Positions 1 to 64,000 are shown, counted from the stretch's first letter. The stretch: 64,000 nt of DNA from Utricularia gibba (GCA_002189035.1 NEEC01000012.1:1550001-1614000), one strand, 5' to 3'. Program-made: numbers and translations. Notes: generated from the letters alone by a model not told the origin.

Positions 1-3000
1 CATCTCCTAACCTTGTCAAATTGATCTAAAACAGCAGATGGAGGCGGGATTCTCTTATCGATGGCAAAGTTAAATTCTTGAGGTACGGTAAGCTGCTTCT
101 TCATGTGGCAGATCATTCCCATGTCTCCCTTACTTTCAAAAATCTGCGTGAGTTGAAAAATAGAGATTAAAGAACAGTCTACATTTAGAGTATCATCAGC
201 AGTCTGCATACCTTTCGATTCAATGGTCTTGCCTTGAACTGTGGAATACTCGCAAGCTCCTCGGTCTCTACTTCATCAGAACTCTTGATCTTGGGAGGTC
301 TTGCCCGGAGAGATGTTCGAAGAGCAGGCGACCTTGGTGCAGTTAGATGAGGCTTCCACTGAGAGCTCTGGAAATAACCACATGCAAATCCCCAATATGA
401 ATATGACAAGCTGGTAGAATTCCATCTTCAATATGATCCAGACGTTGTTACTTTAGCTCTAGACATACATACCTTAACCTCGGTAGATTCTGTTGACGCT
501 ACAGTGGATGTGTCGGAATTGTAATTGGCCTTTGCCATTGTCTGCAAATGGAACTCCTGTGGAAGTAGCAAATGTCTCAAACCAAAAGAACAAAAAGGAA
601 ATAGAAGACAATGAATGCATACCCGAAATTCAGGGGCATGTGGAGTACTCCTGGGTAATGGTGGCAGCGTAGGTGCCTCAAAAATCTGGGACAACAAGCG
701 TAAGGGACCCAAGTCCAGAAGTTTATAGGAACCAGAGTATGGGAACAGCTATGTCTACCTTCTTATTTAAGGGGCGAGCCTTAAATTTTGGTATTTTAGC
801 CATCATTTCTTCTTCCAATTCAGCTGTACTCTTGATTTTGATAAACCGCACACGTTGTGATGTCTCAAATTCAGGTGTCTTTGGCCTTGTCAGTGTAAGT
901 TTAGGTTTTCCGTGCATTGCCCCATCAGCATTTTCCTGATAATAAATTGATTGAAGATGATCAAAACAAGTACCACCTTCATATTTGAAGGGGAAAATAC
1001 AGAAGCTATTCATGAATTACCTGTGAAAGAGTGCCATTGCGAGGCAAGGAAAGATCTCGTGTTCCCGACTGGAACTTCCTCATGATTTCTGCAGCAGAAA
1101 CAAAGGGTGCGACAGGAGGTTCTCTTACGTAAATCTGAAACATGGGAAATGGAGTTATCTTTCACAAAAATTCTAACTAAAGGATCATGCTCAGTAGCTA
1201 ATGCTGACCTTTCTTTCTTCTTTACTGGTTTTCGTATTCGTGATGCTGAATTTAGTACTACTGTTGATAATACCAGCCTTTGTTTTGTGAGGTAGATTAG
1301 GAGCTTTAGTGACGGTTAGAATCTGAGAAAAAACAGATATTCGATAAAACCATCCATCGGATGTGAAATTACTAACAACATGTGAGCAATGGTAACAAGG
1401 TATGAAAAAACTGAGAAAGGAATGCACCTGGCGAGATTTACCCCCTTCCAACTTTTGTCTCTTGATCGCTTGGTTTTCATGGGCAAAGTTTGAAGCGCCG
1501 GAACTCTTCTGAATATTTGTATCTCTGAGAAAAGTTAGGAGTATCTTTTCAATGAACAAAAAAAGGTACTTTGATTTCACAACGGAAAATTGATGCACAA
1601 TTGACCCACCTCCTAATACTCCCTGGCTTGGTGTTGCTTTTGGCTTGTGATTTTTGCATCTGTTTCCTTGAGTTGAGGGATGAAGGGTTGTGAAGCACAC
1701 TCGCAATCTTTTTAGCTGCCTCATTTTTCACTTGGGCAGGGGTGCAGACTGAAAAGCATAAATTTTGCGGATATGTGATTTTCAAAGGTCATTGCAATTG
1801 CAAGTAAAACAATATTATGAGCACAGATATGAACTTGACCTTGAGCAGCTTCCATATGAAGGGAAGAGGATGTCTTTGTTGCAACACAACTGTGTATTAA
1901 CAATGTAGATAGTTATGTATCTGAAATGGTTTACGTATTCAACAACAACAGAGTGTATGTGAAAAAGAGCATACTTTCCATTTTCTATGGAACTCGCCTC
2001 AGACTTGGTAACTTTCTCGAGTTGAGTATCCTGCCAATGCAGCAAAGCATCACGAATGGACAAAGCAAAAATAACATAAAACAAGTTCGGAAAGAAACAC
2101 TACATTACCCACCTTCAGCTCACTCTCACAAGGAATTAGCTCAGTTTCTATAACATTTATTTCCGTAATCTCCCTCCGGGCGAGTTGGTAGCGTTCTCAA
2201 CTTCAATATCCTGTAATTGCAACAAAGCATTACGAGTGGAAAAAGCGAAAGGAACAGAAAATAGGTTCAGATAAAAACATCATATTATCCACCTTCCGCT
2301 CATTCTCACAAGGAATTATCCCAGTTTTCACAAGATTTGTTTCTGTCGTTTCCCCTGGAAGCACCTCTTTTCCAGGCCTGTAACACGCAGAGCGCATCGT
2401 TTAATAAATTTATCGTAAAAAAAGAGTTGTATTCAACTGTTAATGGTGCGAAGAAGCTAGCTGACATTGACTCTTCTAGTCGTTTAGCTTCTGATGATTG
2501 CAAAGAATCAGATGCAGCAGGTACTTCCCGGACTGTATCATGCAACTTTTGCTCATCATCACCAAAATTGCAGAGAATTTGTGGCTGAATTGCTCTGCTT
2601 GCCTTTACCCTGACCATGAAGGCTGCAAATACACGAAGATGAAACATTAATAACAGGTATTGGTTTTTCTTGCGCAACATCAGATTACAAACTCACACGT
2701 TTGAGTTAGAAATTTAATCTAGTAAATGGAGTAGAAATCTAAATAAAGGAGTTCCCAACGGACTTCAGAATACACGAGAAATCAAGAACCGCACTTCCCA
2801 ACCGGCAAAAAAGAAAAGCACAATCCATTAACCAAAATAGTTGAAAGGGAACCCACGTGATGGAGCATAAGGCACAGTTTTCTCAAACCAAAGCTCTGCG
2901 CGGCGAAGATCTTCATCAGTCTCCCCTACCATGAAATCGAAATAACGAGGCGCCGAGAACTCGTAATCCTCATCGATCATGAACAAATTATCCGTAGATA

Positions 3001-3016
3001 CCTCCGCCGCAGCCAT
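1..3016 (-). CDS. TPX2: TPX2 microtubule/spindle assembly factor, multi-exon, 3' end runs off the left edge
   Basis: ATG at 3016 gives MAAAEVSTDNLFMIDEDYEFSAPRYFDF (Aurora-binding-type motif). Downstream exons carry repeated TPX2 motifs LTRPKTPEFETSQRVR, KSTAELEEEMMAKIPKFKARPLNKK and FKARPLNRK. Introns are short and GT-AG. Confidence 0.9.
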
Positions 3017-3161
3017 GATTCTCAATCCAGCGAAGATGAATCTAAATTCTGAATCGAGAGGGCGATTAGGAGAAACTCTTCGAAGAAGAAATCAAAAAGC
3101 AGGCGAATCGGAAATGTCGAGGCTCTTCTCTTCCTCCTCTGGTAATAACGCTTCGGTTTAC

Positions 3162-3215
3162 AACGGTCGGATAATTTAAAAATTAAGATGAGTGGCCAAC
3201 TGCCTGTCGTAACGG
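3162..3215. promoter_or_regulatory. Two MSA-like (AACGG) cores upstream of TPX2
   Basis: AACGG at 3162-3166 and 3211-3215, about 150-200 bp upstream of the TPX2 ATG. MSA elements are the known G2/M (MYB3R) sites of plant mitotic genes. Confidence 0.5.
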
Positions 3216-3450
3216 CTAGTCGGTCGTCTCGGTTTCTCAATACGTCGTCGTTTGGAATCATCTGTGGCCCCACCCATTAATTCCATTAAAATAGCATATA
3301 TTAAATAATATTTTTTGCAACAAAACTGATTAACATCCCCGTGCCTTCAGACTCGGCGACGGAGGAGGATTCCGGAGCTCCGGAGCTGCTGCAGTCTCCG
3401 TCTGCAACCCCAAACTGTAGATGCCAGGACTGAATCTTGACGACGGAGAA

Positions 3451-4134
3451 CTAAACGCAATTCCTCTTTCTCTTCTTCTTCAACACAAAAACATCTGCTT
3501 CTTCGTAGGCGTACTCTGAGTGCAGATGCTCGTGGGGCACCTTGTTAACCTCAAATGCTTCTTCGCACATTTCCCAGAAGAGTTTATCGGCTTCAGGGGA
3601 TCTCAATTGGTAACCCAACAAAACGACGCCGTCGTCGCCCACCAAACTCTCCATCGCTTGAATCAACGGCGCCACCGTCTTCTCAATGTACACCACATCC
3701 GTCGCGATCACAAGATCGAACGGCGGTTTAAGCGATTTCAATTGATCGCTGTTCTCCCAATAGAGTTGCGCAACTTTTAGGGTTTTATTCAACGCCGATT
3801 TGTTCCGTTTCAGATTGTGCTTCAGCGCCGGCATCACGGGGGCGATGTCCGTCAGAACGATGTCGTGCAAGCCAAGCAGGTAAAGCCCCATCCCGGCGAC
3901 GCCGCATCCGGATCCTAATTCGATCCCCCGTTTACCTGTGAAATTCAACAATTCGGAATAGGGGTTCTCGACAGCGGCGCATTTTAGAGGATGCCACCGC
4001 TCGGCGAACTTGGTAAGCACCAGGGAGCACGGCCACACGGAAGTTCCGACGTGCATCGAGCCGTTATCCTGTTGGACGGAGAGGCGCGTGTCGTTCACGG
4101 TCAGATCGATCACCGGCGAGGCTGTGAACTTCAT
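3451..4134 (-). CDS. METTL21-like protein-lysine methyltransferase (Methyltransf_16), single exon
   Basis: Probable start MKFTASPVIDL at 4134. Motifs include GTSVWPCSLVL, SAM motif I GIELGSGCG, VLTD and DLVIATDVVY. Confidence 0.85.
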   Translation of the reverse strand: MKFTASPVIDLTVNDTRLSVQQDNGSMHVGTSVWPCSLVLTKFAERWHPLKCAAVENPYSELLNFTGKRGIELGSGCGVAGMGLYLLGLHDIVLTDIAPVMPALKHNLKRNKSALNKTLKVAQLYWENSDQLKSLKPPFDLVIATDVVYIEKTVAPLIQAMESLVGDDGVVLLGYQLRSPEADKLFWEMCEEAFEVNKVPHEHLHSEYAYEEADVFVLKKKRKRNCV

Positions 4135-4202
4135 CTTGGGCTTCCTAATCCTAACAGACAAACAAGCTTCTTTTCTACCCCTAGCTTTAGCAGCTCCTGC
4201 AA

Positions 4203-4266
4203 AATATTGGGCCCAATATTTGTTGGGCTCATTGAATTTTTTGAAGCCCGATATACCTGGGCCCAA
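4203..4266. promoter_or_regulatory. Site II (TGGGCY/GGCCCA) cluster in the divergent METTL21/CER16 promoter
   Basis: An 18-bp palindrome AATATTGGGCCCAATATT (4203-4220) plus further TGGGCT and GGGCCCA motifs lie between two head-to-head genes. Confidence 0.45.
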
Positions 4267-4863
4267 ATTGTCTTTACCTTCTTTTGTAAGATGCCCATCG
4301 TAGATCCTGCTGTTTTTGTGCGGGTAAAGATAACGAGGCTGATTTCTGAAGTTGATGTCTGTGTTTCGAAATCTTTATCAGACATGCAATTCTGTTGAGT
4401 GAGTGTTCTTGTACGTAGTCGAGATTTGACCCTTCCAGGAATTTTCTTTTTTTTTTGGTGGGCGGAATTTGGCGTTGGAAAACAAGTCATCTACAAAAGT
4501 AGATCTTTCTCTTCATTTTGCGTTTCCAGGGCTGGAAATGTCCATAGAAATCGTTGGCAGAGAATTGGGTCGAAACCCTTCATTTGAAAATACTTCCTTT
4601 TGCTATTTTGGCTGATTTTGGCAAGCTTTAAGCCCCCTTCTGATTAGTAGAAAGACTGTTTTTTTTTTAATGTTTGCGGTTGTATCTGTTTGAAAAGGAG
4701 TAAGGCAATTCTGGTTTCATATAGGCTTTATCTGAGAATGTGGAAATTATTTCCGGAAAGGGACTTCGACAGAGCTTTTGTTATTTTTGAATGCTTTAGA
4801 TAGATGTTCATACTTTGATGTATTTCGTCTGTGTGCTGTTTAACCCTGCAGACCTTGGTGAAA

Positions 4864-6470
4864 ATGGATGTGAAGGCATTAGCAAAATCAAAGAGAGCTC
4901 ATTCATTGCATCATACTAAAAAGCGCCATCCCCATTCACCAGCTAAAGCACCTCAGGTTGTATCGGATGACAAGACGCTGACTGGAAAACAAGCGAAAGA
5001 GAAACTGCCGCGGGCGCTTGAGTCCAGGCCTCTCCCTCAAACTGGGACCGATATGATGATGCCTCGGGTTTGGCTTCAGAAGAAGCTCCATCCAGCTCTG
5101 CCCTCCTTCTGAGATGGTTGCACCAAAAAGCAAGGGTGCTGATTACGCCTGCCTGATTTCAGAGGCAAAAGAAGCTCGAACCCACAAAACTTCGTTTCCT
5201 CATCCCTTCGCGGATGATATTACCTATGGTATTCCCTTGCACTGGAAACCAGCTGACCTCTTTATTGATTGTAACTGCTGTGTAGCATTATATGCGTGAG
5301 CCCAAACTAGTTCCATTGTATCTTATGCACGACTAGGTGCTGCTAGTGTTGCAAGGTCATCCACTTTATTGAGAAGTGTGATTGTCTTACATGGTTTCAC
5401 TGTAGATTATGGCCCGATGCTCCTCAGCAGGGGGCAGAGCATACTTTCTTGGGTTGAAGATGATAACTTTGAGCTAGATGGAGAAGGGAGCTCTAGTTTT
5501 CAGGTGTCAATTCGTCTTGTTTATTTTTCAATATTTCAGGATCGAATCGTTTCTCATTTGAGGCGTTGTTTCATTTCTGAAAATCTCTATTTATTTACTT
5601 GTCTTTGACGGGCAGATTCCCTTCCTGACGCTCAATTTGGATACCCTTGCAAAGCAACTTGCTAGAACAAAGCCATCCACTAGATGGTTCATTGAGCCTG
5701 ATGGATTTCCCTCAGAGCTGGTACCTATTTTTACTTGAGAACTTCCATGTTTTTACATGAGGGGAATCGACATTAATAGCTGCAAAACTTGCCAGTTAGA
5801 CGACGAACTGCAGGCGGGTGCAGAAGTCCAGTATGATGATGAAACTCTCAAAAATGATGTCAAACACGATTCCAGTGCCCGGGATCCCATCATTTACAGA
5901 AGTAGTTTGCAGTTTCAGACGCCGCCTGTTGGAACATCAGGCAAGGAGACGATCATGGATTCGAAGGGAAGTGGTGAAACAGCTGCCCACAAGCTAATTT
6001 CACGGAAAATGGAGCATGCTGCTGCTGAGAAGCCGTCGTCTGGCTTCGAGGCTGTAACTGCAGAAGCAGAACTTGATTTGCTGCTGAATTCCTTCAGTGA
6101 GACCAAGATCACGGATTTGAAGGGAAGCGGTGAAACAGGTACCCACAAGCCTGGTTCACGGCAAATGGAGCATGCTGCCCCTGGGTTCGAGGCTGTAACA
6201 GCAGAAGCAGAACTTGATATGCTTCTGAATTCCTTCAGTGAAACCAAGATCTCCGGCTCGCCAACGAATGCTGCTGCAAGAATCGTTCCGAATTTAATCG
6301 AAACCACCAAGAAGAAAGGGACAACCCCAGCATTCAGCGATGCTGATGTTGATAAGCTGCTACAGGAAACGTCTGGTTCAACTGCAACCGAGGAGGAGCC
6401 TTCTAGCCGTGGCTCCGTGCCAAGGTTTCAGGTTATGGAAGATTTCGACTCCTGGTTGGATTCCATTTGA
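4864..6470 (+). pseudogene. CER16: ECERIFERUM16 / RIPR (RST1-interacting protein)-like gene with two apparent -1 frameshifts in exon 1
   Basis: Family blocks MDVKALAKSKRAHSLHH, PSNWDRY, PKSKGADY, RGQSILSWVEDDNF, FEAVTAEAELDMLLNSF and terminal DFDSWLDSI are all present, but the first three lie in three different frames. Exons are approximately 4864-5228, 5406-5503, 5616-5720 and 5796-6470. Confidence 0.75.
5958..6252 (+). repeat. Tandem in-frame duplication (~150 bp) in the last CER16 exon
   Basis: Two copies of D(S/L)KGSGET...MEHAA...GFEAVTAEAELD(L/M)LLNSFSETKI. Confidence 0.85.
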
Positions 6471-7119
6471 ACCGTATTCGAATTCACTATGTAAAAATGG
6501 GACACCCCGTGGTGAAGAGCAACGTGAAAATGGGAAAATCCATCCCTTGGAACAAGAATTTCAGCCATTATCAATGGCAATTGGCAACAGCATCCATTAA
6601 CATCACCGTTGTCGTTTTCTGTGTACGAAAAAGGCGTTAGTTCACTTTTAAGGCACCCAACGTTGTTTAGACTTTCAGCGAACTGAAAATGGAAAATTGA
6701 GTGAGGGGGGATTTCAAAATCCGTCGCAGAGTACGGAGGGGCCGGGCAGAATTTGCAATATGGCACTGACACAAAATTTTTTTATTAAATACCAATGGTT
6801 TGTTTTTATTTGTGTCGTATCACTGATATTAGAGAATATTTATAATATGACATTAATATATACATGGTATATCTAAATATCTTACATATTCTTATAAAAT
6901 TTTTAATTTCTAATGAGCCATCCAATTTATTTTCTATGTGAAGAAAAAACTTACTAACACACTTACTAAATATTATATTTTGATTGTGCCACTAAATTTA
7001 TTTGAAATAAATAAATATATTAATTACAATTGATCATCAACTCCCAACAAAGCTAAGGTTTTGTTGGCATACTCCCACGGAACATCTCCCACAAGCATGC
7101 AATCTCCATCTTTATCCTC

Positions 7120-7560
7120 ATATGTAAGAGAGGGGAAAATAGTAAATTCTGAAAGAACTTCTTGTCAACCTATTTTAGATATGAACTATCCGATTCAAAA
7201 GGAAATAACTTACATCAGTATCTCAATTCAAATATAGGTTTGATTCACCTTCCATATTCTAAGAAACATTTACCATTCGAAAAGAGGAAAAAACGGAGTC
7301 TTTATCTAAATAAATGCATTGAGAAAAGGTAAATATATCAAAACTTTCAAGGAAATAGTATTTTTTTTAACTCTCTCAAAATGGAATCTATTCCAAACAT
7401 ATATGCCATTATTCCTTATTTCGACAAGATACAAATATCTAAAATTTCTATTTTTAGATACTTTTTCATACCTATTGCCAATATTAAATAGCAATAAAAA
7501 ATTTATCCATATTTCATGATATCATGCATGGATCAGGTATATTGTGTCGAATTCTTCTCC
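7120..7560 (+). other. ycf2: Nuclear plastid DNA insertion (NUPT): decayed ycf2 fragment
   Basis: Translation [38 protein letters not shown] and the upstream block [13 protein letters not shown] match the recalled plastid Ycf2 segment [13 protein letters not shown]...[23 protein letters not shown], with frameshifts and AT-biased substitutions. Confidence 0.8.
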
Positions 7561-8054
7561 TAATTGAATCAATATCATACTGGTTCCATATTTTAGGAAT
7601 GTTATGTGAAAACTTTGTTTATGAAACAACTTAATTATAATGTATCACACTTTATTTTCATTTTTTAATTGATTTCTATAAATAAATAAATTTGTATATA
7701 TATAATATTTATAATGTATTTTTTAACATAAAAATTAAAGTACTATTTATAAAAATTTTCTAAATAACCCTGTTTTATTTTAATAAATTATTTTTCTTGT
7801 CATGTTTTTTGTATATAATAAAATATTTTTATATGTTTTACAATGAATTATATAAAAAGATTAATAATAAAGAAATATACATTTAATTCAAGCTATAATA
7901 TAATATAATATAAATAACTATATTGATAATTAGATATATGTAAATACTTGTTTGAATTTTACAAATATAATAAAAGATAATAACTGATTTGAATTATAAA
8001 AACTCATGACATATTTATAATATAGTAAGTGTATTTTTAATATAATATATTAAA

Positions 8055-9855
8055 AATAATTAAATTTATTCATGTTAAAGAAAAATTAAATTCAGAAAAA
8101 ACTAAATCAGAAATTATCATTAAATAAGTTTGTAGAAATAATAATTAGTATGATTATTTTATTTTTATTTATTTATTTTTCTAAAAAAATATTTTTTAGT
8201 TATTAAAAATTGAATGCATTACCTATATATTAAAGAATTTCGTAATACAATGTAAAAAATTGATACATAACAATTAAGATCACCTATAAAATAAATAATT
8301 TGATAACAATCTCACGTTCTTGTGTTATACATAAACTATGTTGGTGTGTGTGTGTGTCACATGGGTGTAGGTTATACATAACTCATGCTCATGTGACTTT
8401 CTAATATTATACAAGTGTGTTTTATATTTTTACAATAAATTTCTTTAATGATGTAAAAGTTATAATAAAAATTAGTATGAAAATAGTAAGTTTTATTTAC
8501 AAAAGTGTCAGAATCCACCAAACATTTTTGTTAAAATAGAAATTGTATGGTGCAGAGATTATGGATTATACATTACTGTTTCCGTTCTTGATTGTGAACT
8601 ATCATATAAATTAGATATTAAGTGTCTACTTCAAATTGTCAAGAGGTTGATTACATGCATTTTCCTTTAATAAGAATCAAATTGTTTATATGTTAGAGTG
8701 TCTTCTATATTATCTTGTAGCATCAACAAAGTGTGTCGTCTTTCAAGCCTCTCACTTGTAATTTTTTTAATGATTTTTTTAAAATAATGAATGTCAAATT
8801 AAATTATAAATTAATAAAACAAACAACTTATATGCATAAGTACAATGTGTTTACTAAATTATTTTGGCGACTCCTACAATAAATAATGTTATGTATATAT
8901 CATCCCAAATTTGATATTGGAAGTATATTAAAAAAATAGGAATATATTAACTATTTAATTTACTTTAAACTCTAAAACCATAAAACTCTAACTTATATTT
9001 AATATATACCTCAAACTTAAAATTTATAGTTGTTTTATATATAAATGTTCCTCAATAATGACGTTTATCATCAGTAATGTTGTGTATGTTGAGTATTCAA
9101 GTTGGATTATAAGTATATTATATTTCAAATGTTTTACTTTATGAAACCTCACAACATTTTATATTAATTTAGACAACACTTTACATTCCTATCAAAATTT
9201 TTTTAAGTGATTATTTTTAAATTTTAATGTGATTAAATTGTATGTCAATAACATATTTATAATTTTTTGTTTTGATTTTAAATTATTTAAAATAATTATT
9301 CATGAAAAATTATTTTGATATAATGGACGTCAATTTTATTTCTAAATCATTTAATAAATAATTCATATTTGTAAGCACATTTTACGATTTTTGATAAATT
9401 TTTTGTGATCAATAAAATATATATTTATATATGTTCCGTTCTTACAATTAATAAATTGATGCAATCTAGTAAGATATTTTTTTCAATATTATCTTGAAAA
9501 ATTTAATAATGTAAAATTCTCACAACTTTTAAAATGTTTGGTATGTGGTAGACGTTGTATAGTGATTTAATTTGATATTTTTCAATCACATATTTTTTTT
9601 AAAAATAATATTTAAAATTAAATTATAATGTCTTTCAACATTGAAATCATCTTAATATAAAATTGTTATGTGTCATTCATTTGATGAAATTCTATTACAA
9701 AATCCCCTAATATATAGATAATGCATTCAATTTTTTATAACCAAAAATACTTTTTTGTAGAAATATAAAAAATTTAAAAGAAAAACAACAATACTAATTA
9801 TTATTCTACAAACTTATTTATTAATTTTCTTGAAAATGAATAAATTTAATTATTT
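8055..9855. repeat. Foldback-type inverted repeat (arms ~8055-8275 and ~9661-9855)
   Basis: Shared blocks in opposite orientation include TAAATAAGTTTGTAGAA, AAAAATTGAATGCATTA(C/T)CTATATATTA and AATAATTAAATTTATTCAT. No TSD was identified. Confidence 0.65.
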
Positions 9856-11384
9856 TATAATATTATAATTATTTCAATTTATATTAGAAATTGTAAATAA
9901 ATAATTGAAATAATAAATACAAACTACGGATTTTGATATGCAAATCATTTTATTAAATTATTTTTATTTTGAAAAAATATAAAAATTTGTAATTATATGA
10001 AATTGTATTATGTTATACAAAATAATTTAAAAAGTAATTAAATATTAATGTTTTCTGTATTTAAATGATTTATGGTTGTTATGAAATAAATAGTCTCTAT
10101 TATAATTAATAAAACATAGTTTTGAATTGTTAATTAAAAAATGAAATAATGAAAACAATCAGAATTGAATGAATGAGTAAAATAATTATCAAAATTATTT
10201 TAATTTTTATGGCATGTGTTAATTTGAAAAGAATATTCAATCCATTAGTATATATTAAAGGGCTACGTTTTGTTTTAATACAAATGTTTGAAAAAAAAAC
10301 GTACAATTCTATACTAACGTTTGTATAATGTGATTTTTGGTACATACGTTATCTAATTTTATAGATTTTACATACAAACGTTTTCAAAATATTTTTTTTG
10401 AAACTAATATTTTGAAAAATAATATATCTTCAATACCAACGTTTTTTTGAAATTTTTTTTGATACATATGTTTATAATTTATCTTTTAAATAAAAACACA
10501 CTTTTTAATACCTATATTATGAGAACAAATGTTTACTTATGAGCTTTTATTTTAGTACATACATTTAACTGACTCATTCTCAAATTGAGAAATGTAATAT
10601 TATTAGGTTTCAGTTATTGCTAGTCACTATAATAAAATCCTTTGATTTTTATTAGCCATCACAATCCATCACAAGCCACCTTGATTGTTGACCCATCATC
10701 CTCTTGACCCATCATGATCGTCCTTATTTAGTAGCCCATCGCTCTCTTGACTTTGAGTCGGTGTTCTCAGATTCTGGGTTTTATTGATGGTAATTTTATA
10801 TTCATTTTCTTATATCATTCTTCTTTGAATTGTAAGTTTATTAGATAGATGTAGAATCATATCGATTTAATTTACTATAGCTTTTCAATTGTTTTGGTGT
10901 CATAGGTTCTAACCATGAGTGATTCGGATACTACGGAATCATACATTTATTTGGAGGAGGAGTTTCAATATGAATCTAGTGGGTTGCGACCTTTGTGCTC
11001 ATTCGATGTTGAACCGATGTCTAAAATTGAGTGAAAGGAAGAATGCATACTTCAAGCACATGAGGCTGCTACTCAATACATTGAGTTATATGATCATGAG
11101 GATGAAGAAATGATATATTATAACTCGAAAAAGGGATGGAAAGGATTAAATCTTAGGTAAATCTTATACTATTTTTTATTAATAATAATAATAGTTAGGG
11201 GTTAATCTTTAATTATTTCTTTGAGTACCAATAATTCATCACATCTAATTTTTAGATGTGATTGATATATGTTATGTTTATAATTATTATGAATTTTACT
11301 TATAATGCGTATGAATTGGTTCCTATGTGTATTTATCTGGGGTTTTTATTTATTATTCATAAAAGTCTTTTTATTATGATGTAG

Positions 11385-13347
11385 GGAAGGAATATTATTT
11401 GGTAGCAAAATAGCAGTACAGGATGTCATCGTTGCTTATTGTATTCAGGAACGAATTCAGTGGAAATTTCAGAACAATGACAACATATACATCTGTGTTG
11501 TGTGTGAAGGGGGTCGGGACGAAAGGTGTAGTTGGGGTGTAACCATCTCAGGTCCCCATTCAAATCGAGATTAGCAAGTATCTAAGTATTATAGTGAGCA
11601 TTGTAGTTCATGTAATAAGGAGTTGACTGAAAATAAGTCTTTAAAACCCAAGCATCTAGTGAGACTTTTTGAGGATAAGTTATTAGGTGAGCCAGACATC
11701 ACCACACGTGATTTTAGGCATCACATCAACTTAACAACATCCATGTGGGTGAATCCTATGCAAGCACATGTGGTACGGAAGAAGGTATTGGGAGATAGTG
11801 ATGGAAAGCTAGCAACGGAGTATTCGATGATTGGTCGGTATTGTGCACAATTAGTTCTATCCAATCCTAGAACTACTATTGACCTAGTCCTCTCACCTCC
11901 AAACATCAACAACACTTATCGACGATTTGAAAAACTCTACATTTGTTTGGATGCATGTAAAATGGGTTGGAGGCATTATCGACCATTTGTTGGTGTTGAT
12001 GGTTGTCATGTTAAATGTAGAGGGGGTGGTCAAAATTTGAGTACATGCACATTTGATGCTGATGAACACATTTTACCACTAGCATACGCAGTTGTGGATA
12101 CTGAGAGTGAGGACACATGGATGTGGTTTTTAAGCCTTCTTAAGGTTGATTTGGATATTACAGAGGATAATATGCACAAGTTCACATTCATGACAGATAG
12201 GGGCTCGGGACTAAAGTCTGCCATGCATATTGTACTACCTTCAATACATGTAAGACTTTATTTTATATGTATGGTTAATTAAACATATGTGATATTTAAC
12301 TAATTTAAAGTGTATGGTGATTTATGTAGTTGCGGGATTGTATTAGACATCTACAAGAGAATGTAGGTGTACAATCAGATACTGTCAAGACTCAAGTTTG
12401 GAAGTGTGCAACATCATCCATGCCAGCTACTTGGAGAATGGAAATGGATGCCCTTGGTCGGTTGAACAGCAATGCATACAGTAGGCTAAATAAACTAAAT
12501 TTTTCTAGGTGGACGCATGCATACTTCACTGAGGATGCCAAATGTGGAGCTTTAACAAATAACATTTTGGAATCTTGGAATGCCTCCTTACTTGATGCAC
12601 GGCGATTATCGATACTACGGATGCTAGAAGAGATCAGATGGATCATTGCCGACCGATTTAACAAACAACGTGCAGAAGCATCCAAATGGAAATATAGGTA
12701 CTCCCCATTATCCATGCAAACTATAAAAAACAACTCCACACCAAAGGCTGGTGTGGAGATCAGATCTACGGATGAATGGCATTGGGAATGGGTCAAGGGA
12801 TTGCATCGTTACTACGTTAATCTCCGGGACTCCACGTGTTCTTGTCAGATGTGGCAACTAACTGGTAAGTGATTATGTTTAGTCACAAATTATGATTGCT
12901 TTCTTACTGGATAAATTGTAAGTATACCATGCAAACATGCGGTGCAAATTATACAAACTAAGCGTGATAATCCGAGGGATTACATACATGATTGGTATAA
13001 CGACACGCACTTTAGGTAAACATACACTCACTCCATTCATGGTAATGAACATGAAAAAAGTTTTTGTTGTTAATTATTGTCTTCACTTTTTCAACTTTTG
13101 TTTGGTAGGTATGCCGGATAATAAGGAATGGCCAATGTTGAACAAGAGCAACATACTACCTCCGATATTTCATACGACACCTCGTGGTAGACCCAAGAAG
13201 CATCGAAAAAGGCCACCTTATGAAAAACAATCACCTCATAAGAAACAGAAGAAAGCTGGAACAAGACAATTACAATTTTATTGTGCATGTGGATACACAG
13301 GGCACAATGTACTGACATGTGAGCTAAACTCCAAAAAAAAAAGGTAG
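11385..13347 (+). mobile_element. MuDR/Mutator (MULE) transposase, mildly decayed
   Basis: MuDR N-terminal region has a stop near 11573. MULE core shows FVGVDGCH, LPLAYAVVDTESEDTWMWFL, FMTDRGSGL, RDCIRH and TNNILESWNA. SWIM finger CSCQMWQLTG/IPCKH is split by an intron, followed by RGRPKK and a C-terminal zinc knuckle CACGYTGHNVLTC. Confidence 0.85.
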
Positions 13348-13612
13348 TCTGTTATATTGGATCATAGGTTTGTTCCATATGGTGTGATATTATTTGTTAT
13401 CAAGATGTATTGTTTCCTTGTTATAGGAAAAAGAAGATTGTGGAAAAAATGAAGAAAATGAACAAGGAACACAAGAACCATCTACAGGAACAGAGCCAAA
13501 GGTCACCTCTGATCAACCCCAAAATTCAGCTACTTCCAAGGGAAACACATACATGCCAAACAAAGATGAAAATGTATAATATTTTTAATCATTGTTTCAT
13601 CTTTGAGCTCAT

Positions 13613-14750
13613 GTGTTTAGTTTGTTGAAATCAAAGTCTACAAGTGAAACAAGAGAAGACTTTGAGTGGGGAGAATTCTCACCCCCTACAATGGCAGGAC
13701 AGTGGTTTGTCAATATCCAAAATGCCATTCTTTCGTCTGAAAATTCCACTATTGTGAACGATGGTGTATCGAAACAAAAGACGAAGGATTGCAAGAAGAA
13801 GAAGCGTCTTCCTGGTTTTTGTAAGTATGAAATTCTTAGTGATTATAATTTTAAAGAAGTGTTACGTCATATTAAAGGTGAGATTCCAGAAGAGCGATTG
13901 AACATTTTTGATTTCATTGACCCTCTATATTTCAATGAATGGATTGGTAATGAGGATAGAGTTTGTAGAATATTTCCCCATCGACTAGCCTTCCTTACTT
14001 GTCCATACGTGATGTGGCATATTGTTTATCGATAAGCTACACTTTGTTTTATATTTGAATATTATATACAATGCGTTTAACTTGTTATGTTCTACAACTA
14101 GAGGTCATTGAGTGGTGACGGTATGCTGTAACTTTGGAAATGCTCGCAATAGAATGATCCTTGTCTTAGATTCTTTGGGTGCAGGAGATGCATTATGTCC
14201 AACGGAAGAAGATTTGTATAGGTACTAAAAATGATTATATTACATTAATCAATAAATTAGCTATGACTAAATCACTACTTTACTTGTGTAGGTGTATGAA
14301 ATACATACTAGGATATGCGGCACCTTCTTTCGATATTAATGAGTTGGATTCTGTGCCTATTCGCTTTCCTGAGGTACACACAATGCAACTCAATAAATAG
14401 CATAATACAAACACTTATAACAAATTGAGTTTTAAAATTATTCTTTTTATAGGTTCCACTACAAATTGGACCAACTGAATGTGGATTATATGCTTTATAT
14501 TCGGTGAGGCTCCTCATGCAGAATGCACCACCAATTTTCTTTCCTTCTAAGTATTCATCATTTGTAAACCTCTAACCATTCAAATTTGTTAAATACAATA
14601 AATGGAATACTACTAACTTTGGTCATTTTGTAGCTTACAAGAAGTTGGAATACGAGTTATGATGTATTATAGTTCGCTCCAACATGTGGATTGCCAAATG
14701 TGATGATGGGTGGACGTTGGCGATTCCCCTGAAATCAAATACATATAGCA
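13613..14750 (+). pseudogene. Ulp1-like (C48) peptidase remnant associated with the MULE
   Basis: Exonic pieces read FDFIDPLYF, GH*VVTV (the HW motif, with TGG changed to TGA), VLDSL and PLQIGPTECG (Q..x..CG catalytic Cys). The gene lies directly downstream of the transposase on the same strand. Confidence 0.6.
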
Positions 14751-15398
14751 TGTAGGGATGAACTGATTAGTTTGATATAGGTGATTCCCAAACTTCAATA
14801 GCTATATTGATGTTCTTTTGATTAGCATACTTATCATTTAGTTTAATTTGATGGATAACATGATATTTAAATATTTCGATGATTCCAAAAAATGTTTAAT
14901 TATCTAATATTTAGTTTTCATTTTATCTAAATCAATAGGAATATTTAATTAATGTTATGTATCATTTTATAAAAAATTGATTAATCAACTTAAAATACAC
15001 TAAGTTTATTATGATAGATTCAAATTATTAAATGTTGGAATAGATATTTACAATTATATTATTTATAAAATTAATATATTTTTTATATTTTTTTTAATTA
15101 TTAGAAAAAGTTTTCGGATATTGTTGTAAATTTTAAAAAACTTATAAATATGAATATAATATAATAGTAATCACACCGACCAAAAGTATAATATAATAGT
15201 AATGTACGTGCTAACGACCAAAAGTATGGAAACAAATCGAAGGTAAAATAGACATGAAACACAGCGAAGGCAGAGTCAAACACCATACGACCAAATGAAG
15301 CTGATAGAGAGACCCGTGCGTCGCAAGGAACAAATTCAAGGTGTAAATACCTATACCCAGAGGGAAGATGGTGCCCTTGGCTGTAGTAATCTTCAGCT

Positions 15399-16263
15399 TC
15401 ACGCGACACTAGAACTTGCCTCCATCTCCAGGGAGCAGCCACACAACTTTCTCCTCAAGTCAACCACCCACCTTCCTCTACATTTGCAGATGAGAACAGA
15501 AACAAAAATAGACCCTACTACTCCAACTCCGATGATGAGAAATCGTAGGATCACACCCAACCCCTTGCCACGGTTCCCGCGAGGGATTTCACTTGGATCG
15601 AATTCCGAATCAAAGTACCAGCTGTGAACTGAGAGGTGGGCCATCGTGCTCCCCGCAGTAAGCCCCACGAACGCCGATTCGCTTTGATAGAAGTTGCCGA
15701 GGGAAATCTTTGTCGATATAAAAGCTTCCTGAGGCTTAGAAGTTGCGTAACTCAGTACACATTCAATTCTCCGGTGGAGCCGAAGTATTCGATCCAGGTG
15801 TTGGTCGGCAACCCACTCTGCTGATCAACTCCGATGATGCTTAGGTCCCTTCCAAAGGAGGCTGCGGAGGACATGGAACCAAGATTAAGCCATACGCAAT
15901 TACTGTTCAAGAGGTTATCCATTAAGCTGCCGAATTCCACGGCCATCAATCCGATCCCCCGGCTGGAGAGTTGGCAATCAGACGAAAGGACGAAAGCAAC
16001 ACCGCCAGGGCTGGAGCTGTTGTTGTCGAATGAGAATGAAAAGGCTGTGATAAAGCTCTTGAACCCACCGCTTGGACGACGTTCGATGGGGTCGCAGTAA
16101 GCATCTCCCCGGTACCGGAAAAAAGTGCGTCGCCGTCGCTGATATTGGCGCCCTCAAGGAGCTTCATACACTCGCCAAACTCGAATCCGATCGTAGGAAA
16201 ACTCGTCAGCATAAACGTGAAGATCGGAATCGACAATGCTTTGAACGCCATTGTACTGCTCAA
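15399..16263 (-). pseudogene. L-type lectin receptor-like protein (lectin+TM, no kinase), copy 1, two -1 frameshifts
   Basis: Aligns end to end with the intact copy at 19930-20889. It has 1-bp losses near 16100 (ATGCTTACT vs ATACTTTACT) and near 15755 (GTGTACTGAGT vs GTGTCTGTAAGC). The 3' UTRs are also homologous. Confidence 0.8.
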
Positions 16264-17689
16264 TCAGATGGAAAGCACTGAAGCATTAGTCCCATTTATA
16301 AGAGGGCTGATACCCAGGCGTGTTCATACCTTCAGAATTAGAAAATTCCGACGTGAGACTAACTCATTCTTCTAGAGTCCGGTCATTTCCTTCATTATAA
16401 TATATATATAATAATTATAAACTTTTATTAAAATGAACTGATAATAATACTATTAAGTTTTATATATAACTCGAATTTCATAAATTCTAATTTTTCAAAA
16501 ATGCATATTTTGTGATACTTATTTATATTGATGTATTATAGAATATATCATAAAATGTTTATTAAATAGAATAGAAAATCATAAAAAATATTCCTTTCTT
16601 GCTTCTTTTAATTAAAGAACGACCAATTTTTGTAATCAAACAAAATATGCTCTTTTCACATATATACGTGAGACTGTGTTTATTTATGTAATATAACCAT
16701 CACCATGTTGTATTTATAGCTCCCATCACAGTGTTTAATGTGCATATTTTTGTAAGTCCCAATATAAAATTAAACAATTTTATCAGTTAATTTTATTTAT
16801 TCATTTCATTTTGGAATTATATTTGAATTTTTTTAATAATTTGATTTTTTTATCATTCAAAATCAAATGGTTTTCTTTAACCGTCGATTCAATGTTTTAG
16901 AAAGTCTTCGCCATCACATGGATGACTGCATCTCTGAGCAGTCAACATACGCATCCTCTTAGGGTACGCAAATCATGTCTGTTTTCCAGGTCCACAACAT
17001 GCATATGGGGCTGTAAATGTCACATGTCACCCTAATAATACATGTTACGCGTACTTTATAATTATATTATTAATGATCATGATAACATGTAAACCTTGTT
17101 TGATATGAAAGATGAAAGTATAAGATTGATTTATGATAGTTTTAATAAAGTATTATCGCTTTGAAAGTAGTTGCTTAGGGAAGGATATAAAGGTTCCCTT
17201 GGGCTTGGAGGTTGTGTCAAGGTAACTCACTGACACACCAGGCAATGGTGGGGCCACGGTCATCAAACAACAATTTTATAATCCATTAGTTGAATAATGC
17301 ATGTTTTAAAATCATTTATCAAACAGTATTTTAATGAATTCTTTCAAATCAAACGATATATATTAATTTTTTTATTGATTTTAAAGATATATAAAAATAT
17401 ATATTAATTAATACATATGTTTTAATTAAATCAATATATATTTTTTAATCAGAAAAAGTTCATAAAAATATTATTTAATAAATACTTTTCAAATATGTAA
17501 TATTCAACGAATTAATTTTTTTATTATTTGACTAATTTACTCCTATGAATAGACCATGCCCAATTTCTCTGTTCGCAAGACTTTTTTCATCGTGCTGGCC
17601 AATTTGTCTGTTAGCATTATTAAAATGACTGCTGATGTATTATTGGTATTGTCAAACTAGGTGACATTAATGCCCGGTCCTACTGAGAG

Positions 17690-19650
17690 AGAATCATGCC
17701 CGACCCCACAGCCAGATGGATCACCGACTTTTCAAATCTGGCTATCCATTGACATTCGTGGAGGATCAGGATACACCATTCCTGGAACTCGACACTTCTG
17801 CCCCTACACGACATTTTCAATTTCGGGTTTCACCTATTCTGAAAAGCAGCCATCCGTACCCCACAAGCCAGGTGGTTTTTTATAACTCTAAAATAATAAG
17901 TAAATTATAGAACAAATAATTACTCTATTCAAAATGTTCCAAATAATTCAAATAATACATAAAGATAGATTGATAATATAAATTTAAACTAAAAAAATAT
18001 ATAATCAATCTAAATAACACCTTAAGATCGATTGATAATATATATTTAAAATAAAAAACATTAGATCTATCCATATACCAAAATAATCAACCCCTAGTCT
18101 ATACATCTAGCATGCAGTCACGCCTCTTACTGCCTAGCATCCCTCACCACCATATGGTAATTCTATGGTGCATGCCAACATGAAGCTTAATTGAACAATA
18201 TTTGTTCAATGATTATTGTAGCTTAATTGAACATGCATTAGTTTATAAACTACATGGTTATTGATTCCTGAAATTCATAACACAAAATAGCTATATTTTA
18301 TTATGGTTTAGATTAGATAAATATGATTTTTCATGTTTTATTGGTGTTTATGTTAATCTTAGGGGATTATGTTAAAAATTGGACTAAATCCTTTGATTTA
18401 GTCCACAATTTATGTTACTAATGTTTCAGTAAGTTTAGTAGAGAGATGAACCGAAAATCAAACTTGCAAGCGTGTAAAACAAGCAAAAAATGGTGCAAAA
18501 TCCGGAGAAGGATAAAGAACATTGTTCTGCCACCATCGCAGTTTGCAAGTTCAGGCCAGAAGCAGTATTGGAGATCAGAAACAGTATTGGCATTAATGCA
18601 CAATGCAATGAAATGAAACAAAAGGGAAAATTATTTCGAAAGGAGGGAGAACATGGCTGAGAGAGGCGAACAGAAGGGGATGTAAGGGATTTTCTTCCCC
18701 AACGGGGAAAAACACCAACCAGAAGGGGGAAGGGAGGCCTCCATCATCAAGAACAACACCAGAGCCCAGTCCAGCGCTACTGTTCCGAGCTGTGAATAGT
18801 AGCTAGCGGGCGAAAAAACATTTTTTATTTACTTTCCGTTTTCTGAACATTTCAAGTTTCTGCGTTTGACTTATTTACAATGTTCCTGCTATTTTGGCAA
18901 CTTATATGAATGAAATCGTGTTTTATTTCCCAAGCATAAGTGGCTAGAATCTTAGGAATGCCTTAATGAGAAGTGGGTGGTATGTATTTAAGTTGATGAT
19001 GAAATTTCGTTGTTTTCCTTAACTCTTGTTTCTAACAAACTATGGGTAGACCTAAGAAGGGAAACAAGTAGTTTCACAACTCGGATACTTGGTTTAGAGG
19101 TAGATCAACAAACCAAAACGGGTGCAGTTGATGTTAGTTCATGGTAGAACCAGTAGAACCAAGTAGACTTAGTTCTATATACTTTGCATGCAGGTAGACC
19201 TAATTGCAAGGTTGGTTATGATATTGAGGACTAATTTACCCAAAAATATGATGAATAACATGGGTAAACTTAAGTTATTTAATGTTGTAAGTGTAGAGAT
19301 ATGGTAAATTAAGTTAGAAATCGTAGCATAACACTACCTACAGATCCTTAAGGCGTTTTCGTAGTAGTTTGAGTCAAAATCAGTACCTGTTACCTTAACG
19401 TCAAGTCCATAGAGCCACTTCAAAGCTCGTTCGGTAAGACTGAAAGGAAACACTCTAAGTTTGACTTGATGCCACCAGCAGAACAATTATGGAAATAAAC
19501 CAAGCTAAAATACAAGGTATCACATCAAGCGCAAGTTAGAGTGCAACTCCGATCTCTAAAATCCACACGGGTTTTCGATTATTTCTCCATCGTAAGTTCA
19601 CCTCTAATCGATACACACTAAATCTTCCTAGTGTCCCCATGCGAGACACC
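17690..19650. mobile_element. Ty3/gypsy LTR-like remnants between the two lectin genes
   Basis: Non-coding, LTR-like composition, with a TCATGCCCGACCCC start-like motif. The 17880-18420 part recurs in inverted orientation at ~27440-28940. Boundaries and TSD are not resolved. Confidence 0.4.
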
Positions 19651-19929
19651 ATCTGTGGGGCAGATTATTCATTTAGAGAGCTATGCTACACATCTACAGA
19701 TCTGACATGTTGAACCCCAGTGGCAGAGCGATGAGAACATGTGTAATAGATATAAACTTGCAGTAGAAATACCATCACGGCACACTCTAACATAGAACAA
19801 AACCCATACGACTAAACGAAGGTGAATAGAGAGTCGGGAGGACAGCAAAACTTTCAAGGTGTAAATACGCATACGCAAAGGGAAATCGGTGCACTTGACT
19901 GGCAAACTGCAGCTGCAACTGGAATCGCT

Positions 19930-21015
19930 TCACCCGACACTGGCACTTGCCTCCATGTCCACGGAGCAGCCACAGAATTTTCTCCTCAGGTCAACCACAC
20001 AATATCCCTTACATTTGCAGATGCAAACAAGACCAATAAAGCCTAAGCCTACTGCAACAACAGCTCGAAGGATGCTGCCTATGATTACACCGAACAACTT
20101 GTCGCGCTTACCACGGGGGATTTCAGTGGGATTAAATTCTGCCAAATTCATAGAATTATCGGGAGCTGCGCGTGGTTGTTGATTGGCATTGGGACCTAGT
20201 GAGTAAAAGCTCCAGCTGTAGACTCTGAGGTGGGCCGCTGTACTACTACTACGCATGTATCCTGCAATTCCCACGTACGCCGAGTCTTTTTGAATGTATT
20301 TTCCGAGCGAAAACTTTGCCGATATAAAAGCTTCCTTTGGCTTCGAGGTTGCGTAGCTTACAGACACATTCAATTCTGCGGTGGAGTCGGAGTATTCTAT
20401 CCAGGTGTTGATCGGAGACCCGCTCTTCAGATCAATTCCGACGAGACCTAAGTCCCTTGCCACGGAGGATGCGGATGACGCGGAGCCAAGATTAATCTGT
20501 GCCTCATTAACGTTGACGTGGTTATCCGTTACGCAGCCGTACTCTACAGCCACCACTCCCATCCCAAAGTCGATGCTGGAGAGTTGGCTATCGGACGAGA
20601 CCACGAAAGCAACACCGCCGCAGCTCGAGTCCTGGCTGTTCAATGAGAATGAGAAGGCTGTGATAAAGCTTTTAAACCCACCGTTTTGACTGCGTTCAAT
20701 CTGCTCGCAGTAAAGTATCTTCCCTTCCGCGGAAGAAACTGCGCTGACTCCATTGTTGATGATAATGTCTCCGTCGCTGAGATGGGCATCCCCAACAAGC
20801 TTCATACACTTCCCAAACTCGAATCCAATCGTAGGAAAACCCGCCTGCATAAACGTAAAGATCAGAATCGGCAATCCTTTGAACGCCATTAGCTCAATGA
20901 GATGCATGATGCTGAACCAGGAGGTCTGTATATAATAAAAAAGGTGAGACAAGTTGAAAGAAAGTCCATCTCTCTCCGCGTTAATGAGGCCAGAAATGAA
21001 TCTCATTTCTTTCAC
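19930..21015 (-). CDS. L-type lectin receptor-like protein (signal peptide, legume lectin domain, TM helix, short Cys-rich tail, no kinase), intact copy 2
   Basis: Uninterrupted ORF with a likely start at 20907 or 20889 (MAFKGLPILIFTF). Lectin motifs are FSFSL, GGVAFVVS, VAVEY, DLKSGSPINTWIEY, LNVSVSY, YVG and SWSF. The TM segment is FGVIIGSILRAVVAVGLGFIGLVCI. Confidence 0.8.
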   Translation of the reverse strand: MKEMRFISGLINAERDGLSFNLSHLFYYIQTSWFSIMHLIELMAFKGLPILIFTFMQAGFPTIGFEFGKCMKLVGDAHLSDGDIIINNGVSAVSSAEGKILYCEQIERSQNGGFKSFITAFSFSLNSQDSSCGGVAFVVSSDSQLSSIDFGMGVVAVEYGCVTDNHVNVNEAQINLGSASSASSVARDLGLVGIDLKSGSPINTWIEYSDSTAELNVSVSYATSKPKEAFISAKFSLGKYIQKDSAYVGIAGYMRSSSTAAHLRVYSWSFYSLGPNANQQPRAAPDNSMNLAEFNPTEIPRGKRDKLFGVIIGSILRAVVAVGLGFIGLVCICKCKGYCVVDLRRKFCGCSVDMEASASVG

Positions 21016-21076
21016 GGGTCGGGGTCAATTTGAAGAATGGCCATCTCTCTCCTCCTAAAGGTACGAACACCAGGAG

Positions 21077-21480
21077 GTGGGCGACCTAGCGGGAGCAGGG
21101 TTGAGTGTGAACTCGGGGGAATCAGTGATCAATACAGACTTGATAATGATAGATATGGTACAGTTCGTCGTCATACTCGGGATGGACTGGTTGAGTGCGC
21201 CGGCCGCACGCATCAGATGTGGTACGAAGACCATCGATTGGCAAGACGAACAATGGGAGTATGATGCGCGCACCGGCATACGCCGAGATGGGGAACTAAC
21301 ATCCACGAGGACCACATATGGCCTACGCCACCTCGACACGACAGGCACCAACGAACGAATCAAAGATTTATAGGAAGAGTATGGGGACGTATTTCCCAAC
21401 GAGGTGCCAGGTATGCCCCACCCGTGAGAACACGCTTGGGCAGCTTACGAGAAAGTCGTTGGTCGCAAGGTGAAGGGCAT
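21077..21480 (+). mobile_element. Ty3/gypsy aspartic protease (RVP_2)/RT-start fragment
   Basis: DLIMIDMVQFVVILGMDWLS...RIRCGTKTI and EEYGDVFPNEVPGMP are typical chromovirus-type pol motifs, with stops. Confidence 0.7.
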
Positions 21481-22399
21481 AGAGCTTGGTAATGGAGCTG
21501 CGTGAGCCGCTGGCAGAAATGGACCGGGGGTGGGGGGCGGGTGGCGAGGGAGGTTGAAGATGGGAACCACCATGATTCCCACTTTTGCTTTTAGTATTTT
21601 AGTTTTCGGTGTTATGGCGATGAGGCTAGAACCACCGTCCCTACTTCGCCCGCCTCCCCAACAGTGCTGCCCTCCTATATTTGACTATCCGAGGAGAGTA
21701 GAGAGAGGGCCATTCTTCAAATTGATCAGTGAAAGAAATGAGATTCACTTCTGGCCTCACTATGTCGTTCCGACCACATTGTCCAATGGATGGTTTGATT
21801 AGGACAGTATATTCATGAGGTGGTTCATCAAACTTATTAGAACAAACATTATCACATAAATGAAATTAAGATACTTGAGTATATACAAGATTATAAATCA
21901 ATAATAATAAATTTGATTTAATTTCTTTTAATGTAATTTATATTTATTATGTTTACAAAATATGATTCCGCAACACCACAAGCACACCCGCCTTTCTTGT
22001 TACCTTCACCTTATCTCACTCACACTAAGTAAAAATTTCAACATTAAGAGTGATCACTTTTCTAACACAGTACGAATGCAATGACCAGATTTCCAAATCA
22101 CCACGACACAATAATAGGGTTGGAGGATGCCGAGTAGATTTATGTTTGGAATTTGAAAAAATATAATAAAAACAGTTTTTATTATCAAATATGACAAAAA
22201 AAAGTTTAGAAATATTTTGATTTTATTTAAAATCATAAAAATGACTTCAGAGCATTAGTTAGTGAACTTTGGCACTTAATTGCATGCTGCAATTATTAAT
22301 TAATCAGCATCATATTCTTGCTTTATTCAACGCATGCCTCCTTTAGTCAATAATAAAATTATTTATATATTTGCAATCTTGGAAAAATCCAATATATTC

Positions 22400-22630
22400 C
22401 TCATTTTTAGACGACTTCACGCGGACTCCTAGGGCCTCTAGTCAATTCACCTTATGCGGACTAGTCAATGGTGGGAATTATTGGACCGTATGAATCCTCA
22501 ATGGCAATGATGAAGTCTAAATCCACATCACTGTCTATCTCAGTCAACTCAGTCACCCAAGTCAACCATGCATGGGTGACATTAATACCCGTCCTTGTGA
22601 CATTAATGCCAACTCGTGATATTAATTCAT
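22400..22630 (-). mobile_element. Possible MULE-associated protein fragment with GINVT repeats
   Basis: GINVTRTGINVT repeats and a C-terminal GELTRGPRSPREVV-like motif recalled from MULE accessory proteins. It abuts the 14-3-3 pseudogene. Confidence 0.3.
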
Positions 22631-22631
22631 G

Positions 22632-22950
22632 TTTGGATCGACTTGTTGTGTTGTAGCTTGTGTATTTCGCACTGCGAGAAGTTAAACTCATCTTTGTGTA
22701 GTTTTTTTTTTCTTTTTGTCTGAACACGAAGGATATATTATTGGGTCAAAAATAGCATAATTTCTATGTTTCTCCAGCCATAGCACTGTAGCTATCAGCT
22801 GCTTTTACTTCAGGGTGTACGGATCTAATTTGTTTTTCAATGTAGAGTTCACAAGGTTATTTCAGCTAACTCTGTGCTTTCTTAACTCTTTTTTTTTCGG
22901 GGTATGTGTTCTTTCTTGGATTAGCTGAAGAGAAGTATGCAGCAGCTTTT
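22632..22950 (+). pseudogene. 14-3-3 pseudo-copy, piece A (intron 1 sequence)
   Basis: Matches the reverse complement of ~52085-52350, e.g. TAGCTTGTGTATTTCGCACTGCGAGAAGT, GAAGGATATATTATTGGG and CTGAAGAGAAGTATGCAG. Confidence 0.85.
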
Positions 22951-22954
22951 AATT

Positions 22955-25900
22955 AATTTCTACTAACATATATAAATAATATAATATAATTATTTTTAAC
23001 TTTTAAAATATAAATGATTATATTTTTAAAATTTATTCAATGTTCAATACATTTATAAGGAATAAATTTATTTTGTACAAAAAAATAAAAATATTTATTG
23101 ATCATTTAGTATAATCTAAGGAATAATGGATGAGCTGAAAAATTACACTCGTGATTAGTTTTTATTTAGTAACATACCTTTATTTCATATTTCATTTGCA
23201 AATTAGTTATCTTAGATTATTTTATTTCTAAATTACCTTATCTTTTCAGTTTTTAAAATATTTTATTATACATATAATTTAAAGATTGTTTTTAAATATA
23301 ATAAGATATTTCTATTCTAACATATTTTCATTAACAAAGAAAATCGATTTTCCTTTATTAATAATTTTCTATTTAATATATCTATTATATATGAAACATA
23401 TAAAATTAAATATTTTTAAAAAATTCGAAATAAAAAAAATTTTTAATTTTTTTTTATTTACAATGGAATTTGATTATTTTTTTAAAATGAATAAATAAAA
23501 TCTAAAAAATTATATACAACATATTTAAAAACTAAATCATTTCACTTAATTTGTAAATTTTACTTCATAACAAAAATGATTATTATTATTGGTGATTAAA
23601 AATATATAACATATTTACAAATATCCACAATCGTTATTATCATTTATAATTTATAATTTTCATATAATAAATTAAATTTTAATGAACATAAGCATAAGTG
23701 CTTATAAAGAAAAAAAAGATTCATTATAAAATTTAAATATTTCGAGTTATAATATGATAAATAAAATATATTATCAATTTTGATTTAACACGTGATTTTA
23801 ATTATTTTTCATAATCAAAATTAAATATGAATAAATTATGTTTTACTTCAATTTTAAGTAAAAAATAGATAATTTGATATAACAATAAGTTATAATCATA
23901 AATAAATTAAAATAATGAAAAGAAAATTAATTCGAATATGAAACATGATTTTAACATAAAGTATAAATGATGTAATACGAATAATAGTATTCAAAAGATC
24001 AAAATTAATATCTAGTTTTTTAAAAAAAACAACAACAATCAATATATATAGCGTTCAATAATACATTTATAAATTTGGCAATGTGGATCAATCTCATCAA
24101 TTGGCTTTTGACCGAACTGGAATTCGCTACGTAACTTCCTACATCATTCGCATCTATAACATCCTGAAAGAACAAATAGAAGACATTGTAGGGCACATGC
24201 AAATTGTATGTATATTCAGTGCAATCCCATGATATAGGAAATATTGCATTGTTAACCTACAAAAATTGTATTAGAGAGATTTATAGAAAAAAATCAAGAA
24301 TAAAGAAAATTAATAAATAATTTAAAATTAGTAATCGAGTTTAAAATCGATTTATATGGAAAGTAATCCACTAGCAATGTGTTGGTAGAGTTGTATTTGA
24401 CTTCAAATACTTCATTCTCCCAAATAGAAAGTTTTTAAGTTCATGGTATCAAATGCGTTGTCGATCCACCTCTCGAAATTGATTATACAATTGGTTTAAT
24501 ACCATAAAAAAACCAAATTGTCCTTAGATATTATCTCCAAGAATGTATGCTACCAATGGTTTGAATATATTACTGTCATAAAAAATACAAAATAAATCAA
24601 TTTACTTTTATAATACAATATTTGAAAACAACTAATATTCTTTTTGATGACCATATTTTTACATCAAAATTTACCTACACCACTCTAAAAAAGATTAAAA
24701 TATGGTCGTAAATACATTGAAAACAAAAATGATTAATCTTAGATGTAATTTAAAAAAATGAAATAAGTAAATATATTAACATTCTCATCCTTTAATTATA
24801 ATAGGAGGCGTAAGACCTCGTGTATTTTTATAATATATGAAATCAGCTAAGTTGTACAATCAACCTTCCAACTCATTCTTCGCATTTAAGAACTGTACTA
24901 GTCAATCTTTCTATCTCTAATTGTACCTTCAATAACTCTAATTGTAATCTTTGTAGTTACATATAAAATAGAAAATATGAGAAAAAAATATGTAATTTGT
25001 ATAAATCATTTAAAAATAAGTAACATATCATCTTGGGTAAGGCATCAACATGTGATAAAAATGAAGTATCCTAAGACTACGTAATGTCTCGTGACACATT
25101 TTAAACATTTGAATTTCCAAAGATTATTGTCGTCGAGATACACTACTTTTAGTACCATACCAAATACGTCTAGTATTTCAAATACCCATAAATGGTGGCT
25201 TAACTATTGACCATTTCAATTGTCTACTCTAAACCCTAAACTAATCAAGGAAACTTTTTATATTTCATCTAACTAATTGATAATTTCATAAAAATAAATA
25301 TGGTAAATTTAACTAATAAAAATCAATAAAAATATAAAAAATTAACCAAAATTTTTAAAAAAATACTATAATCAATTAAAACATACCTTCAATAATTCTG
25401 ATCGAATCCAGGTCTTCAATTATTCCTTTAGGGATTTTAATTGATGGTATTATTTATATGAAACTCATCCACCATACATCATAAGTGTTAAGTGTCATTT
25501 TCTAGTTATTTATTAAATATTGTTATTTATTAATCTAGTGTTAAGTTATCCAATTTAAGATGTATATTAATAAATATTATATTTCCTTAGAAAACTCATA
25601 TTTTTCTATTTTGTATATATTTTTTGTCTTTTTTTGTGCACTTTGAGTGAGACATGTTAGGAGACTGTCGTAGAGTGTTGCAGTAGGTCAAATTCTGGCT
25701 TTTCATGCCTTGTACGCGACTTAGAATAACTGTGGACGGAAGACTGACACTGGTTAAGGCCCCTGACTTACGGCATGTCAGAGTTTGCAGAAATGATTGG
25801 GCTCTAACTTGCACGCATAGGAAAGTTGGTAACGCATGCAAGACAGAAGGAATGATGGGAAGAGGATCATAAAGAGTTAATGTACGTGGAGAGTGATATA

Positions 25901-28900
25901 AAAGCAACTTGAAGCACTTATCTTGAGACTTTTGATCTTTAGACTATGGACATCTTTCTTTTGAGTTCTTCCTCTCCCATAAGAGAGGAAGAACACTTAG
26001 TTTTCAATTTTGTTTTGTATTCATGGTACTTTGTTGCTAAAATCCTTTAGTTTCTAGAAAGTAGATGAAGTTTCCTTCTATGCCCTGAGCAATACACTCG
26101 GTTCTTTGCTGAATTAATTTTGGATTTCGCATATATCTACGCATCTTGTTGTAGTTTTTCTATAACGACTCCTAATCAAGGTTCGTGAGTAGCAGGCCAC
26201 TCCTTCGACCTCCCTAGTAGCGCGTCATTGGCAATAGTTGGGCACATGTGCGCAATTTGGTTTTGAAGACAATCGATGGCAATCCTCTTGTCTTCTTGAT
26301 TGTCCAAGAGGGGAATCACATGAGGCTATTCTCGTGCCTCCTTGTCAATCAGAGTGTAAAGGAGAGTAGGCTATTCCTTGTTCCTATAACCAACTATTTG
26401 GAAGAAATTAGTGAAAATCGAGTCAATGACATACAAAGAATAGGAAATGGAATCTCATTCCCAGGAATTACATTCCACAAATCTCTTTTACAAAACCGTG
26501 ACATTTTGTAGAAATTTCTTACAAAACACTTTTCACAAAAAACAATTTCTTGAGATTGATAGTCATACTACGCTTTCTTGTATTTTACGTTTTAAATATT
26601 TAAAATTTGTTGAGGAAACGACACGCACGATAAATACTTGTAATCCTTCCATAATAATAGAAAAATCTTACTTGCACGTGATAGAAAATCTGTTCGAATT
26701 TGTAACTCACTTGCAAATGATTGGATTGAAGAATACACTTAATGAACATGGAAATCCATCTAATTAAAAAATATAGGCAAAGTCCAATATGTTTGCAATT
26801 GATGATGATATCACATATGTCAATAGAAGCTTCAATTTTCGTAACATTTTTACTACAAAAGGATGAATCGTAAATCATAGATCACATAGAAAATGTTCAG
26901 TGTTAACAGCAAATCCATTATTTTCGATTCTTTCAGGAGCTAAATCTATGATTTGTTGACCATCAATTTTATCCACTTTAACATAGTGTTCCGGAACACA
27001 GTAACAGATACGAATCTTCTCCGCAATGTTCATATGAAATTCCATATCAACTAAATTATAAAAAAATTCAGACATTGTTTTAAATGAAAAAAAAAGAATT
27101 CATTCCATGCAATTCAAATACACAATGAAATGTTTGGAAGTAATATGTAAAAAATAATTGAAAAAAAAATTATTTCCAAACATTCCATCATATGCTAATA
27201 GTGTTTGGAACGCACTACAAACATGTGATGCAATGTTTGGAAATAATATGTAAAACCAAATGAGAAAATATTTCGAGACACTACTAGCATGCGATGCAAT
27301 GCCAGAAAATAATATTTCATGTTCTTCTGAAAATTCTGGTCGTCCTCTACTACTCTTGACCCTGACTTGTAGACTGCCGCCATGACAGTGTACTCATTAC
27401 CCCCTACAACCTGGTGACTTACACGAAATCCAAATTTCTTCCTTGACTTTCGGGTTGTTGCTAGACTCCAAAATCGGGTTAGCCCACTAATCCTTTGATT
27501 TAGCCCACTAATATACCAAAAATCATATTTTCTCTAATTAAATAAAAATACTTTAAAATATAAAATTAACACTTAAACATAATTAAAAATTTATGATTTT
27601 TCATATCCTAAAACATGAAAATCTGTGTGTTTTCAAGAATCCATTTGTGATGCAATAAAAAATTATTGTGTGATATCTTACAGGTTCCTTTAAATAATCA
27701 CAAAAATTCAAAACTTTTTTTGGTATTTAAGAAAATGAAAATTCTTTACCTATAAATTAGAAAAATTACTTAGTATGAGAGAAAAACATAAAATTCTAAT
27801 ATCTTAATTATTCAATTACTTTATTAAAATAAATAGAATGATATGTGTAGAGTTAAGAGACAGTCAATTATATAATTAAATAATGGATGTTGGTGTAGTG
27901 TTAATATCATTGAAAATCCATTTATGTTATATCAATAAAAAATGGTATATAATATATTACTAATTTTACTTTCAAAAAATTACATAATATGAAAGAAAAT
28001 CATAAAATTATATTTATATAAATATAAATATGTATATATACATAATCTCAAATTTAATTAAAATAATATTAAACAAATATTAAAAAACAATGTATAATTT
28101 TTGAATTAAGGTTTTTTGTATAATTTTAATATTAAAAAACAAATATTAAAAAAGTAACAAATATATTTTTTGATTATATTTTTAATTAATTTAATTTTTT
28201 AAAAAATATATATAATCTGTAATAAAAAAGATATGAACCTATAACCATGTAGTTTATAAAATAATCCAAGTTCAATTAAACTACAAATAATCATTAAACA
28301 AGTATTATTCAATTAAGCTTCATGCTGGCACGCAGCACGGAGTTACCATGTGGTGGTGAGGGATGCTAGGCAGTGAGAGAGCGTAGGTGTGTGATGGACG
28401 AGAGGCTAGAGGCTGATTATTTTGGGGCATGGCTAGCATGTTTTGGGGTTATGCTTGATGTTACTAGTTTGCACAAACATTTTGTGGTTTTCGGCCATGT
28501 CCATGATATGTGATTACCTCTTTATTGTTGAAACTTACTTACCTTTATGTTGCTAAATGATTGAGATTGGCTGTCTAGTAATCCAACCCCTAGATGCATA
28601 GGGCAACCGAGGGTAGGATCCGACTAGGGTTTGGACGGGATAAGAATAACCAATGCCGTTGCACATATAAAAAGGAACCTGTTTGCTCCATAGATATTAT
28701 TTGGATAGATTGTATATATATATTTTTAAATATATAATATCAATCGATCTTTAGATGTTATTTAGATTGAATGTATATTTTTTAGTTTAAATTTATATTA
28801 TCAATCTATTCTTATGTATTATTTGAATTGTATATGTATGTATATAATTTAAATTTATATTTTGTATTATTTAATTGTTTTGAATATTTTGAATCGATTA

Positions 28901-29430
28901 ATTATTTGTTCTATATTTTACTTATTATATTAGAATTAAACTGTAATTCATGATAATATAAAATTTTGTACGCTGTAATAAAATTAAATACTAATACACA
29001 AAATCCCATATAGCTATTAGATTAATTATTAAATCAAAAGAAGATCTCTAAGATTAATTTTATCAAACAAGATTTTAGTTAATTAAATTCATAAATACAC
29101 TTATTTATTTAATAAGTATAATAAATGAATATTATTTCTTAGATTCTACTAAATAATAAATAAATATTTTTTGTATAAAATAAATTTATTTCTTATAAAT
29201 GTAATGAACATTGAGTAAATGTTAAAAATACAATAATTTATATTTTAAAACTTAAAATTATCTACATTTTATTGGTTATATATGTAACTAGAAATTTTTA
29301 TAAAAAAAAACACATGAATTGTATTTATTGAATTTAGAATTTAATATATAATGATTAATATTTAATAAATTAAAAGAGATGGTTAGTTTTCAAATAGGTA
29401 AAAGAGAGTATGGTTACTTTCCCAAAAAAC
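22955..29430. mobile_element. ~6.5 kb TIR-type (MULE-like) insertion with nested retroelement remnants
   Basis: Inverted arms lie at ~22955-23125 and ~29135-29295 (TTTTAAAATATAAAT...CAATGTTCA.TACATTTATAAG.AATAAATTTATTTT). A MULE-like terminus is present only on the right (reverse complement GGGAAAGTAACCATACTCTC). The insertion separates 14-3-3 pieces A and B. No TSD was found. Confidence 0.5.
25655..27330. mobile_element. Decayed Tat/Ogre-like Ty3/gypsy remnant: LTR-like segment plus minus-strand Transposase_28-like ORF
   Basis: 25655 starts TGTTAGGAG, with a near-complementary CTCCTAATCA at 26169. The minus frame from 27075 reads through stops: IRICYCVPEH...GFAVNTEHFLCDL*FTIHPFVVKMLRKLKL...SIANILDFAYIF*LDGFPCSLSVF. 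Short tandem repeats occur at 27125-27320. Confidence 0.5.
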
Positions 29431-29485
29431 CCTTCAATCAGGCCTTTTGTTGGGGGTGTGGTGTGTCACTATTTTGAGCGTTTTT

Positions 29486-29833
29486 ACCTAAATAGGACTT
29501 CTGATTGTATGAGACTCCGATGGGTGTGGAATTGACAATAGAGGAGAGGAAATAAGTCTTAGTGGGCTATAAGAATGTAGTTGGATCTCAAAGAGCTTCC
29601 TAGAGAATAATGTCATCCATTGAGCTCAAGGAAGAATCTAGAGGAAATGTGTAGCACGCTAAACAAATCAAAGAGTATTGATATGAGAGTCCTATACTAA
29701 CTTGAGGTTAGATTCTGAAATTGTAGCCTTGAATTTGGGGTTAACTGTTGTTTTTCTTATTGGTTTGATTCTGAATTCAAGACTCAGTAATAATAGGAAG
29801 AAGGTGCCTATTCTGTCAAAGGAAGCTTATGAG
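29486..29833 (+). pseudogene. 14-3-3 pseudo-copy, piece B (parts of exon 2, intron 2, exon 3)
   Basis: Reads [46 protein letters not shown], then GAGAGTCCTATACTAA (intron 2) and CTGAATTCAAGAC...GGAAGCTTATGAG (end of exon 3). It has internal deletions and stops. Confidence 0.9.
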
Positions 29834-30380
29834 TAGAGTTGGGCACGCGTCCAATTCGGCAGGTCATGAGTTGAACCTGTCGAGTAAAAAATGAATTATC
29901 TTACTCGGCGGGTACGGGTTGATAGGTTGGATAGACAGACCTATCTTGAGTCTCAAGTTGACACGGGTTGGTATTTTTTAATAAAATTTAATAATATTAG
30001 ATATGTTTATTGAAACTCTATCACTTTAATGAAAACATACACTTTTCATCCACAATAACACACATTGCACCTCGCTGCTCGACACACTGCAATCGTCGCG
30101 ATAATGTCCTAGAATGGTTGAAGACGCAAGTTGGCAAGGAGTTGAGAAAATATTTGTGAGGTGGTTTTTTAGATTTTGAAGCAGCGGTACACACACCTGA
30201 GACAATGTGGACATCGATTAAGTTGAGGATGTGGTTCATAATATAGATAGGTTCTTCCTATAAGCTAAACAGTTAATGCTCAAATTGGACATGTAAAAAC
30301 TTGGACTTAAAGTGGCAGCCAGTATGGCATGCATTCTTCACTGGGTCGTCAGTGAAGGACAGTAGCAAGAAAAAGGATAC

Positions 30381-30436
30381 ACTTTCTGACCGGCAGTCTG
30401 GAAAGCAGGTTCAGAAGCTTTTGAAGAGCTGGACAT
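30381..30436 (-). pseudogene. Villin (VLN2/3-like) first coding exon; its 5' UTR and leader intron extend to ~31250 (cargo)
   Basis: ATG at 30436 gives MSSSSKASEPAFQTAGQK(V), then a GTATCC donor, matching the villin N-terminus (PAFQGAGQK). No further villin exons are present. Confidence 0.6.
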
Positions 30437-33400
30437 TATGGAATGTAAAACAAGACGCGCACCTGACCCTTATCTTCTACCAGAAACAACTGCAAGAAGT
30501 GATCAAGAAAAACTGAACATCCATCAGATTAAATTCTCAAAATTAAGATTGTAGCATCGAACACTGTCGAGTAAAAGGGGAGTACAAGCAAGAAAAAGCC
30601 ATATTTCTGCACACAGAAAACATGAACCATTTCAGAAGCCATTATGCCAAAAGAATGGAAAACCGATTGACCATTTTGAAAGTGACTATGAAAGTTCCTC
30701 TGTGATTCTTAATACTTCGGATGATAAACTGCAAAATAAGATCAGAATCCATAAACTCAGGCAAGACTCGAATATGATGTCCTGTCATTATAAAAAGATT
30801 CAGAATTTCGACGCCTTCATGGCCATTTCCCGTGATAATCAAAACATCTATGAAACTAGACCAGGAAAATCAAGGCATTGCCAATAAAGACAAGGTACAG
30901 ATCATCAAAAGGACTGTGGCATTCATTTGGACAACCTCTCTCAGAAGAAGATGAGATCCAAGATCTATCCAAAAAGCTTTTAATTCAACGAAGAATCAAG
31001 CAAGAAGATGGATCTAAAATCGCCACCAATGAAAAAAAACCCAGTTAAGAAGCTTCACAAAAGCATCTTTTTCTCTTTCCCAAACTTCTTTCTTCGCAGA
31101 GAAACGACCCCGAAACCAACAATAAAGAGTCAGAAGGACAAAAGTGTAGTAGCATCAGAGCTGGCAGCAAATGGGACTAGAGATAAAAAAGAGAAATTTC
31201 AGTAGGACAACATCAGGGTCAGTGGTTCAGTGCATCCAATTCATTAAACCATATACGTGGTTTGGTGGGTTTTTTTTACTCCCACAACCTTTTTCAGTTC
31301 ACGTTCACTACTCCTTCACAACATCCACAAAGGGAAGAGAAGGGAATATCCGTTGAAGGTAGAAAGACTCGATCCGGGCGTTACATTGGTAATGGTGGGG
31401 GCAACTCCCACACAAGCTGCTTTTTTCTCCTTTATTGTCCTCTTTTCAGTTACAAGATGTTTCATTTCAATCTCATCAAGATCACAGTTTGTGCAAAACA
31501 TCAATGATTCGAATCATTACGCTCTTAAAGCTACAAATTTTGAAACTTTCTCCTCCATGAAATTCCCAAACCAACCTACCATTTTCTTTGGAGGTTCCAA
31601 CTCTGTAATCCAATTGGTCAGAATAGATGCCACAAAGGAATAATTTTTTTAAAAAAGGCAACTACAACGAAATGACAGACTACGGTCAGAAAACATTAAA
31701 ATATAATCACATAAGCATAGCATCATATTCAATAAAATTAAATATGAGTAGATGGAAGTTGATAGTTGTGATGAAGATCTTCCAGGTAGGTAGATGTTAC
31801 TTTAGAAAGGGAATAGAAAATTGACACAAGGATCAATTCACCAAACTCAGACGTGTATATGCATTTGGTACTTTAAAAACCTTTAAATAAATTATATTAT
31901 ATGGAACGGATCCAAGAACTCACCTTTTGACAGACATTTCACCCTAAAAAAATTAAAGTGTGTTCTAAGAATGAAAAATAAAAATCAAATGAAAATTCGT
32001 ATTTTGTCATTTAAAGAAATAGAAATTGTATTTTTTTTAGAAATAAAATTTAATTAGTTTTTGAAAAATCATTAATTTCTATTTTTTATAATGAGAAATA
32101 ATAAGAAATAAGAAATGTTTCTGAATGTATGTTCTTATTAGAGTAAAAATTAATTATTTTTTATAACAAAACTAATTTTAAAATACATTTTTATAACTTA
32201 TATTGTCAGAAAAACATTTTAAAAACAATTTTATTACTAAAATAATAACTTCAAATCACCTTCTTGAATTTTTAATTTTTCAATTTTCAATTATTTTTAA
32301 AAAATATAGAAATTTACTTTCTATTTTCCTAAAAATACTTCTTGAAATGTATTTTTCAAAATAGAATCAAATAGAACCTATTTTATTCAATAGTTGATAG
32401 TTAGTCTTGAAGAATGATTTATTTGGAATAAATATTTGGTAAAAAGTTTTATTGTAAACATATAAAAAAAATTAATTTTAAATAATATCACGTGAATGGA
32501 AAAACATAAGATTATTTTATTTCAGACCTTAAATATAATTTAAAAATACAATACATGCATAAATATAAAAACTTTAACATAATTAAATTCGTCTATCAAA
32601 TATATTTAAAATCTAAATCTATAAATTTTATTTTTATTTTAAATTATGTAACTTAACTTTTAAATAAACTAAAAAAGGTGCCTTTAATATTTGATGTGCA
32701 TAGATGATGTATGAAATATGAGATGTTACACCTACCGCATTATTACAATTGATTTTGGTACCAGGCTCAATTCAATATATTGGCTCTGTATTGAGATTAT
32801 TATTAAAAATATACTTGAGAATAATGGAAAAAAAAGCCGAAAAAATCAATAATTGAACCAATCCGAAATTATTTCGCTTTTTTTTCGGTAGATTCTGCTA
32901 TTTGGTTAAATTGAATGATTTTAAATTTTTAATAAAATAGAATATTAATAGAAAATGATTTTTTTTAAAAAAAATACATTAAATTTCAGTTTTCAATTAT
33001 ATTACTTTTATAAGGCGTAATTGGAAAGAGCAAATCAGCCTTCTTAGTGATGTGGGTTTTTCATGGGCCAAAGCGCAATTTAAGTTTCACGGCCCACGGT
33101 TACTTCGCCACCGTCGTGTTTTTTCGACTCCGGCGCCGTCCTCACTGCTATCGCAGCGAAGCGAAGTGGAAGTCTTGGGGATTAGTAGTCACTTTTAAGT
33201 TGCCGAGCGGCCGACATTCATAGATTGAATTGGAGAAGTTTTCAATCAAAGTCGTTGGGATCAAGCGGAGGTGGCGACGCGACCGGTGGTTTTAGGATTT
33301 TCTTGGGAGAGTGGCTCGTGAGAAACGTTTTTTAGGAGAGTTGACGACTTCAGAAACTTTTCTTACTAGGTACATCAGCTCGAACTGCTGGGTTTGATGT

Positions 33401-33871
33401 CGATGGTTTTGTGGATGTTGGTGTAGCTAGTGTTAGGGTGAAAAAGCTTTCTCCTTGGATTTTTTTTAGATATGGGTTTTGGCTGGGAATTGTCTGGTTG
33501 TGCTGCTCATAGTCAGTTAACGAAGTTCAGTGTGATTGTGTTTTTCCCTTTGTAACTTGTTATTTTTGTGTCTCGGGTATTGATGGACATTCATATACTC
33601 ATCGAACTCGCATTTCGTGGGTTGATGATGCATCTATCAATTTGTAATCTTTTTTGATGGCTTGCGCCTATGTAAAGCCCCGCTGGCATATGTAGTCATT
33701 ATCTGATTCTGCTAGGTTTTCCCAAGATTTGTAGTTCACACGAAATTTCTTTTGTAAGCATCAGAAAATGCTGCTATCCTGTAATTTTTTTTTATTTCCG
33801 TTCTGCAAAAAGGATCAAATGAAAGGCAGTTCCTATAAGATACAATTTGAATGTTGCAGAGGTCGCCGGAA

Positions 33872-35574
33872 ATAGCTGCTACTAGCGGAGCAAGCGATTT
33901 GTCTTCAGAGATTGAAGTGGATTCTTTCAGACGTCTTTTCCCTCTGCAGTTTCACGAGCGCCATCTAGTTGAATCAATAAGGCCTGATGGGCGCCCTCTT
34001 GGAAAAGCTAGAGACACTACCGTTATGCTTGGTGAACATTATTTTCTTATTTTTTCTGTTTTATTTTTGAGTAGGCGCATTGTCACTAGAAATCTCGCAA
34101 TCATGTTTCTAGGAGCTGTAGCATCTACTAACGGATCAGCATTGGTAAAGATAGGGTCAACTGTAAGTCCCTTTTTCGGTGGCTGCTGATGGGTATGAAG
34201 AACCTTTTATGTTAGGGAATAATGACAGCTGTGTTTACTATCCTCAGACAATGTTAGCTGCCATCAAGTTGGAAATCATGACTCCGACTGCAGAGGCTCC
34301 GAATAGGGGATCCTTAGTTAGGAATATATATATATATATATGGATATATATATTTTGCGTAGGTAACCTAAAATTTAATCTTCCTCTTTACGTATTTAAT
34401 GGTTCTAATATTTTTACAGAAATTGATTTTCACATGCCTGCTATATGCTCTCTGCTGGTTCGCCCTGGCAGGCCTGCGGAAATAGCTCCTGTAATATCAA
34501 AACAATTATCCGATGCCATTTTGAGGTTAGGGGTTTTTGGTTTTCTTTGGGTATTGCCCTACGCCCCTTCGTTGACACTGATCTGTTAGGATTGGTATTG
34601 TTCTTTCAGTTTTTTGTATTGTCTGCTTGCTAACTTAAACTCGCTGAACATTCAAGTTGGTAGTTGATACTTGCTTCTTATTTCACTAGCATACTATTCC
34701 TCTGAAATACTGCTGCAGTTCTGGCATGATTAACATGGATGATCTATGTTTAGTCAGCGGTAAAGCTGCTTGGATGGCCTTTTTGGTAATGAATATTGCA
34801 TCCCCTACACCCACAAAGATTCCTGCTATCGGCATAATGAATAAATAAAGATTGTTGCAGGATGTGTACTGTTTGGATGCTGATGGTGCCCTTTTCGATG
34901 CAGCTATGCTAGCCGTTGTGGCTGCCTTCTCCTCTTGTATATATCTTCTTCATTTTACTCCTAAATTCACTGTTTGTTTACCCAGCCTTCCAGATTGATG
35001 CATAAAGAATTGTCTCGCAGTGGAGATACCAGTTGTTTCGCTGAACGATGATGGAAGGATAGTTCTTGTACCTGAGGTGAGTCCTGGGGAGATGACTGTC
35101 AAGGAGCCTATCAACGTAGAAAAGAAGAAGCTGAAACTCAATACTCTGCCATTTTCACTTACGTGCTTGCTTCACAAGAACTACATCCTGGCTGATCCCA
35201 CATCCGAGGAAGAGTCCATTATGGAGACATGCCAAACGGTGGTGCTGGACTCTTCATATCGCCTGGTTTGGCTTAATAAGCCTGGTGGTTCATGTCTTGC
35301 ACCCACACCAGCAATCAGGGTAACTTTCTTGTCAATGTTACCATTAGTAATTGACTCTGCTGCCCATTCATATGTTTGATTGTCCATTGACTCTTTGTAT
35401 ATTTGATTGTCAGTAGCTTGTGTGATTATGCAAATATGTCTAATTCTTCATGACTGTAGAGCCACGTTGAACGTTTCTTTTTGTGTGAAATGTATGCTTT
35501 GCATGCAGGAATGCATAAAACTGGCGCGACAACGGGTAAAAGAACTCAGGAAGATCTTGAGTGAGGCCATTTAG
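33872..35574 (+). pseudogene. RRP43: Exosome core subunit RRP43 (EXOSC8)-like, near-complete 8-coding-exon copy with damaged start (cargo)
   Basis: Exons give SDLSSEIEVDSFRRLFP, SIRPDGRPLGKAR, GSALVKIGST, IDFHMPAICS, KAAWMAFL, DVYCLDADGALFD, LADPTSEEESIME and RQRVKEL. The expected ATG reads ATA (33872), the donor at 34318 reads TT, and the protein ends EAI*. The promoter (site II motifs 33064-33096) and a leader intron are retained. Confidence 0.85.
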
Positions 35575-36140
35575 CCTTTTCTCTTCCATCATGAAAATTC
35601 ATTCAAGCCACTTGAAAAGATTTTGTTAAGCTAAACCTTCAATTTTTTTTGTTTGGTATAGGATTCAGTTGGTTTTCTAGTTTATCGGTTGCACTTTAAT
35701 TTGCTTTTTTTAAAAAAAAAAATGAACGAGTAACAATAGTTTTGATTCATATGTTTAGGTTTGTTATATTAACTGAAATCGATTAAAAATTGATGGATAT
35801 TAGTTTGCTTCAGCTTTTGTTTCTGGTTTTGGATTATCATCCTTGAATTAACATGTTCTGAGCAACCACTCAAAGCATGCGTTATGTAAAGAATTTCTAT
35901 TGCATAGAGTAGAAGACATTGTGATTAACTGAAGGGCTGTTAAAAATTGTGTGTTTACATTTCACAGTGGAGAGAAATGAATGCCCTTGAAGCTTTTAAT
36001 TGGACAGTTAATCACTCCAACCCGTTAGTCCTGTGTCATACAACAGTGAGGAATAACTACAGAAATCCATAACCTATATGCAAACCTTAATATACACACA
36101 TTCCTAATAAGTTTGCAGGAAACAGCTCTATTAAGCTTCA

Positions 36141-38545
36141 ATGACCATACAGAATGTTGATGATCTGCTTCTCAAAGGAAACTGTCTTATCCTTATGAGC
36201 CGGCTGAATTTCATTCTTGGAAATTCTCAGAGACTGAACCTTGTCCATTCAGAGACTGCATCTGAGAATTCATTTGACCTTCATTTGTCTGCATCTGAGA
36301 ATTCATTTGACCTTCATTTGTCTGCATCTGAGAAATTTGAGGCTGTTGCTGCTGAGGTTGCTGTGCAGCAAGCATGTGTTGTCCTTTCTGCAATGAAGAC
36401 ACAGGCTTTCGAGGCCCATTTGAATTCAGAATGTGGATGATCTGCTTCTCAACCTGAACTGTCTTATCCTTAAGAGCCGGTTGAATTTCATTCTTGGAAA
36501 TTCTCAGAAATGAAAGCAATCGCTCCAACATTCCCTTGAAAAAGTAGAGCTTATCAAATTGGTCACCCTTTGGCATGAGGAATCGAATCATGCTGCAAAA
36601 GCAGAAGTAAAGTCAGTCGAAAATAAAAATGTTGATAATCAAAGTGAATTTTCAAAGATAAATCTGGCCTTTTATAAATAATTTGTTTGAAGAGAGACTA
36701 GTTTGCAGTGCATTAAGGTGAAATTTTATGTGCTTTATATGCCTCATTAAGAAGTAGATTATAGGCATTGTGCTTGGTCGTATAAGTAATTAAATGAATA
36801 ATCTCATTTACCCCTATTTAACAGTTATTTACTCACCTTATTCGAAATACCCATTTAAAAAAAAAGAAAAAAGAAATCAACGATTTCAGTTGTAGAATCC
36901 TACAGATATTACTGTTACCTGACGTGAATAATGCTCAGCATCCCTTGTCATGGACGCTACTTGAACTCTCATCTCCTGGAATTCCACCTAAAAGAGCCGC
37001 ATACATTTAGTACAAATTTCCCATTAAATACTTCCCCCCTAGATAATTCCTTCCATGAACTAGTAGGAACAAATAATTAGTATTTTTGAAGTTTATCTTC
37101 ATTGATGTATGGGCTAAACTATTTATCGCTGAAGATAATTTATTGAGCAGAAGATAGAACATATACCTCCATTAATGAAAGTTTACTTTCAGCCTCAGGA
37201 TTTATTGGTAAAGCTTGATGAAACGTTAAAATGATGAAAAGAAGTATAAGAAAGTGGGAATAAAAATTTGATACACGGCAATAGAAATTGAATGATACAG
37301 AGTTGGAAGGAAATGTATTCTTAAAAAAAAAAAAAGAACCAGACGTCATACGTCAAATCGATTTAAGTGATGGATTATACACGCGTGATTACTTTCTATC
37401 AACAAAACCTACATCAGCTTTCAAATTTAAATAACCACAGATTGTGAAGCACAAAACACACCAATCAACCACTTGATCAAAGGTGACCAATTAGAGTACA
37501 ATGAAAATCAAACAGTAGCTCACCTGCTGCAACTTTGCAACAAGTCTATGGTATGCTTCGTTTAATTCAGAATAATACATCTCATTCATGGATTTGATCT
37601 GCAATCAGCCCAAAAGTTAGGAAGACTAAAGTGGAGCTTCACACAGAAAACGCACACGCGACTGGTCACAGTTGCCAATCTCCACCTAGATGTAATACCT
37701 TTTGATACGTTTCTTCTTGCCAATCTCCGCCTGAATTTCCCATCTGTGACGAGGGATCTGGAGATGCTAAGTTTTCAAAGTGTTAGATTAAGCAAAAGAG
37801 AACCATGCTGAAAAGCAGTAAATGAATTATACGGCACAATCCAGACAAGGAAAGAACATTCAATTTTTGAATCCATGGCCTGCACTAATAGCTGAGCCTC
37901 ATTATAAAGGGGATGGTCTGCCGGTGAGAATATATCGAGCCCAAATGCCACAAGAGCAAGGAGAGTCACCTTCTCAATGGCAACAACTAAAAAAAAAAAA
38001 GAACTCTTTTCATATACTTCAGCGATATTCTGTACCTGGGTCCTGCGAATTACTTCCACCACCAGGCTGCATAGAATCCGGATTCTGAGACTTTGTCTCC
38101 GCAGTTAACATCTTCATAGATATTTCTCTTAGATAATCTGACTGTATGTCCAATTAAAAGACAACAGGAACGGTCATTATACATGTAACGCTCAGCGTGT
38201 ATGCAGGAGGAAACAGGGGAAAATTCATTTAAACCTGGCTTGTTGCTGCGATGTATTTCTTCTCCTCAAGCCTGACAGCGATTTTTTTGAGTTCTTGCAA
38301 TCCCTCTGGTCCAGAATAAGGAAGATGCCTCTTCAGCGTCTCCATTCTGCAATCGAAAGCATCATAATTGATACTTATCTCAAAATCTTAAAAGACACTC
38401 CTCCACCTAAACTTAAAACCTAATTCTTACATTTTATTCACAATTCTCTCCCTAGAATCTTGTTGCAGGTGACCCCTCCAATCACCGCCTTCCATTCCCG
38501 CGTTTGCCACCGGCTCAGCACCCACGACCTGACCAGGAATTTGAA
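36141..38545 (-). pseudogene. Mediator subunit MED15a-like (KIX domain), short decayed copy (cargo)
   Basis: Exons read GDWRGHLQQDSRERIVNKI, METLKRHLPYSGPEGLQELKKIAVRLEEK, DYLREISMKMLTAETKSQ, GGDWQEETYQK, IKSMNEMYYSELNE and MLERLLSFLRISK...EKQII. There is a frameshift at the start of the ~36590 exon and a damaged N-terminus. Confidence 0.8.
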
Positions 38546-40120
38546 CATGGGCATGCGTTCCTCAAATCGTTAAAAAAAAAAAAAACGCACATAACCTTAT
38601 ACAAAAAGAAGATGATGCACTGAAACTTTTCGCTTCCAAAATCAACTTTACGACGAAGAAAGAAAAAAAAAGGCAACTACAATCAGGTTGGAAACGAAAC
38701 AAAGGGATCAGGAATTTTGACCTAACGGATTGGAATGCTTGTTCAGACAGCAGCCGTCACGAAAATATAGCGATTTTCTTTTCATTTTTTTTAAATTATT
38801 AATTATATTTTCAAATAATACCATAAGCAATCTATAAATTTAATTGTATTTAATTTTTCATTTTTTAAATTCAGTGCAAAAGCTATTATTTCATATATAG
38901 TATCAAATGATATATATAATTAAATATTTATTTTCATCCTTTAAAATGATCCACACCATACACACAACAATTTTAAAAATAGAAATATATATTAAATATA
39001 TAATTTAGTATTGAATATAATGAATTATATTCAAATATTTTTTAAATTAAAAAAATTAAATCTAGTTTTTTTCCTATATATCAAGTATATTGAATTAAAA
39101 ATGATATGGTCAAATGAGATTATATTAATATTTGATATTATTCAAAAACTTAGAATATAATCTACATGACTTATTTCATAATTTTCATTTAATTTATAAA
39201 TATAATTTATTAAATGAGTAAAACCTAAATAAGTAGTTGTTGTGTGCACAACATTTGAAAAAATTGATGACTTATTTTGATAAGTAAACAAAGGTAACTT
39301 ACAAAATAAGCTGGATTTTGAGTAGAAATGTAAAGAAATTTAAAATAAGTAAAAATTAAGTGAAAGTTTGAATAGAAATTATAAATAATTAAAAATTAAA
39401 ATAATATATAATAATTTATTTTAAGGAAAATATTATTTTTTAAATCATAATATTTGATTTATTTTTATTTTACAATCAAATACTTTATCTTGTATAAAAT
39501 CTTAATAAAAAATTTACCAATAAATTTATTTTATGCCATTACAACCAAAAACTCATGGTAACTAACTATCACGATTATCATTTGCACTACTTTCTTTTTT
39601 TGATTCAATAATTATGTATTTTTTTCAAATAATTTCCCATAATTTTTAATAATTGTGCTGAAAAATAATAATTAAATCAATTATAACTTCAAATTTTTTT
39701 CGATTTATTTGAAAAATACATAATTATTGAATAAAAAAAGAAAATAGTGCAAATGACAATCGTGATAGTTAATTCCCACAAATTTTTGATCAAGATATCA
39801 TAAAATGAGTTTATTGGTAAGTTTATTAATTGGATTTTATATAATATAAATTGTTTAACTGTAAAATAAAAAAATTCAAACATTGTAATTTAAAAAATAA
39901 TTTTCCTCTAATTTTAATATATACTTTAAATTACAAGTAAAAAAATAAATCATACATATTATATTCTTAGATTAATAATATTAAAAAAATCGACATTTCT
40001 CTATTTGATTAATTGATGGATTAAAAATGATGTGATGTAATTTTATTTTTTTAAAATAAGTAGTAAAAAATAAAATGCGCTCCCCCGTTCTTCCATCAGG
40101 TTCACTAGTTTGGTCGTCCA

Positions 40121-40890
40121 TCAATGCCTGAAGTGCCTTACTTGGGTGAAGACGAGCGCAACTCCGTACTTGTTGCAGCAGTCCACCGCGTCGGGATCCC
40201 TCAGGCTGCCGCCCGGCTCTGCGATCACGCCGACGCCGCTTCGACACGCTTCCTCCACGGCGTCGTTCCAAGCTGCGACGATGCACCACAACACAAAACT
40301 AAGAGGTGATGGAGGATTCCAAGCACGCCTTCTAGAAGGAAAATGTACCGAATGGGAAGAACTCATCGCTGGCCAGAGCAGCTCCCCTGATGTCATCCCC
40401 TGCCTTCTTCATCGCAATCCTCAAGCTCTCGAGACGGTTCGGCTGGCCGCATCCCATACCGAGCATGCACTTGTTCTGTCCAAAATAAACTTGCTGCAGT
40501 GAAAACTAGTGAAGTGTGCAGGAAGTCAGGGGAAATGCAGACCTTGGCTATGACAATGGCGTTGCTCTTCACATGTTTTACGCAGAGCCATGCGAATTTG
40601 GCGTCGTCGAGTTCATTTTCCTGTGGGGATTTCTCTGAGCGGACACTGAACTGGATATCCTCCAGGCTTAGCTGATCTGCCTCCTGAACCAACCAGCCAC
40701 CGCTGACTTGCCTCAGTGCAATCTTTCCTCCTGTGCTTTTGGTTGCCTGGAGGATTCTCAAGTTCTTGGACTTCCCTCGGAGTATTTCGAGGCCCTTTTC
40801 GGAGTACTTGGGAGCGATGATGATCTCATAGAACATGCGGGTTTCTCCATCAGTTGGACTCCTGAATTCTCTTATGTCTCTAGCTAAATC
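40121..40890 (-). pseudogene. purH: PurH (AICAR transformylase/IMP cyclohydrolase), last three exons only (cargo)
   Basis: Reads [53 protein letters not shown] (the usual motif is SDAFFPF) and PGGSLRD...VRHFRH*. The 5' exons are absent. Confidence 0.9.
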
Positions 40891-41792
40891 CTGAGAAGCA
40901 AATAGGATGAACACATTAAGAGGCCTGAGGATTTTGCAACGATCAAAGTTACCATATGCCCACGACATGTTCATTTCCAAAGTCACACCATGAGTTATTG
41001 ATTATTCTACGAAAGTTACCATATTGAATATTTTAATGTTCATAGGACTTTGGCATGTAGGTGACTCCAAACCCTTGCTTATATGGTTGATTCTTGGACT
41101 TATGAGCAATTTTTGAAATTCCTAATTTTGGAGCTTGGTGCGGCTTGAATGCATCTGCAATCTTTGTGTGAAAATGAAAATTAGGACCTAATTTTCAGCC
41201 TTTGTGATTAAAGTTTTTTTTTCAAATATTGATTTCAGCTTTCTGCACCTCTGTACTTGATGTTGCAGAAATTTGTTGAATTCTCTGTGTTAGAATTTTT
41301 TTTTCTAAAATACCTGTTGTTTTTTTTATTCATCAAAATGACTTTGGTTTGACATTTAATGCTTGTCTCGTGTTTTTTTTTAACATTGCCTGTTGTTTTG
41401 TTGCCTCATGATATTTTGACTCATCAAAATATCTTTTATTTTTATTTTAATCAAATATTTTATTACCAAAAAAACTTTTCAAAATATTATTATTCAATTT
41501 CATGATTTTTTTTAATTCTATTCACATCTATATTAGAAATATGGAAAATTTCAGATTTAGAATTAGATTTAAAAATAGAAATTTTAGGGAAATTGAAAAA
41601 GAATGTAATGTATTTTAAAACCAAAAATTCAAAATATTAATAAAGATACATTTTGAAGAGTTTTTTCTCAAATATAATTGAATTTTATTCTATTAATACT
41701 AAAATTTTTGAATAGTATTACATTTTTAAGAAATATAAAGATTTAACTTCTGTTTTATTAGATTATTTTTCAAAAAAAATTAACTTAATAGA

Positions 41793-41854
41793 TTTACATA
41801 ATTCAGATTAGGGTAAAAAATCTAAAATTTAGGGTTTAGGGTTTACATAATTCA
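41793..41854. repeat. Two telomeric TTTAGGG units between 13-bp direct repeats
   Basis: TTTAGGGTTTAGGG at 41828-41841, flanked by TTTACATAATTCA at 41793-41805 and 41842-41854. Confidence 0.75.
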
Positions 41855-43224
41855 AAGGTATACATTTTTTTTTGCATCTGGTCGAATATTAGGAAGTCCA
41901 AGAAATGTAAAATAATCACAAAACAAATTTAAACCGGTTGACTTCACCCTAGAATCAAGCATGTTTACTAGAATATCAAAGACTATGGAAACCAAGGCAG
42001 ACAACACAACATGTGTGATAGGATAGTAAACATCATTAAATAATCTAGTGTATTTATGAAAAATAAAAAGCAAGTCAACTAATATGTCAAATTTAACATA
42101 CACATCATCATCAATCATAATATTTAGATCGGTATGCGTAGTTAAAAACAATGAAATAACTTCTCTATAAGGAATAAAAGATTGAAGCATGAAAACATAG
42201 AATTCCATCGTGTTGACAAATCTTTTTTTAGAGTTCGAAAGGATAGACCCTTTAACTCATATAGATGCTTAAAAGATACTCTTTTTGTGCTAAACATCTT
42301 CATATGATAAACTATCCTACACACATGCTAGACAAAACAGCCTCATTATCATTTTCATTTAGTGCATCTTGTATATATAAATTAAAAATATGACAAATGC
42401 ATCTTGATCTAAATAAACACCAACCTAAAATAATATTCATGGATGATTTCAATATGGATGTCACAACAGTATTATTTGGAGCATTATCAAGATGTATATT
42501 AAATATACGATCAACAATTACATATTCAATACATATAGAAGTAACAAATTCAGCAATTTATGCCCCCGTGTGTGGAGAATCCAAAGGTCTAAATCCAAAG
42601 ATTCTCTTTTGTATAAATCATTTGCAATCAATTCAATGAACAATTACAACTACATAATTCTCACCATTAATACCATGTCAATCATCACAAGTCAAACCAA
42701 ATTTACATTTCATAGATTGAAAATCAAAGATCAAACGTGATTTTTTTTTTGAATTGTTTTAATGCAATTCTAACTACTTTTCTTCGAGACATGGGAGCGA
42801 ATCTAGGTTGCAATCTAGATTAATAAAAATTTCTAAAAATTGGATTTTCTACTTCTACAAAAGGCTTTTCACTAGCAATCAATGTAAGTACATAATCAAT
42901 TTGGGTAGCATCAAGATCAAATGAAAAGCTCAAAACATGACCACACATAAAATTTATAGTAGGTTGTCTCAATGAAGTACATATCTCATTTATATGCTTA
43001 TTTCTAATGTGACGAATGAAATTAGAAGTTGAATCATGTTTACCATGGTCATACACGATTCCACAATATTTATAACATACCTTTTTGGCCTCCTTATCAC
43101 AATTGAAATGTTCATGCCAATTGATGCATGAAGCATCTTGTTTTTTTGAGGTGAAAGAGACATCTTCCCCATCGCTCGACACCTCAATATCACACTCGAG
43201 ATGTTGTTCGTGTGAACGTATCAC
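41852..43224 (-). pseudogene. hAT transposase remnant (BED finger + N-terminal catalytic region), C-terminus missing
   Basis: BED-like WHEHF...CYKYC...STSNFIRHIRNKH, then KPFVEVENPIF, HLDNAPNN and KDLSTRWNS, and YYP(T)-like motifs, with many stops and frameshifts. Confidence 0.85.
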
Positions 43225-43783
43225 ACTTTGATGTGATTCTTCAATATTTAGTTATCTGAAACACAATTGAGAGAAACAAATCACTCCCAAACCTTACATA
43301 AATAACTATAAGCCGCAGATACACACGTCCATTTCTCTTTGGATAGTTGCGCACATACCTTTTGGAAGGTCTCCAAACACCGCAAAGCATGTGGGTTCTA
43401 GAGATTCAGATCCAATTGTTGTCCGACAGCCTTCAAAAATTCAGAATTCAGCTCCTAAATGCGCAATGAACAACACAAGCGTTTGAATATTTTCTTGTAT
43501 TTAAGCAAAAGGGTACAAGCGTTTCATAATCATGTTATGAGCTGCCCATGTATTTATATTCTTGTGAATTGGGACTTTGTAACATCATATACATAAAATA
43601 GATTGAAGTCCAACAATTAAGCAGCCCAACACTTCTTAATACACTACACTATAGGTCCATTTTGGCTAACCCATCAGGTCGACCTGTATTGGTGTACATT
43701 GACCCATCCCATATCTATTTTCGATGGTTACGAGTAACAGATCAGACCCCTCACGGGTCAACCTGTATCCATGCCCAGTTCTA

Positions 43784-44012
43784 CTTATGAGGTATATACT
43801 GCACCACTTGGCATTCTTAATGACCATATAAATTGTTTATTGTATGTTTGCTGCATATGATTGGAAGCTCTATGCTATTTAATCCTTTTGAATGGTCAAT
43901 GAGTTTCAGATTTTTGATTAGTCTAATTGATTCATATTTTTTTATCCACTAAAAAACCGGCCTTTTGCATTTTTGCTTTCTAATTGACGACTAAAAAAGC
44001 AGTTGAGGCAGA
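43784..44012 (+). pseudogene. 14-3-3 pseudo-copy, piece C (intron 3 and start of exon 4)
   Basis: After the TSD, GTATATACTGC...TTGCTGCATATG...TTAGTCTAATTGAT...TTTTTATCCACT.AAAAACCGG...AAAGCAG.TGAGGCAGA matches the reverse complement of ~51325-51542. Confidence 0.9.
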
Positions 44013-47000
44013 TTTGTGGCTCTACTCCATTCTTCCTGCCCACAACTTCTGTTGAAACTTAGAAGAGGCTTCAAGGATGAGCTGAGTGGAGCTTTGGTCG
44101 TCTCCACCAAGTCAAGAAGGATAATTGTGACGTCACTGAATCATCTACAAAAAGCTTTGGCAGATTTCTTGTGTTAACTTCTTGCATACAGCTGATTGAT
44201 GATGGTTTAGTTTGGCTGGGATGAGCATGTCATGTGCAATTTGGATTTATGTCATTTTTTCTTATTCAGAATATGCTTTCAAGGCAATCAAGGGTGCTTG
44301 AATCACCTCGATTGTGGGTGTTCACCTAGCTTCAGATACTTACTTGCATTTAATTTTGACCGGTTGAGCTTTTGGATTAGACAAGTCTTTCCTAGTTGTT
44401 TTGGATTATCAAGTACCTTGGTTTTTTGGCCATTGGAAGGACGTATATGCTCATTGTAGTATACCTACCCTTTTATGTCTTCAATCCGATGCTTTTCAGA
44501 AGCATTTGACTTCTCTCTGGTTGTTATTTTATTGATTGTGGAACCTCATAGTAAGAAAACTATTCTTGCCATTCTTCGTTCGTGTGTAATTCACATTGGC
44601 TTGTCTCTTGGTTGTACCTAATGAAAGGATTCTTGTTTAGCAAGTGAGTAATTAAGCAATGGAGTTCTGTTTTCCTTATGGCCATGAAATACCTGTTGAT
44701 GTGGTGGCAAGATGGTAGATGTCGAATTGTTCATCATTTTTCTGGTGGTTCGGTTCATTCACATGTTTTTCATCTCTGTATCAAAAGTATTATTTATTAT
44801 TTATTCATTCTTGTTTGGTAGTCTTGTATGCAGGATTCATGACCAATCTTAGGTCACATGAGACCTCTTAGTGTTTGGTGTGGATGTTCGTATATGTGCC
44901 CACAAAGTTGCTATGCTCCTTGGCATTGATGAGCAAAAAGGCTCTCACTCCTTCCAAGTGTGATTCTGCTGGTCATTGCTTTTTCTATGTAAGCATTCAT
45001 CTGGTCAAAAGATCAAGAGGCCATCAACTTTCTAGAGAAGAAGATGAAAAATGATCATGTATTCAGATACCATGAAACTATGCAAGTAACATCAAAATGC
45101 TTCTTCTTTTAAGGGTAGGAAGGAACCCACCGTTCACTGGTGCTACCTGTTGCGTTTTGTAGGAAATGGAGGAGAGATTCATAAAGAAGATGAAGAATAT
45201 AAGGGAGTAAGAAAACAGAATTCTCATTGCCCAACCAAATGAAGTATAGAGTTGGTTTTTTTACTAAACAACATATTTCACAAAAAGATCAAGTATTTCT
45301 GATTAGTGAGACAAAAGGAGACTACACAATAATAAAAACTCTAGGATGGTCTTTAGTCAATGATTCTTGGAGGTGCCTATTGAATAGATTTGGATTGGAT
45401 TGCTTGATATATCACTTGATGCCTTCTATGGTAGGAGATGTGGTACTGTCTTACTAGGAATCAGAACCAGTCAGTCATCTTTGCTCATTGCTTTCATATC
45501 TTTCTTATTTTAGACAACATTCAGTCTTACAAGAGGATTTCAAGGCTGGTGAGGTCGTATTGCTATTCATTCAAATGCCCATCTACGTTGGCATCGTGCA
45601 AAAGGATGATATAGCAAGCGATGATCATATTTTGTGTGAAAAAAAAACGATCATTTTTTTATCTTCATGTATATGATAGAAATACAAGATAAGTATTTTT
45701 CAAAATGATTTATGTCAAAGGCTTCATACATCATGCTCAAATCATGTATGTAGTTTTCAAGATCATTTTATGTACTTCAAATGAAATTAGCTAATTGTTT
45801 ATTTTATTTAAATTCAATTTTTAATTCATCATGAGATGAGTTTTTTTTATGTAATTGACTATCAAATGTGAATTAATAAAAAATTAGATTATATTAAAAT
45901 AATCTAACAGGCTTAAGGTGTTATGACTCATTATAATATTGTCCATTTTGAACACCCAACCCTTATGGTTTTATGTTATCTTCTTTTGGAGAAAAAACAT
46001 CATATAAGATTAAGATGATATCTCTATTTAAACACGTCTTTTTCCTCGTTTATAACTAATGTAGAATATAATAACCATCACAAAGAACTTTACATTTGAT
46101 GCGATCTAAATCGACTACTAAAAGGAGCTAAAAGATGCCCTAATAAACTGGCACAGGTCGACAGATCGACAAGTATCATAGTTTGCCAGTAATGGTCATT
46201 TTGGATAGTCTGAAAAGTAACCAAATTACGACAATGTAAGAATAGTCGACAATTATCCGATTATAGGACTATGATACGGTTGGCAGACGTAGAAAATAGT
46301 TGACATCTATAAGATTCAAAATTCGATCGAATTAGGCTCCTTTATAAATATAAAAAACCCTAAGGAAGAAAGAGTTAAACTCCCAGCTTTTTAATTTGTA
46401 TCTTTTCTCTACCTCTGTCTGATAAACCATCTTCCGACGAGCTCCAACAATTTTATGGTTTTTCCATTCTTTGACGGTTTCTACGTTAAAATCCCAATCT
46501 ATTTTCATTCCTATCATCCGCATCGTTTCATCCAAAACGCTTACATTCAAATCCGATCCAACACGTGCACCTTCGCCCGTAACCCAGAAATCAATCCCGC
46601 CTCATTGTCAATTTTCAATCACAACAACATTATATTTATTCCCTTCTTATCTTTGAGTATCACCTCATTTCACCATTAGCATGATCTTAGGTTTAACATC
46701 CACTTAAAATATTTAATCCTTACGATTTTATGTTATTCATCTAAAAAAAATATTTCATGTAATATTAAAAGGATACTTCTATTTAAACACGTTTTTCTTT
46801 TTTATATGTGACCAATATGATATACCATAATCATCAAAGACCTTGGATTTACATAAGGAAAAATGTTTTAATTTGTTGATTAATCCATTTTTATTTAAAA
46901 TTAAAATAAATTGTTAATGATAACAGAAGATAGACGCGTTCAATCGACGAGTGCGGCTCTTCCGATGTGCCCGTTACGATTTTCTTTTTAATATGTGTAA

Positions 47001-47129
47001 TGTAGAATAATATATATTTTTTGGACGGCATTTTTCACGTATGTTCCACGTCTTTTAACGGCTACTCCGTAGCTGATCGATCCTTTTGTCAATTTTCTTC
47101 ATCGTTCAGTAACTTACCCACTGCAGTAA

Positions 47130-47794
47130 ATGGGATCGCTACTATTCGCCGCCGGTTACCTTTTGCTCGTCTTCTGGCTCTCTTGTTCACCATCGGCAGC
47201 CCAGGGAGGAGCCGTCGCGGCGGGAAGGAAGCTGTGGTGTGTCGCTAAGAACAACGCCGCGGACGCCGCTCTCCAATCGGCGATCGACTGGGCTTGCAGC
47301 GCTGGCGGAGCCGATTGCAGTCCCATCCAACTCGGTGGCGCTTGCTACGATGCTTACGACATCCGTCGCACGGCGTCGTTCGTCTTCAACGATTATTTCC
47401 TCAAGCACGGCCCCTCCGACGAGAACTGCAATTTCGCCAACACTGCGGCGCTCACGTCCCTCAACCCGAGTAATCACAACTTCCGACAAACCCTAGTCCA
47501 TTTCAATTTGTGAATCGATTTGTTCAATTAACAGATCTGCATCTCGATGTAGGTCACAATAATTGCAGATATCCACCAAGGTGAGACGATTTTGCTTCCG
47601 AATTACACTCTGTTCATCGATCTTACATTCAGGTGTGCAGCAGCCTGAACTCCGACGACGGAAGCGTGAATGGATCGGTGACGGTGTACTCCGACGCCCA
47701 AGATTTCAGCACCAGTGGATCGATATCGCGGAATCGGTACTGGCGATCATCTGAAATTCTTCTTTTTGGAGCGATAGCCTTGGTGATGCTATGA
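47130..47794 (+). CDS. PDCB5-like X8 (CBM43) callose-binding GPI-anchored protein, 3 exons
   Basis: Signal peptide plus X8 domain WCVAKNNA...AIDWAC..GGADC.PIQ.GG.CY...FN.Y. Exons are 47130-47470, 47553-47580 and 47641-47794, ending in a hydrophobic C-terminus. Confidence 0.85.
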
Positions 47795-48026
47795 GGTAAT
47801 CCGAATTTTTGGCCGGTGATGGCGAGACGTACATGATATCTGTATCTATCCCGCAGAGATCTAGGGTTTGATTTCATCGAATCTAGTGCTAATAATTATT
47901 TGAATTACACCTACCACCCTCTACTTTCCAATAATTCCAATTTACTCCTGGTTGAAGGATAACTAGAATAATTCTTTATTCTAAATAGTCTGAAAAATAA
48001 TAAAAATACAGAGCATGAATTACTTA

Positions 48027-49844
48027 CTACTCCTCATGGAAGAAGGATTTGCATACTTTATGTGAAAATGCAGATAACTTCAATGCAGCTTCAGCACTCC
48101 ATTTGTCTTCCTCAACAATGTCAATGCTCTGCACTCCATTGCCCTAAACAAACCTCACCACTCAGGAACTGGAACACAGCAGCCAAAAGTGGAAGATTTG
48201 GAACACAACCATACCGCAGTGATGGATCTCTTGAGGTACCCAGTGATCACCATTTGAGTAGTCTTCTTGTTGTCATCGATTTCGTCTAAAACACATGTTT
48301 GCTGGAAGTAGGATGAATTAGAGATTGAGCTTGAAATATATGGTATTTCTATAACCAAGCACTCACTATTCTTCTCTTGGAGCCACCGCAGCAACTATGG
48401 CTAAAGCCAATGCTTATTACTGATTTGGAGACCCTTGAGCCTTCAAACTTTACCCAGCCAACATGCAGTCCCCAGATTTGTTCAGGAAGTGACAGTTCAT
48501 TATCTGGAGGAGGAAATGACAACCAGCAAAAGGGAATGGCTGCTTAAAATGCTCTTGAACCTCAAGCTTTTAGGAGTGTCATGCACTAGAAATCTATGCA
48601 GATCAAACCTGAGTGATGGTGGAAAAGCCCTTTGCTGAATGCTCCAAAGAGATGAATTGGTTCAATAGGCAAAGCATCATCAATCCCTGCAACGAGGATG
48701 GCATTCCCATCAATAACTCACCGGTGGTAAGAAAAAAGCGGTGAGTGATCTTTGAAAGATGAATGAGCAGCATAATACAGTCATCAAATTGTGGGAGACC
48801 CCATTGCGCAGGATCGAACTGTAGGAGTGAGTGAAGTACAGAATCAGCAATCAAATATGAATCGGAGTCCGTCCAAAGCGACGGCACGGCTACGACCTTC
48901 ATTCCAGCTGCCTTTCCGGCCCTCACACCAACACTGCACACAAAAGATGATCCCATCATGAGTAACCTCATCAGATTCTTGAAGGCTTCCTGTCATCTTA
49001 CATGGAGTCCTCGATCACCAGGCTATGAAATGGATCCATTCCCATTGTCTTCGCAGCCTCCAGAAATCTGAACATGCAGAGAAGCACATTAGACTGGATT
49101 GCCAAACTGTGGACACAGAGAGATGGATGGCTACATGTCCGGAGAAGGTTTCCCTGATTTCACTTGATCACTCCCGAGAATCACAGCAAACCTTTCACTC
49201 CAACCTAAGGGAATCCAGAGCACGACATTCAAGTGCCTGAAGCTCAAACATCAGAGTTGAAAGCAAGCAAGCCTGCAGGTAACTTACCAGTATGATGAGA
49301 AATCTTCCCATCGATATTCCTCCGCAGGGAATTGGAAGCAAGCGCAAATGGAATCCCATGCTTCTGAAGATGAACCATGAGACGGTTTGCACCGGGGAGT
49401 GCTTTGGCCAGTACCCACCTTGCATACAAAAGAAGAGTGCAGAGTTCCAGTCACAAGATCAAACTCCTCCATCGTAGCAGCTAACTGAATTCTACAATGC
49501 AGAAGAAGGAGGCTTACTTCCCCTGGTAGAGAGGGATTATCTCCTGCATATATTCTTCCGGCGTCAATGGAAGATCATAGTCATTCACGATCGACACAGC
49601 GGACTCATTGAAAGTCATACCCAGCCTCCTCTTCTCCTTCTCAGGATCCTGCACTTTCCCATATCTACCCAACAGCTCCTTCACGACATGCTTCGTCACC
49701 TGCTCTGTGGAAAACACACACAAACACACGATTTGGTCGCAGCCCAGTTCGAAAAACCAACAACCCAGATAGCTAGTTACCTGTGTTCACAAGTGTCCCA
49801 TCCAAATCAAAGATAACTGCCGATATCTCAGCCGAATTCTCCAT
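48027..49844 (-). CDS. HAD-family phosphatase fused to a degenerate riboflavin-kinase-like domain (FHY/RFK-like paralogue)
   Basis: MENSAEISAVIFDLDGTL (HAD motif I), FALASNS, GKPSPD and VIEDS. The C-terminal exons DALPIEP, GWVKF, SIG and GYLKR follow the RFK layout, but GFGRGS/PTAN motifs are absent. Confidence 0.85.
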
Positions 49845-50379
49845 GGCGGAGGCAACGACAAGTTCCTGGGAGTGCGCAGGAAACCTGGGAAACCTTGTCA
49901 ATCAATATATAGGGAAGGGGATTGATTCCCCGCCAATGAAAGCGGGAAAAAAAGGGGTTGTTTATCTTTTGTTCGTGCAACAGAACAATTATTCTTTTTC
50001 AGGGAAGACGCGGCCCTGATGGCAGCATCGGGAATTGGAAGCTTCCGTTAGACGGGGGATGATTCTGGGATATGCGGTCTCTACCTGATGACGAGTCAAG
50101 ACAATGGAGCACCCAAATGTACGGATTTCTTGAATATGTTCTCTCACAGATTTCATCCTCCTATACATGATCCTCTTTTCATATTCAAAATATTTAGTAA
50201 TAAAAACTTACCATCATAATCCATTAGTGCTTTGAATCTAGGCCACACATAAAATTAATACCCCAAAAATCCAGAAACCAATCAAACCGATAGATTTTCC
50301 TTCAACGGATTAACCGATCGGATTCAATTTTCCGGTGAAAACTGAAGCGTTGAGCACCACAGATACGCATACAGAATGG

Positions 50380-50808
50380 TTATGAGCATTTGGGAACAAT
50401 TCCAAACCGAATAAAGGAAGGTGCCGAAGGGGAAGAAGATATGGAGAAAATGCTATGCTCTCTCCCTGACAAACAGGCACCACAACATGAATCAGGAATC
50501 GGAATAGGAATAGGATACTGGGGATACATATAATATGTATTTGACGTAGAGCAAACCAGGAGACTGGTACACCACAAGGGGAATGCAAAGCCTCTGGCAA
50601 AGGCAGTCGCTAAAATAAAACCACCTATGAGCCACACACTAGGACAAATGCAAAAACAAACCGGGGTTCTTCTTAAAGAAATAAGACAGACGATGGAATC
50701 GATGGAGAGCGGAATGGCAGGAAAACCAACATGGGATGATGAACGGTTCAGAAGAAAACCTTGGACTCCACCATGGGTACTGGAGGCCATTGTCATGATG
50801 GTAAGCAC
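50380..50808 (-). CDS. Candidate small hydrophobic Cys-rich ORF (142 codons), unknown family
   Basis: Open frame with a central hydrophobic stretch (VCFCICPSVWLIGGFILATAFARGFAFPLWCTSLLVC). All three plus-strand frames are closed near 50530-50550. No family was recognised. Confidence 0.35.
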   Translation of the reverse strand: MLTIMTMASSTHGGVQGFLLNRSSSHVGFPAIPLSIDSIVCLISLRRTPVCFCICPSVWLIGGFILATAFARGFAFPLWCTSLLVCSTSNTYYMYPQYPIPIPIPDSCCGACLSGREHSIFSISSSPSAPSFIRFGIVPKCS

Positions 50809-50884
50809 GTGCTACTTCACTGCAAAAGTGCCAGAAGAGTTACTCTATACTGGTTTGGTAACTATGAAGGCTTTTGAGAGTGTA

Positions 50885-52568
50885 TTATGGTACCACGGCG
50901 CCGTCTTTGGTGGCAGTATCTGACTTTTGGGGTTCATCTGCAGATATGTATGTGTTTTAGTTTTCAAGTGATTGCGGTGGTGGGAGAAGGAAGGTGCAAT
51001 TGGAAATTTGAATTTAACCTGCTTCATCTGTGATGTCAGAGGTCCACAGCGTCAGATTGTCCCTAAGGAGTTGCATGATCAAGGTGCTATCTTTGTATGA
51101 TTCCTCACCCAAGGTATCAAGCTCAGAAACTGCTTCATCAAATGCTTGCTTTGCAAGGTGGCATGCCCTGAAAAGAGAGTGGAGTGAGTTTAAAAGCTAA
51201 GAAAAGAGAATCGTTTTCATAAATTGGCAGCAAGACAAACCTTTCAGGAGAATACAAGATTTCATAGTAGAACACTGAATAATTTAAAGCCAAACCCAAG
51301 CGGATTGGGTGGGTTGGTGGAAGCTCTGCCTCAGCTGCTTTCGTTGCATTCTATCAGCAAGGACAAATGCAAAGCCGGTTTTTCAGTGGATAAAAAAATA
51401 TACGGATCAATTAGACTAAAAAGTCTAAAATTCATTGACAATTCAAGATGATTAAATAGCATGAATTTTCAAACCATATGCAGCAAACACACAGCGAACA
51501 ATTTCTATAGCCATTAAGCATGCAAACGGGCGCAGCATATACCTCATAAGCTTCCTGTGACAGATCAGCCACCTCCTTCCTATCATTACGGGTCTTGAAT
51601 TCAGCAAGGTACCTATAGTAATCTCCTTTCCTAACAAACCAAAAAAAAAAAAAAAAAAAGTTAACACGAAATCAGGCAGAATCAAGCGTTACATTAGTAT
51701 AGGACTCTCACATCTTGTAGTAAAACACAGTGGATTCACCAGTTGTGCAAGCAGGAATAAGATGTCCATCAATAAGCGTCATTATTTCACTGCAGATATT
51801 GGTGAGCTCTGCCTCCACCTTATGGCGATACTCTTTGATCTGTTTGACGTGTTGCTCATTTCCTCTAGATTCCTCCTTGTGCTCAATGGATGACAATATT
51901 CTCCAAGACGCCCTTCGAGACCCAACTACATTCTTATAGCCCACTGAGAGCAAGTTCCTCTCCTCTACTGTCAATTCCACACCCATCTGAGCCACCACTT
52001 TCATAGTCTCAACCATTTCTGCAACATGAAATCCAATTCTCATAGTATCAGAAGTCCTGCTTAGGCGATCAGTTTTCTAGGAAAAATAAAAGCTACTGCA
52101 TACTTCTCTTCAGGTAATTCAAGAAGGAACATATACCCTTAACAAAATATGAGTTAAGAAAGAATACATACTGAAGTAAAAGCATCTGATAGCTGCAGTG
52201 TTTTGGCTTGAAAAACATGGAAGTAATGCTATTTTTTACCCAATAATATATCCTTCCTCTTCAGACAAAAAGGAAAAAAAAAACACTACACAACGATGAG
52301 TTTAACTTACTTCTCGCAGTGCGAAATACACAAGCTACCACACAACAAATTGATCCAAATATGAGATATCTCACGACTTCGCTCATTCATAATTTCCCCA
52401 AAGATCAGAATAAATAATTAACACTAAAATGAAAAAAGAAAACCACATCAAATCAAAAACACCAGAAGACAGAGTTCAAAAGGCATAAATTTCACCATCA
52501 TATCGCTCCGCTTGCTCGGCAAGTCTAGCGAGGTACACGGCGGTTTCCCGATCCATGGAAGGTGCCAT
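50885..52568 (-). CDS. 14-3-3 protein, epsilon group, 6 coding exons
   Basis: Exons are 52568-52496, 52018-51712, 51630-51543, 51350-51241, 51167-51019 and 50937-50885. Motifs include [46 protein letters not shown] and [21 protein letters not shown]. Confidence 0.95.
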
Positions 52569-53036
52569 CGGCGATCCAAGAGACAATCGCAGGATTCCGG
52601 ATTCCGACAGCTACTGAAATTTCGAGAATCAGAAAAACAAAATGAAGTAGGGAAGGAGAAAAAGGTCGCACCTGGCAAGTCTCTTCCCCACCGGCGAATG
52701 TGAGAGTCCAAGCAAAGGCATAAAAAGCAAATTGCCAAAGTTGAGGTCCGTAATTTCCAATAGTTGAGAGGTTTGACAGAAGATTTTGAGAGTTTCTGGG
52801 TCCAAATGAAAGTAATGAAAACTGGGAAACAATTTCATGGGTTTCAGAGCAATTGTTTTTTCCCCCAAATTACTTGTACCAGCGCATAATCAATATACAT
52901 ATTATTCAAATTAAAACTTTTAAAATTCAGATATTAGTAAATCAATCTCTTTCTAATAACACGTTTTTTATAATAATTAAATACTCAAGTTAAATGTTTA
53001 TTGTATGACACAAGTCAAAATTATTAGGATGCGTTT

Positions 53037-53275
53037 GATAGGATGTGAAAGATGGTTTTATAATAAATAACAAATCTTAATAATATACCACATCATGAAT
53101 TGGATATCTCGCCAATTTTTTTATTTAACTTTTCATTTATAATAAAATACAAACTCATATATGGGGTGATTTTAGGATATTATATTTTTTTTCAATCATA
53201 TAATAAATAGTTAATTATATGTATTTTAATAATATTACCTGTAAATTTTAATTATAAATATTTATATCAAACACA
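53037..53275. mobile_element. Possible Tourist-like MITE
   Basis: GGATGCGTTTGATA at the left and TATCAAACACAT at the right, around an AT-rich core. TSD is unclear. Confidence 0.3.
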
Positions 53276-54407
53276 TGATAAATAATAATGTATTATTTAT
53301 GATTATTTGGATTTAAAATAATTATATAATTGATAGATATATTTATTTATATTATTTAATTTACATTCGTTAATTTATATTAAAAAAACAAACAAACATA
53401 CGGCCGGCGGGCAACAGGTGGGTAGAACGGTCACGCAGCCGCATGTTTGTCTAAACCTTCTTTAAATTAAACACCAATTTGATCATAATAAATTATATAT
53501 TTTTAAAATTATTTGATAAATTATATTAAATTCGACTAAAATATTGTAATAATCATTACTAAATTATTTTAATTATTGAACAGAATTTTGTAAGCCATTT
53601 CATGAAATCTTCTTTTTATATTTTTAGTTTTTCAAAAAATTGAATTTTGGACTTAGACATTTTAAATATAAAATCGATAACTAAAAAAAGTGTGCATGTT
53701 TTTTCCTCTCAAAAAAAAAAAAACCTAGCGCATAATGAGATTTTTCATTTAGCGTGACACCAATTGAGAATATAATAAAGTTGGTGGCCAGAATCAGTAT
53801 TTTTCTCAACTTTGTATAATAAAATAATACTTTCCCTATGAGGAAAAAACGTGTGGTTATAAAACAATTTCTCATGCGTTCTTTTTACTTTTTGACTGCG
53901 ACTCCATATGGTTCATTGGATCATATTATATTTTATTTCTATTTATTGCATTATTTAAAAAAATGATATTTTTTCAAAAAAATTCAACAACCTTATTTCT
54001 TTAATTCACTTGAGATCGAGTTTTTTTTCCAAGAGATTGAGGCCTATGGGTTGTTTTGTAATTTGTGGATTGTTGAAGGGGGACTTGGATCATTATAGAT
54101 TTTATTTATGGAAAAATAAAATTACGTGGGATGTTATATTTTGCACGTGATTCAATGATTGTTGTCGGAGGATGGGGTCTCGAGTAGAGAAGGGGAAGAA
54201 AAGGAGGAGTAAGGGGGGAAATGGGCACAGATTTGAGGCGAAAGGGAAATTGTTTCAAAGAGGAGGACTAGAAACGAAAATATTAAAGTGCAGGGGGGAA
54301 AAAGAAAATAATTCGAATTGCTGATTTAATTAACCCTTCGCCGGGGTTGTTCCCTGAAGCCGGTCCTCCAATTTCCAAAGCGGTCACCACGGCCGCAAAA
54401 CAACGAC

Positions 54408-55517
54408 ATGTCTTCTCGAGCCCTAGCGACTCCTTCTTCGACGGAGTCCGCCTCTCCGTCGCCGGAACGCCGAATCTCCGGCGAAGGGAAGGTGGCTCCA
54501 TCGCCACCAGAGTCTCCACCGGAAAACGACGTTTCGCCGGAAGAGCAGCCGGCTTCCGTTCGGAATCCCGGTTTTCCTAATCGCGAAGATTGCTGGTCGG
54601 AGGACGCTACTAGAACGCTGATTGATGCATGGGGTTCACACTATCTGCAACTCAACAGGGGAAACCTCCGGCAAAAGCACTGGCAAGCGGTTTCCGACGC
54701 CGTCAACGCTCGTCACGCCGCGACAGCGAAGCTGAAACGCACCGATGTCCAGTGCAAGAACCGAATCGACACAATCAAGAAGAAGTACAAGATCGAGAAG
54801 TCTAAGGTTGCTCAATCCAGCGGCCGGTACATCTCCACGTGGCCCCACTTTCAGATCCTTGACTCCTTCATCGGCCACTCCTTCTCAAAGGTTAACGGCA
54901 ACACCGCTGATGCCAATGGTCATTCAGGGAAACTTCGCCGGAGAGACTCGTCATCATCGGAAAAATCGTCATCTCCCTCCACAGTGGATCGGCACGGCCC
55001 TAAGTCTCCGATTAGTAATCACCGTCGAAAAGATCCGGTCGCAAACCATCTCCCTCACTGGTCGGTGCCGGTTGGGCCAAGGTCAAAGAGGGCTGGGCCT
55101 GGAATTGTCACGGAAAGAAATTTCTCTGTCATGGCAGCAGCGGCAGCGGCTATGGAGGCTGAAGAGGAAGACGAATATTACGACGATGGGGAGGAGAATG
55201 AAGAGGAAGAGCACAATTCCAGTTCATGGCGACGTCCTCCGACGCTGCCGCCGGCGACTTCTTCCGGTATGAAAAGATCAAGGCCTTCACATGAAGAGGG
55301 GTCATCGGTTGGAGAAGGATATGCCAAATTGGCGGAATCGATATCCAAATTGGCGCAGATATATGAAAAGGTCGAAGAAGCTAAGCAGCGGCAGATGGTG
55401 GAGATGGAGAAACAGAGGATTCAGTTCACTAAAGACTTGGAGCTGCAGAGAATGCAAATGTTTGTTGAATGCCAAGTCCGGCTTGAGAAGCTAAAGCGTG
55501 CCAAACCCAGCTCCTGA
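54408..55517 (+). CDS. Trihelix transcription factor (ASIL/SIP1 clade)
   Basis: Myb/SANT-like WSEDATRTLIDAWG...LRQKHWQAV...TDVQCKNRIDTIKKKYK, with a C-terminal coiled coil EKVEEAKQRQMVEMEKQR. Confidence 0.9.
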   Translation: MSSRALATPSSTESASPSPERRISGEGKVAPSPPESPPENDVSPEEQPASVRNPGFPNREDCWSEDATRTLIDAWGSHYLQLNRGNLRQKHWQAVSDAVNARHAATAKLKRTDVQCKNRIDTIKKKYKIEKSKVAQSSGRYISTWPHFQILDSFIGHSFSKVNGNTADANGHSGKLRRRDSSSSEKSSSPSTVDRHGPKSPISNHRRKDPVANHLPHWSVPVGPRSKRAGPGIVTERNFSVMAAAAAAMEAEEEDEYYDDGEENEEEEHNSSSWRRPPTLPPATSSGMKRSRPSHEEGSSVGEGYAKLAESISKLAQIYEKVEEAKQRQMVEMEKQRIQFTKDLELQRMQMFVECQVRLEKLKRAKPSS

Positions 55518-56693
55518 AATGGTGAGTATCCATCAAATTTATCTGTACTTTAGCTTTCTGCAGTTGCTGCTGAGTCTTCTTGATTCAGCTAAATCTTACA
55601 TGATCTGCTCATTTTTTTCAAGTTTTAGTAGACGATTATGGCTTGCTTTACTATAACATAATACTGTGAAGAATTTGAATGCTTATGAGCAAGGAGCATG
55701 CTGAAATCCAGTTGGAGTGAATCTTGATAAACAAAAATAGGGGATGTGATTGTCATTGAGCAAATTGCAATTTTGTGATCCATTTTGTTCTTGGCATCAC
55801 ACTGTTGAGTACTCCACATTGATGTGTCTTTACTACAGCAAACACAAGGCTTTTGTCCTTTAAATTACCTCACCCCACCGCACCCTGAAGTTCATCTTGA
55901 TCTGATAAGCCTGTAAACAGTGTGCAGAAGAATGTGCTTTCAGGTCTCAAAATGATACTTTTTTGCCTTGTTCCAGGCAGCAGGAACTAACCGTAGATGG
56001 AAGGAAAGGGAAGCCTTGCAACTGTGCAGGTGATGCTTTACGAAAGGGCTTTAGTTAGCTACCACTTTTATAGGTGATGTCTTGCAAGAGCAGAGGCGCT
56101 GGCTCTCAGTCTCTTGAACCTGTTACATGGGTTTTGCTCCTTAATTATGCTGGTGTGTAGCGGTGAAGTCTTTTAGAAACTGTTGATATGATTAAATTCC
56201 AGAGAAAATGTTCTTAAACACACACACACACACTCTTTCCAGCAGCAGCTCGATCCTCCAGTTCGGCTTGGGGTTCAGATTTGGGCTACAGTAGGCGTGT
56301 TTGGCCCACACGAAGCCAGTTTTTGAGCCCAACAGAAAAGGTGCATGGTTTTCCATCATTCCATGCACCTTTTCAGGACGAGGAAAGTTCATGGAAGGCG
56401 GGTGAAATATATCTGTGGTCAGCGGTGTGGGTAAATGTGATTATTTCTGAAATGAGCAGGAAAATGGAGGTTTGGTCTCCAAGGTTCTGAAAACAGAAAA
56501 GGTGAAGGGAGGATGAAAATGCGCAGAGCTGCACAAAGACTGATAAGGGCGAGCGGGGATCCATGGCCCATTTGTTGTCAACTCACCTTCTTCCTGTTCG
56601 TCTGCATCTTGACAATTTGCCTGTTTGCCCTATTCTCTCCTGTTCCTCTCATCTCCGGGCCATCAGATCCACTCATCAGCCTCCCATCTACCC

Positions 56694-57242
56694 ATGGCCG
56701 AGTCTCCGGTTCTCCTCCCCGTCTCCGAGTCCGGTCCACCGGCGCCGAGCCGCTACGAGTCGCAGAAACGCCGTGACTGGAATACTTTCAATCAGTTCCT
56801 CCGGAACCAGCGCCCCCCGGTGGCCCTGTATCACTGCACCAGCGCCCACGTCCTCGAGTTCCTCCAGTATTTGGACCAGTTCGGGAAAACTAAGGTTCAT
56901 TACCAAGGGTGTATCTTCTTCGGACACCCGGAGCCGCCGGCGCCGTGTCCGTGTCCGCTCCGACAGGCTTGGGGGAGCCTCGACGCCCTGATCGGGAGGC
57001 TACGCGCCGCCTACGAGGAGAACGGGGGATCGGCGGAGACCAACCCGTTTGCTAATGGGCACATAAAGAATCATCTGAAGCAGGTGAAGGAGCATCAGGG
57101 GAAGGCTAGAGGAGTGCCGTACGATAAAAAGAAGAAGAAGGCGAGCAAAAATGATGATGGGGGTGATAGCAGTTTATATCGATGTGTGAGGGTTGTAGAA
57201 CAGATATATTTTCATGTTATGCAAGAGTACACATATTTATAG
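56694..57242 (+). CDS. ALOG/LSH transcription factor with LTR-derived C-terminus (native tail displaced to 62516-62543)
   Basis: [52 protein letters not shown] and NLS KKKKK. The copia LTR starts at 57164. Confidence 0.9.
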
Positions 57243-57553
57243 TTCTTTAGCAACGGTCGCCTACTTCTAGGGATTAGCCGTTGCTCACTACGACTTCCAA
57301 CAATATTGACTTCAGCACGTTGGGCCATATCATCATGTTGGGCCATTTTCTTGAAGTGGATGAGTAGCAAGATCTTTGTTGGTGGCCCATCTTCTGATCT
57401 TGCTGTCCAGTATAATCAGTCCGAGTTGCTGACAGACCTTCTTCTTCTTCCTCCCGTTATCTCTCAACACATTCGTATTTTCCTGTTCTGGGTCCTCCAC
57501 ATTTCTCACAGTTTGCTGCTGGTTTATCTCATATTCGTCCTCACTCGACATCA
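57164..57553 (-). repeat. 3' LTR of copia element
   Basis: 390-bp direct repeat of 62121-62510. Confidence 0.97.
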
Positions 57554-60500
57554 TTCCTCCTTGAGGAAGAACATGAGATGAGGCAGCAGTAATCAAGGGA
57601 TTTCTGCGCAGCCCTAATAGCTCACGGATTTGAGAGAAATGACTTGGAAAGAGGGCTTTGGTGAGAATGTCTGCGGCTTGTCTTTCTGATGGTAAATACT
57701 CCAATTTTATGCTTCCTTCTTTGATGTATTCCCTAAGAACATGGTATTTGATTTTGATATGCTTCGTCTTCCCAAACATGACCGGATTTTGAGCTATACT
57801 TATGGCTGATTTGCTGTCAATTTTCAGAATGAGTGGCTTGTTAATCTTGATCTGTAAATCTTCACATAATTTCAGGAGCCATTGAGCGTGATTTGCAGCA
57901 CAAGCTCCAGCCATGTATTCTGCTTCGGCTGAGGATTGAGCTACTAAGGTCTGTTTTCTGCTGTTCCAAGCAAATGCAGCAGAGCCCAGAGTAAACAAAT
58001 AACCAGTGGTGGATTTAAGATCAGATTCGTCACCTGCGAAATCAGAGTCTACGAACCCTTGAAGAGATAGGTCAGTATGCCTTTTGAAGTATAAACCCAT
58101 AGTTTTTGTAGCATTCAGATATTTGAATATTTGTTTAGCTATTCTAAGGTGTAAAGCAAGAGGGTGATGCATAAACCTGGATAGAAACGTTACAGCGAAT
58201 GTAATGTCCGGTCGAGTTGAGGTGAGGTATAGTAGGGCACCAACAGTCTTCTGATATTCTCGTATGTTCACTGAATTTTCTTGAGGATCTTGTGGCCCTG
58301 AATCGGCAGAATTTAATTCTTTCAGATAGTTGTTTGCCTTGTTCTTCAGGTATGGAGTGAAAGGCGTAGTTGCTTCTTTTGCATTGTCCATCCCAAATTT
58401 TTTTAGTAAGTCTTCAGTGTATTTTTGCTGGCTGAGAAATATAAAATTGGGATCTTGTATTATCTCTAGTCCAAGAATATATCTTGCTGGCCCTAGATCA
58501 GTCAATTCGAACCGTTGTTTGAGCCTTGATTTTTGATCTGCTATCAATGTCTCGTTATTTCCTGTTAGTAAGATGTCATCAACGTATAAAGATATGATGA
58601 CCTTTCCAGTTTGATTGTTGAGGGTGTATAGAGTAGGGTCGTTCTTGCTTCTGATATAACCCATTTGACCAAAGTATGAATCTATGGTTGAATACCATTC
58701 CTTGGGCGCTTGTTTAAGCCCGTAGAGAGCCTTTTGGAGTTTTAACACCTTATTTGAGCCATCCTTTAGTGTAAAACCGGGAGGATTTTCAACATATATG
58801 TCTTCTTTCAAGTCTCCATTCAGAAACGCATTCTTTATGTCTAAATGGTGCAGGATCCAACCTTGACTGGCGGCTAATGCGATAATCAATTTTATTGTAT
58901 CCAGACGAGCTACCGGTGCGAAAGTCTCCCAGTAGTCTATACCTTCCTTTTGAAGATATCCTTTTGCAACCAGCCTAGACTTTAACTTATTTACTGAGCC
59001 GTCTGGATTTAGCTTTGTGCGATAAATCCATTTTAATCCCAACGGTTTAATATTGAGAGGTTTATCCACCGCTGTCCACACTTGATGCTCTGCTATGGCC
59101 TGTAACTCATTATCCATTGAGGTTTTCCATGCAGGATCATTGAGAGCTTCGAAGGGAGAGGTAGGTTCACAAATCATAAGCGATCTGTCATAGACTTCAG
59201 TAAGAGGACAGTAACCTCTAGCAGGCTCTTCATCTATGAGATGATCGGCTGACTGCAGCATAAAGTGATGTGTATAGGAATTGTAGTTGTTTGCTGAATC
59301 TTCTGAGATATTTTCTGTGTTATCATGTCTTTCAGATATAATTTGCTCAGAGTTTTGGAAGTGAGATGTATTTTCCTCCTGTTCTTGTAATGAAGAGAAT
59401 TGATATTCTGATTCTCTGCTTTCTCCATGTTGAGGCTGTTGCGACGAAGTAGGATATGGCATATGATCATTACTTTGCATGTCTTGATTCCTTTCTGAGT
59501 GATGTCTGAAATAATTGTTGTCCTCTGTTTCTGCACCAACAAGATTGGAATTATTCGTAATAGTGGTATTAGTTTCAGGAAGTTCATTGACAAGATTCTC
59601 TTCGTGCATTTCAGTAAGATTTTCAGATGCATTGATAGGAAATAGGAGTTGCATGTCTCTGGAATATTCAGCTTCGTTTTCAGGAGTAGAAGAGATATTA
59701 TGCCAGTCATAGGTCAGACTTTCTTCAACCACAACATCAGCACATCTTTGAACTTCTATACATTGTTTGGATGGAATAAATATTCTGTAAATTTGAGAGG
59801 AGTCCGAATATCCCATAAAGACCCCCATTTGAGCATGATTCTCTAACTTTCTGCGTTTTTCTTTAGATATATGGACATAGCAGAGGGATCCGAAGATTTT
59901 CAGATTCTGTAGATCTGGGACTTTTCCATACCACAGTTCATGTGGAGTTTTTCCTTCAGGTATTCCTTTGGTGGGAAGTCGATTTAATAGGAATACCGCT
60001 GTGTTAACAGCTTCTCCCCAAAAGCGCAATGGTAAGTTGTGTTCCAATAACAAGCAACGAGCCATATTCATAATCGTTTGATTTTTCCTTTCACAAACAC
60101 CATTTTGTTGAGGGGTATATGGAACGGTAAACCGATGAACTATACCACTTGCATTGCAGATGTCTCGGAGTTCGGATGATTTGTATTCCCCGCCATTGTC
60201 TGAATGCAAAGTAAGTATTCTACAATTGCTTTGTAATTCTGCCATCATCTTGAACTGCTTGAAGTATTTAGTCACTTCAGACTTTTGCTTAAGAAAATAT
60301 ACCCACATATGCTTGGTGTAGTCATCAATAAATAGGACATAGAATTTCTTTCCACCAGGTGTCTCAACATGCATAGGTCCGCATACGTCAGAGACTACTA
60401 GCTGTAGTTTAGAGTCGGATACTTCAGTACGATTCTTGAATGGCTTCTTGTGCATTTTCCCAAATAGACAGGTGCTGCACGGGAAATTCCAGTCCTTTAA

Positions 60501-61988
60501 TTGAGGTACGCCATGTATAACTCCTTGGGTTTGCGCTGTTCTGAGTTGGCTTGCATGATAGTGACCTAATCTTTTGTGCCATAGGAAAGAGGTATTTACA
60601 GCTGCAAGACAGAAATTACTATTAGTTGTCATGCAGTTAACTGGAAAGAGGCGATTTACCATGGGCACTTTTAGTACAATATTGTGAGCATAATCCTTCA
60701 ACAAGCACATATTGTTCTCTATATTCAACTCATATCCACATTCTGCTAGTTGTCCTGCACTCAGTAAGTTGTGAGAAGCCTTTGGTACATAGAATACATT
60801 AGTAATCTTGATGAGTTTTTGTTCAGTTTCCAGACAGATTGATCCAACACCTTCAACTGCAATGAGCGTTCCATCAGCAATGGTGAGAGTTTTTCCTGAT
60901 ATTGGGGTATATGTTGTGAATATAGACTTGTTGTTGGTCAAGTGATTACTGCAGGCGCAATCAATGAACCAGATTGTGTTGTGTCGTAGATCAGTGAAAT
61001 CAGAGAGAGTAGTCTTGCTGCACAAGATATAAACTGAAGACTTCACTTTCATATTTGAATCATCAGGAGATACATGAATTGATTTGTTTTTTGAATGTTC
61101 AGAAGATGCAGCAACAACATAAGTAGAGGCATATGATTTCTTGGTGGGACACACACGCTCCACATGGCCTTTGGTTGAACAGATTGCGCAATGAGCCTCA
61201 GGATGCCAAAAACAGTTCGTTGGAATGTGGTTTTTCTGTGCGCAATATGGGCAAGGAGGATGTGGCCCCTTTTTCTCTTTCTTGACAGGTAGGAAACTTG
61301 GTGCAGAATATTGTTGTGTCCCATTTTCTCCTTTAGGACCTGCTATAGTAAGTGATGCTTTGAAGGCAGCTTCTAATAGATTTTCTTCATTGCGAGATTT
61401 ACGTCTGCTGTCCACATTTTTGAAGTGTTGGAGCAGTTGCTGCAGACTCAGAGTTTCTAGAAATCCGGTTGCTTCCAAGGATTCAACGACAGCATCATAA
61501 TCTGCCGGAGCACTATGAATGATCCTGGCCTTAAGCTTGCGCTCTTCACGGGAGTCAACTTCTTCTCCAAGGCGCTTTAGTTTTTCCAGGTTTTTGAGAA
61601 GTTGTTCTGCATTGGTGGCTACCTCGCCATCTCTAATTTTGAAGTTGTAAACTTCATTCCATAGTTTCTGTATCTCCCTGTGCTTGTCTTCCTTTGTTTC
61701 TTCAAAGGTTTTCTCGAGCATAAGCCACGCCTCTCTTGGAGACCTTCGAGTTATACACCTGTAAGCATCTCCAACCACTGCTGTGGCTAGCACAGCTGCA
61801 GCCTGAATTTCTTTGTCTCTATAAGCTTTTTCAGCTGCAGTTTTTTCTTCAGGTGTTCCTTCAAAAACTGGATCAGTGGCTATTATTTTCCAGAGCCCAT
61901 GAAGTTGGAGATATATCTCCATTTTTGGCGCCCAAATATCGTATTCCTTTCCGTCAAAAATGGGAGGTAATATGTTTGTTACAGACAT
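57333..61988 (-). CDS. Gag-Pol polyprotein (gag, 2 zinc knuckles, protease, integrase, RT, RNase H)
   Basis: Uninterrupted frame with probable start MSVTNILPPIFDG. It contains CX2CX4HX4C twice, WFIDCACSNH, LWHKRLGH, SDVCGP, SDNGGEY, GVCERKN, SRLVAKGY, YVDDIL, DSDFAGD and QAADILTK, in copia domain order. Confidence 0.95.
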   Translation of the reverse strand: MSVTNILPPIFDGKEYDIWAPKMEIYLQLHGLWKIIATDPVFEGTPEEKTAAEKAYRDKEIQAAAVLATAVVGDAYRCITRRSPREAWLMLEKTFEETKEDKHREIQKLWNEVYNFKIRDGEVATNAEQLLKNLEKLKRLGEEVDSREERKLKARIIHSAPADYDAVVESLEATGFLETLSLQQLLQHFKNVDSRRKSRNEENLLEAAFKASLTIAGPKGENGTQQYSAPSFLPVKKEKKGPHPPCPYCAQKNHIPTNCFWHPEAHCAICSTKGHVERVCPTKKSYASTYVVAASSEHSKNKSIHVSPDDSNMKVKSSVYILCSKTTLSDFTDLRHNTIWFIDCACSNHLTNNKSIFTTYTPISGKTLTIADGTLIAVEGVGSICLETEQKLIKITNVFYVPKASHNLLSAGQLAECGYELNIENNMCLLKDYAHNIVLKVPMVNRLFPVNCMTTNSNFCLAAVNTSFLWHKRLGHYHASQLRTAQTQGVIHGVPQLKDWNFPCSTCLFGKMHKKPFKNRTEVSDSKLQLVVSDVCGPMHVETPGGKKFYVLFIDDYTKHMWVYFLKQKSEVTKYFKQFKMMAELQSNCRILTLHSDNGGEYKSSELRDICNASGIVHRFTVPYTPQQNGVCERKNQTIMNMARCLLLEHNLPLRFWGEAVNTAVFLLNRLPTKGIPEGKTPHELWYGKVPDLQNLKIFGSLCYVHISKEKRRKLENHAQMGVFMGYSDSSQIYRIFIPSKQCIEVQRCADVVVEESLTYDWHNISSTPENEAEYSRDMQLLFPINASENLTEMHEENLVNELPETNTTITNNSNLVGAETEDNNYFRHHSERNQDMQSNDHMPYPTSSQQPQHGESRESEYQFSSLQEQEENTSHFQNSEQIISERHDNTENISEDSANNYNSYTHHFMLQSADHLIDEEPARGYCPLTEVYDRSLMICEPTSPFEALNDPAWKTSMDNELQAIAEHQVWTAVDKPLNIKPLGLKWIYRTKLNPDGSVNKLKSRLVAKGYLQKEGIDYWETFAPVARLDTIKLIIALAASQGWILHHLDIKNAFLNGDLKEDIYVENPPGFTLKDGSNKVLKLQKALYGLKQAPKEWYSTIDSYFGQMGYIRSKNDPTLYTLNNQTGKVIISLYVDDILLTGNNETLIADQKSRLKQRFELTDLGPARYILGLEIIQDPNFIFLSQQKYTEDLLKKFGMDNAKEATTPFTPYLKNKANNYLKELNSADSGPQDPQENSVNIREYQKTVGALLYLTSTRPDITFAVTFLSRFMHHPLALHLRIAKQIFKYLNATKTMGLYFKRHTDLSLQGFVDSDFAGDESDLKSTTGYLFTLGSAAFAWNSRKQTLVAQSSAEAEYMAGACAANHAQWLLKLCEDLQIKINKPLILKIDSKSAISIAQNPVMFGKTKHIKIKYHVLREYIKEGSIKLEYLPSERQAADILTKALFPSHFSQIRELLGLRRNPLITAASSHVLPQGGMMSSEDEYEINQQQTVRNVEDPEQENTNVLRDNGRKKKKVCQQLGLIILDSKIRRWATNKDLATHPLQENGPT

Positions 61989-62102
61989 GATGACACTCTT
62001 TTGAGAACCTGCGATAGAATATAGAGTAAGGTAAGAAGCCTTTAGATGTAGTGTTTGAGTGGCAAACCGTGTTTGGAAGGATAGCAATGTTGAGCTGCTT
62101 GT

Positions 62103-62120
62103 TTCACGTCGGGTTCACCA
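62103..62120 (-). promoter_or_regulatory. Primer binding site complementary to the tRNA-Trp 3' end
   Basis: The minus strand reads TGGTGAACCCGACGTGAA directly after the 5' LTR. The plus strand TTCACGTCGGGTTCACCA equals the recalled 3' end of plant cytosolic tRNA-Trp(CCA). Confidence 0.8.
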
Positions 62121-62510
62121 TGATAGCAGTTTATATCGATGTGTGAGGGTTGTAGAACAGATATATTTTCATGTTATGCAAGAGTACACATATTTATAGT
62201 TCTTTAGCAACGGTCGCCTACTTCTAGGGATTAGCCGTTGCTCACTACGACTTCCAACAATATTGACTTCAGCACGTTGGGCCATATCATCATGTTGGGC
62301 CATTTTCTTGAAGTGGATGAGTAGCAAGATCTTTGTTGGTGGCCCATCTTCTGATCTTGCTGTCCAGTATAATCAGTCCGAGTTGCTGACAGACCTTCTT
62401 CTTCTTCCTCCCGTTATCTCTCAACACATTCGTATTTTCCTGTTCTGGGTCCTCCACATTTCTCACAGTTTGCTGCTGGTTTATCTCATATTCGTCCTCA
62501 CTCGACATCA
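62121..62510 (-). repeat. 5' LTR of copia element
   Basis: 390-bp direct repeat of 57164-57553. Confidence 0.97.
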
Positions 62511-64000
62511 GGGGGACCTTCTTCCTCTTCTCCCTTTCCATGATTTGCTGGACATTTTGGTAAACTAAGAATCCCACCAGCTCTCTCCATCTTGCCCTTT
62601 CTTCCTCTTTTTCTTCTGTATCTGTAAAATTAGTGATTGCGTATTCGAATTCATGGTGTTACTCATGGATCACATGACTATGAATCTCAAGAACAGTATG
62701 AATCACACTGTACTGTAAAGTTCTAGGGAAACCCCAGCTCAGCACTTTATCAAGCTTAGAGAATGATCACAAGCTCTAGATTCAATCGCCTGCTTCTTTA
62801 TTATCTCATCTGAGAAAGAAAAACTCAATTCCTGCCTAGGAACTGGTCAGCGGCTCAGGGCGGCTGTGCTCCAAGAGTCCTTTACTTTCTGCCTTTTGCA
62901 ACGCCCCATCAACCACCGATCGAGCACAGTCAGCACAGTGGAACCAGTCCTTTATAGATCTAAAACTCCTTCATTTAAGCTTTGTTTCAATGGAGTCTTC
63001 ATTAGCAGATCGACTCCATTTTCTAGAAAATGAATTTGATCCCACTATCAAAAGAGTAAGGTTTTGTGAGTGTTTATGTAAACCCTAAACCGCATTCGTT
63101 CATGATTTACAGGCATTAACACTCAGAACAGCTCTAGGGTTTTTGGCTGTGGGCATTACGATGAAAAAGCACAGTACCTGTGTCTAAGAAAGAGAAAGAA
63201 TTTGTCCAATTTACAAAACACGCATGAGGTAATGCTGCTGTTTCTGTTCATGGCTTAAAGAAAGGCCGACACTTTAGGGTTCTAAACTGAAACGACTTTA
63301 ATGTGACAAAGCAACCAGAAAAATCACCCCTCCCTGGCTGGTAAAAGTGCTTTTACTCTTTGGAAATTGAAGCTTGTCCGCAGTAGAAATCTGACGGTAA
63401 GAAAATGTCGAAACCTTATATCGACTCCACTGATTAAGCCCATGGGTTTTGTTTGTTCTTGAAAATGGATCAGCTCAAACAAACTAATTTAATGGTGGAC
63501 ATTTTTTCGATGAAATGAACCTGAACCTGAACCTACCCCTTTTTGAGTCGGCTCGAGAACCCAGAAGGAGCTCCGGACATGCCCGCCTTGGTTGGGCTGA
63601 GTGTAGTTGTCGTGGGGCATTAGCTCCACAGTACGATTGTCCTAAAAAAATGAATTCTTTGGGGCAGAGGCCGAGGGGTAGTCAAGAGAAGCGATTTCAA
63701 CCACAATGAATGCTGCTGCATCGTCCTTCGCATCTTTTGATGTCTGCGTGAACAGATTCTCTCGGGCATCTCCTCCTCCTCCTTCTCCTCCTTCATCCTT
63801 CAACGACTCTTTCGGGATCGCTGTGCTGTGCTGTGCTGCTGTGCTCCGCATTGTCTCCAGGAAGCGCATACTCTCACTTCCAAGTGGGAAGGGCACTACC
63901 TGCGGATCGTTCCAGAAATGTGAACTGTCTTCTTCCTTCTCCACTGGAAGTACTGCTCATCGTTGCTGCACAGTTTTAGGTTTTAGGTTATGGCTTTCAG

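Follow-up and report, generated by a model that had tools for sequence, protein, structure and literature searches.

Gene content and boundaries of the insertion

In the window analysed, a 64,000-nucleotide stretch of Utricularia gibba DNA, a segment of 13,950 bp (29834-43783) is bounded by hAT TIRs and flanked by an 8-bp TSD (Table 1). Its two hAT-derived arms enclose about 11.9 kb of host DNA from at least two donor blocks, including a complete RRP43 gene with its promoter, part of a MED15-like gene and the 3' end of purH; this cargo stands where the C-terminal third of the transposase would be.

Table 1. Features of the insertion and of the corresponding empty site (positions in the window).
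Feature	Position	Strand	Remarks
TSD copy 1, CTTATGAG	29826-29833	+	end of exon 3 (final 8 bases) in the host 14-3-3 pseudogene copy
Left TIR, TAGAGTTGGGCA	29834-29845	+	
Left subterminal arm	29834-29990 (inner limit provisional)	+	CGGGT x3, RGGTYGR x3
1.9-kb segment, A-rich on + strand	29991-31900	+	putative 'villin' of the first-pass annotation
AT-rich spacer	31901-33000		GC 0.18, resembles intergenic DNA of the window
RRP43 promoter and 5'UTR region	33001-33850	+	GGCCCA motifs, CpG o/e 1.0
Block matching separate RRP43 locus (L007)	33569-36141	+	99.0% identity (Logan SRR2033663)
Complete RRP43 gene	33851-35574	+	8 exons, 915-nt CDS, 304 aa
Junction zone	36142-36334		85-bp copy (36147-36231) of 36424-36508; perfect 33-bp tandem repeat (36256-36334)
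MED15-like gene part	36211-38495	-	ATG at 38495, three KIX_2 exons, then jump to mid-protein exons
MED15-like promoter and AT-rich spacer	38496-40120		490-bp palindrome 39421-39911
purH (AICARFT/IMPCHase), last three exons and stop	40121-40893	-	40893-40543, 40475-40347, 40273-40124
Intron remnant and AT-rich filler	40894-41855		telomere-type repeat TTTAGGGTTTAGGGTTTA at 41828-41845
hAT right arm	41856-43783	-	transposase remnant ~43215 to ~41980
Right TIR, TGCCCAGTTCTA	43772-43783	-	reverse complement TAGAACTGGGCA
TSD copy 2, CTTATGAG	43784-43791	+	followed by GTATAT of intron 3
Paralogous empty site	51543-51550	-	lone CTTATGAG at exon 3/intron 3 junction of intact 14-3-3 gene

The two copies of the TSD are identical at 8/8 positions, and their sequence fits the hAT target consensus nTnnnnAn. 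The TIRs are 12 bp long and 10/12 complementary, start with TAGAG/TAGAA and, as the first-pass annotation had reported, are each one transition away from TAGAGCTGGGCA. The same annotation had also described subterminal CGGGT repeats, which are present at the left end (three copies) and reduced to a single copy, as ACCCG, at the right end. Another motif, RGGTYGR, defined post hoc, has three copies within the 200 bp at each end, compared with 0.12 per 200 bp window-wide. Under a loose TIR plus TSD criterion the AT-rich window yields 49 pairs versus about 8 in shuffled sequences; these statistics were dropped because the criterion is too loose in such DNA. TIRs and TSD are by themselves weak evidence; the case rests on the paralogous empty site and on the transposase remnant.

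The host site is a diverged and decayed 14-3-3 copy on the plus strand. An intact paralog, 21 kb away on the minus strand (51.0-52.6 kb), spans the site uninterrupted and holds CTTATGAG once; its sequence reads ...AGGAAGCTTATGAG up to the junction and GTATATGC beyond it, and the flanks of the insertion rejoin on it base for base. When the insertion and one TSD were deleted in silico, BLAST returned a single HSP (51604-51325 versus 29771-44012, 81% over 286 bp), and the placement at the exon 3/intron 3 junction agrees with the reading frames of the paralog. The proposed rejoining of the 14-3-3 flanks and the perfect 8-bp TSD are both confirmed in this way: the whole 13,950 bp is a hAT-bounded insertion, with boundaries proved by the paralogous empty site.

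An old transposase and a young cargo

The remnant in the right arm aligns colinearly with a 687-aa hAT transposase (P0126, residues 26-434; E 8.6e-33), whose domains are zf-BED (PF02892), hAT-like RNase-H (PF14372) and Dimer_Tnp_hAT (PF05699). This alignment substantiates the BED/DDE transposase remnant noted in the first-pass annotation; on its own, the remnant matches zf-BED weakly (E 0.0028, short of the Pfam cutoff). With at least five stops and at least three frameshifts over ~410 codons and with its C-terminal third deleted, the gene is left without coding capacity. The C-terminal dimerisation domain PF05699 is absent in this copy; homology to a hAT relative, L006, stops at 41854-41857, and L006 runs on as far as FDVLNWW, where that domain starts. 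The missing PF05699 is therefore a deletion within a family member and not grounds for exclusion from the hAT family. L006 and a second, distinct relative (L005), both from run SRR2033663, are 86.5% alike mutually, and the right arm is ~85% identical to each (divergence ~14%). Stop codons common to the three are shared only in a mosaic pattern; they were dropped as proof of ancestral death and used as support only, because some may be parallel TGG-to-stop changes. The arm also has a TG/CA excess of 1.36, similar to that of the MULE in the window.

Within the cargo, the first-pass annotation had seen pieces of several genes with introns and promoters. For RRP43 the gene, its introns and its 5' region are as described, and the gene is whole, not a piece. 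An exact look-up of the RRP43 exon-1 ORF led to a separate, donor-type locus, from which the cargo copy differs by ~0.6% substitutions. The homology begins at 33569, where the contig ends; at 36141/36142 it breaks sharply, the sequences being unrelated beyond, and this is a cargo junction. The splice donor of exon 3 is changed from GT to TT at 34318 in the cargo and is intact in the separate locus. On this comparison at least the RRP43 block is a recent copy of a gene persisting elsewhere. The repeats of the junction zone are read as marks of template slippage, a reading that the 85-bp duplication beside the 36141 junction fits. The expectation of a separate donor copy is realised for RRP43 only: exact look-ups of 20 ATG-ORFs taken from the arms, the cargo and the flanks, and of three more ORFs of the cargo, matched the RRP43 exon-1 ORF alone and returned no donor locus for MED15 or purH. 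An intronless 369-aa ORF and the copia polyprotein likewise gave no exact match. A junction 31-mer was absent from metagenome contigs.

The purH and MED15-like KIX genes with introns, and the 5' region of the latter, are likewise present as predicted. The KIX_2 exons of the MED15-like part are supported by a profile match, and a PDB search of this part gave no match; the mid-protein exons are assigned tentatively, by similarity to Arabidopsis MED15a. The gene part lacks the Q-rich middle and the C-terminal half, being both rearranged and truncated. All three purH exons are open, separated by introns of 67 and 73 nt, and the upstream exon is absent. Of 54 near-invariant columns the fragment mismatches 2 (other sequences: median 1, maximum 6), which gives no sign of decay, and relaxed constraint was rejected; its best identity of 78% reflects a poorly sampled lineage. 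A conserved purH-MED15 neighbourhood was also considered; contig L001 (10.9 kb, another plant), which carries purH with no other cargo gene within 7 kb, proved uninformative.

The villin piece was not recovered: none of the 47 ORFs that reach 28 aa between 29990 and 31900 matched Gelsolin or VHP in Pfam (E<=1), two pieces of the segment gave no PDB match, and a regular-expression search found no headpiece motif. A 30-aa match to a hAT relative (P0132) at 31047-31136 (E 0.01) lies on the opposite strand and was taken as chance. Rfam and tRNA scans gave no matches.

The two components differ markedly in age. No in-frame lesion occurs in ~770 cargo codons, versus at least eight in ~410 transposase codons, and RRP43 is 99.0% identical to the donor-type locus versus ~85% for the arm and its hAT relatives, so that the cargo is young and the transposase old. 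Because the lesions and the divergence of the cargo (~0.6% for RRP43) are far below those of the arm (~14%), it is well supported by these sequence comparisons that capture followed transposase death, as the first-pass annotation had suggested. The cargo is not undamaged, given the RRP43 splice-donor change and the rearranged and truncated MED15 part. The RRP43 and MED15 promoters have normal CpG content; CpG depletion was set aside as a clock, being weakly discriminating.

Origin of the loaded element

Published work documents the capture of genes by hAT elements and offers models for it (PMC3260210, PMC8903248). We tentatively favour, at a little short of an even chance, a non-autonomous hAT of the Ds2 or Pack type that was loaded with cargo and then mobilised in trans as a unit. 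A break inside an already defective element would have been filled by repair synthesis with template switching, copying host cargo into it, and the loaded element would then have been excised and inserted at the 14-3-3 copy as one unit, the transposase of another family member binding the TIRs and subterminal motifs in trans and cutting with an 8-bp stagger. The cargo copies would now be decaying, RRP43 having lost one splice donor and MED15 and purH being fragments. Several observations count against such movement. One copy with this cargo is known; a size of 14 kb is far above that typical of hAT elements with captured fragments; each of the three family copies seen is dead and ~14% diverged, which leaves a recent transposase source hypothetical; and both TIR mismatches are C/G transitions, which long residence here explains more simply. 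Were the insertion of the same young age as the cargo, these mismatches would have to predate it.

Loading of a resident dead element fits about as well as movement of a loaded one, and we regard it as quite possible that an older defective hAT already occupied the site and that the cargo never travelled with it. Here a break, from an aborted excision or any other DSB, would have been repaired off ectopic templates, with loss of the 3' part of the transposase gene and gain of 11.9 kb. Old-looking arms (14% from relatives, at least eight coding lesions, TG/CA excess of 1.36) around a young-looking cargo (0.6% from its donor, promoters with normal CpG) agree with this sequence of events, as do the two TIR transitions, expected under long methylated residence; old arms are, however, equally expected of a non-autonomous element mobilised in trans. 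Abortive gap repair yields deletion-plus-filler at a resident site with the TSD kept, which is established for Ds (cited in PMC3260210), and gene movement by DSB repair is common in plants (PMC3615480); nevertheless, a filler of 11.9 kb copied from two or more donors would be a long one, and the TSD is still 8/8 identical. We consider it improbable that the outer ends of two hAT fragments flanking the 11.9 kb were used together to move the whole interval, as in Tam3L at maize Wc, the Ac/Ds macrotransposons and the Pack-TYPE model of Catoni (bioRxiv 10.1101/082677, PMC3260210, PMC8903248). These sources provide precedent for whole genes in hAT macrotransposons, and parts of the cargo look like natural neighbourhoods (purH 3' end, spacer and MED15 promoter; spacer, RRP43 promoter and whole gene). 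Internal TIRs are nevertheless absent, the sole near-match inside the element (30424, two mismatches) being at chance level; MED15 and purH are truncated; and the donor-type contig diverges at 36141, within the cargo, which therefore does not copy the RRP43 locus as a single unbroken stretch.

That the cargo was brought by another gene-capturing element (Helitron, Pack-MULE or CACTA) nested in the hAT is very improbable. Mosaics of fragments from several genes are typical of Helitrons (mentioned in PMC3260210), yet the cargo is not bordered by long TIRs or LTRs, and a nested LTR element, MULE or Helitron was rejected for want of such bounding repeats. Moreover, the hAT sequence does not resume beyond the cargo, the C-terminal part of the transposase being missing and not displaced, which means replacement rather than simple nesting. 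Slighter still is the chance that the assembler created the inner junctions as chimeric joins, for which nothing positive speaks: the outer junctions have matching TSD and TIRs at a target verified by the paralog, the cargo sequence is unique and shares no repeats with the rest of the window, and the junction at 41856 is the exact end of homology to the independent relative L006.

Relation to known systems and significance

A close likeness is seen with the maize Ds2/Ds-like elements (Du et al. 2011, PMC3260210), hAT deletion derivatives that keep both termini, part of the transposase gene and an 8-bp TSD, and whose interior is replaced by unrelated host DNA with filler or exons and introns of a gene persisting elsewhere. 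Those mostly ~1-kb elements each hold a single short fragment, such as two exons, in contrast with 11.9 kb and at least three genes, one of them complete with its promoter, in the present element, which also belongs to another TIR family. Pack-TYPE elements, including Pack-hAT (Gisby and Catoni 2022, PMC8903248), are similarly non-autonomous, with TIRs, a TSD and coding host DNA inside; their interior is newer, and their ends consist of conserved family DNA. In the worked examples (maize Pack-PIF, a rice Pack-Mariner cluster) the pieces measure tens to hundreds of bp and the copies are clustered, whereas the element described here is known from one copy and, unlike strict Pack-TYPE calls, retains a transposase remnant.

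The hAT macrotransposons, such as Tam3L at maize White Cap (bioRxiv 10.1101/082677) and those of Ac/Ds (Huang and Dooner 2008, as cited in bioRxiv 10.1101/082677 and PMC3260210), share hAT ends and one matching 8-bp TSD around many kb of host DNA with whole genes. They have a complete element at each end of one contiguous donor interval, whereas here a short terminus on one side and a truncated element on the other, without inner TIRs, enclose a mosaic cargo. Gene movement by DSB repair (Wicker et al. 2010, as given in ref 33 of PMC3615480; Oryza brachyantha, PMC3615480) likewise copies and pastes genic DNA on the kb scale with sharp breakpoints; transposon ends are unnecessary there, whereas the acceptor here is the interior of a hAT. 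Pack-MULEs and Helitrons also form multi-locus mosaics of gene fragments with introns, and neither the 9-bp TSD and long TIRs of the former nor the lack of TIR and TSD of the latter is seen here.

Gene capture by hAT elements is described as rare (PMC3260210), and the documented cases carry short fragments. The insertion is unusually large for hAT gene capture, as had been claimed; the description does not extend to hAT elements at large, for which larger macrotransposons with whole genes are known. It represents a sizeable case of host-gene duplication by transposons, a route that is known but uncommon. Its value lies in its clean boundaries with an internal control, the empty paralogous site in the same window, in a cargo junction mapped to the base, and in a cargo dated (~0.6%) against arms ~14% from their relatives; the whole RRP43 gene with its promoter is only starting to decay, by a single splice-donor change. 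If the loaded element proves to have moved, whole genes can be duplicated by a single defective hAT; in the event of loading in place, the insertion is a well-resolved case of large templated repair within a transposon; under either reading it offers a useful test case for the origin of Pack-type elements. The broader proposition, that a hAT family in this plant lineage can capture and transport composite host DNA in excess of 10 kb, with a whole gene and its promoter, we consider rather unlikely. If true, it would provide a working route to gene duplication and to promoter and exon shuffling, at a size so far tied to macrotransposons, Helitrons or CACTA and not to single hAT derivatives.

The insertion and its empty site

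The first-pass annotation had described a hAT element bounded by hAT-type TIRs and a perfect 8-bp TSD, whose flanks rejoin into the exon 3 junction of a 14-3-3 gene. The left end reads ...AAGGAAG CTTATGAG / TAGAGTTGGGCACGCG... and the right end ...CCATGCCCAGTTCTA / CTTATGAG GTATATAC..., the 8-bp TSD CTTATGAG being perfect on both sides and the two TIRs agreeing at 10 of 12 positions. When the AT-rich window was scanned for any 8-bp direct repeat around a 12-bp inverted repeat with at most two mismatches, 49 pairs were obtained versus ~8 in shuffles, and this pattern therefore proves little by itself. A six-frame motif search located an intact 14-3-3 gene of five exons on the minus strand (~51.0-52.6 kb), and self-BLAST identified the flanks of the element as a diverged second copy on the plus strand: 29833-29771 corresponds to 51543-51604 and 44012-43784 to 51325-51550, the overlap of the two matches being exactly the 8 TSD bases. 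In the alignment, this paralog runs uninterrupted through the site (...AGGAAGCTTATGAG / GTATATGC...), and the flanks, joined without the insertion and with one TSD, give a single continuous HSP of 286 bp (81%). Measured against the paralog, the whole 13,950 bp is thus inserted DNA, located where exon 3 ends (followed by gt), and the annotated junction is confirmed. The copy that received the insertion is a pseudogene in its own right: its exon 3 carries a frameshift and a 10-nt deletion, exon 2 is mostly lost and no exon 4 is recognisable.

The two 14-3-3 genes form an inverted pair (22608-29833 plus 43784-44030 versus 51000-52600), and the plus-strand copy, 80-87% identical to the intact one and deprived of parts of exons 2-4, has taken in at least two large insertions. 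Besides the hAT element, ~6.3 kb lies in its intron 1 between AT-rich inverted repeats of ~170 bp (84% identical); this structure looks MULE-like, and no clean TSD was seen for it. A pair of inverted 190-bp repeats (83% identical) could represent either two copies of a MITE or the termini of one 10-kb element; within them, TTTATAAA occurs as a direct repeat on either side of a perfect 12-bp inverted repeat, CTACATGGTTAT. The window also holds a very young Ty1/copia retrotransposon, with 390-bp LTRs that are 100% identical, TG..CA ends and a 5-bp TSD (GGGGG), which sits in the 3' end of an ALOG/LSH-like ORF.

Features of the hAT insertion and of the surrounding window
Feature	Position	Strand	Description
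Left TIR	29834-29845		
Right TIR	43772-43783		
purH, last three exons	40893-40543, 40475-40347, 40273-40124	minus	
MED15-like gene part	ATG at 38495	minus	KIX_2 profile
Palindrome, 490 bp	39421-39911		arms ~78-81% complementary
Telomere-type repeat	41828-41845		TTTAGGGTTTAGGGTTTA
Inverted repeats, 14-3-3 intron 1	22955-23127 / 29131-29296		
Inverted 190-bp repeats	18078-18267 / 28235-28425		
MULE-type transposase ORFs	11623-13347	plus	219, 180 and 136 aa; adjoin very AT-rich tract 7000-11000
Lectin-domain ORF and partial duplicate	19927-20904 and 15396-16270	minus (ORF)	ORF 361 aa; duplicate 76% identical, 4.6 kb off
Ty1/copia LTR retrotransposon	57164-62510		
Ty1/copia polyprotein ORF	57333-62087	minus	1,584 aa, uninterrupted
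ALOG/LSH-like ORF	56625-57242		

Transposase remnant and captured genes

The 143-aa ORF adjoining the right TIR gives a weak zf-BED match, and 11 relatives were found by a full-library phmmer search. Residues 26-310 of one of these, the 687-aa hAT transposase P0126 with zf-BED, hAT-like RNase-H and Dimer_Tnp_hAT domains, align to 43215-42363 (tblastn, E 8.6e-33), and BLASTP carries the colinearity on to residue ~434 at ~41980 via TRWNS and YYPT blocks, in line with the BED/DDE remnant reported from the sequence. The reading frame of this remnant is disrupted by no fewer than five stops and three frameshifts. Two short contigs of the Logan run SRR2033663 show ~85% DNA identity to 43390-42600 (L005) and to 42821-41856 (L006); since they are 86.5% alike where they overlap, they represent two further hAT copies. 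L006 extends into the C-terminal region of the transposase as far as FDVLNWW, the start of the dimerisation domain, whereas the homology of the window to it ends abruptly after ...ATGTATACCT at 41854-41857. The right arm therefore spans 41856-43783, other DNA having taken the place of the deleted C-terminal third of the transposase gene. Subterminal motifs appear to be enriched at both ends of the element, the looser motif having been picked after inspection. At 10-25 bp from the hAT/cargo breakpoint lies the telomere-type repeat, which might represent a telo-box of a promoter, interstitial telomeric sequence or a trace left by the repair event.

Between the arms, purH, RRP43 and MED15-like sequences with introns were recovered, as first annotated; the protein search ran under a length filter that kept full-length plant proteins out of view. 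The description of these genes as pieces holds for purH and the MED15-like gene and fails for RRP43, which is a complete eight-exon gene with its 5' region. In contrast, the villin assigned to 29991-31900 was not verified, as Pfam, PDB and motif searches gave it no support. The two introns of the purH fragment, 67 and 73 nt long, are canonical, and the fragment has no lesion and the exon structure of other plants' purH contigs, the next upstream exon being absent from the cargo. Its best database identity is 78%, its two mismatches at 54 near-invariant columns are no more than genuine plant sequences can show, and it is without visible decay. In the MED15-like part, three consecutive exons correspond to KIX_2 profile positions 2-20, 21-58 and 58-82. 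The next exons that can be recognised, from ~37770, seem to resemble a stretch of Arabidopsis MED15a that lies ~600 residues beyond; neither the Q-rich middle nor the C-terminal half is present, and where the fragment ends, an 85-bp local duplication is accompanied by a perfect 33-bp tandem repeat. The palindrome in the AT-rich spacer from the purH 3' end to the MED15-like promoter might represent an inserted foldback element or MITE.

Matches of RRP43 pieces to the human protein extend over residues 6-246; all eight exons are open (915-nt CDS, 304 aa) and lie behind an 850-bp 5' region of normal CpG content. For six of the seven introns, only one canonical GT-AG solution keeps the reading frame; for intron 3 the sole candidate is an implausible 57-nt intron in which a (TA)n run would have to serve as codons. 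The exact product of the exon-1 ORF was found in one contig of SRR2033663 (L007), which is 98.99% identical to 33569-36141 (15 substitutions and 7 gaps in 2,580 columns) and whose last 102 bases are unrelated to the window. A separate RRP43 locus therefore exists, as the gene-shuttling reading had demanded of its donors, and the end of the alignment places an internal cargo junction at 36141/36142, directly beside the 85-bp duplication. At 34318, L007 reads TTAG/GTAGGA versus TTAG/TTAGGA in the cargo, whose RRP43 copy has thus lost the splice donor of intron 3; this accounts for the lack of a canonical solution. The two copies differ at 3 of 915 coding nt, each time non-synonymously, and at 12 of 1,654 non-coding nt. 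Across all the searches, the only close matches to the hAT family of the window (L005 and L006) and the sole exact match to a window ORF (L007, RRP43 exon 1) come from contigs of SRR2033663, which is probably low-coverage sequencing of the same or a sister species.

Timing and mode of cargo loading

Substitutions between cargo and donor amount to ~0.6%, an upper bound on their divergence if SRR2033663 is a sister species and not the same species, versus ~14% divergence between the hAT arm and its nearest relatives. At least 8 disabling lesions occur in ~410 codons of the transposase remnant, versus no in-frame lesion in ~770 recognisable cargo codons, where a Poisson estimate predicts ~15 at equal neutral age; dinucleotide decay also points weakly to a younger cargo. 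Taken together, these contrasts make capture after transposase death, as previously proposed, well supported. The stops that the remnant has in common with L005 or L006 form a mosaic pattern and were used as support only.

Ds2-type derivatives have been explained by gap repair that is interrupted and switches template (PMC3260210). The present element shares with them the retention of both termini, internal loss, unrelated filler, sharp breakpoints and local duplication beside a junction, and by analogy its cargo may have been loaded in the same way. A simple macrotransposon is argued against by the absence of inner TIRs from the element and by the non-contiguity of the cargo at 36141 (bioRxiv 10.1101/082677; PMC8903248 for comparison). 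Delivery of the cargo by another, nested carrier element is likewise argued against, given that no bounding repeats of other element type were found and that the missing transposase part was not displaced.

As to where the loading took place, we tentatively prefer loading elsewhere, followed by transposition of the 14-kb unit in trans, a scenario to which we give slightly less than an even chance. Loading of a resident dead hAT element in place is a serious contender, though a slightly less probable one: the TIR mismatches, both transitions, and the death of every family copy seen lean towards it, and the perfect TSD and the way Pack-type elements generally behave lean towards transposition of the loaded unit.

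Gene capture by hAT elements is documented yet called rare (PMC3260210), maize has Pack-hAT elements (PMC8903248) and whole genes are movable by hAT macrotransposons (bioRxiv 10.1101/082677). The Utricularia gibba element is of a kind already known, and is unusual for its size, its mosaic content and its complete gene with promoter.
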